Source: Haliotis rubra
Taxonomy: Eukaryota
Length of the DNA stretch: 64,000 bases
Assembly (NCBI RefSeq): GCF_003918875.1
Contig: NW_025765018.1
Span: 1 to 64,000 of the forward strand
Direction: 5' to 3'
The notes beneath the pieces were generated by a model, which ran no database searches, was not told where the DNA came from, and worked only from the letters and a program-made list of their open reading frames with translations. Every line of letters begins with the position of its first letter. Position 1 is the stretch's first letter. Both the position numbers and the translations under genes were made by a program. Positions 1 to 64,000 of the stretch are shown in pieces.

Positions 1-552
1 ATTATCTACTTTGGATGAAGGATACTACTCTCAAACCAGCTTTGCCATGGGGTAAAACTCTAATTATTTATTAGCAGCCGAAAACAGTTGAGCGCTGGAT
101 ATGATATGACAAATATAAAACACACGGCCATGCCACCGCTCTGTGTCAGTATACACGTACATGTGTTATCTTTTAAGCTATTATGTTTGTTTTATAAGCA
201 GTTTTAGATCGGTATAATGAAACTTCAAAACCACAGCAGTTGTATTGTTTTGTATTGTTTGTGTTCGCTGTGCAACGTCACACAATATCCCAGCCATATG
301 GCGTCGGTTTGGAAATCATCGAGTCCGGACCCGACAAATTCCAGTGATCAACAGCATGAATGGTGCTTTCTGTCACAATGTACTGCAACGTGTTTCAGGG
401 AAAGAGGATGGACTATTCAGCCTCAAACAACGAATCAGAGGTGGCATCGTCAACTTCAACCGTCTCACATGACAAGCAAACCTCACTGACGCTATGAAGT
501 TTTAAAAGCAAACTCAGGTCACAGTTCCAATTGGGTACAGAAGTGAACATTA

Positions 553-3500
553 ATTCTCACAGCTCCATACTGACACAGACGTCAACACACATGTCACAGT
601 TCCACACTGACACAGACGTCAACACACATGTCACAGGTCCACACTGACACAGATGTCAACACGCACGTAACAGCTCCATACTGACACAGATGTCAACACG
701 CACGTAATAGCTCCATACTGACACAGACGTCAACACACACGTCACAGTTTCACACCGACAGGGACGTCAACACACGTCACCGGTCCACACACCGACACAG
801 ACGTTAACACACACGTCACTGTTCCACACTGACACAAACGTCAGCACACATATATCACATGTCCACACTCGACATAGTTATCGTCAACAATAATATGTCA
901 TAGTTCCACTCTTCTGGATTATAGACGTCAAACATACGTCGTCAAGCAGCTCCATTGACTGATACAGACGTCAACACACACGTCAGAGTTCCAATACACA
1001 CACCGACACAGATGTCAACACAAACGAACCAGTTGCAACGCCTCACCAAACGTCAACACACACAGAGACAGATGTCAACACACGTCACAGTTTCCATTAA
1101 TTGACATTGACGTCAACACACACGTCACAGCTTCACACGCTGACACAGACGTCAACACACATGTCACAGCTCCACACATTGACACAGACGTCAACACACG
1201 TAACAGCTCCACTCCAACACAGACGTCAACACACATGTCACAGCTCCACACCAACACAGACGTCAACACACATTTCACAGATCCAAACACTCACACATAC
1301 GTCAAAACACACGTCATATGTCCACACTGACACAGACGTCAACACACATGTCACAGCCTTACACACCTGCCATAGACCTAAACAACACACGTCACAGCTC
1401 CACACCGATCTTCAACAACAATATAATACGTCAGAGCTCGACATCGACACAGACGTCAACACACACGTCACTGCTGCACACCGATTGGCCAGGTGTCACC
1501 GTTTCACACTGACATAGACATGAACACACGTCACTGTCTAACACTGACAGACGGTAACACACGTCTCAGTTTCACACTTTACATTGTATCGTTAAGTACT
1601 ACTCGTCACAGCTCCACACTGACAAAGACGTCACAGCTTCCATTACACCGACACAGACGTCAACACATACGTCATTAGCCCCACACTGACAAAGACGTCA
1701 CAGCTCCACACCGACACAGACGTCAACACACACGTCACAGCTCCACATTGACACAGACGTCAACACACGTGTCACAGTTCAACACTGACAAAGACGTCAA
1801 CACACATGTCACAGTTCAACACTGACAAAGACGTCAACATACACGTCACAGTTCCACACAGAGACAGACGTCAATACACACGTCACAGCTCCGCACTGAC
1901 ATACGTGTAAAAACACACGTCAACACAGACGTCAACACACACGTCACAGCTCCACACCGACACAGACGGCAACATACACGTCACTGTTGCACACCGACAC
2001 AGGCGGCAACACACGTCACAGCTCCACACTGACACAGATGTCAACACACACGTCACAGCTCCACACTGACACAGACGTCAACACACGACAGAGCTCCACA
2101 CTGACACAGACGTCACCACACACGTCACAGCTCCACACTGACACAGACGTCAACACACACGTCACAGCTCCACACCGACACAGATATGAACACACGTCAC
2201 TGTTCCACACCAACACAGACGGTAGCACACACGTAACAGCTCCACACTGACAAAGACGTCAACACACAAGTCACATTTCCACACTCCGACAAAGACGGCA
2301 ACACACACGATACTATTCGACACACCGACACAGACGTCAACACACATCGTTACAGTTCCAAACACCGGACACAGATGTCACAGTTTTACACTTACACAGA
2401 TGTCAATTATACGTCATTGGTCCACACCGGACACAGCTGTCAACATTACTGGTCATCGTCAAAGCGTTCTACACCGACACAGCCGTCAACAACACGCCGT
2501 CAGTGTTCCACCCCGAGACAGACGGTTGCCAGCACATCGTCACACTTCAACACACACGTCACTGTTCAACACACCGACACAGACGTCAACACGAACGTCA
2601 CAGTTTCGCACACCGACACAGACGTGAACTCAAACGTAACAGTTCAACACTGACTCAGACGTCAACACACACTTCACAGTTCCACACAGAGACAGACGTC
2701 AACACACACACGTCACAGCTCCACACTGACACAGACGTTAACACACACGTCACAGCTCCACACTGACACAGATGTCAACACACACGTCACAGCTCCACAC
2801 TGACAAAGACGTCAAACACACACGTCACAGTTCCACACACTGACACAGACGTCAACACACACGTCACAGCTCCACACACTCACATAGACGTCAACACACA
2901 CGTCACAGTTCCACACACTGACATAGACGTCAACACACACGTCACAGTTCCACACACTTGACACAGACGTCAACACAGAACACAGTTCCACACGTCACAG
3001 GCGTCAACACACACGTCACAGTTCCACACTCACACAGACGCCAACACACGTCACAGCTCCAGCACCGACACAGACGTCAACACACACGTCACAGCTCCAC
3101 ACTGACACAGACGTCAACACACACGTCACAGCTCCACACACTGACACAGACGTCAACACTCATCACGTCACAGCTCAACACACTGACACAGACGTCACAC
3201 ACACGTCACAGTTCCAACACACCGACACACGTCACACATCACACACACGTCACACGTCACAGTTCCACACTCCGACACAGACGTCAACACACACGTCACA
3301 GTTCCACACAGAGACAGTAGTCAACACACACGTCACAGCTCCACACTAAAACAGACGTCAACACACACGTCACAGCTCAGCACTGATATAGACGCCAAAA
3401 CAAACGTCCCAGCTCTACACACTGACACAGACGTCAACACAAACGTCACAGCTCCACACAACGAAACAGACGTCAACACACACGCCAGAGTTCCACACAC

Positions 3501-4297
3501 TGACACTGACATTAATACACGTCACACCTCCACACTGACACAGACGTCAACACACACGTCACAGCTCCACACTGACACAGACGTCAACACACACGTCACA
3601 GCTCCACACTGACACAGACGTGAACACACATGTCACAGCTCCACACCGACACAGACGTGAACACACACGTCACAGCTCCACACCGACACACACGGCAACA
3701 CACACGTCACTGTTGCACACTGACACAGGCGGCAACACACATCACAGTTCCACACTGATACAGGTGTCACCGTTCTACACTGACACAGACGGCAACACAC
3801 GTCACAGTGTCACACTTACACAGATGTCAACACACACGTCAGTGTTCCACACCGACACAGCCTTCAACACACACGTCAGTGTTCAACACCCGAGACAGAC
3901 GGCAACACATACGTGACACTTCCACACTGACACAGACGTCAGCACACACGCCACAGTTCCAAGCTGACACAGACGTCACAGTTCCAAGCTGACACAGACG
4001 TCAACACACACGTCACAGTTCTTCACCGACACAGACATGAACACACGTAACAGCTCCACACTGACACAGACGTCAACACACGTCACATTTCCACACTACG
4101 ACACAGACGTCAACACACGTCACAGTTTTACACTTACACAGATGTCAACACACACGTCAGTGTTTTACACCGACACAGCCATCAACCCACACGTCACACT
4201 TTCACACTCACACAGACGCCAACACACGTCACAGTTCCACACTGACACAGACGTCAGCACACACGCCACAGTTCCACACACCGACACAGACGTCAGT
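553..4297. repeat. CA-rich minisatellite, ~37-39 bp unit (cactgacacagacgtcaacacacacgtcacagctcca)
   Basis: Tandem units with a 37-bp period (e.g. 571 to 608), about 3.7 kb long. Locally noisy sequence. Confidence 0.97.
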
Positions 4298-6243
4298 ATA
4301 GTAGTAGCCATGGGGTGAATGTTGGTGGGTGGGTGTAGAACATACAACATAACGCTACTTGTGGTCACAGATGACAGCCATTTTATTCATCCAATAAAAA
4401 AGGAATGTTTGATAATTCTGAAAATATACATAAATATAATTAACTATTTGAGCATAAAGGCATAACATGCCTTACATATACACGTATTACACGTTCTACG
4501 TATTCTTAGATTACAGCCAGCCCTAACAATGCATTAGCATAAATAAATCTTTAAATATAAATAATAAGATGAAAACTATTCCTTCATATGTATGTATATC
4601 ATTTATGATATACATGAAGAATATATAGAGAGTTCATTACATACAAGATCATATGTAGTATACTAACCACAGAGTGTAAACAAGGTCTCATAGCAGTCAC
4701 GGATCATCAATCATCACGGGTCATTCTAAGAAAAGTTAATATACAAAATTGATAATACTAACAATGGTATATAAAACAAGTTATGATAAAAAGAATAACT
4801 ACCACATCCACCCTCACTATTTCTTACTATATTCACACATCACGGTTTTTCACAGAAATTGATACTTCACAACCGTACACGGACACTGGCTGTTACACAT
4901 ACAGAAATATATATATATAAAATATCAAACAAAACAAGAACGAATAATAGCATCAAAGAACTGTATTCGACGTGAAACACGTCAGCCATCATAACTGCAA
5001 TATACATCTAGTGATACAGTCGAAGTTGTGATTGAAACGCTAACCAAGAATTGGTGATAATGTCCTGCTTGTACATTGTCAGATCCAAAGGAATACACAT
5101 AAGCATCTCATATTACAGCATATCACATCATTCATGAGATCAGTTGCTGAAAACCAAAACCAATTGCATGTGACAGTGGTCTTCACTGTGAATCAGTGTT
5201 GAAAGTGTGTAATTAAGCTCCTGCTCACATTCAGTAAAGGGCAATGGAATTCATTTTTAGACTTGTTCTGTTTTTAGACAGGGTTCTGATAGGTACTACA
5301 ATCGCATGGGCCTTTCCAGTGTAATCTGACCCAGAGGGTTCGAGAAAGGTTTGGGAGCCTAAGGGGAGCTAACCTTTGTCACAAGCAGGTTACATTATAA
5401 TTGCAAAATTTAACGTTAGCACCGTTTAAAACACAGACAAAGACTTGGGTCATTTTCGATGTGCCTATGTAACCATGCAATTTTAACCAGCTACCTCCCA
5501 TAGAAAAGACATTTTGATGGCCGTATCATACTGAAGCACAATATCTACAACTGCAGGCTGTCTGTTTCGTTCCATGTATTATCTACATATAACCAGCTTT
5601 CACATTGTAAAGAGAATATATATTGCAGAACTAAAAGGAATGTACACAGGTTTGTATGGGCTCCATTTGTTTGGCCATACTGCGCATGCCTATATCTATT
5701 TGTCTCTAAAAACCCTTTACATGTAATAACTCTAGAGGACCAAGGAACTTAATTTATTCATGAGCGTTCCGAAAAACCCATGCAGACGCTGAAGAAAGCT
5801 TTAGTTAAATCTACAAGCTTAATCTGAAACAGTTCAAGATTAGTGAAAAGCACATTGATAGACTGTCTCACTGTCCCTTGACCAAGTTATTCTGTCTTCC
5901 GTCCTGACCTTTCTCCAATGCTAAAGCCGTATATGAAGCAAAGGTAACATTTCCACACGGTCACGGTACTGTCGGCTCACTGGGGCTTGTTTTCAATATG
6001 GAGTTATTTGGTTCGTAATCTAACCCAGTCTTCTGGGTGATGACCTAAAACTTTAACCACAAGGCTACCCCACCGCCCAGTGCTACTATATAATTACAGC
6101 CCAAACCCTGCTGTTCCTTCTTCCCCCTTTACGTCTGGGTTCCATTGTCTACTTTACAATAATCCAGAATGGCCACAATTGTTCTCGACATTCCCTTGCT
6201 TTTCTCCAATTCTGTGCCGATTGGTGTACCATCTCCAGAGTAG

Positions 6244-9200
6244 TCACGGACTGATATCTGATAGTTCTGTAGCATACTGCTCAGCTGTTCTCCCCTGTAT
6301 GTCTCGAACAGTTTTGTCGACGCCTTGTCTGAGTAGCAGCTTCACTCGTTCACACCTGTTGTAGCTGCGGTCAGCAGCAGCCCGGAAAAAGGCCCTGTCC
6401 TGGTCATTTTGCTTATTTACAGTGACCCCAAGTTCTGAAAGAATCTCTAAAGTTTCATTTCGTGAAGCCTGTGCAGCGTAGTGTAAAGCTGTCCTTCCTT
6501 CGTGATCTTGTATTTTTGGGTTGACCTTCTTGAGAAGCATCTCCAGCATTTTCATCCTTCTATACTCACACAGTAGGATTCCATATTCTTGTTCGAATTC
6601 ACTTCGGTAAATAGTTGTCCTACGAGCACCTGTTTTAGTGAGAAGAGGTATAGTGTCACTAGGTCTGGGATGAAGAGGTTTTGGATGAAGAGGTATATTG
6701 GCAAACAAATTCTGTACTTCTGTGTAAGCACCGTGTTGAACCGGCTTTATGTTTTTGACTGGCGATTGTTCTAAAGCATAGTGAAGAGCTGTCCTTCCCT
6801 TCTTGTCAAGAACATTTGGGTCCACACTCTTCTCCAACAGCATCTCCAAAATATCACAGGTGTTGTCTCTGGCCTTTGCTGCACAGTGGAGAGGTGTCAT
6901 GCCCTGTAAGTCATGTACACCTGGATCAGCTTCGTGATCTAGAAGAAGCTTGACACTCTCTTTGTTCGAATGTTCTGACGCATAGTGAAGAGCTGTCCTT
7001 CCCTTCTTGTCAAGAACATTTGGGTCCACACTCTTCTCCAGCAGTATCTCCAAAATATGGTAACTGTAACGATTCTTAGCAGCACAGTGGAGACATGTCA
7101 TGCCCTGTAAGTCCTGTAAACATGGATCTGCTTCGTGATCTAGAAGAAGCATGACACTTTCTTTGTTCGAATGTTCTGACGCATAGTGAAGAGCTGTCCT
7201 TCCATGCTTGTCAAGAAGATTTGGGTATATGCCTCTCTCTAGCAGTATCGGCAAAATATCAGATCGGTAAGGACGCAAGTGTACAGCACAGTGAAGAGCT
7301 GACATGCCCTGCAGGTCCTGTACACCTGGATCAGCACAGCGATCAAGCAGAAACTTCACTGAGTCTTCAGAGTCACCTGAGACATAATGAAGTGCTGTCC
7401 TTCCTTTCTTGTCAAGAATATTTGGATCCACTCCTCTCTCGATCAGTGTCTGTAAGGCTCCATAACTATTCGCAGCAGCACAGTGGAGATATGTCATGCC
7501 TTGCAGATCCTGTACAGAAGGATCAGCACCACGATCTAGAAGAAGTTTGACGCTCTCTTTCTTTGGATATTCTGATGCATAGTGAAGTGCTGTCTTTCCA
7601 CGCCTATCTTGAACATTTAATTTTAACGATTTCTCAAGTAGCAGTGGAAGTGTATCCTTAAATACTGAGCCTTTTTTGGTAGAAGCACAATGGAGGGACG
7701 TCATGCCCCATAGATCTTGAACATCTGGATCAGCACCGTGATCAAGCAGAAGCATGACACTGGAGTTTTCCGAATGATCTGAAGCATAGTGAAGAGCTGT
7801 CCTACCTAGCTTATCCGGTATATTTGGGTCAACACCCTTCTCTAAAAATAACTTGAGGAATCCACAAGGACCCAGACAAGATAGCTCCGCATAATCATTG
7901 TTTGCTTCTAACATCTGTAAAGTGAAGCCTCTCTTCGTCACAACTAAATGAAGTGCTGTCATTCCCTGATTGTCTTGTATATTTGCATCAATTCCACTGT
8001 CTAGCAAGGCACTTACAGTCCTGTATCTTTCATGTACAGCAGCCATATGAAAGGGAGTCCATCCCATTCCATCCCTTACATTTGGGTCAACGCCTTTTTC
8101 CAGAAGAAGTTTCACAGTCTTAGGTTTACCACACCCTGCAGCATAGTGAAGAGGGTTTCTACCCATTATATCTTGAAGGTGTGGATTCACACCTTGCTCG
8201 AGAAGCATTTTGGTCAGCGTGTAGTTTGCTCTTGCACAATACAACATGCAAGGACTTTGAAGATACCAATACTGAGAAAATGAATATGAAAAAAGAGTTG
8301 GTGTATCAAGAAAACGTTCCCAAAGTTCAGATTTCCTCTGTTCAGTGGCATAGTGGAGATATGTTTTTCCGAAATCATCTCTTCTATTTGGATCGAATTC
8401 TCTGTCTGTATTTCCATGCTTGAGAATTAGCTCCGCTGCATCATAAATCATATCCTCAATGGCAAGACGAAGGGCTGTTGTACCACGGGAATCCATTGCA
8501 TTTAGATCAACACCCCTCTTTACCAATACATCAACCATTTTTATGATTTTGTTGTGTCTGAAAGGTGTTTTAAGTAAACACAGCAAAATGTTGCCTTTAC
8601 TGGCACCTTTGTGATTTACACTCAACCCTCTCTTCAGTAGGAATTCCAATATTTCAACTCCATAAGTATCGGCATGAGTGTCGATTGCTGAAAATATCGC
8701 TGTTCTGCCATCCTTGTCTTCTGCATCAGGAAGATGCTTTTGACATCAATGAGAAATGTGAGTTTCTCTAAAGCATCAACACGAGAGCATGCTGCCATGT
8801 GAACAATTGGTCTCTTGTCAGCGTCTACTGCTTCAATCTGTGCTCCTGAGTTGCACAAGAGCTCCAGTACTTCTATGTCAGCATACTCACAGGCTAGGTG
8901 AACAACACTTCTAGTTTGTGAACCGCATTGTGAAAGAATATTCACATCAGCTTCTTTGCTGCAAAGGAATTTTACGGTCTCCAAATCATTACATAGGACA
9001 GCCTTGTGAAGAATTGTTCTACCCTTTCCATCCATTTGATTTAAGATACTTTCTGCCACAACTAAAGCTTTCACTATTTCACGATTCACGTTTTCAATGA
9101 CTGACAAAGGTACGAGTCCTTCACGGTTTTCCAGGTTAACAGGTGCCTTATGCTGCAGAAGTATTTTCACACATTCAAGGTGACTGTTCTGAACAGCCAA

Positions 9201-11437
9201 ATGTAATGGGGTATTGCCATCATTGTCTTTCAAATCTACCTGAAAACCTTTCCCTAATAAGAAATCTGCACATTTATCGTTTCCATGTTGTGCTGCCCTG
9301 TGTAGCAAGAAGGTGTTTGCGGCAGCAACCCTAAAACGCTGGCTTATATCTTGGGAATATTTCATCAATATATCCAAGGACTCAGTGCTACCATAAGCTG
9401 CTGCCTGTTCTTGAGGTGTTGCGTATTTGGTGGAGTACTTGTTGGCATCGACGTAATTCCTCGTCTGCAAAATGTCTGTCTCAAGATTCAGTAAAAGATT
9501 CAGAACTGTGGCATCTGAGTGAGCTGAGGCTGACAAAAGGAGATGTTGACAATGAAGTTTACATCCAGTTGCAAGTAGTATTTGAATCATTTCTTTTAAA
9601 CATTCCCTGCTGCTAAACACAGTGAGTTTGGGATGATGTGTTTGCATCTTATCACAGAGCCATGATAATATCTCTGAGATTACATTGAGGTTGTCGTCCT
9701 TGTGTTTTAACATGTGCACTGTCAACTGGACTATGTGTGTGTTTCCCATGTGTACTGCATACAGTAAGATTTCTGCCATGTTTTGACCAATTGCACATCC
9801 TTTTCCTAATTCTGGACTGTAGCGTAGTCTTTTTTCCCTCACGTAAGCAGTAATAAAACCGTTAAAGATTCTATCAACGAGGTCGTTCTTAAGACTCTGG
9901 CTAGAATTCATGAATAGAGCTATAAAACAATTCTCGTTTGACTCAGCACCATGATCAAGAAGCCATTTGACAAAATTGTTACTTCCAACATAAATTGCAC
10001 AAGGCAAACATTCCTGTATTGTGTCTTTGAATTTTTCAGGCGATGGAATCGAATTTACAACAACTTGTACCAGATGATGATTACTTTCCATTACAAATTT
10101 ACTCAATAAATATTCATATTTGAAAAACCGAATCTTCTCATCTTCACGGATATATGAAGACAATTCATCAAAATATTTTCTCTGCATAATGCTTGTCAGT
10201 TTCCCCTTTTTCGCCCATCTTTGCACCAAGAATGATAGAAATTCCTTGTGCTTGAGTGAAGGATGTCCCACTATCATTCCACTGCTCTCAGGTTCAGCTG
10301 ACAAAAGCAACTCTGTGATGCGGTCAGCAAATACATCATAATTTTCCTCAGGTATCAAGACAATATTTATCTCTCCATCCAGTCTTTCGGTTCTTACCAC
10401 TTCTCCAAGGACATCAATTGGCAATGTTCTGATGCAAGAGCTGGGAAACTGCTCTGAGTAGCTGATCAAAACAGACTCATATATAGACTGATGCTGAAAA
10501 GCATATCCTTTCTGGCCTTGCTTTAAATAAACACCACAGAGTGAATCTGCTTTTGTTTTGATGTCAAATAAGCTTGGACGTGTTCGTAGATTTGAACAAT
10601 ATTCTGTCAACATCTCAACCATTTCTTTAAATTCAGATGTACATTTTCTTGGATCAAGAGGAGTTGCATTAAGATGCCCATCACTCATCAATACCAGCAA
10701 AAGAACCAGATAACTCAAACCATCACTTTCCTTGAGGGCATCAACTTCCTTTAGGACGCACTCATTGGGTTTCTTGAAAAAGCTTAACCCCTTCTTTTGC
10801 ACTTCCATGCTACTGGCAAAGAAAGTGCAAACCTGTGGGAACCCAAGGGCTGTTTTCATATTGACAATTTCTTCTACTTCTTTTTCAGAAAATTTGCCAT
10901 GACAAACAACTTTCAACATTTTTTCCTTTTCCTTATTCTGAAGAGTATACTCACCGTCATCAATGAGAAAATGACAGATCTTTGTCATGAGATTGTGTTT
11001 GTTTAGTCGGTACTGACACTGTGCGGTGATTTCAGATCTGGATGTTAAGATCAGAAAGATGTGGCCAGATTCAATAGATGGCCACATTATATCAAACTTC
11101 CTTGTCCAATCTGCAAAATGTGATTGTGAAAAGTTTGTCAGGCCAAAAATGTCATCAATCATCACAATGTAACGTTCACTTTTACTTCTGGACTTGTCAG
11201 TTTTGCCATTCTTCGGAATGAGTGACCATTCATCTGCTGAAGTCAACAGAAGAGGAGTCCTCCCTTCCATCTTAGACATCTTTTCTAGTAACCGCCGACC
11301 CAGCCGTGATTTCCCAGATCCTGACATCCCCTTTAGGAAGATACATCCACAATCTGTCAACAGTCTTAGGGCAGACCTCTCGGCATAGGTAGACACGTAT
11401 TCGGTTCTGTCATGCTTGAGTGAATGCTCCGTGGCAT
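6244..11437 (-). CDS. Giant terminal exon of NLR-like nSTAND3 NTPase + ankyrin-repeat protein, copy 1 (one apparent frameshift at ~8742)
   Basis: Acceptor ttatctttcAG at 11438-11440 is in frame with ORF 8634-11396. Walker A GMSGSGKS, Walker B IVMIDDIFG, sensor LILTSR, GxP (GFPQ) and winged-helix FQHQSIYE are typical of nSTAND3 STAND NTPases. More than 20 ankyrin repeats follow (TPLH/TALH). Copy 1 lacks one g at ~8742 relative to copy 2 (ttttgacatc vs ttttggacatc); restoring it joins ORFs 8634-11396 and 6244-8649 into ~1731 codons. Confidence 0.9.
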
Positions 11438-11619
11438 CTGAAAGATAATCATAATTGTAACATGCTTTAACATGTAGCTGAGAAAACTATTTCAGAAATT
11501 TGTTATCCAACATATATGTGAGATGAAATCATAGTTTTGTGATTTTGTTATGACCTGAGATCAAATTAGAACAGATTCGTGTCCTGATTGGGTCCCGTAA
11601 ACAGTCTCTAACTGCTGAC

Positions 11620-11897
11620 GACCCGTGAAGATCCGGGGTAGAATAGGTCTTCAGCAACCAATGTGCTTGCCATAAAAAGGCGACTATTTTGTCGTAAGAG
11701 GCGACTAACGGGATCGGGTGGTCAGTTTCACTGACTTGGTTGACACATGTCATCGGTTCCCAATTGCGCAGATCGATGTTTATGCTGTTGATCTCTGGAT
11801 TGTCTGGTCCAGATTCGATTATTTACAGACCGCCGCCATATAGCTGGAATATTGCTGAGTGTGGCGTAAAACTAAACTCACTCACTCACTCACTCAT
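11620..11897 (+). mobile_element. Short non-tRNA retroposon (family B), full length, copy-1-specific intronic insertion
   Basis: 13-bp TSD tctaactgctgac (11607-11619, 11898-11910). Empty site at ~58726 in copy 2. Tail gctggaatattgctgagtgtggcgtaaaactaaa(ctca)n. Confidence 0.92.
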
Positions 11898-11938
11898 TCT
11901 AACTGCTGACAGAATTTACAGGTATGAGTTATACTTAC

Positions 11939-11962
11939 CGCGGATATTTTTAAAACGATCAT
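11939..11962 (-). CDS. 24-nt phase 1-1 micro-exon (DDRFKNIR) of STAND-ankyrin gene copy 1
   Basis: tttttattccAG|ATGATCGTTTTAAAAATATCCGCG|GTAAGTAT. Splices in frame to the giant exon (R-D-A-T-E-H). Conserved in copy 2 with one synonymous change. Confidence 0.8.
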
Positions 11963-12591
11963 CTGGAATAAAAAAACATAAGTTAGAATATGGGTGGCAT
12001 GTAAATACTTGGACTCACTTCTTACAGTTAATGTATTTCTAAATAAAAAAGGAATGAACATTTATATAGTACATTCTTCCAAAAGAAGAAACGCACAGGC
12101 GTTTTCAGCAGTTAATTTCAATATACTTTGACAGCAATCGTCATTAAGACAATTCCTATGTTTGAATGGGAGGATCGGAGGATGGGAGACAACGTGTCTA
12201 TCGACGTCGACACGAACGTTTTGCGCCGAGCTGCGTGGATAGATTTGATAGAGAAAGCGTCACATGTGCAGTCAGTAAACTGAATTAATGCTGACAATGA
12301 CAACAATACATGTGTTCATTCGTGTGTCGAATTTCCTTCATATATGCTCAAGCCTAACCGACTCATATACACTTAAAACGTTAAATAAACTGCTTTATTT
12401 TGGGCCTATGCGTTTATTTTTTTAGAGTTTCTTTTTCCTGTTAGAAGTTGGGGTTGTTTTTTTTTTTAATATGTCATTTCACCCTGCCGTTTCTAGAAAC
12501 GTATGCAAAATATTCAGAATATTACACCATAATCGACCTGTTTACCAACAAAATTAATGGTGTTTATGTCAAGAAAAGGTGTATACATCAC

Positions 12592-13146
12592 CAATGTGTT
12601 GTGGCGTCACTCCTGATGATCTGGGCTGCTGCATAACTCTTTTCTTTTGGGGGATGATGCTGATGGAGTCACTCATGATGCGGGCTGCTTGATGAGTCAC
12701 GTCACTCCTGATGATGCGGGCTGCTGATGCGTCACTCCTGATGATGCGGGCTGCTGATGCGTCACTCCTGATGATGTGGGCTGCTGATGCGTCACTCCTG
12801 GTGACTCGGGCTGCTGATGCATCACTTCATTTGGTCCAAGCTGTTCCCCCATCATTTCAGATGGTACACTTTGATGTATCACTCCTGATGGCTGGACACG
12901 CCCATCTGTATGAATGACTGTGACGCCTAATGCACCAGAATCTATGACATTCAAACCATATTCTCCTATTTCAATAACTGGTGCGCCAGGTAGTGACAAC
13001 AGTGAAGACACATTTGTATCTGGTGTGTCCAGTGCTCTTCCATCTTGAGTTGATGTACATGGCTTCTTCACATCCACATCCTCATCCTCATCATCTGGGT
13101 CTTCGGTTGAGCCCACGCGGAATTTTCTTTTTTGTGCTTGAGACAT
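12592..13146 (-). CDS. First coding exon of copy 1: acidic/low-complexity N-terminus with HQQPASSGVT repeats (garbled at ~12640-12700)
   Basis: ATG at 13146 lies 9 nt after acceptor ttttttcAG (13156-13158). Candidate phase-1 donor ATTG|GTGATG at 12592/12591 is compatible with the micro-exon. A stop at 12697 falls in a corrupted repeat junction. Confidence 0.6.
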
Positions 13147-13435
13147 TTTCAGTACCTGAAAAAAGCATCACATGCGATGAAAATAGCTCAACACTAGTCT
13201 ACTTCATGTTTACTCCACGATATGATCTTGGTGTGTATGATCTTATGCTGGAATACATTAACTTGCTTCTGTGTCATCTGATGACCTGAGCGAACATCGT
13301 TTGTGGCTGAAACTTGTTTCCACGAAACTTATTTCACATGTGGTTTATTTCGTGTTTAGCAAGGTTTGTCTCCCGTTAGTCAGTCAGTTCGTTGACTGTG
13401 AGGTATTCGATGCATTAAGACCCACAGTTGGTGGG

Positions 13436-13680
13436 CGTGGTGGGCGAGCTGGCTTAGGCTGTGTAATGCGCCAGGCTAGTGATCCAGCGGGCATGAGGTG
13501 TCGGGATCGAACCCACCTGTGACTGGTTGTAAAAACCTTGGAGTCAGCCTTGTGTGCAGACTCGTTCAGTGTTGTCACAACCCTTAGTGTACAGTCCACA
13601 ACCCTGTGCATTTAAAAGAACCCACGAATCCGTTGGTATATGACCAGATGGTGGCCACATGAATACGTGCAAACACCTAC
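13436..13680 (+). mobile_element. 5' part of a long tRNA-derived SINE (family C); also at ~61198-61440
   Basis: Homologous to the 5' half of the full-length minus-strand copy at 44255-44777. Confidence 0.75.
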
Positions 13681-13689
13681 AGTAGTTGT

Positions 13690-16360
13690 TTTTGAGAGCC
13701 CGGGCCAAGCCGGACCGAACGCTTGTGATACTCTGTCTTTGTTGAGAATATGTAGAAAAGATAGCTTCACTTTCAGCAACGTGTTCGCTTCAAATACTAC
13801 GCTTTGAGACTCTGTGAAGTGACATTTAGGTAGATATAATACTAATCTATGGATTTAAACACGAATCAGGATAAATGTGTCAGGTTTAAGTTGTTTTTAA
13901 CAGCACGGGCCAAGCTTGGCTGAACAGAGTCTAAACACTTTTGACTGAGACAATATTGTGAATGGAGAGAGGAAAGGGCTTCACTTTAACGAACCAGTTA
14001 TCTTTACATGTGACATTTTGTAACTTCACACGGTGATATTTAGGTAGATATAATACTAATCTATGGAATTAAACACAAATCAGGACATATGTGTGGGGCT
14101 TAAGTTGTTTTTGAGAGCCCGGGCCAAGCCGGACCGAAAGCATAACGGTGATACTGTGTGGTTGTTGAGAATGTATAGAAAATAGGGCTTCACTTTAAGC
14201 AACGTGTTTGCTTCAAATACAACGCTTTGAGACTCTATAAAGACGTACTTTGTTAGATATAACTCTATTCTAGAGATATAGACAGAAATCAGATACATGT
14301 GTGAGGTTTAAGGTGTTTTTGACAGCACGGGCCATGTCTGGCTGAACGTTGGGCAGACAATAAGCTCACTGGGATAAAAAGCCCTCGGACAAAAAACCCC
14401 TAGGCTAAATGTCCCCAGGACAAAAAGCCCTTGCAAATTTCAACCCATAGGATAAAACACCCTCGGTGTATATTTTGAGTTGACAGGTGATAACATGATG
14501 TTTTCTAAGCAATTCCTCCCACTGCTGCCAGTTGTTTCAGGCTCCTCAGTGACGATGTTGTTATTTTAACAATGGAATGAAGTCTGCTAAATGTTGTTTC
14601 AGAGAACTAGCTTAAATTGGTCACTTCCTCTTATGTTTGATTTTGTTGGACAGGTACTCATTGTTGTATGTCAATGAACATGGTGTTTATTAAGATGGTC
14701 TATTAAGATGGTCAGCGCTATTATTATTTAAATAAATTGCTGATTTCCTGCTACCTTCTTTAAAGGTTGGAATCCAGAGGCCGGCTATTGGTGACGGTGT
14801 TCCCAGCATTCGCTTTTGACTGGTATAGGACACAATATTAGACTGGTATGAACTGTAGCACAAGTATCAACTGCACAACTGCATTATGTGCTTGGTGATT
14901 TACATTTGTGAGGTATGTGCTAAAAATTTACGACTATGAATATGATCGCTCATATTGCCAAGTCATATAAACATAATATAGTGTTAGACGACATACCTTT
15001 GTATCATTTAATGTCAATAATACACTTTTGTCATTCTGAAGTTCATTGTTGTCCATATCGGACGACAGGCAGCCATTGTGCACAACTTGGTGACGTCATA
15101 TGTTTACGTGGTATTTCCTTCAGATCAAATTACGGGCGCACAGCACATGTCACAATCTTACACATTGTCAACAGCCGAGCCGGGAGTGTCAATGTAGGTT
15201 TACAGTAATATCGAAGTTGTTAAATTGTATTACAGTAAACGATTTTGTAGAATTAACACAATAGTCACATTTCTTCAGCATTAATAGACTCAAAGTTGCA
15301 TTAGTTTTTAATAGTAGATGACTGTATGTACGCAAATTGATGAAAGTCTGAACATATTTTGCTCACAGCTATTGCCGATCAACTGATGAACGTAAACAAT
15401 CGATAGGTGGCGCGATTTGGCGTGTGGCTCGTGAGAAATTATGTCATTAGAAAATACCACGGAAACGTAGGTACCACGGAATCATATGATTACATGGTTA
15501 CATATGCTATTTAATGTTGAATGTTATATTATATTGTATTCATGTGGGAATGAAAAAAAAGATTTGTTGGTATTCTATTACATCTCTTCATTGAGGACCT
15601 TTTGTCCTACCCATTGAGGGCTTTTTGTCATGGGGGCATTTAGCCCAGGGGTGTTTTGTCTGAGGGTGTTATGTCATTGTGGGCCTATTGTCCTACCACC
15701 GGCCGAACAGAGACTAAACACTTTTGATTGAGTCTATATTGTGAACGGAGAGACAAAAGGGCTAACTTTAACGAACCAGTTATCTTTACATGTGGCATTT
15801 TGTAACATCACACATTGATATTTAGGTAGATATAATACTAATCTATGGATTTAAACGCAAATCAGGATAAATGTGTCAGGTTTAAGTTGTTTTTGACAGC
15901 ACGGGCCAAGCCGGGCCGAACAGCGACTAAACACTTTTGATTGAGGCTATGTTGTGAATGGAGAGAGAAAATGGCTTCACTGTAACGAAGCAGTTTTCTT
16001 TACATGTGGCATTTTGTACCATCACACGGTGATATTTAGGTAGATATAATGCTGATCTATGGAATTAAACACAAATCAGGACATATGTGTGGGGTTTAAG
16101 GTGCGCTTGAGAGCCCGGGCCAAGCCGGACCGAAAGCATGACTGTGATACTGTGTGGTTGTTGAGAATGTATAGAAAATAGGGCTTCACTTTAAGCAACG
16201 TGTTTGCTTCAAATACAACGCTTTGAGACTCTATAAAGACGTATTTAGGTAGATATAACTCTGTTCTAGAGATATAGACAGCAATCAGGATACATGTGTG
16301 AGGGTTTAAGGTGTTTTTGACAGCACGGGCCAAGTCGGGCTGAACAGAGACTAAACACTT
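13690..16360. repeat. Satellite with ~205-215 bp monomers (A/B dimer ~420 bp), interrupted by a MITE; also 61445-64000
   Basis: Anchor gggccaagccg(g)ccgaa recurs at ~13702, 13907, 14121, 14328, 15903, 16117 and 16326, with alternating monomer types. Confidence 0.9.
14348..15700. mobile_element. Non-autonomous TIR element (MULE-like), ~1.35 kb, with subrepeat-rich TIRs
   Basis: Ends g(g/t)tggg(t/c)agacaataagctcac ... gtgggcctattgtcctaccacc are imperfect inverted repeats built of ggacaaaaagccc-type subrepeats. 8-9 bp TSD ggctgaac/ggccgaac within the satellite. No transposase ORF. Confidence 0.8.
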
Positions 16361-16959
16361 TTGATTGCGGATTTTGTTTTCCGAGGACTTTATTTTCCTA
16401 AATCGTTGGGAATGGAGAGAGAATGGGGCTTCACTTTTACTTTACTTTATGAAGTGGTATTTAGGTAGATATAATACCATTTTGTATTTCATGTGTATTA
16501 GTAAATATAAGCATATGCATACGCGCTGGCTATTTGATTTGGGCTGGTATTATTTACAATGAAAACACATAAGAATTTTTGTGTTTGTGAATGCATACTT
16601 TGTTTGATCCTTTATAACATATTACAAAGTTTTCTGATTTCAAACATTTCTTTTAATATACATAATCATGTCGTGCCCATTGACACTCGCCGATATTCAC
16701 GTCTCTTTAACATAAGCATCCTGTGCTGATTCAGCCTGAGACAATTCTATTCTGATTCTACGGGAATCTCGGTATGTAGTTATTGTTGTTGTGTGGGTTT
16801 TTTCACCACTAACTATACATTTTCAATCAAACTATGTATTTGTGAAGGCAGGAAGTGTATCGACCCAAATGTGCAGGTTTCGTTTTAATATTCTGCAATC
16901 CATTTTAGTATTACCCGGTGGCCCGGCCCGGCCCGACTGGGGGATGGTATAAAACCATT

Positions 16960-17255
16960 TAGGGTCCATGCAGGAAGCAAATGGACTGTAAGTTCCCATG
17001 GTCACTAGTATGGTGATCTACCTTCAGTTGTTGGCGATCTATAGCCCGATGTTATATAGTGTTGTTTTGAAATGAGTTAATATTTTACACTGAACTGAAG
17101 CTAGTTTTAATCGAATTGTGCTATCTATTCGTTATACTGTCCTTCGCTGGCAGGTTTGTAAATAAGTATACATATGTTTATTCTTAGTACATAACTTTTT
17201 GTAGTCACAATATGGCTGAAATGTTGTCGATGTGACGTTAAATATTAACTCACTC
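16960..17255 (+). mobile_element. 3' end fragment of a retroelement; related inverted copy at ~39345-39780
   Basis: gggtccatgcaggaagcaaat...gatctaccttcagttgttggc matches the reverse complement of 39560-39645. Both end in the shared ...gctg(g)aaat(a/g)ttg...aactcactc tail. Confidence 0.6.
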
Positions 17256-18079
17256 CGTACTGTCTCTGGGCTTTGCATTTAGCCCAGCTTCAGCTTTAAT
17301 ACAGCCTTGGAGCAAGCCTAGCCAGGTCTGTGAGACCGTAGCGCTGTGTCGAGGGCCGCGTCCCTTTGTTATATGGTGTCTAATGTTACCAATTCTCACT
17401 GTCTACATGTGCTGTGACAACCCATTCCAATTCTTTGTCCGATTAAGACTATTTTTAAACAAGTGTCTGTCTGTCTAACGCACTCGGACTTAGTGCTAAA
17501 GTTTGTTCAACAGGTCGAATTCCTGCTACGGGACCATTTATAATTAATTAATGGCTAGGGGGTGGTGTGTGTATGCGTGCGTGCGTGCGTGAGTGCGTGC
17601 GTGTTTTGTTTTTGTTTTTTATTTTAATAGGTGGGGACATCCATTCTGTTCTGGGGAGGTGGGGGCCATCAATTTTGTACACATGCTTCTCCATAAAAAT
17701 CATCACCACCCCCATAAGCCATAAATCACGTACCGTCACTAATTATCCCTTTGTGGTAATCAAAGACATATACACAGTATTGTTCTCGCATCTGTGGTAA
17801 TTTGTCCAATCCAATTAAAATCGAATTACAAATCCAGGTTGCTGTTGTATTGCTGTTGTATTGCTGTTGTACACCTGTGTATTTGTACATGGAATAGTTG
17901 TAAGTTAAGTATGCCAACCTGTGACAATATCATGAAGTATTTACACAACGACACGGGGCATCTGGTGTGGATATATACCGATGAGAACAAATAAGAAAAC
18001 GCATAAAAGTATAGCTGATCCAATATTCATTTCCAGGTCTCTTTGCAAGCTTTGTATTGCAGTGTGGATGAAAATCGTG

Positions 18080-18325
18080 GAATTAATATAGAAAAGCGTC
18101 TACACGCGCAGCAGTGTGACTGAGCTTTCAAAGAACATTAATGTGTTAGACGCTGTACACTGGATCAACAAATCTTGGCAGAGTACTACAAGTTTGACAA
18201 TCATGAAGTGTTTTTTTAGTGCCTGCGGGTTGTCAACTCCATTAAAATCTGTGTACCTCGGACTGCTGTCTAATTCGGACTTTTTAGTCGGTCCCAAGCT
18301 GGTCTGAATTAGACAGAGTGCATTT
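18080..18325 (+). mobile_element. Tigger/pogo-type transposase C-terminal remnant plus terminal sequence
   Basis: INVLDAVHWINKSWQSTTSLTIMKCFFSACG matches the typical TIGD C-terminal helix motif. Followed by ctcggac..aattcggac..gtctgaattagacag end-like repeats. Confidence 0.7.
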
Positions 18326-18759
18326 GTTCCCTTATTTCTTTCCATCAGTATATTTCAGCAGCACATGCATGAGTTTTAACATTGGGTAAAATCTAAAACC
18401 ATTACTGTTCCAAACTAGACCTTACCTTGAGACTCAGCTCATCTGGAGATTGCGCAACAGGTTCAAAATGTCGCCAGGTCCCGTCTCTGTTCACGCAATA
18501 TAGATCAATCAACAATACTTGTGCCACGTGACACAATACCAACGTAACGTGAACTTTCATTGGTCCAAGCTGTCGATGGTTTCCTTGCTCTTGAACAATG
18601 TCAGTGTTGATTCGTTATTGAATCTGACTATAACAACGACTGCACTCCAAGCGACTTTTGTATTCAAGGGTGGTTAGGGCTGTACACAAACAATAACCGA
18701 CCAACACATTAATCCATTGCTGAGCAAACCACAGGGGCTTGTAACGCTAAAAACTGCCA

Positions 18760-19504
18760 GGCTAGAATGCACTTTACCTGGCGCAGCCCTCGCTGCTCCT
18801 TCTACGATCCTTAGGGTTAGGGTTTAGGGTTAGGCACCCTTTATTCTCCTTAGGGTTAAGCACCCTTTACTCTCCTTAGGGTTAGGGTTTAGGGTTAGGC
18901 ACCCTTTACGATCCTTAGGGTTAGGGTTTAGGGTTAGGCACCCTTTACTCTCCTTAGGGTTAGGCACCCTTTACTCTCCTTAGGGTTAGGGTTTAGGGTT
19001 AGGCACCCTTTACTATCCTTAGGGTTAGGCACCCTTTACGATCCTTAGGGTTAGGGGTTAGGGTTAGGCACCCTTTACTATCCTTAGGGTAAGGCACCCT
19101 TTACGATCCTTAGGGTTAGGCACCCTTTACGATCCTTAGGGTTAGGGGTTAGGGTTAGGCACCCTTTACGATCCTTAGGGTTAGGCACCCTTTACGATCC
19201 TTAGGGTTAGGCACCCTTTACTATCCTTAGGGTTAGGCACCCTTTACGATCCTTAGGGTTAGGGGTTAGGGTTAGGCACCCTTTACTATCCTTAGGGTTA
19301 GGCACCCTTTACGATCTTAGGGCTAGGGGTTAGGGTTAGGCACCCTTTACTATCCTTAGGGTTAGGGTTAGGGGTTAGGGTTAGGCACCCTTTACGATCC
19401 TTAGGGTTGGGAGTTAGGGTTAGGGTTAGGGTTAGGGGTTAGGGTTAGGGAAACCCAGCAGCGCTAATTAATCTGAAAAAGTGCGCCCGGTAAAGTGCAG
19501 TACT
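18760..19504. mobile_element. TIR-bounded element filled with a TTAGGG-derived higher-order array
   Basis: 17/18 inverted repeat tgcactttacc(t/g)ggcgca (18768-18785 / 19482-19499) and flanking direct repeat ctgcca (18754-18759, 19505-19510). Interior 18810-19450 consists of ttagggttaggcaccctttac(g/t)atcc units plus ttaggg(g/t) spacers. Confidence 0.75.
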
Positions 19505-19581
19505 CTGCCATCAAGGTATGTACTGTCACTGTCTGGGTCTATAGCGTTTCTAGCGCCTGTGGAGCAAACAGACATGTGAAG

Positions 19582-19690
19582 GCCCAGACCCCGTTACAGA
19601 AAGCTACCGTAGTGCTACGGCTGTCGTAAGTCTATGCTACAGATACGACAGTCGTAGCGCTACGAGAGCTTTGTGAAACGGGGTCCTGGG
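19582..19690. mobile_element. Small palindromic MITE (~110 bp); half copy at ~21405-21445
   Basis: cccagaccccgttacagaaagct ... agctttgtgaaacggggtcctggg forms an imperfect hairpin. Confidence 0.65.
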
Positions 19691-19877
19691 TTTGTATTCG
19701 TCTACGACAAATGAAATCGGGTCAGACAAATTTAACACGCCATATTATCCTACTTGCGTAGATCGATGCTCATGATGTTGATCACTGGATTGCATTGGCG
19801 GCTACGCAGGCTTGCTGACTTGGCTGACGTATCATCGTATCCAAGTGGCTGATTGATGTATGCTCATGAAGTCAATC

Positions 19878-20146
19878 ACTGGATTGTCTAGTCCAGACTC
19901 GATCATAATCATCGTCATATAACTGGATTGTCTAGTCCAGACTCGATCATGATCATCTTCATATAACTGGATTGTCTAGTCCAGACTCGATCATAATCAT
20001 CGTCATATAACTGGATTGTCTAGTCCAGACTCGATCATGATCATCGTCATACAACTGGATTCTCTAGTCCAGACTCGATCATGATCATCGTCATATAACT
20101 GGATTGTCTAGTCCAGACTCGATCGTGATCATCGTCATATAACTGG
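19878..20146 (+). repeat. 44-bp tandem repeat x6 derived from the body of retroposon family B
   Basis: actggattgtctagtccagactcgatcatgatcatcgtcatata at 19878, 19922, 19966, 20010, 20054 and 20098. Matches ctggattgtctggtccagactcgat of family B. Confidence 0.92.
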
Positions 20147-21177
20147 GAAATTTACAAAACTGAGAAATTATCACATCTGTACTATAATAGGATATTGACT
20201 AGGATGTTGGTGACATACGTTACGTGTAGGCAATATGTTAAGTAGTGAGTGAGTGAGTTGGGTTTTATGCCGCATTTAGCAATAATCCCGCAATGTCACT
20301 CAGTTTGTCTCAAATCTAAAATAGACAAAACTGTTAACACTGCAAGTAAAATTGCTGGAGTCAAATCTGAGTGTTCAAGCTGTCAGAATGATATCTTATC
20401 CAACCCTCAACTTACATTAGGAATACAACCTCCTCCCTTCAGCCCGCCGCTAAGTTCCAATTGTGAAAACTATGAGAGCCCGGACATATATTATTCCAAA
20501 TACCATATCTCTTTTAAACAAATGTGAAGATGCTTACTATCATGGCGGGGAAAAACAGACATGTTCTTCATACATTGCACCCATGTGGGGTATCGAACCC
20601 GGGACTTCAGCGTGACGATCGAACACTTCAACCGCTGGGCTACCCTATCGCGCCCTATATGCAAAGTATAATACTCCGCTAAACAATTTAAGTGTAGTTA
20701 CGTTCTGATAGCCACGAAAACGTTATGATGTTACTTTATTTATCTCTGATGTTTATGAAATCAGGGGTATTTAGGGTTGCAAGTAGTCTTAAGTAAGCTG
20801 TGTTGTTCGTAAGAGGCGACTTGTTTAGCCGAACTGGTTATATTAATCATAAGAACCCCGACAGTAACTTGCTCATAATATCAGTCACTGGTTTGTCAGA
20901 TGTAAACACTGTTGTATGAATGATGTGGATGATGAGTGTCGTTATATTTTTAAATATACACATATTACAAAAGAAAGATCAATGTATATACAAGCTTCCT
21001 TTATAAAAAGACCAATATGTTAAAATTTAAATCACTCTTTACATGTAAAAAGATATCTGTTATGAAAAAGCTCAGTTAATTCTGTTAATATATCATACAA
21101 ATTGTCAAATCTTCCGGCGAACTACTATGCCGCCATGATATTATCATATATTGTCATTTGCACCTCATATGCCGAGA

Positions 21178-21348
21178 GGGCGGCGGAGTAGCCTAATGGT
21201 TAAAGCGTTCGCTCGTCACGCCGGAGAACCAGGTTCGATTCCCCACATGGGTACAACGCGTGAAGCCCATTTCTGGTGTCCACCGCTGTGATATTGCTAG
21301 AATATTGCTAAAAGCGGCTTAAAACCATACTAACTCACTCAGTTACTC
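21178..21348 (+). mobile_element. tRNA-derived SINE (family A)
   Basis: A box tagcctaatgg, B box ggttcgattcc, (ctca)n tail, TSD atgccgag. Confidence 0.9.
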
Positions 21349-21499
21349 ATGCCGAGGATATCGGCCTGAGCGTAATAACGTTTGTTCTGTTCTGGACTTG
21401 TTTCCCGTTTCACAAAGCTATCGTAGCGTTGCGACAGTCGTACTTCTACTGTAATTCTATGCTGTACATTCTGAGAAACCTTAGATCGTTCAATGTTAG

Positions 21500-21735
21500 C
21501 ACATCCACGTTTGTTTTATTTTACAAAACGTTTATCCAAAGTGTTCTTTGTTTTTTTCATTGAAGTGTGGTCGGGGGCTCTCACAATAAAACAAAGAAAC
21601 AAATTTTCCAAAATAATAACTCAACCAGACAAAATTTCAAGAACATCCTTCGAGTACATCACATGTTTAGGCCAGCGGCAAGTCAGAAACCTAGCACATA
21701 AAATTTGTACAGATTCGAACCACTTTCTTCATCCA
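21500..21735 (+). mobile_element. Degraded Rex1/Babar-like LINE C-terminal fragment
   Basis: VWSGALTIKQRNKFSKII...VRNLAHKICTDSNHFLH resembles the post-RT region of Rex1-type LINEs. Recognised by eye only. Confidence 0.45.
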
Positions 21736-21779
21736 GCCCAGACAGCGAATGGGACTTCTCCCAGGGAACACTGCCTTTT

Positions 21780-22870
21780 CGAACCCACCAAGAACTTTTC
21801 GGAGAATATGAAGGCTCCCCAAACACTGCAGCCTTCTGCATTACCCAGAGTGTCAGAAGGGCTGTGCTCCCGGTGGAGAACCCGGGCACTCTCCTGATCT
21901 GCGCCAAGAGATCAGGAGGTACCAAACCAAGGGCACCGAGAACAATGGGGAATCTGACGACTGTGTACTTGGGATGCAAGCGGGACATTTCAAAGGCTTT
22001 TCCTGAATCTTGCCAATCAAATTGCTATCAAAAGGATAGAAAATTCATTGGCTTTATACAAATGGAAGGTACAGCGATGGGAGTAAACAAGACAAGATCA
22101 GGTTTGTTGGCAGGAATTCTTCTGAGGCTGTATATGGGCCTATTCCACAGAAATTTGAAAGCATCATTTTCCATGACGCCCTGGACATGTTCAGGGTCGT
22201 TCCATGGATGGACCTCGGAGTCAAAGCCACAGACATGGCGGAGACGGTAGTAAAAGCAACGAGCCATGTCATCATGTCGTTTAAGATATGCTGTTTGTGG
22301 CACAGAAGGGCGTCCATTGAAAGGTGTTGTACAGTCTCTGTAAATTCATTACATTGTCGACATTTCATATTGATATTTTCTTTAAGAATCACATATAGGC
22401 GATTGCGAGTGGGAAGTGACTAGTCGTGAGCAGCAAAAAGGAAGACCTCAGGTTCACATTTAAGACCAGCCGACTTCATCCAGGCGAAGGAGTCGGTGGG
22501 ATTGCTATTCTGTTCCACACCCTGCATGTACACACGATGCAATGGTTTCTCAGAAAGCTTCTCCACAAATGACCGACTCTGGGCAGACTTGGTGAAGGAC
22601 TTCACTTGGTTTACTCCCATCGCTGTACATTGCCATCAGCAAAATCAACCTCAAATTTCAGATTCTGTCCAACAACCTTGACACGCTTAAAATGACTGTG
22701 GAATTCCTTGCTTTCATCATGAGTCTTGACATGCATCACCAGAGGATCATCCGATAAATAAATATGTGCAAAAGTACACAATACAATTCTACCATGAAGA
22801 GCCTCCACATTAATCAAACCCCGACCTCCAGAATTGATGAGCATACAGTTACGACAGTTGGAGCGCTACG
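21780..22870 (-). mobile_element. 5'-truncated, frameshifted RLE-type (R4/Dong/NeSL-like) non-LTR retrotransposon
   Basis: Successive frames give GGRGLINVE, LHRVY..SFAW..GLKCEPE, CCHC finger CRQC..ETVQH, RHD, NKPDLV (PD-(D/E)xK), PIVLGALG and MQKAAVFG. A related 3' fragment lies near 34620-34800. Confidence 0.85.
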
Positions 22871-23048
22871 ATAGCCTTCTGAAATGGGGCCCAGAGTCGA
22901 TTATTTGCTCACAGCTGTCATGTAGTCCAGATCTGAATTGCATTGGAACGTTGGTAAATCTATTGCATATTCTTCTGTTTCAACTTAGGGATATGTTAAT
23001 GCAAGATCCATATAGTTGATATATACTGTGTACAATTTTCTCATGCAG

Positions 23049-23201
23049 ATTGTGGTGGTGGGGTAGCCTAGTGGTTAAAGCGTTGGCTCGTCACGCCGAA
23101 GACCCGGGAGATTGGTACAATGTGTGAAGCTCATTTCTGGTGTTCCCCGCCGTGATATAGCTGGAATATTGCTAAAGGCGGCGTAAAACCATACTCATTC
23201 A
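23049..23201 (+). mobile_element. tRNA-derived SINE (family A), internal deletion at the B box
   Basis: TSD ttctcatgcag (23038-23048, 23202-23212). Confidence 0.88.
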
Positions 23202-25729
23202 TTCTCATGCAGGTATTATCGCATAATTTTCATATGCATCATAAATGTTTTCTTAATCTGTACTGCCTACGTAGCACAGTGCAGCTGTAACTTCATACCA
23301 GTGACAGATATCTATCTACCTTTTTAGTAAACCAGCCATCTAGGGTTCAAGCTCAGCTTTCCACAGAAACCTTTGCAGATTTCTTAAGTTATGTTTCATA
23401 TCCCATACTACCACTTTCCTGTCATGTGACCTTAAAAAGCACATGTGGTACTGGGACCCCATGCTTCAGTGTGTTAGCAGCCTCCATACCGTCAAGAGGT
23501 CTCCTCTGACTGTTAATATCAATGTAGCACACAGGAACACAAATGTGAGTCGTGCATCTTTATTATCTCACTGTTACTATTTAATTCTATTACATATAGA
23601 ATATAATGTTTAACAGTCTTCTTTGAAGTTCATGGCCTCACATTGCTATTGTTACACGCAATATTGCTGAAAGTGTTTAAATAATGTTCAAACGTTTTCA
23701 AAGTTGTTGAACATGAATTCAGCTATGATATTCTGTCAATGCATTGTATTTTATAATCAAATTATATTACAAATTGTTTCTGTTTATTCTAGTTTTCCAA
23801 ACCTCATCCACTCATGTAGTTAGGCTTTCACACAATGGCTAACGATCAACGTGGAACGTATATTCTACATTTGCCAATGTACGCCTAACGCATCATTGTT
23901 TCCCATGAAAAGAATAAAATCCCGTTGATGCGAGTTACTGGAAAATTGTCATTCTTGCGTCTACAGGATACAATCAGTAAGAAAAACTTGAATGGTGAAC
24001 AGTTTCCAATGGCAGTAATGACATCACTTCACTTGCAAAGTCACATCGATTGTTTCAGAGACCATATAATAAATAAATATGTGGTCTCCTATTTTATTCT
24101 GTATGATATAGTCATTTCAAGAATATATATCGGAACAGAATAGAGACGTAATATAAGTATGCACAGCTGCACGACAATATGCTGCTCCGAAAACGGCTCT
24201 GGTAATACAAAATACAATTACGCTTACGAAAATCCATATCCTGCATTGAAATACAATTTTATCGTAAGAGGGAATTCGAGGACACGTTTTGCCAACCAAC
24301 CGTTCACGTTAGTAAAATAATTTCCACCGTGATTAAAATATTACGTTAATTGATATCTTGATATTCGTTGTATAGTAAATTTGTATTATTCTTTGTCAGT
24401 TGTAAATCATTTCCCCCTCCCTCCTTAACTCGCTGGGTCTTTCCGTGAGGAAACGAACACTAGATCTACCTGCGATATGTAGATCAGCATTTCCGGAAAA
24501 TGTCGAGGAGATCGGACTGTATCACCAAAGGGAAGCAACTCTCAAACGGTTGACTACGTGGGAAAGGAACAAGGAAGTGTGGATATATTGTACATTTATC
24601 GAAAAACTGTTCTCATTTCAAAGGATACAAGTGTAAGTATCAGTTATAGTGCTTAATGGTTTACAGTCCTGCTATCTAGTTTATTACCATAGTGAAAGAA
24701 AGAAAATATATATTTTCGATGGAGACCCTCGATTTTCGCGCACACGTTGCACAATATCTTAGAACTCCGGAACAAACATCATAACACCCTTCATCACTGT
24801 TTTAAACGCTCTAAATGATATTCTTAATGTCACAATTTGCTACGATATTGGACGTGCCTAAAAAAATCTGATAAATGCTGTGTTGTGAATTGATGCAAAG
24901 AATATTTTAAATTTAGTTTTTGTTTTTAGAAGAAATTGTTCTGATAGCAGTGTTACGAAGTTCATGTTTAATAAATGGGTAAAAGGATAAAACACTTATC
25001 ACTAAAACGCAAATGTTTATAACAGATATCCCATATACCTGAGCTGTTATTTAGCTGTTATACATTTTTATATTTTATAATAAGTCTGTCGTAAAGTGTG
25101 AAGTTATCCCACAGATTATACTGGGACTCTCTATTATCGCGGCTCTCTTTATTATCGCGGCACGCGAAAACATCCGGAAATCAGAAACACCACGCCCCGC
25201 ATCGGCTGTTTACATATGCAAATTATGTAAAATATTTTCATCGCTCTTGAAAAAGTCATCTATTTCATTTGAATGTTATGTGTAATCGGAGAAATATTAA
25301 AGCATTCATCTTTTCAGTAAGTTCTAGAACATTTTGAAACTAGCATGACCCCTACTGCCATTACATCTAGCATGAATCAAAACTTACTTCTTCAACAGCA
25401 ATCCTGCAACAACAAGAGCGTTAGCGGCAGTAGCCGGACACATAACAGTGAAAACTGAACAACTCACAGCGATACCCATCGATTTGGACTAGACTTATAA
25501 GATATGAAGGGAGACAACTGCTGTTTATAATGAAATCTACGTAAACTCTGTAAACGCCTTAGTCTGACTGAGATTTATACTACTTGTTTAACGACTGATT
25601 CGGTAGTAACCGGACACTGTCGGCTTAATCCGGACAGTTGTGTGACAGTACCCGGACACTCAACATTTTAAAAAAACAACATGCAATTTACACGCAAAAG
25701 ATCTAGCAATACATTCCAGTCAGTAGTAA

Positions 25730-26160
25730 TTAACACCAAACACTGTCCCCATCAATTCCTGCATTCTTTAAACTTTCAATAACATCTTGCAAGATACGCC
25801 TTTCCGGCAAAACACGAATTAAATAAAAACAATCAAGTTTTGGGCCTCCACCTCTGATTGGGCCACCGTGTGACATTCTACCCGTATAAAAGGGTGTTAT
25901 ACTTAATATTTTATTGTCCCTAAACAGTGGACCAAATACTGATGTCAATTGCTGTGGTACGCGCCCGAAGGGCTCCAGCGATATCTCGTACAAGCTGTCT
26001 ATTTGGCCCTGGCCGAACCTCAGCATCTAAGAATATGCTTGGTATCTCATATGCTTCTGGTACAGTGATTTTTATAGCATTCCTATCGAACCTGTTGTCA
26101 GGTTCAAGATCCATCTTCAAGGCCATGAATGGCAGGGGTTTCACATGAAAAATGTGGTAC
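25730..26160 (-). pseudogene. HIRAN-like domain accessory ORF inside the pogo-like element (frameshift ~25975)
   Basis: YH..LEPDNRFDRNAIKI...GRVP matches the HIRAN signature (EPxNxxDxNAI...GxVP). Acceptor tttattatAG at 26161-26162, with a possible short intron upstream. Confidence 0.6.
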
Positions 26161-26674
26161 CTATAATAAAGTAGGAGAAAAGTTAATTTTGTGTAGACAT
26201 GATAAACACGTAACATACATACGGCTCCTTGCTACTAGTACGATATTTTATGTCTATAGCTTTTTTTTCAATAGCTGTAAAGTTTACATGTTTGTCTTAA
26301 GTGTTAACTATGTTTCGATTTTATATTGAGGATACACAGTGATATTAAACGTGTCATTGATAATGTTTTTCAAATCCAATTACCCGGTTATACATGAAAA
26401 TACAGCAACTGGTTTTGTACTGATTGTGTATTCAAGGGCATTCGTATTTATTCCCATTCCCGGCGGCCCACTGTAGGCATGAAGTTGATTGAACAGCACT
26501 TCGAACGGATAGTCCATCTGTTTAAACATAACAAATAATAATCAGTGTGTGTTTAAATGTCTTTTATGTCTCACAAGCTACTAACATTAAATTAGTGAGA
26601 ACATATGAGTAACATTCAAACAGTGAACATTGTCTAACAACTGTGTTAGGAAATGTGTTAAAAACATGTTATAG

Positions 26675-28328
26675 TCAGCACAATTGACATTTGAAGTCAA
26701 GATCGATGATCTGGTCTATGGTCAAGGTGTCAAGATCAATGCAGCTCTGGTCAAGGTGTCCAAACCACCGTGGACAACCAGAGACAACCAAGAAGCCCCA
26801 CCCACTCATCACCATCAATGTCACCAAACAAACACACAGAACAAATGTCCTCATCATCCTCATACACATCACCATCCTCGTCCTCGTCGTCATCGTATGG
26901 AATTTCTGAATCAGACAAGTCCTCGTCACTGTCTCTGTCAGTTGCATTACGTCTTTGTAGGCGTTCCATAAAACGTTCTGCTTTCTTCTGTTCAGCAATT
27001 CGTTTTTTTAATTCTCTTTCGATCTTTTTCTCAGCGCGAATTGCTTGGCGTGCAATTTTTTCCGCCTCTCGCTGTTTCTTTTTCTCCTCCCTTTCTTTTT
27101 TCCTTTTTTCTTTCATTTTATTTTCTGCAGTAAGTTTCCTTTGTTTCTCGAGTAGGATTTCTCGTTTATCCTCACCTGACGCAGATTTCGGTAGGAGAGT
27201 CCTTACTCTCTTGTTGGGTCGGTTTTGGACCTTTGGGAGAGTGAGATGTTTATCAAAATCAGTTGGGGGAGTGGTATTGCTCTGTGGAGTATCCTGGGGG
27301 TTGGGGGTTGTACCAGAGGGGTTGGGGGTTGTATGAGGAGAGACATGGGCTATTCCGGAATGTGAGGGTGAAGAAGCGGTTGTCTCAGTTTGCTTGTTAA
27401 AGACATTGCTTGGGGCCAGTTTCAAACTTGGAAGTAACCTTCGATTTGTTAAAGGGAAAGAGGCCAGATTCATTAAAAACCATTTATTGCATAACATTTC
27501 GGAGGAGTTGCTGCCAACTCATGCATTACACGCACCTCTGAACACTCTGACTGCACGCACCTCTAGTCCATCCAACCACTCTCACTCCTGCCCAAGACTG
27601 CAGATTCAATCCCTCTAGAGGATTATAATGAAACGTACTCCCGGGATATACTGTCATAGGAGTATCGTACATCCCAGCTGCACTAGCGCAGGCCGGAACC
27701 GTTACCTGAGATTTGTCTGAGGATGAGAAATTATACACATTTTGGCATCCTTTCTCTGCGAGAACTTTGCCACTTTTTGGACAAAGGGGAAACCCTGACT
27801 CATCAGCATTGAAAATGCGTGATGGTTCGCTTAGTAACTGCACATCTGCATTTTGATTTAAATACTCTGAAAGCGAGTCAAACCACTGGTCAATTTTTTC
27901 TTTTGTAACCATGGCCCTTTCCTTTGCCAACTGCATAGGTGTTTGATGGACAAAGTTGGGTTGCGTCTCAGAAAAGCAGTCTTTTCCTGGTATGTTATTT
28001 TTAAAGGGGTTGGGGCGATTTGTTTCCTTTAAAATGTTTTGAACTGTGTCAAGGAGCTGCTCCCTAGTCCGCCCGTACCCAATCTGGGACATCTGATAGC
28101 CCAAAGAGAAGGTTTCTGCTCCTCCTCGTGTGACAGGATAGGGGGAGGGCCCTTTTTGAACTCAATAGGGACCTTGTTCATTAGTTCATGGTGAAGAGTA
28201 CTTCTTGGGATACTATAACTTGTCGCAGCTTTCCCAACGGAAATCCGTCGGGTATTAATGACTTCTATTGCCCTTCTCACGTTATCAACGTTGTAGGTTG
28301 GTTTATTAGCATTCCTTCCCCTGTTCAT
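26675..28328 (-). pseudogene. pogo-like transposase: HTH_psq/CENP-B + DDE_1 (internally deleted) + charged coil + PHD finger
   Basis: RRAIEVI..SVGKAATSYSIPRSTL, GPPPILSHEEE, RIFNADESGF, QVTVPACASAAG, and C-terminal CSVC...WVG..CPRWF..C...FKCQLC. Several frameshifts; the middle of the catalytic domain is missing near 27550. Confidence 0.85.
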
Positions 28329-29079
28329 TTTGTTGCAGAACCTACAATTCGTTAGAACATTAATAAGGAATAGTGCAAAAGATTTATGTAAAACGTATTA
28401 TTTTCTTCATATAAGATTATATAATGTTATTATGTTTAATGTTAAATTTGATTTTATTTATAAATTAGTTGGATTGAATTTGTTTATTGAAATGGGGATG
28501 AGATTGTTATTTCAAATGTGTCAGTTTAAATGTGTCCGAGTACTGCCTTCCCACTGTCACGCACTGAGGCAGTAGCCGGACAGGGCACAAAATGGGCCAT
28601 TTTTAGAATTTGGTGCCATAGTACTTCGAAGGCGGCTGCATGCATTCACTAGAGTTCTTATGTCAGTTACATTTCATCTAAAACAAGTTGTAAGTAGTAC
28701 ATGATCTTAAAACCGGAAACGGTGTTGCTTAGCGGAAATGTAAGACTATCAGGGGGCGTGGCAATCAAGTAGGAAGGCAGATAGTGGACGCTTTGCACAT
28801 GGGTGTTAACTCTAGCAGACGATTTTTTTGTGATGCAGGGCGGAAGAGGAATATTTATGCGCGTATATGTTGCACATTAACGCTTAACCTAATTAGCTAT
28901 AAATATGTTTAACGAGCGTCGGAGTACTGCCCGTGTCCGGACACTGCCGCTACCGCTCTATAAGGTCATTTGCGTATTTTCCATGCTAAAAAATATAACA
29001 GGAAGTGACGTATTTATGCAACTTCACTCTGCACATGGCAGCAACTTGTATGGAACGTTTTAAGCCGGAAAAACAATAA

Positions 29080-32000
29080 TTTTTCTTTATCCTGACTCAT
29101 GTATTATTGCTTGTCTCCTTCCTTCCGCGAACGTCAGTGGAACACTTGTATCTCCTTTTTGAAGCTCCCTTCAAAAAAGCAGACGTAAAATCACTACTCA
29201 CCACGAGTTGTCTCCCTCTCCGTTTGGCGGGAAACGGCGCCACCCGTCTTCCCACTCTTCACTCTCTCCTTCTTCGCCCTAGTGGACGGTTGGGAGAGCA
29301 CCTGTGTCTCCAACACGGCACTATATCCTTTGCTAACTTAGTTATTACCCTATAAGTTACCTTTATAAGGTACCTTCTACAATATGGTTTGAAATTTATT
29401 AGCAAATTTGTTTATTCATGGTTTCACGTGATTGCTCAGTTTGTTTACATTTCATGAAAACCTGTTTTCGTTGTAGGTTTAGGTTCTCTGCTGCAGACCC
29501 GCATTATTGTGCCCTAGTTGCAAAACAATATGTACTTCCAGCTCTCGCTGTAAATTATGTTAGCAACTAACAAAAATAATTATTATTTCTCTGTACTTAG
29601 AAACGTGCTAAGGATAAATCCAGGCGGCTGTTACAAGACATGGCTAAACCGTCCCTTAAGAGCTAGTCTGTCGTTGTCAGACAACATACTTCCATCCAGT
29701 GACCTGCCGGAGGCGTCTTCAGAAGATGGGTGTGGGATGAAGTCCGCCCTTATGTCGAAGAAAAGATCTTCTACGTCGGACAACTCCTCAACCCATACGA
29801 AGAAGAAGAGGCCATCTTCGTCGCAGAAGAAGCCTTACACCCCTAAGGCTTCAACGAGATCTACTGGGAGCTCTTCACAGACTACAAAGACCTTCTCTGC
29901 CGAGATCGTCCCGATGGAAGAAATAGGCTTGTACGTAGAACCGCCTATCCTCATCCCAGAGATACTGCATAAGAAGAAGAAGCAGGCCTCAGCAACGGTA
30001 ACGTCAGCACAGTCTGAGTTACCTTCTACACTGGCAGGGGTGGTGGGGTAGCCTAGTGGTTAAAGCGTTGGCTCGTCACGCCGAAGACCCGGGTTCGATT
30101 CCCCACATGGGCACAATGTGTGAAGCCCATTTCTGGTGTCCCCCGCCGTGATATTGCTGGAATATTGCTAAAAGCGGCGTAAAACTAAACTCAGTAAGTC
30201 AGTCAGTCTACACTGGCAGCAGGGACCCATGAGGTACAGCGATCCCTGGACCATATCGCTACCCTCTCAGATGCGTCATCTCTACAGTCGTCACAGACAT
30301 TCAACCCTGGGACCTTCATGCAGCAATTCTCCCAACAGATGATGGACCTGATGGAGAAGGGCTTCGGGCAGGAAAGGACCTTGCATGATGGTCAGGCAGC
30401 CGCCTCTCATGCTCAAGTCAGGACCAGTGCTGCACGAAAGATCCCGAACCGGTGGTGCATCTGAGATATCTATAAGAGGTTCTAGCTCTAGGACTAAGAG
30501 CAGACCTACCCTGCACGATGTCAACGAACCTGCGTGAAGGAAGGGACATTCATCCGACCAAAATAGATCGTCATCTGATAATGAAGCTAATGAAGCTCCT
30601 TCACACAGGCTACCTACATCACAGAGAGGCTTACACCTCCAAGAAGATACAGAGAGACGTCTCAGGACTCAGACCCTCAACAAAAATCTCTCACCTGCGC
30701 GAAGGTCGTCAGATAGATCATTAAGAATGTCACCATCACTATGCAGGTCGTCACGGGATTCAACACACAGGAATATATTGCCTTCGCGAAGGCAACCCCG
30801 GATGCGTACACGTAGACGCTCCCCTCCACGCAGGTCGCCATACAGAACTCCTCTTAGAACTACACATAGTTCTACGTACGCATCTCCACACAGATTGCCA
30901 CGCAGATCTCCATGATCTCCAAAATATTGGATGGCTAATGGACTGGACCTAGCGTCACCCGCTAAAGAAAAGAATGAAGCATTCACGTGCCTAATGAAGG
31001 ACGATGATGTAGACACAATCACCCTACCTCCAATTGACCCGGTCTCGGACGTACCTGAGGACCTTGACGCAGCCTTCAGGAAAGCAACAAAGTTCCAGTC
31101 TTCAAATATCCCACAGTTCAACGCAAAAAAGCCGCAACACTCTCAGATGCGTCACTACATCTGCAGTCGTCGCAGACCTTCAAAACGGGTATTTTTATGC
31201 AGCAAATGATGGACCTAATGGACGGTTCGCGCAAGCCTAAAGGACGAAGCTGCGGGAGGTAATCGGCATCAGAAATGTGTGAAGGATCACGCACTTGACA
31301 GTCATGCTCTGCAGTTTCGACGATTAATATAGACGTCATTGGACCATCCAACTTCACCCTCAGACCTTGATCTCCGTTGTGAGCCAATACGAAGGAACTC
31401 TTCAGCATGGAGGAAGAGATCTTCGCCTGCGCAAAGAGAGAGGGACACGTGTTGAAGTTCAAGAGGGGTACTCTTGTCCGAATTCATCACCTGAGCAGAT
31501 CTTCAGACTGAATCCCGGACGGAATTCACATCGTTGAGAAATTTTAGATAGATATATCTACATCAGAAGATAATAACGGGACTCATGTCCATATAGAGAT
31601 CTTCACTTGCGTACAGATCTTCAGGTATTCACATTGGCATGGTTCAGCACAGCCTTGCTAAGCCTATGAAGTTACAAAGTCAACATATTCCCAACGTCCA
31701 AGCTTGGGAATTCCAACACTCAGGAGAGTTACAGCTTTAGAGTCCATATGCACGTCTAAGACAGACTAGCATGAGTGATAAGACCCAGTACTTGTAAGGG
31801 CGTACTCGTACATAAGAAGGGACGCTTCTCCACTTGATGCATGCATCAAGAGATGGAGTTGTTAAAATCCACATATAATGTTAACAGAAGCAAGGACCAA
31901 AAGTTGACAATTGTGGTCCCCCCATCAGAGAAAGCTGGAAGTAAAGGGTTACAGCAGCAGCAGAGCCTAGCAGTAAATTGAAGTGCTACTAGATAGTTCC

Positions 32001-32335
32001 TATAGGGGGCTATGCAAGACGTAAATCACCAAGTGGAATCCAGAAGTGGCTTGACTCCACCACCAAATCCGTAGGATTCTACACAGAAGCAATAATGCAT
32101 GAGTCAGGATAAGGAAAAAATATGTAATTTTCTGAGTAAAATTGATATTTTATACTTATCCTGACTCATGAATAAGCCCTCCTCAACCTCCCCGCTAGGC
32201 ACTTTGGATTTCCCAGCAAATCTAGAAGTGTCGGGCTTACAATTCAGAGAGAGTGAAGAGTGGGAAGACGGGTGGCGCCGTTTTCCCGCCAAAACGGAGA
32301 GGGAGACAACTCGTGGTGAGTAGTGATTTTACGTC
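29080..32335 (+). mobile_element. DIRS1-like tyrosine-recombinase retrotransposon, internally deleted and degraded
   Basis: Inverted repeat 29182-29268 / 32247-32335. ICR at 32091-32174: its first half is the reverse complement of the 5' terminus (ttttt.c.ttatcctgactcatg.attatt, 29080-29108), followed by tatacttatcctgactcatg. Broken S/R/P-rich gag-like ORF1 at 29557-31490. No intact RT or YR. Confidence 0.8.
30038..30206 (+). mobile_element. Young tRNA-derived SINE (family A) nested in the DIRS ORF1
   Basis: Intact A and B boxes; 13-bp TSD tctacactggcag (30025-30037, 30207-30219). Confidence 0.95.
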
Positions 32336-32394
32336 AATGTAAGATTGTAGTGGTATGAGAGCTATGAACCGCTACGGTTGTAAATTGTCCCATT

Positions 32395-32685
32395 GAGCAT
32401 TGGATTGTCTGGTCCAGACTCGATTATTTACAGATAGCCGCCATATAGTTGGAATATTGCTCAGTGTGGCGTTAAACAACAAACCAACTAGCCATAATTT
32501 TCACATTGGTGATTTTCGATAATCCATTTATAGAACATTCACAGCAATTGCACTGTATGCCATCGTATCTCAATTGCGTAGATCGATGTTCATGATGTTG
32601 ATCACTGGACCAGTCTCGATTATTTACAGACCGCCGCCATATAGCTGGAATATTGCTGAGTGTGGCGTTAAACAACAAATAAACA
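32395..32685 (+). mobile_element. Two 5'-truncated family-B retroposon fragments
   Basis: ctggtccagactcgattatttacagaccgccgccatatagctggaatattgct tail, present twice. Confidence 0.8.
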
Positions 32686-33516
32686 GAACAAATGGAATCA
32701 CAATTTTGAGGATAGTCAAGACTGGGTGTTCCTTTGTACTGACGTTTCTTGTTTAGGTTGAGTTGAGTTGAGTTGAGTGAGTTGGATTTACGGGGCCTCG
32801 GCATTATTTCAGCCATATAGCGACGAGATCAAGTATTCATTCATAAGCATTCCAAGTTCAAAGTCCATGTTAAAAGACATTATTATTTAATGTTTAACGG
32901 CATTATTTCACACCACACTTCTCTGAAATACATAATGCAATTCTTTCAATAATACCATCCTCCTGCCCCCAAGGAAGCTACAATATAATTTATTTTTTTA
33001 AAATAATACGTATTAAGAGTATTTACAATATTAACATAAAATGTTCGCCCTCTACCGGTTGAACATTATTCAAGCGAGCCCCATAGAGTTATGTCCCTTG
33101 GAGTGCATTTTACGAATATCCTATAACGCCTTTGGAGACAGAAATCAGTCCTAAACAAAACATACGCACAACTTGTGATTGAAACCAGTACGGCTAACAC
33201 CGACAATATTTACCGTGTGCGACAGTTTTCGATGTACGGAGTAATTGTTTACATTCCATATATGGCAAGTTTTCTCTGTTTGGAAGCTGTTCGCCTCGAG
33301 ATTTCAATAATCGATTTCAGGAAAGTCGTAAGGAATAAGTAAGTATTATATTGCATGAATAGGAAGCTAAAGTGAGTGCATATGCCCCAATATTTATCAT
33401 ACAGGCGAAACTATTGTCGAAAATGTGTGAAATTGTGTCTTTGAGCAATAAATTGTTGCCGACGATGTGGATGACGCAGACGATGATGCTGTTGATGACA
33501 ATTGTGTAATGCTTAC

Positions 33517-33777
33517 ATGTATATGTTTTCTGTGTACAACCGCCATCCCTCTCACTGTACCTCTTGTGACAAATCGTAGCAAAACACATGTTAACGTCAC
33601 ATTGCTGTAGCTGTAGCCCCGACAAGATCCAGAGTTCAAGCACTTCACACCGCACATTTTGACTCCCATGTTATGAAATATTTCCAAGAGATGAGATTTC
33701 ATTCCCACCGTTCTCAGACACATCAGGTAGAGAAAGAACAAGATCGCTGTACCTTTCAGAGCATGCTTACAACACAT
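33517..33777 (-). CDS. Putative exon: signal-peptide-like stretch + PAN/apple-like Cys motif
   Basis: MCCKHALKGTAILFFLYLMCLRTVG...CGVKCLNSGSCRGYSYSNVTLTCVL, followed by a phase-0 donor CAT|GTAAGC at 33517/33516. Downstream exons not clearly found. Confidence 0.5.
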
Positions 33778-33854
33778 GATCCTCACACAGCTGCTTCACA
33801 AGCCAGGGTTGGTACTTGGTACAAAGCACATGTGAATCTGTATTATATCACTTT

Positions 33855-34050
33855 GACCCGTGAAGATCCAGGTTAGAATTGATCTTCAGTAATCTGTGTT
33901 TATCGTAAGAGGCGACTAACGGGATCGGGTGGTCAGGCTCGCTGACTTGGTTGACGAGCCTTGGTTGACTTGGTTGACACATGCAAGTGTATCCCAGTTG
34001 CGTAGATTGATGCTCGTGAGGGTGATCATTGGATTATCTGGTCCCGGTTA
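33855..34050 (+). mobile_element. Family-B retroposon (5' intact, 3' truncated); further copies at 34820-34945 (-) and 36984-37203 (+)
   Basis: Starts gacccgtgaagatcc, as does the 11620 copy. Confidence 0.85.
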
Positions 34051-35082
34051 CGGAATAAATCGACGACTGTCAATTCGGAATCCGTACACTGTACCTAATC
34101 GGGGTATCCAGGTTTAACTGCGGGCAAACTGATGCCTTGCCCTATAAAAGTGAGTATTGCGCGCAGCCATACACACACACGTGCATTCACGTCAAAATAA
34201 ATTGGTACTAATGCCAAATGGGATATTTGGTCAGATTTTCAGAAGCATAATTACTCATAAAGACCTCAGATTATAACTGCCTTAAGAAGTATGTGTATTT
34301 CCAGTGTTTCATATAAGATTACCTCATTATACTAGCTCGTCTGATTACAAATTGCTCCCTTTTAAGCTAATCGTGGATAAATTATGCATTGTGAACGTAT
34401 CATTTCTACAGCTATTTCTTTTAATGAGACAAAGATATGGTAATGTCACTTTTAACCCTTAAGTCCATTATGACCAGCTTAGGTTCTACTCTCCCCATGG
34501 AGTCGAGAACGAAATATCGGGTGCACACTGTCCAATTGTTATGCTGTTTCGGGAATACACAAATGGTGTTGATGGTGATTATTATGATGATTATTTACAG
34601 ATTAAAAATATATGAAGGAAAGCGTCTGGTGACACAGGCACAGTTGGGCGCGTCGTCAGCTCATGGTCCTTGCCGCCTCTACCCGCAGCTCAGACATCGT
34701 CTACTCGAACCCCCCAAGAACCAAGGAGGATTTGAAGTCTCCTCAACACTGCAGCCTGCGGCATTATCCAAGAGTCTCCAAAAGGCTGTATTCCCCCTCG
34801 AGACCAGAGAACAACTTACAGAGTCTGGACCAGACAACCTAGTGATCACAGCATTGATCTACGCAATTAAGATACGATGACATGTGTCAACCAAGTCAGC
34901 GAGCCTGACCACCCGATCCCTTTAGTCGCCTAAATCTTCACGGTTGGGCAAAGTCTTGTACAGTGTCATAACATTTAAATGACATAATCTACATGTCTCT
35001 GTTACATTTTGATGCAAAACCACACACTGACAGATTCATCCTGTCCCACTTCATGCAGGACCGCCGCCATATAGCTGGAATA

Positions 35083-35142
35083 GCTTAGTGGTTAAAGCGT
35101 TCGCTCGTCACGCCGAAGACCCGGGTTCGATTCCCCACATTG
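35083..35142 (+). mobile_element. 5' half of a family-A SINE split by the foldback element (3' half at 46200-46273)
   Basis: ...ggttcgattccccacattg ends at 35142. The SINE resumes atttgtggtgtccaccgccgtgatattgctgg at 46200, and the missing middle is inverted at 35221-35246. Confidence 0.9.
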
Positions 35143-35220
35143 GTATGGAATACTGTAAGGGACATTCTCGCGATCTCGCATTCTCGCGATCTCGAGAATG
35201 TCCCTTACAGTATTCCATAC
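35143..35220. mobile_element. 78-bp palindromic mini-element made of the two termini of the foldback element
   Basis: gtatggaatactgtaagggacattctcg ... cgagaatgtcccttacagtattccatac. Confidence 0.9.
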
Positions 35221-37819
35221 AAATGAGCTTCACACATTGTACCAATGTATGGAATACTGTAGGGACATTCTCGCGATCTCGCATTCTCGCGATCTCGTCC
35301 TTTGGAAACAAGCTAAAATGCCAAAAGTGCGAGAATGCGAGATCGCGAAACTGCGAGATTTGGCCAAATCTCGCATTCTCGCGATCTCGCATTCTCGTGT
35401 TTTGGTACATAGCACTTTTGTCAAAGTCGAGATCGCGAGAATGCGACATTTGTACATGCTGTCAAATCTCGCATTCTCGCAATCTCGACTTGTCAAATAT
35501 GGCCACAAAACACGAAATCGCGAGAACACGAGAATGCGACATTGCATTTTTCTCGCGTTCTCGCGATCTCGCGATCTCGCGTTTTTAGACGCTGTCGGTG
35601 CGCATGCGTAATATCATAAGGTCAAGGCGCATGCGTGTCTTAGTAGCGCTATGGTCATGCTTCTTTCGTGCTTTTCATTTCCCAAGTAGCATTTAGCAAA
35701 ATTATCACATAGCTTGAAAATGCTATGTAAATTTATACACGATGTAGGGTAGTGTATATAAGTCCGCTGCCGTTGTTTCCTACATTGTTTTCCTATGTGC
35801 CTTAAAATCCTCAACGTGTTTAATATAATTTAAGAAACGAAATTGTGAATATGAATGTCAATAAAAGTGAAAACATGAAAGTGTCCGGAAGCTGGATATA
35901 CATTAACGTCAGTGAGTGATAAAATAGTGCTCAAAGCCGCATTAATTCGCAGCTACACCGTCAGTTATACAAATAATCACAGACCAGTGAGTTTCTCCAT
36001 GATGAAATATCATATACGGCTAGCATATTCATTCAGACAAAATTCTAACGAGGCCAATTTGTAGCACTCGGCTAAAATGAGCATGTCTGATGTTTTACTC
36101 GACACCATATTCGCTACTTTAATAGATTTTCTTCCGCTCCCGCCTGACTACAAAACATCCTGCTTTATACTATGCTTTTGTCTTCAAGTTCCAAGAAATA
36201 GAAAGCATTTGTATCGCTAATAGTTGTGTTCCTGTGGCAGCCATGATATGGCGGAGTTCAATGTGTTATTAACCACAGACTACGGGTTATGAGTGAGATA
36301 TCTGTTTTATTTCCATATCGTGGTGGAAGAAGACACCCTGTAATAACGATAATATACACGATATATACAACATAAAATCACATCTGATGAACATGTCATC
36401 ATAATAAATATAGTGCATAAATGTGCCTATCAACAGTCATATACCGGTATTACGCGATGCAATATAACACAGGTGACTCACGTGATCACGTGTTTGCAGT
36501 GATATACAAAATGAGTGTTGACATAAAGACTTATAATAATACATCGTATAATAATGAAATAGACAATAGATACTGTACAAATAACCTATCCTGTGGGTTA
36601 CACGAGAATGGGTTCGCGAATCCAGCAGCCGAACAGTCATCGCATGCACTAATCCCATATAAGAATCTTTGTCAAGTTCATACAATATACATGGTAGATG
36701 AGATGTATCAATCTTACATGATACAGAAAATAGTTACCAAATAACAACTACTAGCCAGCATATTGACAGGACATATAGAAAACTACCATTAGCACATTCA
36801 TACACGTTAAATGGCATATTGTGTATTGACTTTTATTTTGTTAACATGGGAATATTAATACCTATTTTGTGTAATGATTAATATTAGGGTTTAATTTACT
36901 ATGTATGTTATATTATAATGCATAATAACTAACCTTTGATTCTGACCAAACTGTCACACAGAACTGTACATGAAACACAAAGACACCCGTGAAGGTCCGG
37001 GTTAGAAGGTATCTTCAGGAACCCGTGTTTGTCGTAAGAGGCGATTAACGGGATCGGGTGGTCAGGCTCGCTGACTTGGTTTACACATATCATCGGTTCC
37101 CAATCGCGCAGATCGATGCTCATGATGTTGATCACTGGATTGTCTGGTCCACACTCGATTATTTACATACAGCCGCCATATAAACCAAACTCAATAACTC
37201 ACTCTCTGAAACACAAGGACAAGAGGCAGCTGAACTGACAACTAATTGCAACTTAAATGCATAAAGAATTCGTCGCCTGCGAGACCACTATATCCTGATA
37301 TAAGACAATGATGATTAGTTATTCATTTACGTACACAATATACAACCACCTAATTCGCCCCTCTTACATTCCTACTTTCTTTACTTCATGAACATGCATG
37401 ATGCATGTGAATCGAATCCTTCTACAGTAAATGTACACAGGTGCCTTAAAAAGTTCGATTAGACAAAAATTAAATGTAAATAAACATACCTCCGACCTCC
37501 CATGATTTTTTTAGAAATTAATCAAACTCTGTCTATTAATTTATTGCGGCCTTACCTTCACAAGCTCGGCATGCTAATATTGGAAATTAACCCCCATTCA
37601 CAGCCCGGGGCACGTGCATTGCTTTAAATAAGTGAGTGAGTTTGGCTTAACACGACTTTCAACAGTATTTATCTTTCAGTTATATCACGGATTATCAGTT
37701 CGATGTAGGATGAAACCCACCAGCATAGGTTTTTGGCACGCTCAAGGGACGCAACTCTATTGCCACGACTGAGCTACCCGTGATCACAGTTCAAGATGAC
37801 TGTATAGGTAATTGGTAGA

Positions 37820-38720
37820 AAAACGCGAGATCGCGAGATCGCGAGATCGCGAGATTTGTCAAATGTCGCAATCTCGCGTTCTCGCGTTCTCGTGTTTTTG
37901 AAAATCGTTACACAGAACTGTATGGGCAATTGGCACAAAAGCACGAGAACGCGAGATCGCGAGATTTGTCAAATGTCGCAATCTCGCGTTCTCGCGTTCT
38001 CGTGTTTTTGAAAATCTTTACAAAAGAACTGTATGGGCGAATTGAAACAAAAGCACGAGAACGCGAGATTGCGAGATTTGTCAAATGTCGCAATCTCGCG
38101 TTCTCGCATTCTCGTGTTTTTGAAAATTGTTACATAGAACTGTATGGGCAATTGAAACAAAGCACGAGAACGCGAGAACGCGAGATCGCGAGATTTGTCA
38201 AATGTCGCAATCTCGCGTTCTCGCGTTCTCGTGTTTTTGAAAATCGTTACATAGAACTGTATGGGCAATTGAAACAAAACACGAGAACACGAGAACGCGA
38301 GATCGCGAGATTTGTCAAATGTCGCAATCTCGCGTTCTCGCGTTCTCGCGTTTTGAAAATCGTTACACAGAACTGTATGGGCAATTGGCACAAAAGCACG
38401 AGAACGCGAGAACGCGAGATCGCGAGATTTGTCAAATGTCGCAATCTCGCGTTCTCGTGTTTTGAAAATCGTTACATAGAACTGTATGGGTAATTGGCAC
38501 AAAGCACGAGAACGCGGATTGCGAGGATTTGTCAAATGTCGCAATCTCGCGTTCTCGCGTTCTCGTGTTTTTGAAAATCGTTACATAGAACTGTATGGGC
38601 AATTGGCACAAAACACGAGAACACGAGAACACGAGATCGCGACATTTGACAAATCTCGCGATCTCGCGTTCTCGTTCTCGTGCTTTATTGCCAATTACAG
38701 TTCTATCAACGATTTTAAAA
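37820..38720 (+). repeat. ~110-117 bp hairpin-forming satellite (~7-8 units) at the inner end of the left arm
   Basis: cacgagaacgcgagatcgcgagatttgtcaaatgtcgcaatctcgcgttctcgtgtttttgaaaatcgttacatagaactgtatgggcaattgg. Orientation flips at ~38638. Confidence 0.93.
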
Positions 38721-40439
38721 GGGGCACTGATCCAGAGGGATTAATGTTTCTCGCCAACAGTCTTATTTCAAATCCTAGCTGCAAGCTGGTCAGTACCTGC
38801 TTCCTCGACCGTAACGGACTCGGGCACTGGGCTACTCTCCACCTTGGCAGAATTTCTTCAACATAAACATCGGGACATTAGGAAGTGCGGATGCAAATCA
38901 GATGCCGTTATTTGAAGATATACCCGGTAGTTCTTATAAAGTATCCCAGCAGTGTAGGCGTTTCGGATTTTCTTATGCCTGGATTTAATCATTTCATGTT
39001 AAAATAGGATTTCTATTACCAGTGTATGAAATAGTGCACGTCCCACCGCCCGAGACGGGCTAGATTTCTGACGGACGGTCTAGATTTACAGCTAGCCAGC
39101 CCGATGATCTGGTAAAACTGTTCCATACATATCTTGGTGTCTGGTCTGGTTAAATCCATTTTGGGCTGGTAACATTTGGAAGTTACCAGCCCTGATGTCT
39201 GGCTGGGTTTTGGGCTTATTTCAGACACTGTCAATCATCACCTATGATTTTAAAACACACTATTTTGTACTTTGGGTGTACTACGCTCGAAACGAAGCAC
39301 CCGGATACCGAACCCAGTCAGAGCGGGTGGGTGTGCACTCAGAAGTGTAGTGAGTGAGTTAAGATGTAAAGCCACTTGGGCAATATTTCCAGCCATATCG
39401 TGACTATATCAAGTTATACATTAATATAAATGAAAGGTAAATTATAAAACCTCTCTACGAAGGACAGTAAAACAACTAGATTATCACAGTTAGAAATTTA
39501 AAACTAGTAACTAAATATAAAACATTTTAACTACATGACTATACAATATAAAAACAGGCTATAGATTGCCAACAACTGAAGGTAGATCACCATACTGGGG
39601 ACCATTGGGACTTACAATACATTTGCTTCCTGCATGGACCCTATAGCTGGATGTACATCATCCCTTCAGTTGTTAGCAATTTACACACATCTAGCCATAC
39701 ATTTTAGTTCAAAATTTACTTTGAATGTTTTTGGGACTTACGTACCCTCTCAAGAGGACAATCATTTTACGGTATTTGAACCGGTGTCGGCCCGGGAAAG
39801 CGAAATTTCAATATTCCCTATTCCCGGTAAAGCGAAAACCAAAGTTGTGCTAGAAGTGCCACCAAAGCGAATTGCTATGAAAACATTGGATTACCGTACT
39901 TCATATTAGCGCGCGACCCCAATACTCCTTCTGTGAGCGCTTAACTGAGATGAAGTTTTTTTTGTTTCAAGTTTCAGACCCTACTTATCTATGGCTTTAT
40001 TAATTCATGGAACGAATTAGTATCATTGTTAAACGAACTTTACATGGCCGAATTTGTCAAAGTTTCGTCAACCTTTTTCAAGTAAAATATCTAGTCTTAA
40101 AATGTATCCAAGTTCATTTTAAGATTGTTTTATAAACACTTTAATTGATGCATCATTTAGTCATCTTGTTGTACATTTGGTAATGTACTCCTTTGTTATA
40201 CTCATGTACCACCGATATCTGTTTTCCCGTGTATCATAAATTGTAACTATGTAATGCGAATAACGAATTGAGTGCCTTTACATTAAGTGCTATGACATTT
40301 TCTGTTTTTAGATAACAATGTCATGAATAAATATGCATTTAAAGTAAAACTCATTTGGACTTTGGACTTAAAATGTTTATGGATGCAGACTTGATTTCGT
40401 CACTAAATGGCTGGAATAATGGCGATGTGACGAAAAGCA

Positions 40440-40570
40440 TAAAAAGACGTGTTTATTATCCCCTCAAAGGCTAGAAATCGCCACATTCCTCTCGAGTGTT
40501 TGTTTAAATGTTTTGACTGCATGGTCCTACCAATCATGTTATATGGTTGCGAGGTGTGGGGACATTCAAA
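40440..40570 (+). mobile_element. Small LINE post-RT fragment
   Basis: LFKCFDCMVLPIMLYGCEVWG, a typical PxLxYGxExW motif of non-LTR RT C-termini. Confidence 0.6.
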
Positions 40571-41319
40571 TACATGTATGTATTTCTTATGCAACAATAA
40601 AGTTCCGTTCGTATCCTCAAAACAGTGTCGGCCATAAGTTTAATACAGCCACTACTACTCCATAGCTGTAACTCGTGTTTGGTGGTATAAAACATACACA
40701 TGTTATTTGTTATAATTCACTTCATGATCAGTTATATTAATGAATTAATAACAGATATCATTAGTAGTAACACCACTTAGATTGCCCGACAAATGTTCCC
40801 ATTTGGCATTCTCGTGTCTTCAGTAAATACTCAACATTATAAATTAAGGTCTGATGCAACAAATGTATTACGTTATGTAATATGCCCATGGAAGTGCAGG
40901 AAGAGGAATTATCACCTGAATTATAAAAACAAACATCGATCAAAGGATTAACCGATAATACGCTGACTGATTGATTAATTTTATCATGCACATCGGATTT
41001 GTCAAAGCTAGTGTTTATGTAATGCTGCGTTTACACTAGGCCACGATTAGGCCACGATGGGGTATTCCCGGAAGTAGAATTTTAATGTTACAGTATAGTC
41101 TCCGTGATGTTGTGCCGATGTTGTTATAAGGGATTAAGTCACTGGGTGCTGTGAAATTCTGAACTATGTTGTGGACTATGATTTCCATTTGAGTTTAGCT
41201 CACTGAGATTATAATGATACTGATTAATGTGTTCACTCAATCAGTGTCATTCAGTACTATACATGTCTTACATATTGTATAAATACCATCAAGTTACAAT
41301 AGCTAGTATCATTTTCACA

Positions 41320-41600
41320 ATGGCTCATGCACAGTTCAATTACAAGTTCCTTCCTACTTCACGTGGTGGTAGGTACTTCCGGCTGAAGGATACATTACAG
41401 AGTAAAAGAGGATAAAATTCTTGTTGGAGGAGCAAAACATTAATGAACAGAACATGTTACAATACATGGTACAGTGCTAGGCAGAGACTTCCCCAAAGAA
41501 AAAGAAATATCAAGACCTCCAAAGAGAGAACTGTCCACCCTGAAACACAGACTTGTGGTTGACAACACTGATATGTTGTATTACTTAGACATGTATTACA
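41320..41600 (+). mobile_element. Possible deleted MULE-type transposase remnant
   Basis: FLPTSRGG (FLYWCH-like start) is joined to PKKKKYQDLQKR..STLKHRL..YYLD (MULE C-terminus-like). By-eye similarity only. Confidence 0.3.
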
Positions 41601-42976
41601 AGAAACTTGCTTAAAATAATGCAATAACTGTAAAATGAATTGTGACTTTATAGTGATATTGATTAAGTAATTACTTAACTATGTCAGAATTGAATATGTA
41701 TTTGTAATTAAATCTTTGAAGGGCATTTCATCAGGTGAAGGAGCAAGCATACGCTCCGAAACGTCGTGTTAGTCACAATAAAGATGTTGACGTCCATAAA
41801 TCTTGCCTTTCTTATATTTGTAATTGATAATGTTTGGTGGAATATTTGATATATTAAAATTTCATATGACATGTTTTTATGTTGTGATTAAGAATGGGGA
41901 CACCAAATAAATTATGTCATGAAATGTCAAATATCAGTTTAGACTTATTTCATTTCTTAACCACTTCAACTATTCTTATCAACCTTGTGCCTGTATAAAC
42001 ATAGAATTGCCTTTGTTCGACTTGAAGGTAATGCCCCAACCTCCACCCCACAAGCTCTCTCCTATGGGAACTAACCGCCACCATTATGTCGATCTTACGC
42101 GAACCAAAATATCGTATTAGATCTTCATGATTGTGGAACATTTTGTATATTTTTCCCCTTCTTGACGCTCTTTTCCGATTTCATAAGCTCTGATTGTATC
42201 TGTTACGCATTCTCACGATTGGATATCCGACCAGTTATGCTTCAATGAAGATCTGTTGCGATTATTTTACGATCTGTAGCGACTTTTCACGACCGTAAAA
42301 ATATCACATTATGAAAATTTCCAATATATAGTGGCGATAACTGGTTTCGAACCCGCAACCTTTCGCTCGGCGGCTTTATCCACTAGGCTACTAGAAATAC
42401 GACTTTTTAAAACTTTAAAATTACAATTAATTTGTAAATACCATTTTCTTATGAAACAAGGAATTGGAATTTAGTGTAACCATAGTTGTTTGTAGTGTCT
42501 GATTTCACTTTCACAAGAGAAAAATTCAAATCGGATGAAAAGTAGGTCATTGTCTGAATTGATTGATGAGACTCATGTTTCGGTTTGGTAATGATACAAC
42601 TTACTCTAGGTCGCACTTAGGGCGTGTGTGTGTGAAATATGATTCACGTTGGCAATCTATACAATGTCTAGATATTAAAGTCACGCTATATATTCACTAT
42701 AAGTATTAAGCAGTTCGTGCGCTTCTTAATAAGTTTCAGAATGCATCAAAATATTATAATAAACTAATTATGATTATAAAACAAAATGTAAAGACGTACA
42801 CTGACTTCGTTATTTTTCAGTCCTAACATTTTACCACTGGCAGATGGTTAAACTTCAAATGTTTTCATTTCCTATCATCATAATGAAGATGGAAATATTA
42901 TCAAGTAAAAAAGATTTCATGTTTGTTCATCAATCTATACTTATACCATCAATTAGGCATGCGGGCGGCGCAGCCG

Positions 42977-43745
42977 ATACAGTTCTATGTAACGATTTTC
43001 AAAAACACGAGAACGCGAGAACGCGAGATTGCGACATTTGACAAATCTCGCGATCTCGTGTTCTCGTGCTTTTGTGCCAATTACCCATACAGTTCTGTGT
43101 AACGATTTTCAAAAACACGAGAACGCGAGAACGCGAGATTGCGACATTTGACAAATCTCGCGATCTCGCGTTCTCGTGCTTTTGTGCCAATTACCCACAC
43201 AGTTCTTTGTAACGATTTTCAAAAACACGAGAACGCGAGATTGCGACATTTGACAAATCTCTCTATCTCGCGTTCTCGTGCTTTTGTGCCAATTACCCAT
43301 ACAGTTCTATGTAACGATTTTCAAAAACGCGAGGAAGCGAGAACGCGAGATTGCGACATTTGACAAATCTCGCTATCTCGCGTTCTCGCGTTCTCGTGCT
43401 TTTGTGCCAATTGCCCATACAGTTCTACGTAACGATTTTCAAAAACACGAGAACGCGAGAACGCGAGATTGCGACATTTGACAAATCTCGCGATCTCGCG
43501 TTCTCGTGTTTTTAACCAATTGCCCATACAGTTCTATGTAACGATTTTCAAAAACACGAGAACGCGAGAACGCGAGATTGCGACATTTGACAAATCTCGC
43601 GATCTCGCGTTCTCGCGTTCTCGTGCTTTTGTTTCAATTGCCCATACAGTTCTATGTAACGATTTTTAAAAACGCGAGAATGCGAGATTGCGACATTTGA
43701 CAAATGTGGCGATCTCGCGATCTCGCAATCTCGCGATCTCGCGTT
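42977..43745 (-). repeat. Same satellite, inverted (~7 units), at the inner end of the right arm
   Basis: aacgattttc anchors at ~42991, 43101, 43211, 43312, 43431, 43540 and 43658. Confidence 0.93.
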
Positions 43746-44254
43746 TTTCTGCTAAATACCTATACAGTCATCTTGAACCGGGATCATGGGTAGCTCAGTC
43801 GTCTGAGGCGTCGCAATGGAGTTGCGTCCCTTGAGAAACCTATTTTGGTGGGTTTCATCCTATATCGAGCTGACAAGCCGTGATATAACTGAAAGAAAAA
43901 TACTGTTGAAAGTCGTGTTAAGCCAAACTCACTCACTTATTTAGAGCAATGCACGTACCCCGGGCTGTGAATGGGGGGTTATTTCTAATATTAGCTTGCC
44001 GAGCTTGTGAAGGTAAGGCCGCAATAAATTTAAATACAGAGTTTGTTTATTTTCTAAAAAAAATTGGAGGCGAGGATTATAATAATTTACATTTTATTTT
44101 TTACTTTTTAAGGCACCTGTGTACAATTTCTGTCGAAGGATTCGATTCACATGCATCAAGCATGTTCAGTAGTGCTACGTTTGTGGAGTATTTCATCAAG
44201 TAAAGAAATTAGGAATGTAACATGAATGAACTATTATTATTAACATCATAGGAT

Positions 44255-44777
44255 ATTTTATATTTATATATCGCACATATCCACGCAACTACTCCTTGCT
44301 CAAGGCGCTGGTATATTTTTCCTCGTTTATTTGGATGTCAATCTCAACGGCACATAGTATGATCAATCTCAACTCCCTTGGGAGTATACAACGCTTGCTG
44401 CCTCTAGGCGCACCGAGTTTATTGTGACCTTCTCATCCTAACGAGATACCCATTCCAAGCTGGGTGGACTGGAACACATAGTCACAGTACTTTGTCGAAT
44501 TTGACTGCACGTTGATGTACCCGCAACTAAGTGTTTGCACGTATTCATGTGACCACTGTCTGGTCATATACCAACTGATTCGTGGGTTCTTTTAAGTGCA
44601 CAGGGTTGTCTACTGTGCACTTCGGGTTGTGCACTTGTGCACTTGTGACAACACAGAAAGAGTCTGCACACAAAGTTGAGTGCAAGATTTTTACACCCGG
44701 TCACAGATGGGCTCGATCCCGACACCTCAACCTCGCTGGATCACTAGCCGGCGCTTTAACCAGCTCGCCCACCGCGC
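44255..44777 (-). mobile_element. Full-length ~520-bp SINE (family C): tRNA-like head, conserved central body, L2-like tail; present only in the right arm
   Basis: Minus strand: gcgcggtgggcgagctggttaaagcg..gggatcgagccc head; gtgcacttaaaagaaccc and ccagtccacccagcttggaatgggtatc blocks; cagcgccttgagc...gcgatatataaat tail. Confidence 0.75.
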
Positions 44778-47700
44778 GAGTGGTTGTATATTGTGTACAT
44801 AAATGAATAACAAATCATCATTATCTTATATCAGGATATAGTGGTCTCGCAGGCGACGAATTCTTTATGCATTTAAGTTGCAATTAGTTGTCAGTTCAGC
44901 TGCCTCTTTACTTTGTGTTTCAGTGAGTGAGTTTAGATTTACGCCGCACTCAGCAATATTCCAGCTATATGGCGGCGGCCTGTAAATAATCGAGTGTGGA
45001 CCAGACAATCCAGTGATCTGCGCGATTGGGAACCTTTATGCACTATATTTATTATGATGACATGTTCATCAGATGTGATTTTATGTTGTATATATCGTGT
45101 ATATTATTGTTATTACAGGGTGTCTTCTTCCACCACGATATGGAAATAAACAGATATCTCACTCATAACCCGTAGTCTCCACTTTATCATGGCTGCCGCA
45201 GGAACACAAATATTATTGGTACAAATGCATTTCTATTTCTTGGAACTTGGAGACGAAAGAATAATGTAAGACAGGGTGTTTTGTAGTCAGGCGGGAGCGG
45301 AAGAAAATCTATTAATTAATTTGTTATGGACTAAACTAGCGAGTATGGTGTCCAATAAAACATCAGACATGCTCATTTTAGCCGACGGCTAGAAATTGGT
45401 CGGTTAGAATTTTGTTTGAATGATTATGCTAGCCGTATATGATATTGCATCATGGAAAAACTCACTGGTCTGTGATTATTTGTATAACTGACGGTATAGC
45501 TGCGAAATGATGCGGCTTTTAGCACTATTTTATCACTCACTGACGTTAATATTTTTTTCCAGCTTCCGGACACTTTCATGTTTTCACTTTTATTGGACAT
45601 TCATATTCACAATTTCGTTTCTTAAATAGAATTTTACATGTTGAGGATTTTTAAGGACATACGAAATTGTAACAACGGGAACGGACTTATATACTCTACC
45701 CTTGTCATCCTGTATGTAAATTACATGATAGCATTTTCAAGCTATGTGATAAGTTTGCTAAATGCTAGTTGGGAAGTGAAAAGCATGAAAGAAGCATGAC
45801 CACAGCACTACTTAGATACGCATGCGCCTTGACCTTATGATATTACGCATGCGCACCGACAGCGTCTAAAACGCGAGATCGCGAGAACGCGAGAAAATGC
45901 AATGTCGCATTCTCGCGTTCTCGCGATTTCGTGTTTTTATGGCCATATCTGGCAAGTCGAGATAGCGAGAATGCGAGATTTGACAGCATGTACAAATGTC
46001 GCAATCTCGCGATCTCGACTTTTGACAAAAAGTGCTATGTACCAAAAACACGAGAATGCGAGATCGCGAGAACGCGAGATTTTGGCCAAATCTCGCGTTC
46101 TCGCGATCTCGCATTCTCTACTGGCATTTTTAGCTTGTTTCGAAGGTCGAGATCGCGAGAATGCGAGATCGCGAGAATGTCCCTTACAGTATTCCATACA
46201 TTTGTGGTGTCCACCGCCGTGATATTGCTGGAATATTGCTAAAGGCGGCGTAAAACCATACTCACTCACTCACTGCGCACGTATACAACACTGACGCATT
46301 ACTTCAGCTTGACCACCAACATTGCTAATATCAACACAACAGACGTGATGTAAATGCTTACAAAACATTTATTAAAACTCGAAAAATACAATTATATGAT
46401 TTTTTCTCTGCAATTATTAGGGAAACTCACTATCATATAACCTTCTATTATAATAATATTCAAACTCAATTACAATACACAGCCCCAAACATAAACAAAC
46501 AATATCTCACCTATAAATCAGAAAGCCTTGTAAAAATACATCCCTATCTATGCAAAATTTGCAATAAAACGTTTGTAAACATTTGCCTACCTGGTAAATG
46601 GTATATTTATTTCGGTTTAGAATGGGAAATATTCGCAAGAAAACGGCTACGCGTTCGGCTTCAAATGAAATTAAGAGACTATCAATTCGGTGTAACATTC
46701 ATCTAATTTCAAAACACAGTACGTTTATCTCCTAAGTAGAATCTAGCATGCTCTTTTCACCACGATTTCAAAGAAAATAACACATAACTCTTTGCTGGAA
46801 ACAATCAAGACACAGGTAAAGCTTTCACAGTTAACATTTGGAGGGCATTTCCAAATTATAAGCATCAGTAGCTCACAAAGGCCAAATGCAATTCCGTATT
46901 TCTCTGGAAACATATGCTCTTCGCCTTTTTCGTGCGAACAGTTGGGTAGTATTGGCATGCAGGCTACACTCATAAAACCAGGTACCATCGCTATATATTA
47001 GTGGTTTATAAAGACTACCACGGTTCGCGCGCATCAGACACCGAGACCCAGTCTGTATAAAGACCTGCTAATAATATAGTTCGAACCGTTCCCCGCCTCT
47101 GCTTAAACGGAGATTTCTTATAAATATCAGTGGGGGCGTCATCTTTATTTATACAACTAAAACAACAAGAAGCCTGTCCCCATACTTCAGTATCATAACG
47201 GGACGCCTCCGAGCGACGGTCAGATCGATTCAGTTTCGGATACTTCTGTAAAACCTAGAAGTTATTAAAGCTCCATTAAGAAAACGATAAACTTTGTATT
47301 ATCTACTTTGATGAAGGAAAGTCACATATGTCTAGTTAAAGTATTAGTGATTACCATACTACTCTCAAACTAGCTTGGTTATGAGGTAAACCTCTAATTA
47401 TTTATTAGCAGCTGAAAATAGTTGAGTTGATATTATATGATAAATATAAAACACACGGCCATGCCACGGCTCTGTATTAATATACATGTATTATCTTTTA
47501 AGCATCATGTTTGTTTTATGGCAGCGCGTGATCGGTATAATGAAACTCTCAAAAACTGTTTAGTTGTATTGTTTTGTATTGTTTGTGTTCGTTGTGTAAC
47601 GTCACACAATATCCCAGCTATATGGCGGCGGTTTGTAAATTGTCGAGTCTGGACCAGACAACCCAGTGATCAACAGCATGAATGGTGTTTTCTGTCACAA

Positions 47701-47825
47701 TGTACTGCAACGTGTTTCAGGGAAAGAGGATGGACTATTCAGCCTCAAACAACAAATCAGAGGTGGCATCGTCAACTTCAACCGTCTACATTACAGGCAA
47801 ACTCACTGACGCTAGCTTTAAAACT

Positions 47826-49497
47826 CAGGTCACAGTTCCAAATTGGCACAGAAGTGAACACACGTCACAGTTCCGCACACGGACACAGATGTCAACACAC
47901 ATGTCATAGGTCCACACGGACACAGATGTCAACACGCACGTAACAGCTCCATTCCGACACAGACGGCAACACACGCGTCAATGTTGCACACTGACACAGG
48001 CGGCAAAACACGTCACAGTTCCACACTGACACAGGTGTCAACACACACGTCACAGAACAACACTGACACAGACGTCAACACACAAGCCACGGTTCCACAC
48101 CGACACAGACGTCAAGACACAAGTCACGGTTCCACACCGACACATATGTCAGCACACACGTCACAGGTCAACGCTGACACTGATGTCAACACACATATAA
48201 CAGCTCCACACACTCACACATACGTCAACACAGACGTCACACTTCCACACAGCGTCACAGACGTCAACACACACGTCACAGTTCCACACCCGTCACACTT
48301 TCACACCGACACAGACGTCAACACACACGTCACAGTTCAACACACCGACACAGACGTCAACACACACGTCACAGTTCCACACACCGAAACAGACGTCAAC
48401 ACACACGTCACAGTTCCACACACCGCAACAGACGTCAACACACACGTCACAGTTCCACACACCGACACAGACGTCAACACACACGCCACAGTTCCCCACA
48501 CCAACACAGACGTCAACACACACGTCACAGTTCCACACACCGAAACAGACGTCAACACACACGTCACAGTTCCACACACTGACACAGACGTTAATACACG
48601 CCACAGCTACACACTGACACAGACGTCAACACACATGTCACAGCTCTACACACTCATACAGGCGTCAACACACACGTCACAGCTCCACACTGACACAGAC
48701 GTCAACACACACGTCACAGCTCCACACAGACGGCAACTCACACGTCACTGTTGCACACTGACACAGGTGTCACCGTTCTACACTGACACAGACGGCAACA
48801 CACGTCACAGTGTCACACTTACACAGATGTCAACACACACGTCAGTGTTCCACACCGACACAGCCTTCAACACACACGTCAGTGTTCAACACCCGAGACA
48901 GACGGCAACACATACGTGACACTTCCACACTGACACAGACGTCAGCAGACACGCCACAGTTCCAAGCTGACACAGACGTCACAGTTCCACACTGACATCG
49001 ACATCAACACATTCGTCACAGCTCCACACCGACACAGACGGCAACGTCACAGTTCCACACTGACACAAACGTCAACACACACGTCACAGCTCCATAATGA
49101 CACAGACGTCAAAACAAACGTCACAGCTCAACACTGACAAGGACGTCAACACACACGTCACAGTTCTTCACCGACACAGACATGAACACACGTCACTGTT
49201 CCACACCAACACAGATGTCAGCACACACGTAACAGCTCCACACTGACACAGACGTCAACACACACGTCACTGTTTGACACACCGACACAGACGTCACAGT
49301 TTTACACTTACACAGATGTCAACACACACGTCAGTGTTTTACACCGACACAGCCGTCAACACACACGTCACACTTCCACACTGACACAGACGTCAGCACA
49401 CACGCCACAGTTCCAAACTGACACAGACGTCACAGTTCCACACTTACATCGACGTCAACACACACGTCACAGTTCAACACACCAACACAGACGTCAA
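47826..49497. repeat. Same CA-rich minisatellite, copy 2 (~1.7 kb)
   Basis: Same unit. The distal part (48730-48990) is nearly identical to 3700-3990; the array is shorter. Confidence 0.97.
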
Positions 49498-51844
49498 TAT
49501 AGTAGTAGCCATGGGCTGAATGTTGGTGGGTGGGTGTAGAACACACAACATAACGCTACTTGTGGTCACAGATGGCAGCCATTTTATTCATCCAATAAAA
49601 AGGAATGTTTGATAATTCTGAAAATATACATAAATATAATTAACTATTTGAGCATAAAGGCATAACATGCCTTACATATACACGTATTACACGTTCTACA
49701 TATTCTTAGAATACAGCTAGCCCTAACAATGCATTAGCATAAATAAATCTTTAAATATAAATAATAAGATGAAAACTATTCGTTCATATCTATGTATATC
49801 ATTTATGATATACATGAAGAATATATAGAGAGTTCATTACATACAAGATCATATGTAGTACACTAACCACAGAGTGTAAACAAGGTCTCATAGCAGTCAC
49901 GGATCATCAATCATCACGGGTCATTCTAAGAAAAGTTAATATACAAAATTGATAATACTAACAATGGTATATAAAACAAGTTATGATAAAAACAATAACT
50001 ATCACATCCACCCTCACTATTTCTTACTATATTCACACATCACGGTTTTTCACAGAAATTGATACTTCACAACCGTACACGGACACTGGCTGTTACACAT
50101 ACAAAAATATATATATGTATAAAATATCAAACAAAACAAGAACGAATAATAGCATCAAAGAACTGAAGCCATCATAACTGCAATAAACATCTAGTGATAC
50201 AGTCGAAGTTGTTATTGAAACGCTAACCAAGAATTGGTGATAATGTCCTGCTTGTACATTGTCAGATCCAAAGGAATACACATAAGCATCTCATATTACA
50301 GCATATCACATCATTCATGAGATCACTTGCTGAAAACCAAAACCAATTGCATGTGACAGTGGTCTTCACTGTGAATCAGTGTTTAAAGTGTGTAATTAAG
50401 CTCCTGCTCACATTCAATAAAGGGCAATGGAATGCATTTTTAGACTTGTTCTGTTTTTAGACAGGGTTCTGATAGGTACAACAATCGCATGGGCCTTTCC
50501 AGTGTAATCTGACCCAGAGGGTTCGAGAAAGGTTTGGGAGCCTAAGGGGAGCTAACCTTTGTCACAAGCAGGTTACATTATAATTGCAAAATTTAACGTT
50601 AGCACCGTTTAAAACACAGACAAAGACTTGGGTCATTTTCGATGTGCCTATGTAACTATTACAGTGCATATATTTCTTCATACATTTTTATATTTTTCAC
50701 AAATTATTCATAACAAAGAAAATCCGTATACGTACAAGTCGCAGTGCATAATGTGTCTTGTTTATAGCCCGCATGTCAAGCGCAGTAGTGGGCAATTAGC
50801 AAACGCATCCACGCCAACCTTAAACTAATTAATCAAAGATGAAGCTAGCGAGCTATGTCGGCTCTGGCCTTTCTTCTCGGGTACATCGCTTGGTCAAGCA
50901 CAGATAAATAGTCCCATCCCAGCAGGAGCATATCTACCACCAACTAAGTCGTAATCGAAAATCAACTTTTGTTGAACAAGATTGAGATTACCATCATGCC
51001 ATCCTCCTTGTCCTGTCGTAAATGCCATGGTCAGATATTTTGTTAAGCAGCTGGCGCAAGCTGACCGTGGCTACACCATTAAATGACATTTACTGATGGC
51101 ATTGAAGATTAAGGGTCCTGCCCTGAGGGGGGTCTATGATAAAAGGGCCACACCGAATGATTGCTGAATACATTAGACAGACAAAGTGGATAGAATTTCG
51201 GTGCACTTTGGATATATATGGAAACAATTATGTTGTTTGAATATATGAAGTTTTACAGAAACTCATTGAAATGGTTTACTCTATGACAACACTATGACAT
51301 AACAATGCAATTTTAACCAGCTACCTCCCATAGAAAAGACATTTTGATGGCCGTATCATACTGAAGCACAATATCTACAACTGCAGGCTGTCTGTTTCGT
51401 TCCCTGTATGATCTACATATAACCAGCTTTCACATTGTAAAGAGAATATATATCGCAGAACTAAAAGGAATGTACACAGGTTTGTATGGGCTCCATTTGT
51501 TTGGCCATACTGCGCATGCCTATATCTATTTGTCTCTAAAAACCCTTTACATGTAATAACTCTAGAGGACCAAGGAACTTAATTTATTCATGAGCGTTCC
51601 GAAAAACCCATGCAGACGCTGAAAGAAAGCTTTAGTTAGATCTACAAGCTTAATTTGAAACAGTTCAAGATTAGTGAACAGCACACTGATAGACTGTCTC
51701 ACTGTCCCTTGACCAAGTTATTCTGTCTTCCGTCCTGACCTTTCTCCAATGCCAAAGCCGTATATGAAGCAAAGGTAACATTTCCACACGGTCACGGTAC
51801 TGCCGGCTCACTGGGGCTTGTTTTCAATATGGAGTTATTTGGTT

Positions 51845-51962
51845 CACACTAGAAATGAACTTCACACATTGTACCCATGTTGATAATCTAACCTGGTCTT
51901 CTGGGTGATGACCTAACGCTTTAACGCGTTACCGCTTTAACCACAAGGATACCCCACCGCCA
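51845..51962 (-). mobile_element. Old family-A SINE remnant downstream of the gene (shorter at ~6010-6080 in copy 1); others at 20540-20655, 37630-37790 and 43785-43935
   Basis: Reverse-complement similarity to the tRNA-SINE head and body. Confidence 0.6.
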
Positions 51963-52127
51963 AGTGCTACTATATAAATACCGCCGAAACCCTCCCGTTC
52001 CTTCTTTCCCCTTCACGTCTGGGTTGCATTGTCTACTTTACAATAATCCAGAATGGCCACAATTGTTCTCGACATTCCCGTGCTTTTCTCTAATTCTGTG
52101 CCGAATGGTGTACCATCTCCAGAGAAG

Positions 52128-55100
52128 TCACGGATTGATATCTGATAGTTCTGTAGCATACTGCTCAGCTGTTCTCCCCTGTCTGTCTCGAACAGTTTTG
52201 TCGACGCCCCGTCTGAGTAGCAGCTTCACTCGTTCACACCTGTTGTAGCTGCGGTCAGCAGCAGACCGGAAAAAGGCCCTGTCCTGGTCATTTTGCTTAT
52301 GTACAGTGACCCCAAGTTCTGAAAGAATCTCTAAAGTTTCATTTCGTGAAGCCTGTGCAGCGTAGTGTAAAGCTGTCCTTCCTTCGTGATCATGTATTTT
52401 TGGGTTGACCTTCTTGAGAAGCATCTCCAGCATTTTCATCCTTCTATACTCACACAGTAGTGTTCCATATTCTTGTTCGAATTCACTTCGGTAAATAGTT
52501 GTCCTACGAGCACCTGTTTTAGTGAGAAGAGGTATAATGTCACTAGGTCTGGGATGAAGAGGTTTTGGATGAAGAGGTATATTGGCAAACAAATTCTGTA
52601 CATCTGTGTAAGCACCGTGTTGAACCGGCTTTATGTTTTTGACTGGTGATTGTTCTAAAGCATAGTGAAGAGCTGTCCTTCCTTTCTTGTCAAGAACATT
52701 TGGGTCCACACTCTTCTCCAACAGCATCTCCAAAATATCACAGGTGTTGTCTCTGGCCTTTGCTGCACAGTGGAGAGGTGTCATGCCCTGTAAGTCCTGT
52801 ACACCTGGATCTGCTTCGTGATCTAGAAGAAGCTTGACACTCTCTTTGTTCGAATGTTCTGACACATAGTGAAGAGCTGTCCTTCCTTGCTTGTCAAGAA
52901 CATTTGGGTCCACACTCTTCTCCAGCAGTATCTCCAAAATATGGTAACTGTAACGATTCTTAGCAGCACAATGGAGACATGTCATGCCCTGTAAGTCCTG
53001 TACACCTGGATCTGCTTCGTGATCTAGAAGAAGCTTGACTCTCTCTTTGTCCGAATGTTCTGACGCATAGTGAAGAGCTGTCCTTCCTTGCTTGTCAAGC
53101 AGATTTGGGCATATGCCTTTCTCCAGCAGTATCGGCAAAACATCACATCGGTAATGATGCAAGTGTACAGCACAGTGGAGAGCTGACATGCCATGTAAGT
53201 CCTTCACACCTGGATCAGCACAGCGATTAAGCAGAAACTTCACTGAGTCTTCAGAGTCACATTCTGACACATAGTGGAGAGCTGTCCTTCCCGTCTTGTC
53301 AAGAACATTTGGGTCCACACTCTTCTCCAGCAGAATCTCCAAAATATCACAGGTGTTGTCTCTGGCCTTTGCTGCACAGTGGAGAGATGTCATGCCATGT
53401 ATGTCCTTCACACCTGGATCAGCTTCGTGATCTAGAAGAAGCTTGACACTGTCTTTGTCCAAATGTTCTGACACATAGTGGAGAGCTGTCCTTCCCGTCT
53501 TGTCAAGAACATTTGGGTCCACACTCTTCTCCAGCAGAATCTCCAAAATATCACAGGTGTTGTCTCTGGCCTTTGCTGCACAGTGGAGAGATGTCATGCC
53601 ATGTATGTCCTTCACACCTGGATCAGCTTCGTGATCTAGAAGAAGCTTGACACTGTCTTTGTCCAAATGTTCTGACACATAGTGGAGAGCTGTCCTTCCC
53701 GTCTTGTCAAGATCATTTGGGTCCACGCTCTTCTCTAGCAGTATCTCCAAAATATCACAGCTGTTGTCTTTGGCCTTTGCTGCACAGTGGAGAGATGTCA
53801 TGCCCTGTAAGTCCTGTAAACTTGGATCAGCTTCGTGATCTAGAAAAAGCTTGACACTCTTTTTGTCCGAATGTTCTGACACATAGTGAAGAGCTGTCCT
53901 TCCTTTCTTGTCAAGAACATTTGGGTCCACACTCTTCTCTAGCAGTATCTCCAAAATATCACAGCTGTTGTCTTTGGCCTTTGCTGCACAGTGGAGAGAT
54001 GTCATGCCTTGTAGGTCCTGTAAACATGGATCAGCATTGTATTCTAGAAGAAACTTGACACACTCTTTCATCGAATTTTCTGAAGCATAGTGAAGAGCTG
54101 TCCTTCCATGCTTGTCAAGAAGATTTGGGTATATGCCTTTCTCTAGCAGTATCCGCAAAACAGCAGACCGGTAACGACGCCAGTGTACAGCACAGTGCAG
54201 AGCTGACATGCCCTGCAGGTCCTGTACACCTGGATCAGCACAGCGATCAAGCAGAAGCTTCACTGAATCTTCAGAGTCACCTTCTGAGACATAATGAAGT
54301 GCTGTCCTTCCTTTCTTGTCAAGAATATTTGGATCCACTCCTCTCTCGATCAGTGTCTGTAAGGCCCCGTACCTATTCGCAGCAGCACAGTGGAGAGATG
54401 TCTTGCCTTGCAGATCCTGTACAGAAGGATCAGCACCACGATCTAGAAGAAGCTTGACGATCTCTTTGTCTGAATTTTCTGATGCATAGTGAAGTGCTGT
54501 CCTCCTTTGCTCATCAATGACATTTGGGTTAACGACTGATTTTAACAGTAGTTGAAAAGCTTCTATATTACATCTCCATTTTATAGAAGCACAGTGGAGG
54601 GCTGTCATGCCCTGTTGATCCCGTAAACATGGATCTGCACCATGGTCCAGTAGAAGCTTCAAACCACTACTCCTGTTTTCAGAAGCATAGTGAAGTGCTG
54701 TCTTTCCACGCCTATCTTGAACATTTAATTTTAACGATTTCTCAAGTAGCAGTGGAAGTGTATCCTTAAATACTGAGCCTTTTTTGGTAGAAGCACAATG
54801 GAGGGACGTCATGCCCCATAGATCTTGAACATCTGGATCAGCACCGTGATCAAGCAGAAGCTTGACACTGGAGTTTTCCGAATGATCTGAAGCATAGTGA
54901 AGAGCTGTCCTACCTAGCTTATCCGGTATATTTGGGTCAACACCCTTCTCTAAAAATAACCTGAGGAATCCACAAGGACCAAGACAAGATAGCTCTGTAT
55001 AATCATTGTTTGCTTCTAAGCTCTGTAAAGTGAGGCCTCTCTCCGTCACAACTAAATGAAGTGCTGTCATTCCCTGATTGTCTTGTATATTTGAATCAAT

Positions 55101-58100
55101 TCCACTGTCTAGCAAGGCACTTACAGTCCTGTATCTTTCGTGTATAGCAGCCATATAAAAGGGCGTCCATCCCATTCCATCCCTTACATTTGGGTCAACG
55201 CCTTTTTCCAGAAGAAGTTTCACAGTCTTAGGTTTACCACACCCTGCAGCATAGTGAAGAGGGTTTCTACCCATTATATCTTGAAGGTGTGGATTCACAC
55301 CTTGCTCAAGAAGCTTTTCGGTCAGCGTGTAGTTTGCTCTTGCACAATACAACATGCAAGGTCTTTGAAGATAGCAATACTGAGAAAATGAATATGAAAA
55401 AAGATCTGGTGTATCATGAAAACGTTCCCAAAGTTCAGATTTCCTCTGTTCGGTGGCATAGTGGAGACATGTTTTTCCGAAACCATCTCTTCTATTTGGA
55501 TCGAATTCTCTGTCTGTATTTCCATGAGCTTGAGAATTAGCTCCGCTGCATCATAATTCATATCCTCAATGGCAAGACAAAGGGCTGTTGTACCACGAGA
55601 ATCCATTGCATTTAGATCAACGCCCCTCTTTACCAATAAATCAACCATTTTTATGATGTTGTCGTGTCTGAAAGGTGTTTTAAGTAAACACAGCAAAATG
55701 TTGTCTTTACTGGCACCTTTGTGATTCACACTCAACCCTCTGTTCAGTAGGAATTCCAATATTTCAACTCCATTAGTATCGACATGAGTGTCGATTGCTG
55801 AAAATATCGCTGTTCTGCCATCCTTGTCTTCTGCATCAGGAAGATGCTTTTGGACATCAATGAGAAATGTGAGTTTCTCTAAAGCATCAACGCGAGAGCA
55901 TGCTGCCATGTGAACAACTGGTCTCTTGTCAGCATCTACTGCTTCAATCCGTGCTCCTGAGGTGCACAAGTGCTTTAGTATTTCTATGTCAGCATACTCA
56001 CAGGCTAGGTGAACAACACTTCTAGTTTGTGAACCGCATTGTGAAAGAATATTCACATCAGCTACTTTGCTGCAAAGGAATTTTACAGTCTCCAAATCAT
56101 TACATAGAACAGCCTTGTGAAGAATTGTTCTACCCTTTCCATCCATTTGATTTAAGATACTTTCTGCCACAACTAGAGCTGTCACTATTTCACGATTCAC
56201 GATTTCAATGACTGACAAAGGTACGAGTCCTTCACGATTTTCCAGGTTGACAGGTGCCTTATGCTGGAGAAGCATTTTCACACATTCAAGGTGACTGTTC
56301 TCAACAGCCAAATGTAATGGGGTATTGCCATCATTGTCTTTCAAATCTACCTGAAAACCTTTCCCTAATAAGAAATCTGCACATTTATCGTTTCCATGTT
56401 GTGCTGCCCTGTGTAGCAAGAAGGTGTTCGCGGCGGCAACCCTAAAACGCTGGCTTATACCTTGGGAATATTTCAGCAATATATCCAAGGACTCAGTGCT
56501 ACCATAAGCTGCTGCCTGTTCTTGAGGTGTTGCGTATTTGGTGGAGTACTTGTTGGCATCGACGTAATTCCTCGTCTGCAAAATGTCTGTCTCAAGATTC
56601 AGTAAAAGATTCAGAACTGTGGCATCTGAGTGAGCTGAGGCTGACAAAAGGAGATGTTGACAATGAAGTTTACATCCAGTTGCAAGTAGTATTTGAATCA
56701 TTTCTTTTAAACATTCCGTGCTGCTAAACACAGTGAGTTTGGGATGATGTGTTTGCATCTTATCTGAGAGCCATGATAATATCTCTGAGATTACATTGAG
56801 GTTAATCGTCCTTGTGTTTTAACATGTGCACTGTCAACTGGACTATGTGTGTGTTTCCCATGTGTACTGCATACAGTAAGATTTCTGCCATGTTTTGACC
56901 AATTGCACATCCTTTTCCTAATTCTGGACTGTAGCGTAGTCTTTTTTCCCTCACGTAAGCAGTAATAAAACCGTTAAAGATTCTATCAACGAGGTCGTTC
57001 TTAAGACTCTGGCTAGAATTCATGAATAGAGCTATAAAACAATTCTCGTTTGACTCAGCACCATGATCAAGAAGCCATTTGACAAAATTGTTACTTCCAA
57101 CATAAATTGCACAAGGCAAACATTCCTGTATTGTGTCTTTGAATTTTTCAGGCGATGGAATCGAATTTACAACAACTTGTACCAGATGATGATTACTTTC
57201 CATTACAAATTTACTCAATAAATATTCATATTTGAAAAACCTAATCTTCTCATCTTCACGGATATATGAAGACAATTCATCAAAATATTTTCTCTGCATA
57301 ATGCTTGTCAGTTTCCCCTTTTTCGCCCATCTTTGCACCAAGAATGATAGAAATTCCTTGTGCTTGAGTGAAGGATGTCCCACTATCATTCCACTGCTCT
57401 CAGGTTCAGCTGACAAAAGCAACTCTGTGATGCGGTCAGCAAATACATCATAATTTTCCTCAGGTATCAAGACAATATTTATCTCTCCATCCAGTCTTTC
57501 GGTTCTTACCACTTCTCCAAGGACATCACTTGGCAATGTTCTGATGCAAGAGCTGGGACACTGCTCTGAGAAGCTGATCAAAACAGACTCATATATAGAC
57601 TGATGCTGAAAAGCATATCCTTTCTGGCCTTGCTTTAAATAAACACCACAGAGTGAATCTGCTTTTGTTTTGATGTCAAATAATCTTGGACGTGTGGGTA
57701 GATTTGGGCAATATTCTTTCAACATCTCAACCATTTCTTTAAATTCAGATGTACATTTTCTTTGATCAAGAGAGGTTGCATTAAGATGCCCATCACTCAT
57801 CAATACCAGCAAAAGAACCAGGTAACTCAAACCATCACTTTCCTTGAGGGCATCAACTTCCTCTAGGACGCACTCATTGGGTTTCTTGAAAAAGCTTAAC
57901 CCCTTCTTTTGCACTTCCCTGCTTCTGGCAAAGAAAGTGCAAACCTGTGGGAACCCAAGGGCTGTTTTCATTTTGACAATTTCTTCTACTTCTTTTTCAG
58001 AAAATTTGCCATGACAAATAACTTTCAACATTTTTTCTTTTTCCTTATTCTGAAGAGTATACTCACCGTCATCAATGAGAAAATGACAGATCTTTGTCAT

Positions 58101-58548
58101 GAGATTGTGTTTGTTTAGTCGGTACTGACACTGTGCGGTGATTTCAGATCTGGATGTTAAGATCAGAAAGATGTGGCCAGATTCAATAGATGGCCACATT
58201 ATATCAAACTTCCTTGTCCAATCGGCAAAATGTGATTGTGAAAAGTTTGTCAGGCCAAAAATGTCATCAATCATCACAATGTAACGTTCACTTTTACTTC
58301 TGGACTTGTCAGTTTTGCCATTCTTCGGAATGAGTGACCATTCATCTGCTGAAGTCAACAGAGAGGAGTCCTCCCTTCCATCTTAGACATCTTTTCTAGT
58401 AACCGCCGACCCAGCCGTGATTTCCCAGATCCTGACATCCCCTTTAGGAAGATACATCCACAATCTGTCAACAGTCTCAGGGCAGACCTCTCAGCATAGG
58501 TAGACACGTATTCTGTTCCGTCATGCTTGAGTGAATCCTCCGTGGCAT
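52128..58548 (-). CDS. Giant terminal exon of nSTAND3-ankyrin gene copy 2 (apparent frameshifts at ~58362, ~56803, ~55527)
   Basis: Acceptor at 58549-58551 and the same STAND motifs. Relative to copy 1: -1 nt at ~58362, +1 nt at ~56803, +2 nt at ~55527. Corrected exon is ~2139 codons, with an ankyrin array 408 aa longer than copy 1. Confidence 0.88.
53262..53710 (-). repeat. Near-perfect 204-bp (68-aa, two-ankyrin) tandem duplication inside copy 2
   Basis: ttctgacacatagtggagagctg recurs at 53262, 53466 and 53670 (period 204). Confidence 0.95.
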
Positions 58549-58765
58549 CTGAAAGATAATCATAATTGTAACATGCTATAACATGGGTATCTGAGAAAAC
58601 TATTTCAGAAATTTGTTATCCAACATATATGTGAGATGGAATCATAGTTTTGTGATTTTGTTATGACTTGAGATCAGATTAGATTAGAACAGATTCGTGT
58701 CCTGATTGGGTCCCGTAAACAGTCACTAACTGCTGACAGAATTTACAGGTATGAGTTATACTTAC

Positions 58766-58789
58766 CGCGGATATTTTTAAAGCGATCAT
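58766..58789 (-). CDS. 24-nt micro-exon, copy 2
   Basis: AG|ATGATCGCTTTAAAAATATCCGCG|GTAAGTAT. CGT to CGC is a synonymous change versus copy 1. Confidence 0.8.
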
Positions 58790-58922
58790 CTGGAATAAAA
58801 AATATAATTTAGAATATGGGTGTCATGTAAATACTTGGACTCACTTCTTACAGTTAATGTATTTCTAAATATAAAAGGAATGAACATTTATATAGTACAT
58901 TCTTCCAAAAGAAGAAACGCAC

Positions 58923-59352
58923 TAGGGCTGGGACGGGTAGGAAAAAATGGAATCGAGTACCCGCATGTACTTATCCGAATCGGAATCGAGTACCCGGAAA
59001 TGTAAGGAATAACGCGCATCTGTCAACTTTCTGAATATCCAATCACTAGTTGACAGAAATGTTTATAGAAAAACTTGAAATGATGTCAATAAGACACTGA
59101 AACTGAACATAGGCAGATATATTACAGTCGTTAATAATAATCTGCATTAATCGGCAATGCCAATGATGCAAATGTGTGTTACGTCAATATTGAAAAAGAC
59201 AAGTTATTGTCTGCCCTTGTCATTACAGAGTTCTCTCCTTGTCATTACAGAGTTCTCTCCTCCTTTTCCGGGTACACGATTCCTAGCAACAGGACTCGAT
59301 TCCAGCTGTACCCGATCCGGATTCGAGTACCCGAGTACCCGTCCCAGCACTA
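58923..59352. mobile_element. hAT-type MITE (430 bp), copy-2-specific intronic insertion
   Basis: TIR tag(g/t)gctgggacgggta, 8-bp TSD aaacgcac (58915-58922, 59353-59360). Empty site at ~12089 in copy 1. Confidence 0.92.
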
Positions 59353-60019
59353 AAACGCACAGGCGTTTTCAGCAGTTAATTTCAATATACTTTGACAGCA
59401 ATCGTCATGAAGACAATTCCTATGTTTGAATCCCGTTAAACATGTCGTGGTTGTTGTGTATTGTGGGAAAACGCACCCCAAAATGATACATGAAAAGTGT
59501 AAGCAGGAAAAGGTTTCCAAGTTATAGACGTGCCAAACCATCAGGAAATGCTTTCCGTCCGTAAACCCCATTTTTTTCTTATTTTATGCGTTTCCTCCTT
59601 CAACAACAGGATGGGAGACAACGTGTCTATCGACGTCGACACGAACGTTTTGCGCCGAGCTGCGTGGATAGATTTGATAGAGAAAGCGTCACATGTGCAT
59701 TGAGTAAACTGAATTAATGCTGACAATGACAACAATACATGTGTTCATTCGTGTGTCGAATGTCCTTCATCTATGTTCAAGCCTAACTGACTCATGTACA
59801 CTTAAAACGTTAAATATACTGCTTTATTTTGGGCCTATGTGTTTGTTTTTTAAGAGTTTCTTTTTCCTGTTAGAAGTTGGGTTTTGGGGTTTTTTAATAT
59901 GTCATTTCACCCTGCCGTTTCTAGAAAAGTATGCAAAATATTCAGAATATTACACCATAATCGAGCTGTTTACCAACAAAATTAATGGTGTGTATGTCAA
60001 GAAAAGGTGTATACATCAC

Positions 60020-60911
60020 CAATGTGTTGTGGCGTCACTCCTGATGATCTGGGTTGCTGTAGCATAACTCTTTTCTTTTTTTTTGATGATGCGGGCTGCT
60101 GATGCGTCACTCCTGATGATGCGAGCTGCTGATGCATCACTCCTGATGATGCGAGCTGCTGATGCGTCACTCCTGATGATGCAGGCTGCTGATGCATCAC
60201 TCTTGATGATGCGGGCTGCTGATGCATCACTCTTGATGATGCGAGCTGCTGATGCATCACTCCTGATGATGCGGGCTGCTGATGCGTCACTCTTGATGAT
60301 GCGGGCTGCTGATGCATCACTCTTGATGATGCGGGCTGCTGATGCATCACTCTTGATGATGCGGGCTGCTGATGCATCACTCTTGATGATGCGGGCTGCT
60401 GATGCGTCACTCCTGATGATGCAGGCTGCTGATGCATCACTCTTGATGATGCGGGCTGCTGATGCATCACTCTTGATGATGCGGGCTGCTGATGCATCAC
60501 TCTTGATGATGCGGGCTGCTGATGCGTCACTCCTGATGATGTGGGCTGCTGATGCGTCACTCCTGGTGACTCGGGCTGCTGATGCATCACTTCATTTGGT
60601 CCAAGCTGTTCCCCCATCATTTCAGATGGTACACTTTGATGTATCACTCCTGATGGCTGGACACGCCCATCTCTATGAATGACTGTGACGCCTAATGCAC
60701 TAGAATCTATGACATTCAAACTATATTCTCCTATTTCAATAACTGGTGCGCCAGGTAGTGACAACAGTGAAGACACATTTGTATCGGTTGTGTCCAGTGC
60801 TCTTCCATCTCGAGTCGATGTACACGGCTTCTTCACATCCACATTCTCATCCTCATCATCTGGGTCTTCGGTTGAGCCCACGCGGAATTTTCTTTTTTGT
60901 GCTTGAGACAT
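60020..60911 (-). CDS. First coding exon of copy 2, with 17 tandem 10-aa repeats
   Basis: ORF 59997-60911; acceptor 60921-60923; candidate donor at 60020/60019. 892+24+6419 (corrected) nt = 2445 codons, so the three-exon model keeps frame. Confidence 0.68.
60085..60592 (-). repeat. 30-bp coding minisatellite (V[MT]HQQ[PL]ASS[RG]) x17
   Basis: gatgatgcgggctgctgatgcatcactctt tandem units; only ~4-5 units at 12660-12825 in copy 1. Confidence 0.95.
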
Positions 60912-62108
60912 TTTCAGTACCTGAAAAAAAGCATCACATGCGATGACAATAGCTCAACACTAGTCTACTTCATATTTACTCCACGATATGATCTTGGTGT
61001 GTATGATCTTATGCTGGAATACATTAACTTGCTTCTGTGTCATCTGATGACCTGAGCGAACATCGTTTGTGGCTGAAACCTGTTTCCACGAAACGTATTT
61101 CACATGTGGTTTATTTTGTGTTTAGCAAGGTTTGTCTTCCGTTAGTCAGTCAGTTCGTTGACTGTGAGGTATTCGATGCATTAAGACCCACAGTTGGTGG
61201 GCGTGGTGGGCGAGCTGGCTTAGGCTGTGTAAGGCGCCAGGCTAGTGATCCAGCGGGCATGAGGTGTCGGGATCGAGCCCACCTGTGACTGGTTGTAAAA
61301 ACCTTGAAGTCAGCCTTGTGTGCAGACTCTTTCAGTGTTGTCACAACCCTTAGTGTACAGTACACAACCCATTTAAAAGAACCCACGAATCCGTTGGTAT
61401 ATGACCAGATGGTGGCCACATGAATACGTGCACACACCTACAGTAGTTGTTTTTGAGAGCCCGGGCCAAGCCGGACCGAATGCTTGTGATACTCTGTCTT
61501 TGTTGAGAATATGTAGAAAAGAGAGGTTCACCTTCAGCAAGGTGTTTGCTTCAAATACTACGTTTTGAGCCTCTGTGAAGTGATATTTAGGTAGATATAA
61601 TACTAATCTATGTGTTAAAACACAAATCAGAATATATGTGTGAGGTTTAAGTTTGTTTGGAGAGCCCGGGCCAAGTCGGGCCGAACAGCGACTAAACACT
61701 TTTGATTGAGGCTATGTTGTGAATGGAGAGAGAAATGGCTTCACTTTAACGAACCAGTTATCTTTACATGTGACATTTTGTAACATCACACGGTGATATT
61801 TAGGTAGATATAATACTAATCTATAGAATTAAACACAAATCAGGACATATGTGTGGGGTTTAAGTTGTTTTCGAGGGCCCGGGCCAAGCCGGACCGAAAG
61901 CATGACTGTGATTCTGTGTGGTTGTTGAGAATGTATAGAAAATAGGGCTTCACTTTCAGCAACGTGTTTGCTTCAAATACAACGCTTTGAGACTCTATGA
62001 AGACGTACTTTGTTAGATATAACTCTATTCTAGAGATATAGACAGAAATCAGGATTCATGTGTGATGTTTAGGGTGTTTTTGACAGCACGGGCCATGTCT
62101 GGCTGAAC

Positions 62109-63460
62109 GGTGGGTAGACAATAAGCTCACTGGGATAAAAAACCCTCGGACAAAAACCCCCTAGGCTTAATGTCCCCAGGACAAAAAGCCCTTGCAAATT
62201 TCAACCCATAGGATAAAACACCCTCGGTGCATATTTTGAGTTGACAGGTGATAACATGATGTTTTCTAAGCAATTCCTCCCACTGCTGATAGTTGTTACA
62301 GGCTCCTTAGTGATGACGTTGTTATTTTAACAATGGAATGAAGTCTGCTAAATGTTGTTTCAGAGAACTGGCTCAAATTGGTCACTTCCTCTTATGTTTG
62401 ATTTTGTTGGGCAGGTACTCATTGTGGTATGTCAATGAACATGGTGTTTATTAAGATGGTCTATTAAGATGGTCAGCGCTATTATTATTTAAATAAATTG
62501 CTGATTTCCTGCTACCTTCTTTAAAGTTTGGAATCCAGCGGCCGGCTATTGGTGACGGTGTTCCCAGCATTCGCTTTTGACTGGTATAGGACACAATATT
62601 AGACTGGTATGAACTGTAGCACAAGTATCAACTGCACAACTGCATTATGTGCTTGGTGATTTACATTTGTGAAGTATGTGCTAGAAATTTACGACTATGA
62701 ATATGATCGCTCATATTGCCAAGTCATATAAACATAATATAGTGTTAGACGACATACCTTTGTATCATTTAATGTCAATAATACACTTTTGTCATTCTGA
62801 AGTTCATTGTTGTCCATATCAGACGACAGGCAGCCATTGTGCACAACTTGGTGACGTCATATGTTTACGTGGTATTTCCTTCAGATCAAATTACGGGCGC
62901 ACAGCACATGTCACAATCTTACACATTGTCAACAGCCGAGCCGGGAGTGTCAATGTAGGTTTACAGTAATATCGAAGTTGTTAAATTGTATTACAGTAAT
63001 CGATTTTGTAGAATTAGCACAATAGTCACATTTCTTCAGCATTAATAGACTCAAAGTTGCATTAGTTTTTAATAGTAGATGACTGTATGTACGCAAATTG
63101 ATGAAAGTCTGAACATATTTTGCTCACAGCTGTGCCGATCAACTGATGAACGTAAACAATCGATAGGTGGCGCGATTTGGCGTGTGGCTCGTGAGAAATT
63201 ATGTCATTAGAAAATACCACGGAAACGTAGGTACCACGGAATCATATGATTACATGGTTACATATGCTATTTAATGTTGAATGTTATATTATATTGTATT
63301 CATGTGGGAATGAAAAAAAAGATTTGTTGGTATTCTATTACATCTCTTCATTGAGGACCTTTTGTCCTACCCATTGAGGGCTTTTTGTCATGGGGGCATT
63401 TAGCCCAGGGGTGTTTTGTCTGAGGGTGTTATGTCATTGTGGGCCTATTGTCCTACCACC
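62109..63460. mobile_element. Same MULE-like element in duplicate copy 2
   Basis: Same insertion site and near-identical sequence, so it inserted before the duplication. Confidence 0.8.
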
Positions 63461-64000
63461 GGCCGAACAGAGACTAAACACTTTTGATTGAGTCTATATT
63501 GTGAACGGAGAGACAAAAGGGCTAACTTTAACGAACCAGTTATCTTTACATGTGGCATTTTGTAACATCACACATTGATATTTAGGTAGATATAATACTA
63601 ATCTATGGATTTAAGCATAAATCAGGATAAATGTGTCAGGTTTAAGTTGTTTTGACAGCACGGGCCAAGCCGGGCCGAACAGCGACTAAACACTTTTGAT
63701 TGAGGCTATGTTGTGAATGGAGAGAGAAAATGGCTTCACTGTAACGAAGCAGTTTTCTTTACATGTGGCATTTTGTACCATCACACGGTGATATTTAGGT
63801 AGATATAATGCTGATCTATGGAATTAAACACAAATCAGGACATATGTGTGGGGTTTAAGGTGCGCTTGAGAGCCCGGGCCAAGCCAGACCGAAAGCATGA
63901 CTGTGATACTGTGTGGTTGTTGAGAATGTATAGAAAATAGGGCTTCACTTTAAGCAACGTGTTTGCTTCAAATACAACGCTTTGAGACTCTATAAAGACG

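What the first reader, a model, noticed from the sequence alone, without database searches (positions are those of the whole stretch)
35083..35260. 26-bp inversion with exchanged 4-bp TSDs: footprint of a foldback-transposon-generated rearrangement
Seen: the host SINE consensus reads ccccacATTGgtacaatgtgtgaagctcATTTgtggtg. Here it is ccccacATTG-[78-bp mini element]-AAATgagcttcacacattgtacCAAT-[11-kb element]-ATTTgtggtg. The middle is inverted, and each element is flanked by one TSD and the reverse complement of the other (ATTG/AAAT and CAAT/ATTT). Established: exchanged, inverted TSDs are the signature of inversions generated by foldback elements such as Drosophila Galileo. Inference: a local hop 22 bp away followed by recombination between TIRs, or a single alternative-transposition event. 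The known SINE consensus makes the reconstruction base-exact.
Basis: partly seen in the sequence, partly recalled or inferred. Interest (0 to 1): 0.75.

Follow-up and report, generated by a model that had tools for sequence, protein, structure and literature searches.

The report
Transposon-made micro-inversion in abalone SINE
A non-coding jumping gene with folded-back ends flipped a 28-base piece of an abalone SINE when its ends struck 22 bases from its own site, leaving a 76-base stub of a second copy; the same scar at a second site makes it a possible clue to how this little-studied transposon class moves.

Summary
Genome copies show that the element starts TATGG and ends CCATA. Its target-site duplication (TSD) is 6 bp, not 4.

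The corrected layout is: CATTGG | 76-bp mini (35144-35219) | 28-bp inverted SINE piece (35220-35247) | 10,951-bp foldback element (35248-46198) | CATTTG. The TSDs are still exchanged and inverted. Both TSD copies carry this SINE copy's private variants.

I found a second locus with the same architecture on contig C2: GGTGTA | 40-bp mini | 86-bp inverted piece | 12.1-kb element | TCTATG. A paralogous empty site confirms it at 84 of 86 bases.

The family is non-coding. It has TA..TA termini and 6-bp TSDs, which are the structural hallmarks of IS3EU/GingerRoot. No transposase was found.

My best reading (0.55) is one alternative-transposition event. Two element ends hit a target 22 bp (80 bp at C2) from the resident copy in the inverting topology, and the partner copy was reduced to a stub. 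The main rival (0.3) is a local hop followed by recombination between copies.

Public short-read contigs could not test the junctions. This is a new variant of a known kind, and interest is moderate.

The parts
35074..35143 (+). 5' part of the host tRNA-derived SINE, ending in target copy a (CATTGG, 35138-35143)
   Evidence: Aligns with the SINE copies at 30034-30215 and 21174-21350. The SINE core is uninterrupted in more than 64,000 genome copies.
35144..35219 (.). 76-bp mini element. It consists of terminal nt 1-51 joined to the reverse complement of nt 1-25 at a 2-bp CG microhomology. It is flanked by a (CATTGG) and by b' (CAAATG).
   Evidence: Its first 51 nt are identical to the reverse complement of the big element's last 51 nt. 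The deletion junction occurs once in the 1.38-Gb genome. As single-stranded DNA it folds into a near-perfect hairpin, -33.2 kcal/mol, z -12.7.
35220..35247 (-). Inverted SINE segment: b' (CAAATG, 35220-35225), 16 bp of SINE core (35226-35241), a' (CCAATG, 35242-35247)
   Evidence: Its reverse complement, CATTGG + 16 nt + CATTTG, restores a continuous SINE between the two flanks. This copy's private variants (ATTGG for ATGGG, CATTTG for CATTTC) are present in both copies of each TSD.
35248..46198 (.). 10,951-bp non-coding foldback element, flanked by a' (CCAATG) and b (CATTTG). Arms lie at about 35248-38690 and 42970-46198. They carry 110-118-bp tandem arrays at 37799-38686 and 42977-43768. The middle lies at about 38690-42970.
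   Evidence: Termini; inverted arms 91-98% complementary; tandem arrays. No ORF has a Pfam match. Copies at C272, C321, C176 and C120 match it at 92-98% along arms and middle. The left terminus lacks one A (TGTAGGG versus consensus TGTAAGGG).
46199..46274 (+). 3' part of the host SINE, beginning with target copy b (CATTTG, 46199-46204) and ending in the CTCA-repeat tail

Best explanation
This is a genuine, base-exact micro-inversion made by the transposition machinery of a non-autonomous foldback DNA transposon family. The family has termini TATGG...CCATA and a 6-bp TSD, which are the structural hallmarks of the IS3EU/GingerRoot superfamily.

Proposed route: a full-length copy sat in the SINE at target CATTTG. 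In one alternative-transposition event, two element ends that did not belong to one free excised element attacked the target CATTGG 22 bp away in the inverting topology. The two ends could be one end from each sister chromatid (hybrid element insertion), or both 3' ends of a copy still tied to its flanks (replicative-type intramolecular attack). Either route gives A-a-[copy]-b'-M'-a'-[copy]-b-Z in a single step. One copy is now a 76-bp stub that keeps both exact termini. It was reduced either by abortive repair or near-precise loss of the foldback afterwards, or during resolution of the event itself.

Shown: the anatomy, the 6-bp TSDs and their exchange, the single-copy state of the targets, the uniqueness of the stub, and the recurrence at a second locus.

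Inferred: the order of events, the source of the two ends, and how the stub formed.
For: 1. The a|TATGG and a'|TATGG junctions are exact to the base, and a is duplicated in inverted orientation. The same holds for b. This is the geometry of a 6-bp staggered strand transfer, matching the 6-bp TSDs of about 30 other copies.
2. A second locus has the same architecture. On C2, GGTGTA is at 505075-505080, a 40-bp mini at 505081-505120, an 86-bp inverted piece at 505121-505206, a 12.1-kb element at 505207-517302, then TCTATG. The empty paralog at C2:465716-465801 holds single a and b and matches the inverted piece at 84/86.
3. In both loci the partner is a locus-specific stub, not a spread MITE. The window junction is unique in the genome.
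4. At C2 the stub keeps only 4-5 nt of the end next to the inverted piece. Recombination with that end in its present state is therefore impossible.
5. No other pair of family ends faces each other within 6-36 bp anywhere in the genome. No un-inverted precursor state was seen (same-orientation scan).
6. The hybrid-element model is documented to give an outcome 'strikingly similar' to ectopic recombination, with exchanged TSDs (PMC2775673).
Against: - The outcome of two ordinary insertions followed by recombination between the copies is identical in sequence. With one partner reduced to a stub, the chimeric-versus-identical test used for Galileo cannot be applied.
- The stub needs an extra step, or an untested resolution pathway.
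- The big element's left end differs from the stub by a 1-nt A deletion, and at C2 the big element's right end differs by one base. So the copies are not strictly identical. These could be later mutations or homopolymer errors.
- No transposase was found, so the chemistry is unknown.
- No read-level confirmation: public short-read contigs did not span the junctions.
Confidence: 0.55

Rival explanations
1. Two ordinary insertions plus recombination. A copy hopped locally to a site 22 bp (80 bp at C2) from the donor copy, giving a[E]a-M-b[E]b. Homologous recombination or template switching between the facing inverted arms then flipped the short spacer. Later one copy was reduced to a stub.
For: - This is the established mechanism for Galileo inversions with exchanged TSDs (PMC2775673).
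- Two foldback copies with 3.4-kb arms separated by under 100 bp would be highly recombinogenic.
- The facing ends of mini and big with the 28-nt spacer still form a strong hairpin, -29.5 kcal/mol.
- MITE-size derivatives of the family with perfect TSDs show the family was recently mobile.
Against: - It needs three rare events at each of two loci.
- No un-inverted close pair was found, although flipping should leave about half in each state.
- At C2 the stub lacks the end needed for recombination, so the flip must predate the deletion.
- Random placement of two of roughly 400 termini within 100 bp in 1.38 Gb is negligible, so it depends on extreme local hopping.
Confidence: 0.3
2. Reversed-ends transposition from a composite. 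A stub and a full copy lay abutted inside one TSD (b[mini]-spacer-[big]b). The two facing ends were cut and integrated into target a nearby. This flipped M-b-[mini] with no new copy and no later deletion.
For: - Worked through on paper, this route gives exactly A-a-[mini]-b'-M'-a'-[big]-b-Z.
- Reversed-ends events are documented for Ac/Ds (PMC1592236 and PMC3744419).
- Abutted ends are the normal reactive substrate in the bacterial IS3 family (PMC3299598).
Against: - No abutted or composite mini-big structure was seen. One search found only the window locus with ends 6-36 bp apart.
- The origin of such a composite at two separate loci is itself unexplained.
Confidence: 0.07
3. Assembly artefact at a hairpin-forming repeat, for example a strand-switch chimera in long reads.
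For: The region is a strong hairpin former, and no public read set could be shown to span it.
Against: - A strand-switch chimera would give b...b' around the palindrome, not a...b' with an exact 6-bp duplication of a.
- Two independent loci obey the same 6-bp logic, and one is validated by an empty paralogous site.
- Private SINE variants are shared by both TSD copies.
Confidence: 0.03

Closest known systems
Galileo (P superfamily) inversion breakpoints in Drosophila buzzatii (2j, 2q7, 2z3)
   Same: Foldback-type elements with long, internally repetitive inverted arms sit at both ends of an inverted segment. The TSDs are exchanged, and the target is single-copy in the non-inverted state (PMC2775673).
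   Different: - The Galileo inversions are cytologically visible chromosomal rearrangements; the pieces here are 28 and 86 bp.
- Galileo has 7-bp TSDs and P-type termini; this family has 6-bp TSDs and TA..TA termini.
- Both Galileo partners are full and chimeric; here one partner is a 40-76-bp stub.
Alternative transposition: hybrid element insertion (P element), and sister-chromatid and reversed-ends transposition (Ac/Ds)
   Same: Ends from different copies or chromatids insert together at a nearby site. This gives an inversion flanked by copies with the new TSD in inverted orientation (PMC2775673, PMC1592236, PMC3744419).
   Different: - Those cases were shown genetically for P and hAT transposases; here the event is inferred from scars only.
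- The superfamily differs, the target distances are extremely short, and the partner copy is vestigial.
Intramolecular replicative transposition ('adjacent inversion') of bacterial Tn3, Mu and IS elements
   Same: The product has the same topology: the segment between the element and the target is inverted, a second inverted copy is present, and the target duplication is in inverted orientation. This comparison rests on established knowledge and was not tested here.
   Different: The bacterial systems give two full copies. A eukaryotic counterpart is not established, and here the second copy is a stub.
[quoted passage not shown]
   Same: Both have 6-bp TSDs, 5'-TA...TA-3' termini and terminal inverted repeats (PMC10045372; PMC6839031).
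   Different: - The described families have TIRs of about 100-150 bp and encode an integrase-like DDE transposase.
- This family has 3.4-kb foldback arms with satellite arrays, and no transposase was found.
Drosophila FB and Mutator-type foldback elements (for example Tm1, Tetris)
   Same: Both have foldback architecture with tandem repeats in the arms.

Membership tests
IS3EU/GingerRoot | 6-bp target-site duplication | tested here: met
   About 30 same-contig terminus pairs have perfect 6-bp TSDs and about 8 more differ at one base. The literature criterion comes from PMC10045372 and PMC6839031.
IS3EU/GingerRoot | 5'-TA...TA-3' termini | tested here: met
   Termini are TATGG...CCATA in all copies. 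The base outside the terminus varies.
IS3EU/GingerRoot | Integrase-related DDE transposase encoded by autonomous members | tested here: inconclusive
   No ORF with a Pfam match in the 11-kb copy. The 22.6-kb copy holds only nested Tc1/mariner and LINE pieces.
Polinton/Maverick | 5'-AG...TC-3' termini; polymerase and integrase genes | tested here: not met
   Termini are TA..TA and no coding capacity was found. Only the 6-bp TSD is shared.
Galileo / P superfamily | 7-8-bp TSD | tested here: not met
   The TSD is 6 bp.
FB / Mutator-type foldback | About 9-bp TSD | tested here: not met
   The TSD is 6 bp. The ~9-bp criterion is from my own knowledge.
TE-generated inversion with exchanged TSDs | Copies of one family at both breakpoints, each flanked by one TSD and the reverse complement of the other | tested here: met
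   Window: CATTGG[mini]CAAATG...CCAATG[big]CATTTG. C2: GGTGTA[mini]CATAGA...TACACC[big]TCTATG.
TE-generated inversion with exchanged TSDs | Each target present once, in direct order, in the un-rearranged sequence | tested here: met
   For the window, the SINE core is uninterrupted in more than 64,000 copies. For C2, the empty paralog at 465716-465801 matches at 84/86. No true allelic empty site exists for the window, because contig C162 lacks the whole SINE body.
Ectopic recombination versus hybrid element insertion | Chimeric copies indicate recombination; identical copies indicate hybrid insertion | not testable with these tools
   One partner is reduced to 76 or 40 bp. The few differences seen (a 1-nt indel, one substitution) are uninformative.

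The most novel reading that the evidence does not exclude
The 'stub + flipped spacer + full copy' scar may be the one-step product of a nick-only, replicative-type intramolecular strand transfer. In this reading the integrase-like transposase frees only the 3' ends. These ends attack a target 22-80 bp away on the opposite strands. Replication forks enter the element for only a few dozen nucleotides (51 and 25 here; 36 and 4-5 at C2). The branched intermediate is then cut and sealed at microhomology. The bulk of the element moves conservatively, and the fork-opened termini are left behind as the stub. That would be the first evidence on the transposition chemistry of eukaryotic IS3EU/GingerRoot elements, pointing to second-strand-uncut chemistry like their bacterial IS3 relatives.
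Probability: 0.15. Interest if true: 0.75.

Novelty: new variant of a known kind. Interest (0 to 1): 0.5.

Why it matters
Inversions with exchanged TSDs are classic evidence that transposons reshape chromosomes, but they are known mainly at the chromosomal scale and for P and hAT elements.

Here the same signature appears at the scale of tens of bases, twice, in a mollusc. The family carries the structural hallmarks of IS3EU/GingerRoot, and I found no description of that superfamily's transposition mechanism in the papers I read. Every junction is base-exact. One locus is anchored by a SINE core with over 64,000 intact copies, and the other has a real empty site. These loci therefore work as natural reaction products.

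They also suggest direct tests:
- whether ends from different DNA molecules or uncut donor strands take part;
- how often such local events occur;
- whether foldback copies collapse to stubs.

Practically, the work corrects the family's termini and TSD length for annotation of abalone genomes.

Tried and rejected
1. Read support. One run search and one lay returned only short-read contigs swamped by SINE and TIR copies. No piece spans 35100-35260, so the junctions are neither supported nor contradicted.
2. Transposase. Stop-to-stop ORFs of the 11-kb copy and of the 22.6-kb C990 copy were scanned against Pfam. This found nothing, or only nested Tc1/mariner and LINE fragments.
3. The mini as a spread MITE. 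Rejected, because its deletion junction is unique in the genome.
4. TA as the TSD (Tc1/mariner-like), or a 4-bp or 8-bp TSD. Rejected by flank comparison across copies and by the one-base mismatch that an 8-bp reading gives at site b.
5. Allelic empty site for the window. Contigs C162 and C128:82-84 kb lack the whole SINE body, so they cannot serve as the empty site.
6. More examples. Scans for facing ends 6-36 bp apart and for same-orientation termini 52-112 bp apart returned only the window locus, unrelated satellites and one unverified candidate (C2013).
The roughly 9 terminus pairs with unrelated flanks and the C221 locus were therefore not resolved.
8. Earlier scan notes by words and by sequence gave nothing on this family.

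Full report
**What is there.** At 35074-35143 the window holds the 5' part of a tRNA-derived SINE, and at 46199-46274 its 3' part. Three things lie between them:
- a 76-bp palindromic mini element (35144-35219);
- a 28-bp stretch (35220-35247) that is the exact reverse complement of the missing SINE core;
- a 10,951-bp element with the same termini (35248-46198).

Removing both elements and flipping the 28 bp restores a continuous SINE. The restored SINE aligns with the two other copies in the window, 156/181 and 147/168 identical over alignments that run on into the flanks. The SINE core around the two sites is uninterrupted in more than 64,000 places in this 1.38-Gb genome. A follow-up note from this scan calls the genome an abalone; I did not check that.

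**Correction of termini and TSD.** A 28-nt terminus pattern matches 387 places in the genome. The element is therefore TATGG...CCATA. With these boundaries, short and long copies alike carry perfect 6-bp TSDs. Examples are ATATTG, CCTAAG, CAGATG and CAAAAT, plus CTTGTG for a 7-kb copy and CGAAAG for a 22.6-kb copy.

Among 223 termini with a perfect 25-nt end:
- about 30 same-contig pairs have identical 6-mers;
- about 8 differ at one base;
- about 9 are unrelated (read by eye).

The corrected layout is CATTGG [mini] CAAATG-16 bp-CCAATG [big] CATTTG. Each element still has one TSD and the reverse complement of the other. This SINE copy's private variants (ATTGG for consensus ATGGG, CATTTG for CATTTC) occur in both copies of the respective TSD. 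That is what a real duplication of this very target predicts.

**The big element.**
- It has inverted arms of about 3.4 kb, 91-98% complementary in blocks.
- Each arm ends inward in a 110-118-bp tandem array.
- The middle is about 4.3 kb.
- No ORF exceeds about 220 codons. The longest are translations of the repeats, and ten ORF pieces gave no Pfam match.
- It belongs to a family of 11-13-kb copies. C272, C321, C176 and C120 match it at 92-98% through arms and middle.
- Many shorter derivatives of about 100-400 bp have their own perfect TSDs. The family is therefore non-autonomous and was recently mobile.

**The mini.** It consists of terminal nucleotides 1-51 joined to the reverse complement of nucleotides 1-25 at a 2-bp CG overlap. 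Its first 51 nt equal the reverse complement of the big element's last 51 nt. Its internal junction occurs nowhere else in the genome at up to 2 mismatches. It is therefore a locus-specific stub and not a member of a spread MITE subfamily.

**A second locus.** Two same-orientation termini 126 bp apart on contig C2 led to a second case:

| Feature | Coordinates on C2 |
|---|---|
| GGTGTA (a) | 505075-505080 |
| 40-bp mini (nt 1-36 + CATA) | 505081-505120 |
| 86-bp inverted spacer | 505121-505206 |
| 12.1-kb element | 505207-517302 |
| TCTATG (b) | directly follows |

A paralogous copy of the region 40 kb away (C2:465716-465801) is empty. It reads GGTGTA-74 bp-TCTATG, and the reverse complement of the spacer matches it at 84/86. 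The spacer starts with CATAGA (b') and ends with TACACC (a'). So the architecture A-a-[mini]-b'-M'-a'-[big]-b-Z recurs with an empty site in hand. In both loci the longer part of the stub abuts the new junction a and the shorter part abuts b'.

**How common.**
- A script over all 70 fetched loci found the signature only at these two places.
- Genome-wide, no other pair of family ends faces each other within 6-36 bp.
- A scan for same-orientation termini 52-112 bp apart returned the window, unrelated satellites and one unverified candidate at C2013.
- No un-inverted close pair was seen.

**Reads and alleles.** Public runs were available only as short-read contigs. The SINE and the inverted repeats swamp them, and no listed piece spans the junctions. 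The structure therefore rests on the assembly.

An artefact is unlikely for three reasons:
- a strand-switch chimera would give b...b' rather than a...b';
- two loci obey the same 6-bp logic;
- one locus has an empty site.

The nearest relatives of the window locus (C162 and C128:82-84 kb, 94-98% identical in the flanks) lack the SINE body and both elements. They carry only a 5'-truncated SINE tail plus about 470 bp that the window lacks. They show that the locus varies, but they do not provide an empty site.

**Superfamily.** Six-bp TSDs with 5'-TA...TA-3' termini and terminal inverted repeats are the stated hallmarks of IS3EU and GingerRoot (PMC10045372; PMC6839031).
- Polinton shares the 6-bp TSD but has AG..TC termini.
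- Galileo/P has 7-8-bp TSDs, and FB/Mutator-type elements have about 9 bp (that figure is from my own knowledge); neither fits.
- I therefore file the family as IS3EU/GingerRoot-like on structure. The defining transposase was not found.

**Mechanism.**

*Shown.* Two element ends are joined exactly to the two sides of a 6-bp staggered cut at a, with a in inverted duplicate. The other two ends sit at b. The targets were single and direct before the event.

*Inferred.* Working the strands through gives this product from a single resident copy at b, if the two attacking ends are not those of one free excised element. Two sources are possible. One end could come from each sister chromatid, which is hybrid element insertion. 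The Galileo literature says this gives an outcome 'strikingly similar' to ectopic recombination (PMC2775673). Alternatively, both 3' ends could come from a copy whose other strands stay joined to the flanks, which is a replicative-type attack. Both routes yield two inverted copies around the flipped spacer.

The stub then needs either a later collapse or formation during resolution. A later collapse could be abortive gap repair after excision, or slippage across the base of the foldback. The 2-bp and 1-bp microhomologies fit both.

I prefer a single alternative event (0.55). My reasons are the recurrence of the full architecture, the absence of un-inverted neighbours, and the extreme closeness of the targets.

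The main rival (0.3) is a local hop followed by recombination between the facing arms. It gives the same sequence and is the accepted route for Galileo. It needs more steps. At C2 the flip must also have preceded the deletion, since the stub retains only 4-5 nt of the relevant end.

A reversed-ends reaction from an abutted mini-big composite also gives the product on paper. It has no supporting precursor (0.07).

The bacterial IS3 family cuts single strands and works through figure-of-eight and abutted-end circles (PMC3219604 and PMC3299598). This makes a second-strand-uncut chemistry conceivable for the eukaryotic relatives, but nothing here tests it.

**Verdict.** The phenomenon is a known kind (transposon-made inversion with exchanged TSDs) in a new form:
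- inversions of tens of bases;
- a vestigial partner copy;
- recurrence at a second locus;
- a mollusc foldback family of IS3EU/GingerRoot type.

Interest is moderate. It would rise if the scars prove to be one-step products that reveal the family's chemistry.

**Limits.**
- There is no read-level confirmation.
- No autonomous element was found.
- The census is restricted to perfect termini and to fixed distance ranges.

Noticed in passing
L058:565-785 (G000 C221:150264-150484): A 103-bp mini is followed by an inverted copy of its own left flank (about 13 nt, 2 mismatches). A 5'-truncated second copy follows, ending at TTTACC. This palindromic-flank topology differs from the two main loci.
   Followed up: partly
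G000 C120, C495, C564, C1646, C2070, C2121, C2484, C2500, C2626 (terminus pairs listed): About 9 of about 45 same-contig terminus pairs have unrelated 6-mers at their two ends. These could mark larger exchanges (inversions or deletions), or they could be unrelated half-elements.
   Followed up: no
G000 C2013:783089-783169: A 14-nt terminal stub, 55 bp, then a terminus in the same orientation. This is a possible third scar. The flanks could not be fetched.
   Followed up: no
223 perfect termini genome-wide: The base 8 nt outside the terminus, which is 2 nt beyond the TSD, is C in 91 cases, G in 81, T in 39 and A in 12. Target choice therefore seems to reach beyond the duplicated 6 bp. Many TSDs resemble GTWWAC.
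   Followed up: partly
window 35060-35090 and 46260-46290; L044 (C162) and L045 (C128:82-84 kb): The related loci carry only a 5'-truncated SINE tail with an 8-bp TSD (CATGCARG) plus about 470 bp that are absent from the window. In C128 at about 83.0-83.3 kb the 56-bp tail-plus-TSD unit forms a 5-copy minisatellite. The window's full SINE joins the old tail at ...CTGGAATA|GCTTAGTGG.
   Followed up: partly
window 40443-40634 (+) and 42280-42471 (+), inside the big element's middle: By eye, short ORF pieces look like the C-terminal region of a LINE ORF2 and a tRNA-like/SINE fragment. This suggests the conserved middle of the family is a mosaic of captured repeats. There was no Pfam match.
   Followed up: partly
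G000 C1646:908433-913070: An unrelated satellite with units of about 30 bp happens to contain the 12-mer TATGGAATACTG.
   Followed up: no
L031-L033 (G000 C990:1396092-1418763): A 22.6-kb family copy with perfect TSD CGAAAG carries nested Tc1/mariner (DDE_3, HTH_Tnp_Tc3_2) and LINE fragments.
   Followed up: yes

What the first reader, a model, noticed from the sequence alone, without database searches (positions are those of the whole stretch)
52640..54930. Modular, combinatorially reshuffled ankyrin sensor array in an invertebrate NLR-like STAND receptor
Seen: the C-terminal array alternates A-type (GRTALHY..) and B-type (GMTxLHC..) repeats that form ~68-aa/204-bp modules. Copy 1 has 5 A+B pairs and copy 2 has 11, a net difference of 1224 nt = 6x204, all in frame. 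The framework is nearly invariant, while residues after helix 1 vary strongly (A: SDHSENSS, SEYPKKES, SENRSSG, SEGDSEDS, SENSMKEC, SEHLDKDS; B: TKKGSVFKD, IKWRCNIE, ANRYGA, HWRRYRSA / HLRPYRSD / HLHHYRCD, KAKDNSCD, KNRYSYH). Module types recur in new A/B combinations, and one 204-bp unit is a fresh near-perfect duplication. Established: ankyrin binding surfaces are formed by variable positions on a fixed scaffold, and fungal NLRs diversify highly conserved WD40/ANK/TPR repeats by unequal exchange. Inference: a germline (possibly also somatic) repeat-shuffling receptor-diversification system within a single exon of a molluscan nSTAND3 immune or allorecognition receptor.
Basis: partly seen in the sequence, partly recalled or inferred. 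Interest (0 to 1): 0.85.

Follow-up and report, generated by a model that had tools for sequence, protein, structure and literature searches.

The report
Unstable ankyrin array, abalone STAND gene
Two neighbouring copies of an abalone NLR-like switch gene carry a run of paired ankyrin repeats that has gained and lost whole 204-bp units by ordinary unequal recombination, much as in fungal immune receptors, but nothing here shows a special or somatic diversification system.

Summary
The window is the first 64 kb of Haliotis rubra contig QXJH01001112.1. It carries two minus-strand paralogs of an nSTAND3 NTPase-ankyrin gene. Their arrays of 2-ankyrin (A+B, about 204 bp) modules have 5 units (6799-7806) and 11 units (52683-54914). 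The difference is 1224 nt, in frame, and one 204-bp unit is perfectly duplicated.

- Three more arrays were compared: a third paralog on the same contig, a fourth on another contig, and the H. asinina ortholog. All show real module turnover: hybrid junction units, unit and block duplications, and lineage-specific amplification.
- In copies 1-3, modules cluster by position rather than by gene, and A/B pairings are inherited together.
- The variable loop evolves near neutrality (omega 0.5-1.9, pooled 0.89, never significantly above 1). The scaffold is under purifying selection (omega about 0.46).
- Nothing bears on somatic change.
- The four frameshifts that break both window copies are absent from short-read contigs of two other studies. 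They are probably errors of the 30x Nanopore assembly.

This is an animal example of the high-internal-conservation repeat arrays known from fungal NLRs, which a 2026 survey already reported in animals. The scan had already noted this abalone nSTAND3-ankyrin family on other DNA (s1-329440).

The parts
52683..54914 (-). Copy 2 array: 11 A+B two-ankyrin modules (2232 nt)
6799..7806 (-). Copy 1 array: 5 A+B modules (1008 nt)
53262..53712 (-). Perfect 204-bp tandem duplication (modules 7 and 8 of copy 2; 247 nt identical at offset 204)
7501..7599 (-). Chimeric A unit of copy 1. Its first ~23 nt match copy 2 unit A2 and the rest matches A3. This is the junction of a one-module (201-nt) unequal-exchange deletion.
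52131..58615 (-). Copy 2 large exon (nSTAND3 NTPase, helical region, about 30 ankyrin repeats). It is broken in this assembly by indels at ~58363 (-1), ~56806 (+1) and ~55529 (+2).
6247..11486 (-). Copy 1 large exon, broken in this assembly by a 1-nt deletion at ~8743
10911..11390 (-). nSTAND3 NTPase domain of copy 1 (Walker A motif G-x-S-G-S-G-K-S and Walker B motif I-V-M-I-D-D present)
   Evidence: sequence
11939..11962 (-). 24-nt mini-exon (DDRFKNIR) of copy 1 with AG/GT splice sites. The copy 2 equivalent lies at ~58766-58789.
60000..60911 (-). Exon 1 of copy 2 (starts MSQAQKRK...) with a 30-bp/10-aa coding repeat array (17 copies at 60083-60591). Copy 1 exon 1 lies at ~12581-13146 with about 4 copies.

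Best explanation
The locus is part of a tandem cluster of at least three paralogs, 38-46 kb apart on one Haliotis rubra contig, with a fourth on another contig. They belong to a lineage-specific STAND NTPase gene with three parts: an N-terminal low-complexity exon, an nSTAND3 P-loop switch with a helical arm, and a long C-terminal ankyrin solenoid. Part of the solenoid is a tandem array of a two-ankyrin module (A+B, 67-69 aa, about 204 bp).

Shown: because neighbouring modules are 65-100% identical in DNA and the period is a multiple of three, ordinary unequal homologous recombination, or replication slippage, adds, removes and fuses whole modules in frame. The scaffold residues of each repeat are held by purifying selection. 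The segment at the end of helix 1, the inter-helix turn and the start of helix 2 drifts at about the neutral rate. The result is paralogs and orthologs with different module numbers and, over longer times, different module complements.

Inferred from architecture only: the protein acts as an NLR-like cytoplasmic sensor in which the ankyrin solenoid binds a ligand and releases the NTPase for oligomerisation. Module turnover would then change its binding surface.

No dedicated diversification machinery is needed or seen.
For: - Architecture: nSTAND3 plus ankyrin by Pfam. AlphaFold2 predicts a regular helix-turn-helix solenoid for the array (pLDDT 83). The array aligns to ankyrin-1/2 repeats, with the variable segment opposite the canonical x-x-G-H-x-x-x stretch.
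- Cluster: the window is contig positions 1-64000. Copy 3 lies at about 90.0-96.4 kb on the same strand and copy 4 on QXJH01001143.1.
- Unequal exchange: the chimeric A2/A3 unit in copy 1, the perfect 204-bp duplication, the duplicated KNRYSY-type module in copy 3, a 12-unit block repeated at 94-99% identity plus a B1/A2 hybrid in copy 4, and an A2/B2 hybrid plus seven modules 91-99% alike in H. asinina.
- Positional orthology: in a maximum-likelihood tree of 27 modules, modules group by position across copies 1-3, with 6 starred forks.
- Selection: scaffold omega is 0.41-0.54 (p 1e-8 to 5e-12 against neutrality). Variable-segment omega is 0.76, 0.52-1.94 and 0.89, all non-significant against 1.
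- Gene under constraint: outside the array, copy 1 versus copy 2 has dS 0.040, dN 0.022, omega 0.55. Copies 3, 4 and the H. asinina gene have intact ORFs of more than 2000 aa.
- Frameshifts: all four in the window are absent from contigs of runs X1 and X2 that otherwise match the same copy. The assembly is 30x Nanopore with Racon x2 and Pilon x1 polishing (PMC6774278).
Against: - No long read spans any array, so the module counts rest on one 30x Nanopore assembly. This applies most to the perfect duplicate and to the 99%-identical block in copy 4.
- In the largest orthologous contrast (copy 2 versus copy 3), the variable segment has 37 replacement and 4 silent changes (omega 1.9, p 0.22). My parsimony and Nei-Gojobori counts cannot exclude some positive selection.
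- Copy 4's module order is not collinear with copies 2 and 3. Module 5 has discordant A and B halves (15/78 versus 2/78 differences). Some re-assortment therefore does occur.
- No ligand, expression or phenotype data exist. The putative RNA runs hold only low-depth contigs that are 95-96% identical to the window.
Confidence: 0.7

Rival explanations
1. One reading: the array is an adaptive receptor-diversification device in which A and B cassettes are combinatorially re-assorted in the germline, and perhaps somatically, to create new binding specificities under diversifying selection.
For: - Real module turnover among five arrays.
- Copy 4 has a rearranged module order.
- The variable segment includes the last two helix-1 positions, which face the ankyrin groove.
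- Omega is 1.5-1.9 in two orthologous contrasts.
- Single codons have lopsided counts (A13: 0 silent/14 replacement; A28: 0/10; A24: 1/11).
- Module 5 shows discordance between its A and B halves.
- Fungal HIC NLRs work this way (PMC4986451, PMC13449251).
Against: - A/B partners are inherited together, and modules of copies 1-3 cluster by position.
- Pooled omega of the variable segment is 0.89 and never significantly above 1.
- Mean silent divergence between units is about 0.5, so most units are old and not being homogenised.
- No single codon survives correction for 69 codons.
- No data of any kind bear on somatic change.
Confidence: 0.12
2. Assembly artefact: the 5-versus-11 difference, the perfect duplicate, or the two 'copies' themselves (two haplotypes placed in tandem) are products of a noisy 30x Nanopore hybrid assembly.
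For: - The same stretch carries four indel errors or private variants that short-read contigs do not show.
- The assembly needed haplotig purging, and heterozygosity is 1.3-1.4% (PMC6774278).
- Exact repeats such as 53262-53712 cannot be checked with short contigs.
- Run X1 shows a single mosaic version where the window has two.
Against: - The two deletion junctions in copy 1 join units that are only 65-88% identical. One has a clean breakpoint inside a 23-nt identical stretch, which looks like recombination rather than collapse.
- A contig of X2 matches copy 2 exactly across its copy-specific B1-A2 junction (record 18, 376 nt, 0 differences). X2 also holds both copy-1-like and copy-2-like variants.
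- The copies differ by 3.2% in coding DNA, about twice the heterozygosity, and 31 kb of unrelated DNA lies between them.
- Copy 3 independently shares the same 10-module backbone as copy 2.
Confidence: 0.1
3. Decaying pseudogenes: both window copies are dead (one and three frameshifts), and the array differences are neutral decay of redundant duplicates.
For: - The frameshifts lie at ~8743, ~55529, ~56806 and ~58363, outside long homopolymers.
- NCBI splits copy 2 into models of 272, 490 and 1075 aa.
- Omega in the ankyrin parts outside the array is 0.8-0.9.
Against: - Contigs from two other studies that match copy 2 (X2 records 20 and 24) or copy 1 (X2 record 21) lack every one of the four indels.
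- There are no in-frame stop codons.
- All array changes are in frame.
- Omega over the whole non-array coding region is 0.55, with silent changes in excess (34.5 observed against about 22 expected).
- The Walker motifs and the splice sites of the mini-exon are intact.
Confidence: 0.08

Closest known systems
Fungal NLRs with high-internal-conservation (HIC) ANK/TPR/WD40 repeats (Podospora het-e/het-d/HNWD family; ANK locus Pa_3_8560) - PMC4986451, PMC2873952, PMC13449251
   Same: A STAND NTPase followed by a C-terminal array of very similar superstructure-forming repeats. Repeat number and order change by unequal exchange. Variability is concentrated at a few positions on a conserved scaffold. 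The genes are clustered and lineage-specific.
   Different: - The ATPase is nSTAND3, not NACHT or NB-ARC.
- The repeating unit is a pair of ankyrin repeats (about 68 aa), not a single repeat.
- Most units are old (65-85% nt identity, silent divergence about 0.5), and only sub-families reach 90-100%.
- Positive selection was not detected.
- Exchange between genes was not seen among copies 1-3.
- Allelic length polymorphism is untested.
- There is no recognisable cell-death effector domain.
[quoted passage not shown]
   Same: That survey lists nSTAND1-3 among the ATPases found with HIC ANK/TPR/WD40/LRR repeats. It concludes that such NLR-like proteins occur in animals, plants and bacteria.
   Different: That work is a database count. 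It gives no locus-level reconstruction of module gain and loss, and none for abalone. This locus supplies one worked animal example.
Abalone EGF-TM-nSTAND3-ankyrin family noted earlier in this scan (s1-329440), and Haliotis proteins annotated as 'serine/threonine-protein phosphatase 6 regulatory ankyrin repeat subunit-like'
   Same: The same nSTAND3-ankyrin core and the same genus-wide expansion. Best hits of the NTPase part are Haliotis proteins at 28-40% identity. One of them (P0016) also has seven near-identical 68-aa double-ankyrin modules.
   Different: This sub-family has no EGF or transmembrane part. Its N-terminus is an acidic, Q/H/S-rich repeat exon.
Lamprey/hagfish variable lymphocyte receptors (somatic assembly of LRR cassettes)
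   Same: Modular repeat cassettes on a solenoid scaffold determine the binding surface.
   Different: VLR genes are assembled somatically from flanking donor cassettes with a cytidine deaminase. Here the arrays are complete germline exons, no donor cassettes were seen in the window, and no somatic data exist.
Canonical ankyrins and designed ankyrin repeat proteins (PDB 4rlv, 5y4d, 6mol and others)
   Same: Best sequence matches to solved structures (E 1e-97 to 1e-56), with the same helix-turn-helix-hairpin repeat.
   Different: B units carry a turn 2-3 residues longer. The most variable stretch covers the turn and the start of helix 2, not mainly the hairpin tips used by many natural ligands.

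Membership tests
nSTAND3 STAND NTPase (Pfam PF20720) | Profile match above the curated cut-off | tested here: met
   Copy 1: 68.2 bits, E 8.7e-19. Copy 3: 75.1 bits, E 6.6e-21. Cut-off is 27.2 bits.
nSTAND3 STAND NTPase (Pfam PF20720) | Intact P-loop (Walker A) and Walker B acidic residues | tested here: met
   G-M/I-S-G-S-G-K-S and I-V-M-I-D-D read directly in the translations. Catalysis was not assayed.
Ankyrin-repeat solenoid | Repeated 33-aa helix-turn-helix-hairpin units recognised by profile and by fold | tested here: met
   Ank_2 E 2.8e-158. The AlphaFold2 model has pLDDT 83 with paired helices in every unit. Ankyrin-1/2 chain 4rlv_A matches at E 1.3e-97.
NLR-like tripartite receptor (effector - NOD - repeats) | N-terminal signalling or cell-death effector domain | tested here: not met
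   Exon 1 has no Pfam domain in copies 1 and 2. Copy 4 gives only a 30-bit match to nlz1, and none of its matched stretches passes the E-value limit on its own, in a low-complexity stretch. Homologs P0001 and P0002 start directly at the NTPase.
HIC (high internal conservation) repeat array, sensu Dyrka 2014 | At least 85% identity between repeats over at least 100 aa in total | tested here: met
   Met in copy 2 (3 modules, 204 aa), copy 3, copy 4 (9 modules) and H. asinina (6 modules). Not met in copy 1.
HIC repeat array, sensu PMC13449251 | T-REKS similarity coefficient Psim of 0.7 or more | tested here: inconclusive
   T-REKS was not available. My stand-in, the fraction of residues matching the column consensus of 68-aa modules, gives 0.75-0.84.
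HIC NLR dynamics | Repeat-number differences produced by unequal exchange | tested here: met
   Shown between paralogs and between species: a chimeric unit, unit and block duplications, and hybrid units. Allelic polymorphism was not tested.
HIC NLR dynamics | Concerted evolution or repeat exchange within and between genes | tested here: inconclusive
   Modules of copies 1-3 group by position, not by gene. H. asinina modules are 91-99% alike to each other and 85-92% to H. rubra modules.
HIC NLR dynamics | Positive diversifying selection at positions of the binding surface | tested here: not met
   Variable-segment omega is 0.76, 0.52-1.94 and 0.89, all non-significant against 1. The method is crude (parsimony and Nei-Gojobori counts), so power is low.
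Somatic receptor diversification (VLR-like) | Somatic sequence change of the array; donor cassettes | not testable with these tools
   Only assembled contigs of public runs were available. No tissue-resolved long reads exist here.

The most novel reading that the evidence does not exclude
The abalone nSTAND3-ankyrin cluster would be an animal counterpart of the fungal het/HNWD genes. Array length and module content would be highly polymorphic between individuals and kept by balancing or diversifying selection. The modules would set the specificity of a cytoplasmic non-self sensor (pathogen effector, virus, or transmissible or allogeneic cells). Unequal exchange in a double-ankyrin array would then serve as a germline specificity generator in a metazoan.
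Probability: 0.15. Interest if true: 0.7.

Novelty: new member of a known kind. Interest (0 to 1): 0.4.

Why it matters
Repeat arrays that reshuffle by unequal exchange are the best-understood way in which fungal NLRs create new recognition specificities. For animals, the papers found here offer only database counts. This locus gives a concrete, reconstructable animal case:
- Four paralogs and one ortholog share a double-ankyrin module.
- The junctions and duplications can be read base by base.
- The genes sit in a lineage-specific tandem cluster of a commercially important, disease-prone mollusc.

If population data showed allelic hypervariability, the locus would become a candidate recognition locus for abalone immunity. 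As it stands it is a well-documented example of ordinary tandem-repeat dynamics in an uncharacterised STAND receptor family.

It also carries a practical warning. The reference assembly and its annotation break two of the genes through probable indel errors.

Tried and rejected
- I first suspected that both window copies were pseudogenes because of one and three frameshifts. I rejected this as the main reading after laying public contigs on the stretch: contigs that match each copy lack all four indels.
- After the three-array module tree I concluded there was no shuffling at all. I softened this after finding copy 4 and the H. asinina ortholog, whose arrays are rearranged or re-amplified.
- Pairwise dN/dS over all unit pairs is saturated (pS 0.4-0.7), so it serves only as background. 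I replaced it with tree-based counts and orthologous contrasts.
- The first protein search missed the close paralogs because of its length window. The exhaustive search and a region search with the 2140-aa ORF found them.
- The putative RNA runs (X7-X10) gave only low-depth contigs 95-96% identical to the window. I could not assign them to a copy, so I make no claim about expression.
- The test for discordance between A and B halves is suggestive only.
- Literature searches for abalone or mollusc STAND-ankyrin repeat instability found no specific report.
- I did not use the bacterial, viral and metagenome locus scans, because the gene is eukaryotic.
- HyPhy, PAML and T-REKS are not installed, so I could not run site models or the exact Psim.
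Full report
WHAT IS THERE. The window has no N runs. It holds a segmental duplication: about 22-16241 matches about 47356-64000 at 91-98% identity. Each copy carries a minus-strand gene whose long open frames hit Pfam nSTAND3 (PF20720) followed by many ankyrin repeats. An exact match of a database protein (P0040, 490 aa, identical to window 58274..56805) and two contig look-ups identify the window. It is positions 1-64000 of Haliotis rubra contig QXJH01001112.1 (GCA_003918875.1). The 'molluscan nSTAND3' part of the finding is therefore correct.

THE OBSERVATION.
- Tandem Repeats Finder sees a 204-bp period at 52661-54338 and a 201-bp period at 6763-7599.
- Splitting the translations at the G-x-T-x-L-H motif gives strictly alternating A units (32-33 aa) and B units (32-36 aa). 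There are five pairs in copy 1 (7806..6799) and eleven in copy 2 (54914..52683).
- The length difference is 1224 nt and in frame. In detail it is 201 + 1020 + 3 nt.
- Modules 7 and 8 of copy 2 are identical: 53262-53508 equals 53466-53712.
- Amino-acid entropy peaks in A columns 10-16 and B columns 9-18.
- An AlphaFold2 model of the copy 1 array (pLDDT 83) places these columns at the last residues of helix 1, the inter-helix turn and the first turn of helix 2.
- In alignments to ankyrin-1/2 structures, these columns face the canonical x-x-G-H-x-x-x stretch.
All the descriptive claims are thus confirmed.

ARE THE GENES ALIVE? Aligning the two copies outside the array (96.8% identity) shows one frame-breaking indel in copy 1 (~8743) and three in copy 2 (~58363, ~56806, ~55529). 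NCBI accordingly splits copy 2 into three gene models. I laid contigs of four public runs on 52600-58500.
- At all three copy 2 sites, every contig of X1 and X2 has the in-frame state.
- X2 records 20 and 24 are otherwise copy-2-like, with 1 and 0 differences where copy 1 differs at 12 and 2 positions.
- X2 record 21 is copy-1-like at five diagnostic positions but lacks the copy 1 deletion.
The assembly was built from about 30x Nanopore reads with two Racon rounds and one Pilon round (PMC6774278). The indels are therefore most likely consensus errors, or at most private alleles.

Several further points support working genes.
- Outside the array, the copies differ with dS 0.040, dN 0.022 and omega 0.55, an excess of silent changes.
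- The Walker A and B motifs are present.
- A 24-nt mini-exon with AG/GT splice sites, used in the NCBI model of a paralog, is conserved in both copies.
- The gene has three exons: an N-terminal exon with a 10-aa coding repeat, the mini-exon, and one exon of 5-6.5 kb holding the NTPase and all ankyrin repeats.

MORE ARRAYS. An exhaustive protein search and a region search found three more genes.
- A third paralog on the same contig at about 90.0-96.4 kb (L001, intact 2140-aa ORF, 11 modules).
- A fourth on contig QXJH01001143.1 (P0185/L003, 2185-aa exon ORF).
- An H. asinina ortholog at 67% identity (P0186/L004, 2071-aa ORF).
No closer relative appeared in H. rufescens or H. cracherodii (31-32% identity), so the sub-family is young and lineage-specific.

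HOW THE ARRAY CHANGES. Nucleotide identity between units ranges from 51 to 100%. A maximum-likelihood tree of the 27 modules of copies 1-3 groups them by position in the array, not by gene. The three arrays are collinear versions of a roughly 10-module ancestor.
- Copy 1 lost module 2 through an exchange that left a chimeric A unit. Its first 23 nt match A2 and the rest matches A3.
- Copy 1 also lost five modules between module 4 and module 10.
- Copy 2 duplicated module 7.
- Copy 3 duplicated the KNRYSY-type module.
- Copy 4 differs more. It has a B1/A2 hybrid unit, three near-identical module-5-type units, and a 12-unit block (about 1.2 kb) repeated at 94-99% identity.
- In H. asinina, seven modules are 91-99% identical to each other but only 85-92% to any H. 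rubra module, and one A2/B2 hybrid is present. This is lineage-specific amplification, the signature of concerted evolution on a longer time scale.
All of these are the expected products of unequal homologous exchange or slippage in a tandem array whose period is a multiple of three. A and B partners stay together. Only the EHS-type A unit has two B partners, and these are sister types. Discordant divergence of A and B halves is suggestive for module 5 only (p 0.0013 before correcting for 84 tests). 'Modular turnover' is therefore shown; 'combinatorial A/B reshuffling' is not.

SELECTION.
- All-pairs estimates are saturated (pS 0.4-0.7) and give omega 0.73/0.42 for the variable segments and 0.25/0.37 for the scaffold.
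- Parsimony counts on unit trees give variable-segment omega 0.76 (p 0.25 against 1) and scaffold omega 0.41 (p 1e-8).
- With all 94 units, the values are 0.89 (p 0.63) and 0.46 (p 5e-12).
- Orthologous modules give variable-segment omega 1.94 (copy 2 versus 3; 37 replacement and 4 silent changes; p 0.22), 1.55 (copy 1 versus 3) and 0.52 (copy 1 versus 2). The scaffold gives 0.51-0.67.
- Single codons with lopsided counts (A13 0/14, A28 0/10) do not survive multiple testing.
The safe statement is a constrained scaffold and a loop that evolves at about the neutral rate. Diversifying selection is neither shown nor excluded.

COMPARISON WITH WHAT IS KNOWN. The closest system is the high-internal-conservation repeat arrays of fungal NLRs. 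These are defined by at least 85% identity over at least 100 aa. They show repeat-number polymorphism, concerted evolution and positive selection on the binding face (PMC4986451).
- The 85%/100-aa criterion is met by copies 2, 3, 4 and the H. asinina gene, but not by copy 1.
- A consensus-match stand-in for Psim gives 0.75-0.84.
- A 2026 survey already states that HIC repeats joined to ATPases, nSTAND3 included, occur in animals (PMC13449251, section 12).
- A more distant H. rubra paralog (P0016) also has seven near-identical 68-aa double-ankyrin modules.
The locus is thus a new, well-resolved member of a known kind, not a new kind of system.
- It lacks a recognisable effector domain, so full NLR membership is not met.
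- It differs from VLR-type systems in being a complete germline exon.

VERDICT. There is no support for combinatorial A/B re-assortment, for an excess of replacements, or for somatic change, and the immune function is inferred only. The main uncertainty is the assembly. Module counts need long accurate reads.

Noticed in passing
window 8743; 55529; 56806; 58363: Four frame-breaking indels in the two gene copies are absent from short-read contigs of two other studies. They are probably consensus errors of the Nanopore-based reference. They make NCBI split copy 2 into models of 272, 490 and 1075 aa.
   Followed up: yes
window 12700-12826 and 60083-60591: A coding 30-bp (10-aa, G-V-T-H-Q-x-P-x-S-S type) repeat array in exon 1. 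It has about 4 copies in copy 1 and 17 in copy 2, with long versions in copy 4 and H. asinina. In copy 1 the exon 1 reading frame is also split within this array.
   Followed up: partly
window 557-4295 and 47822-49497: A degenerate 37-bp (74/111-bp higher-order) C/A-rich satellite lies 2-3 kb downstream of each gene copy and is part of the duplicated segment.
   Followed up: no
window 18798-19450: A composite tandem repeat that alternates TTAGGG telomere-type hexamers with a 20-nt spacer (26/39/65-bp periods, 93-100% matches). This is an interstitial telomere-like array between the two gene copies.
   Followed up: no
window 13684-14334, 15701-16367, 61445-62095, 63461-63893: About 214-bp tandem repeats (2-3 copies each) upstream of exon 1 in both copies.
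   Followed up: no
window 37799-38686 and 42977-43768: 110-118-bp satellites in opposite orientation, rich in CGCGAGA motifs. They lie in the arms of the foldback element noted by another finding (s1-349519).
   Followed up: no
P0016 (H. rubra, 1635 aa), residues ~920-1400: A distant nSTAND3-ankyrin paralog (28% identity) carries seven almost identical 68-aa double-ankyrin modules. Highly conserved double-repeat arrays therefore recur in this abalone gene family.
   Followed up: partly
L003:10019-12340 (H. rubra contig QXJH01001143.1): The copy 4 array contains a 12-unit (about 1.2 kb) block repeated at 94-99% identity and a B1/A2 out-of-register hybrid ankyrin unit. This is either a very recent block duplication or an assembly artefact.
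   Followed up: partly
run X1 contigs on window 55977-56839: One 862-nt contig of a differently labelled organism is a mosaic. It is copy-2-like at eight diagnostic sites and copy-1-like at eleven (a twelfth difference lies at the copy 2 indel site). This hints at gene conversion between the paralogs or a different copy structure in that sample.
   Followed up: partly
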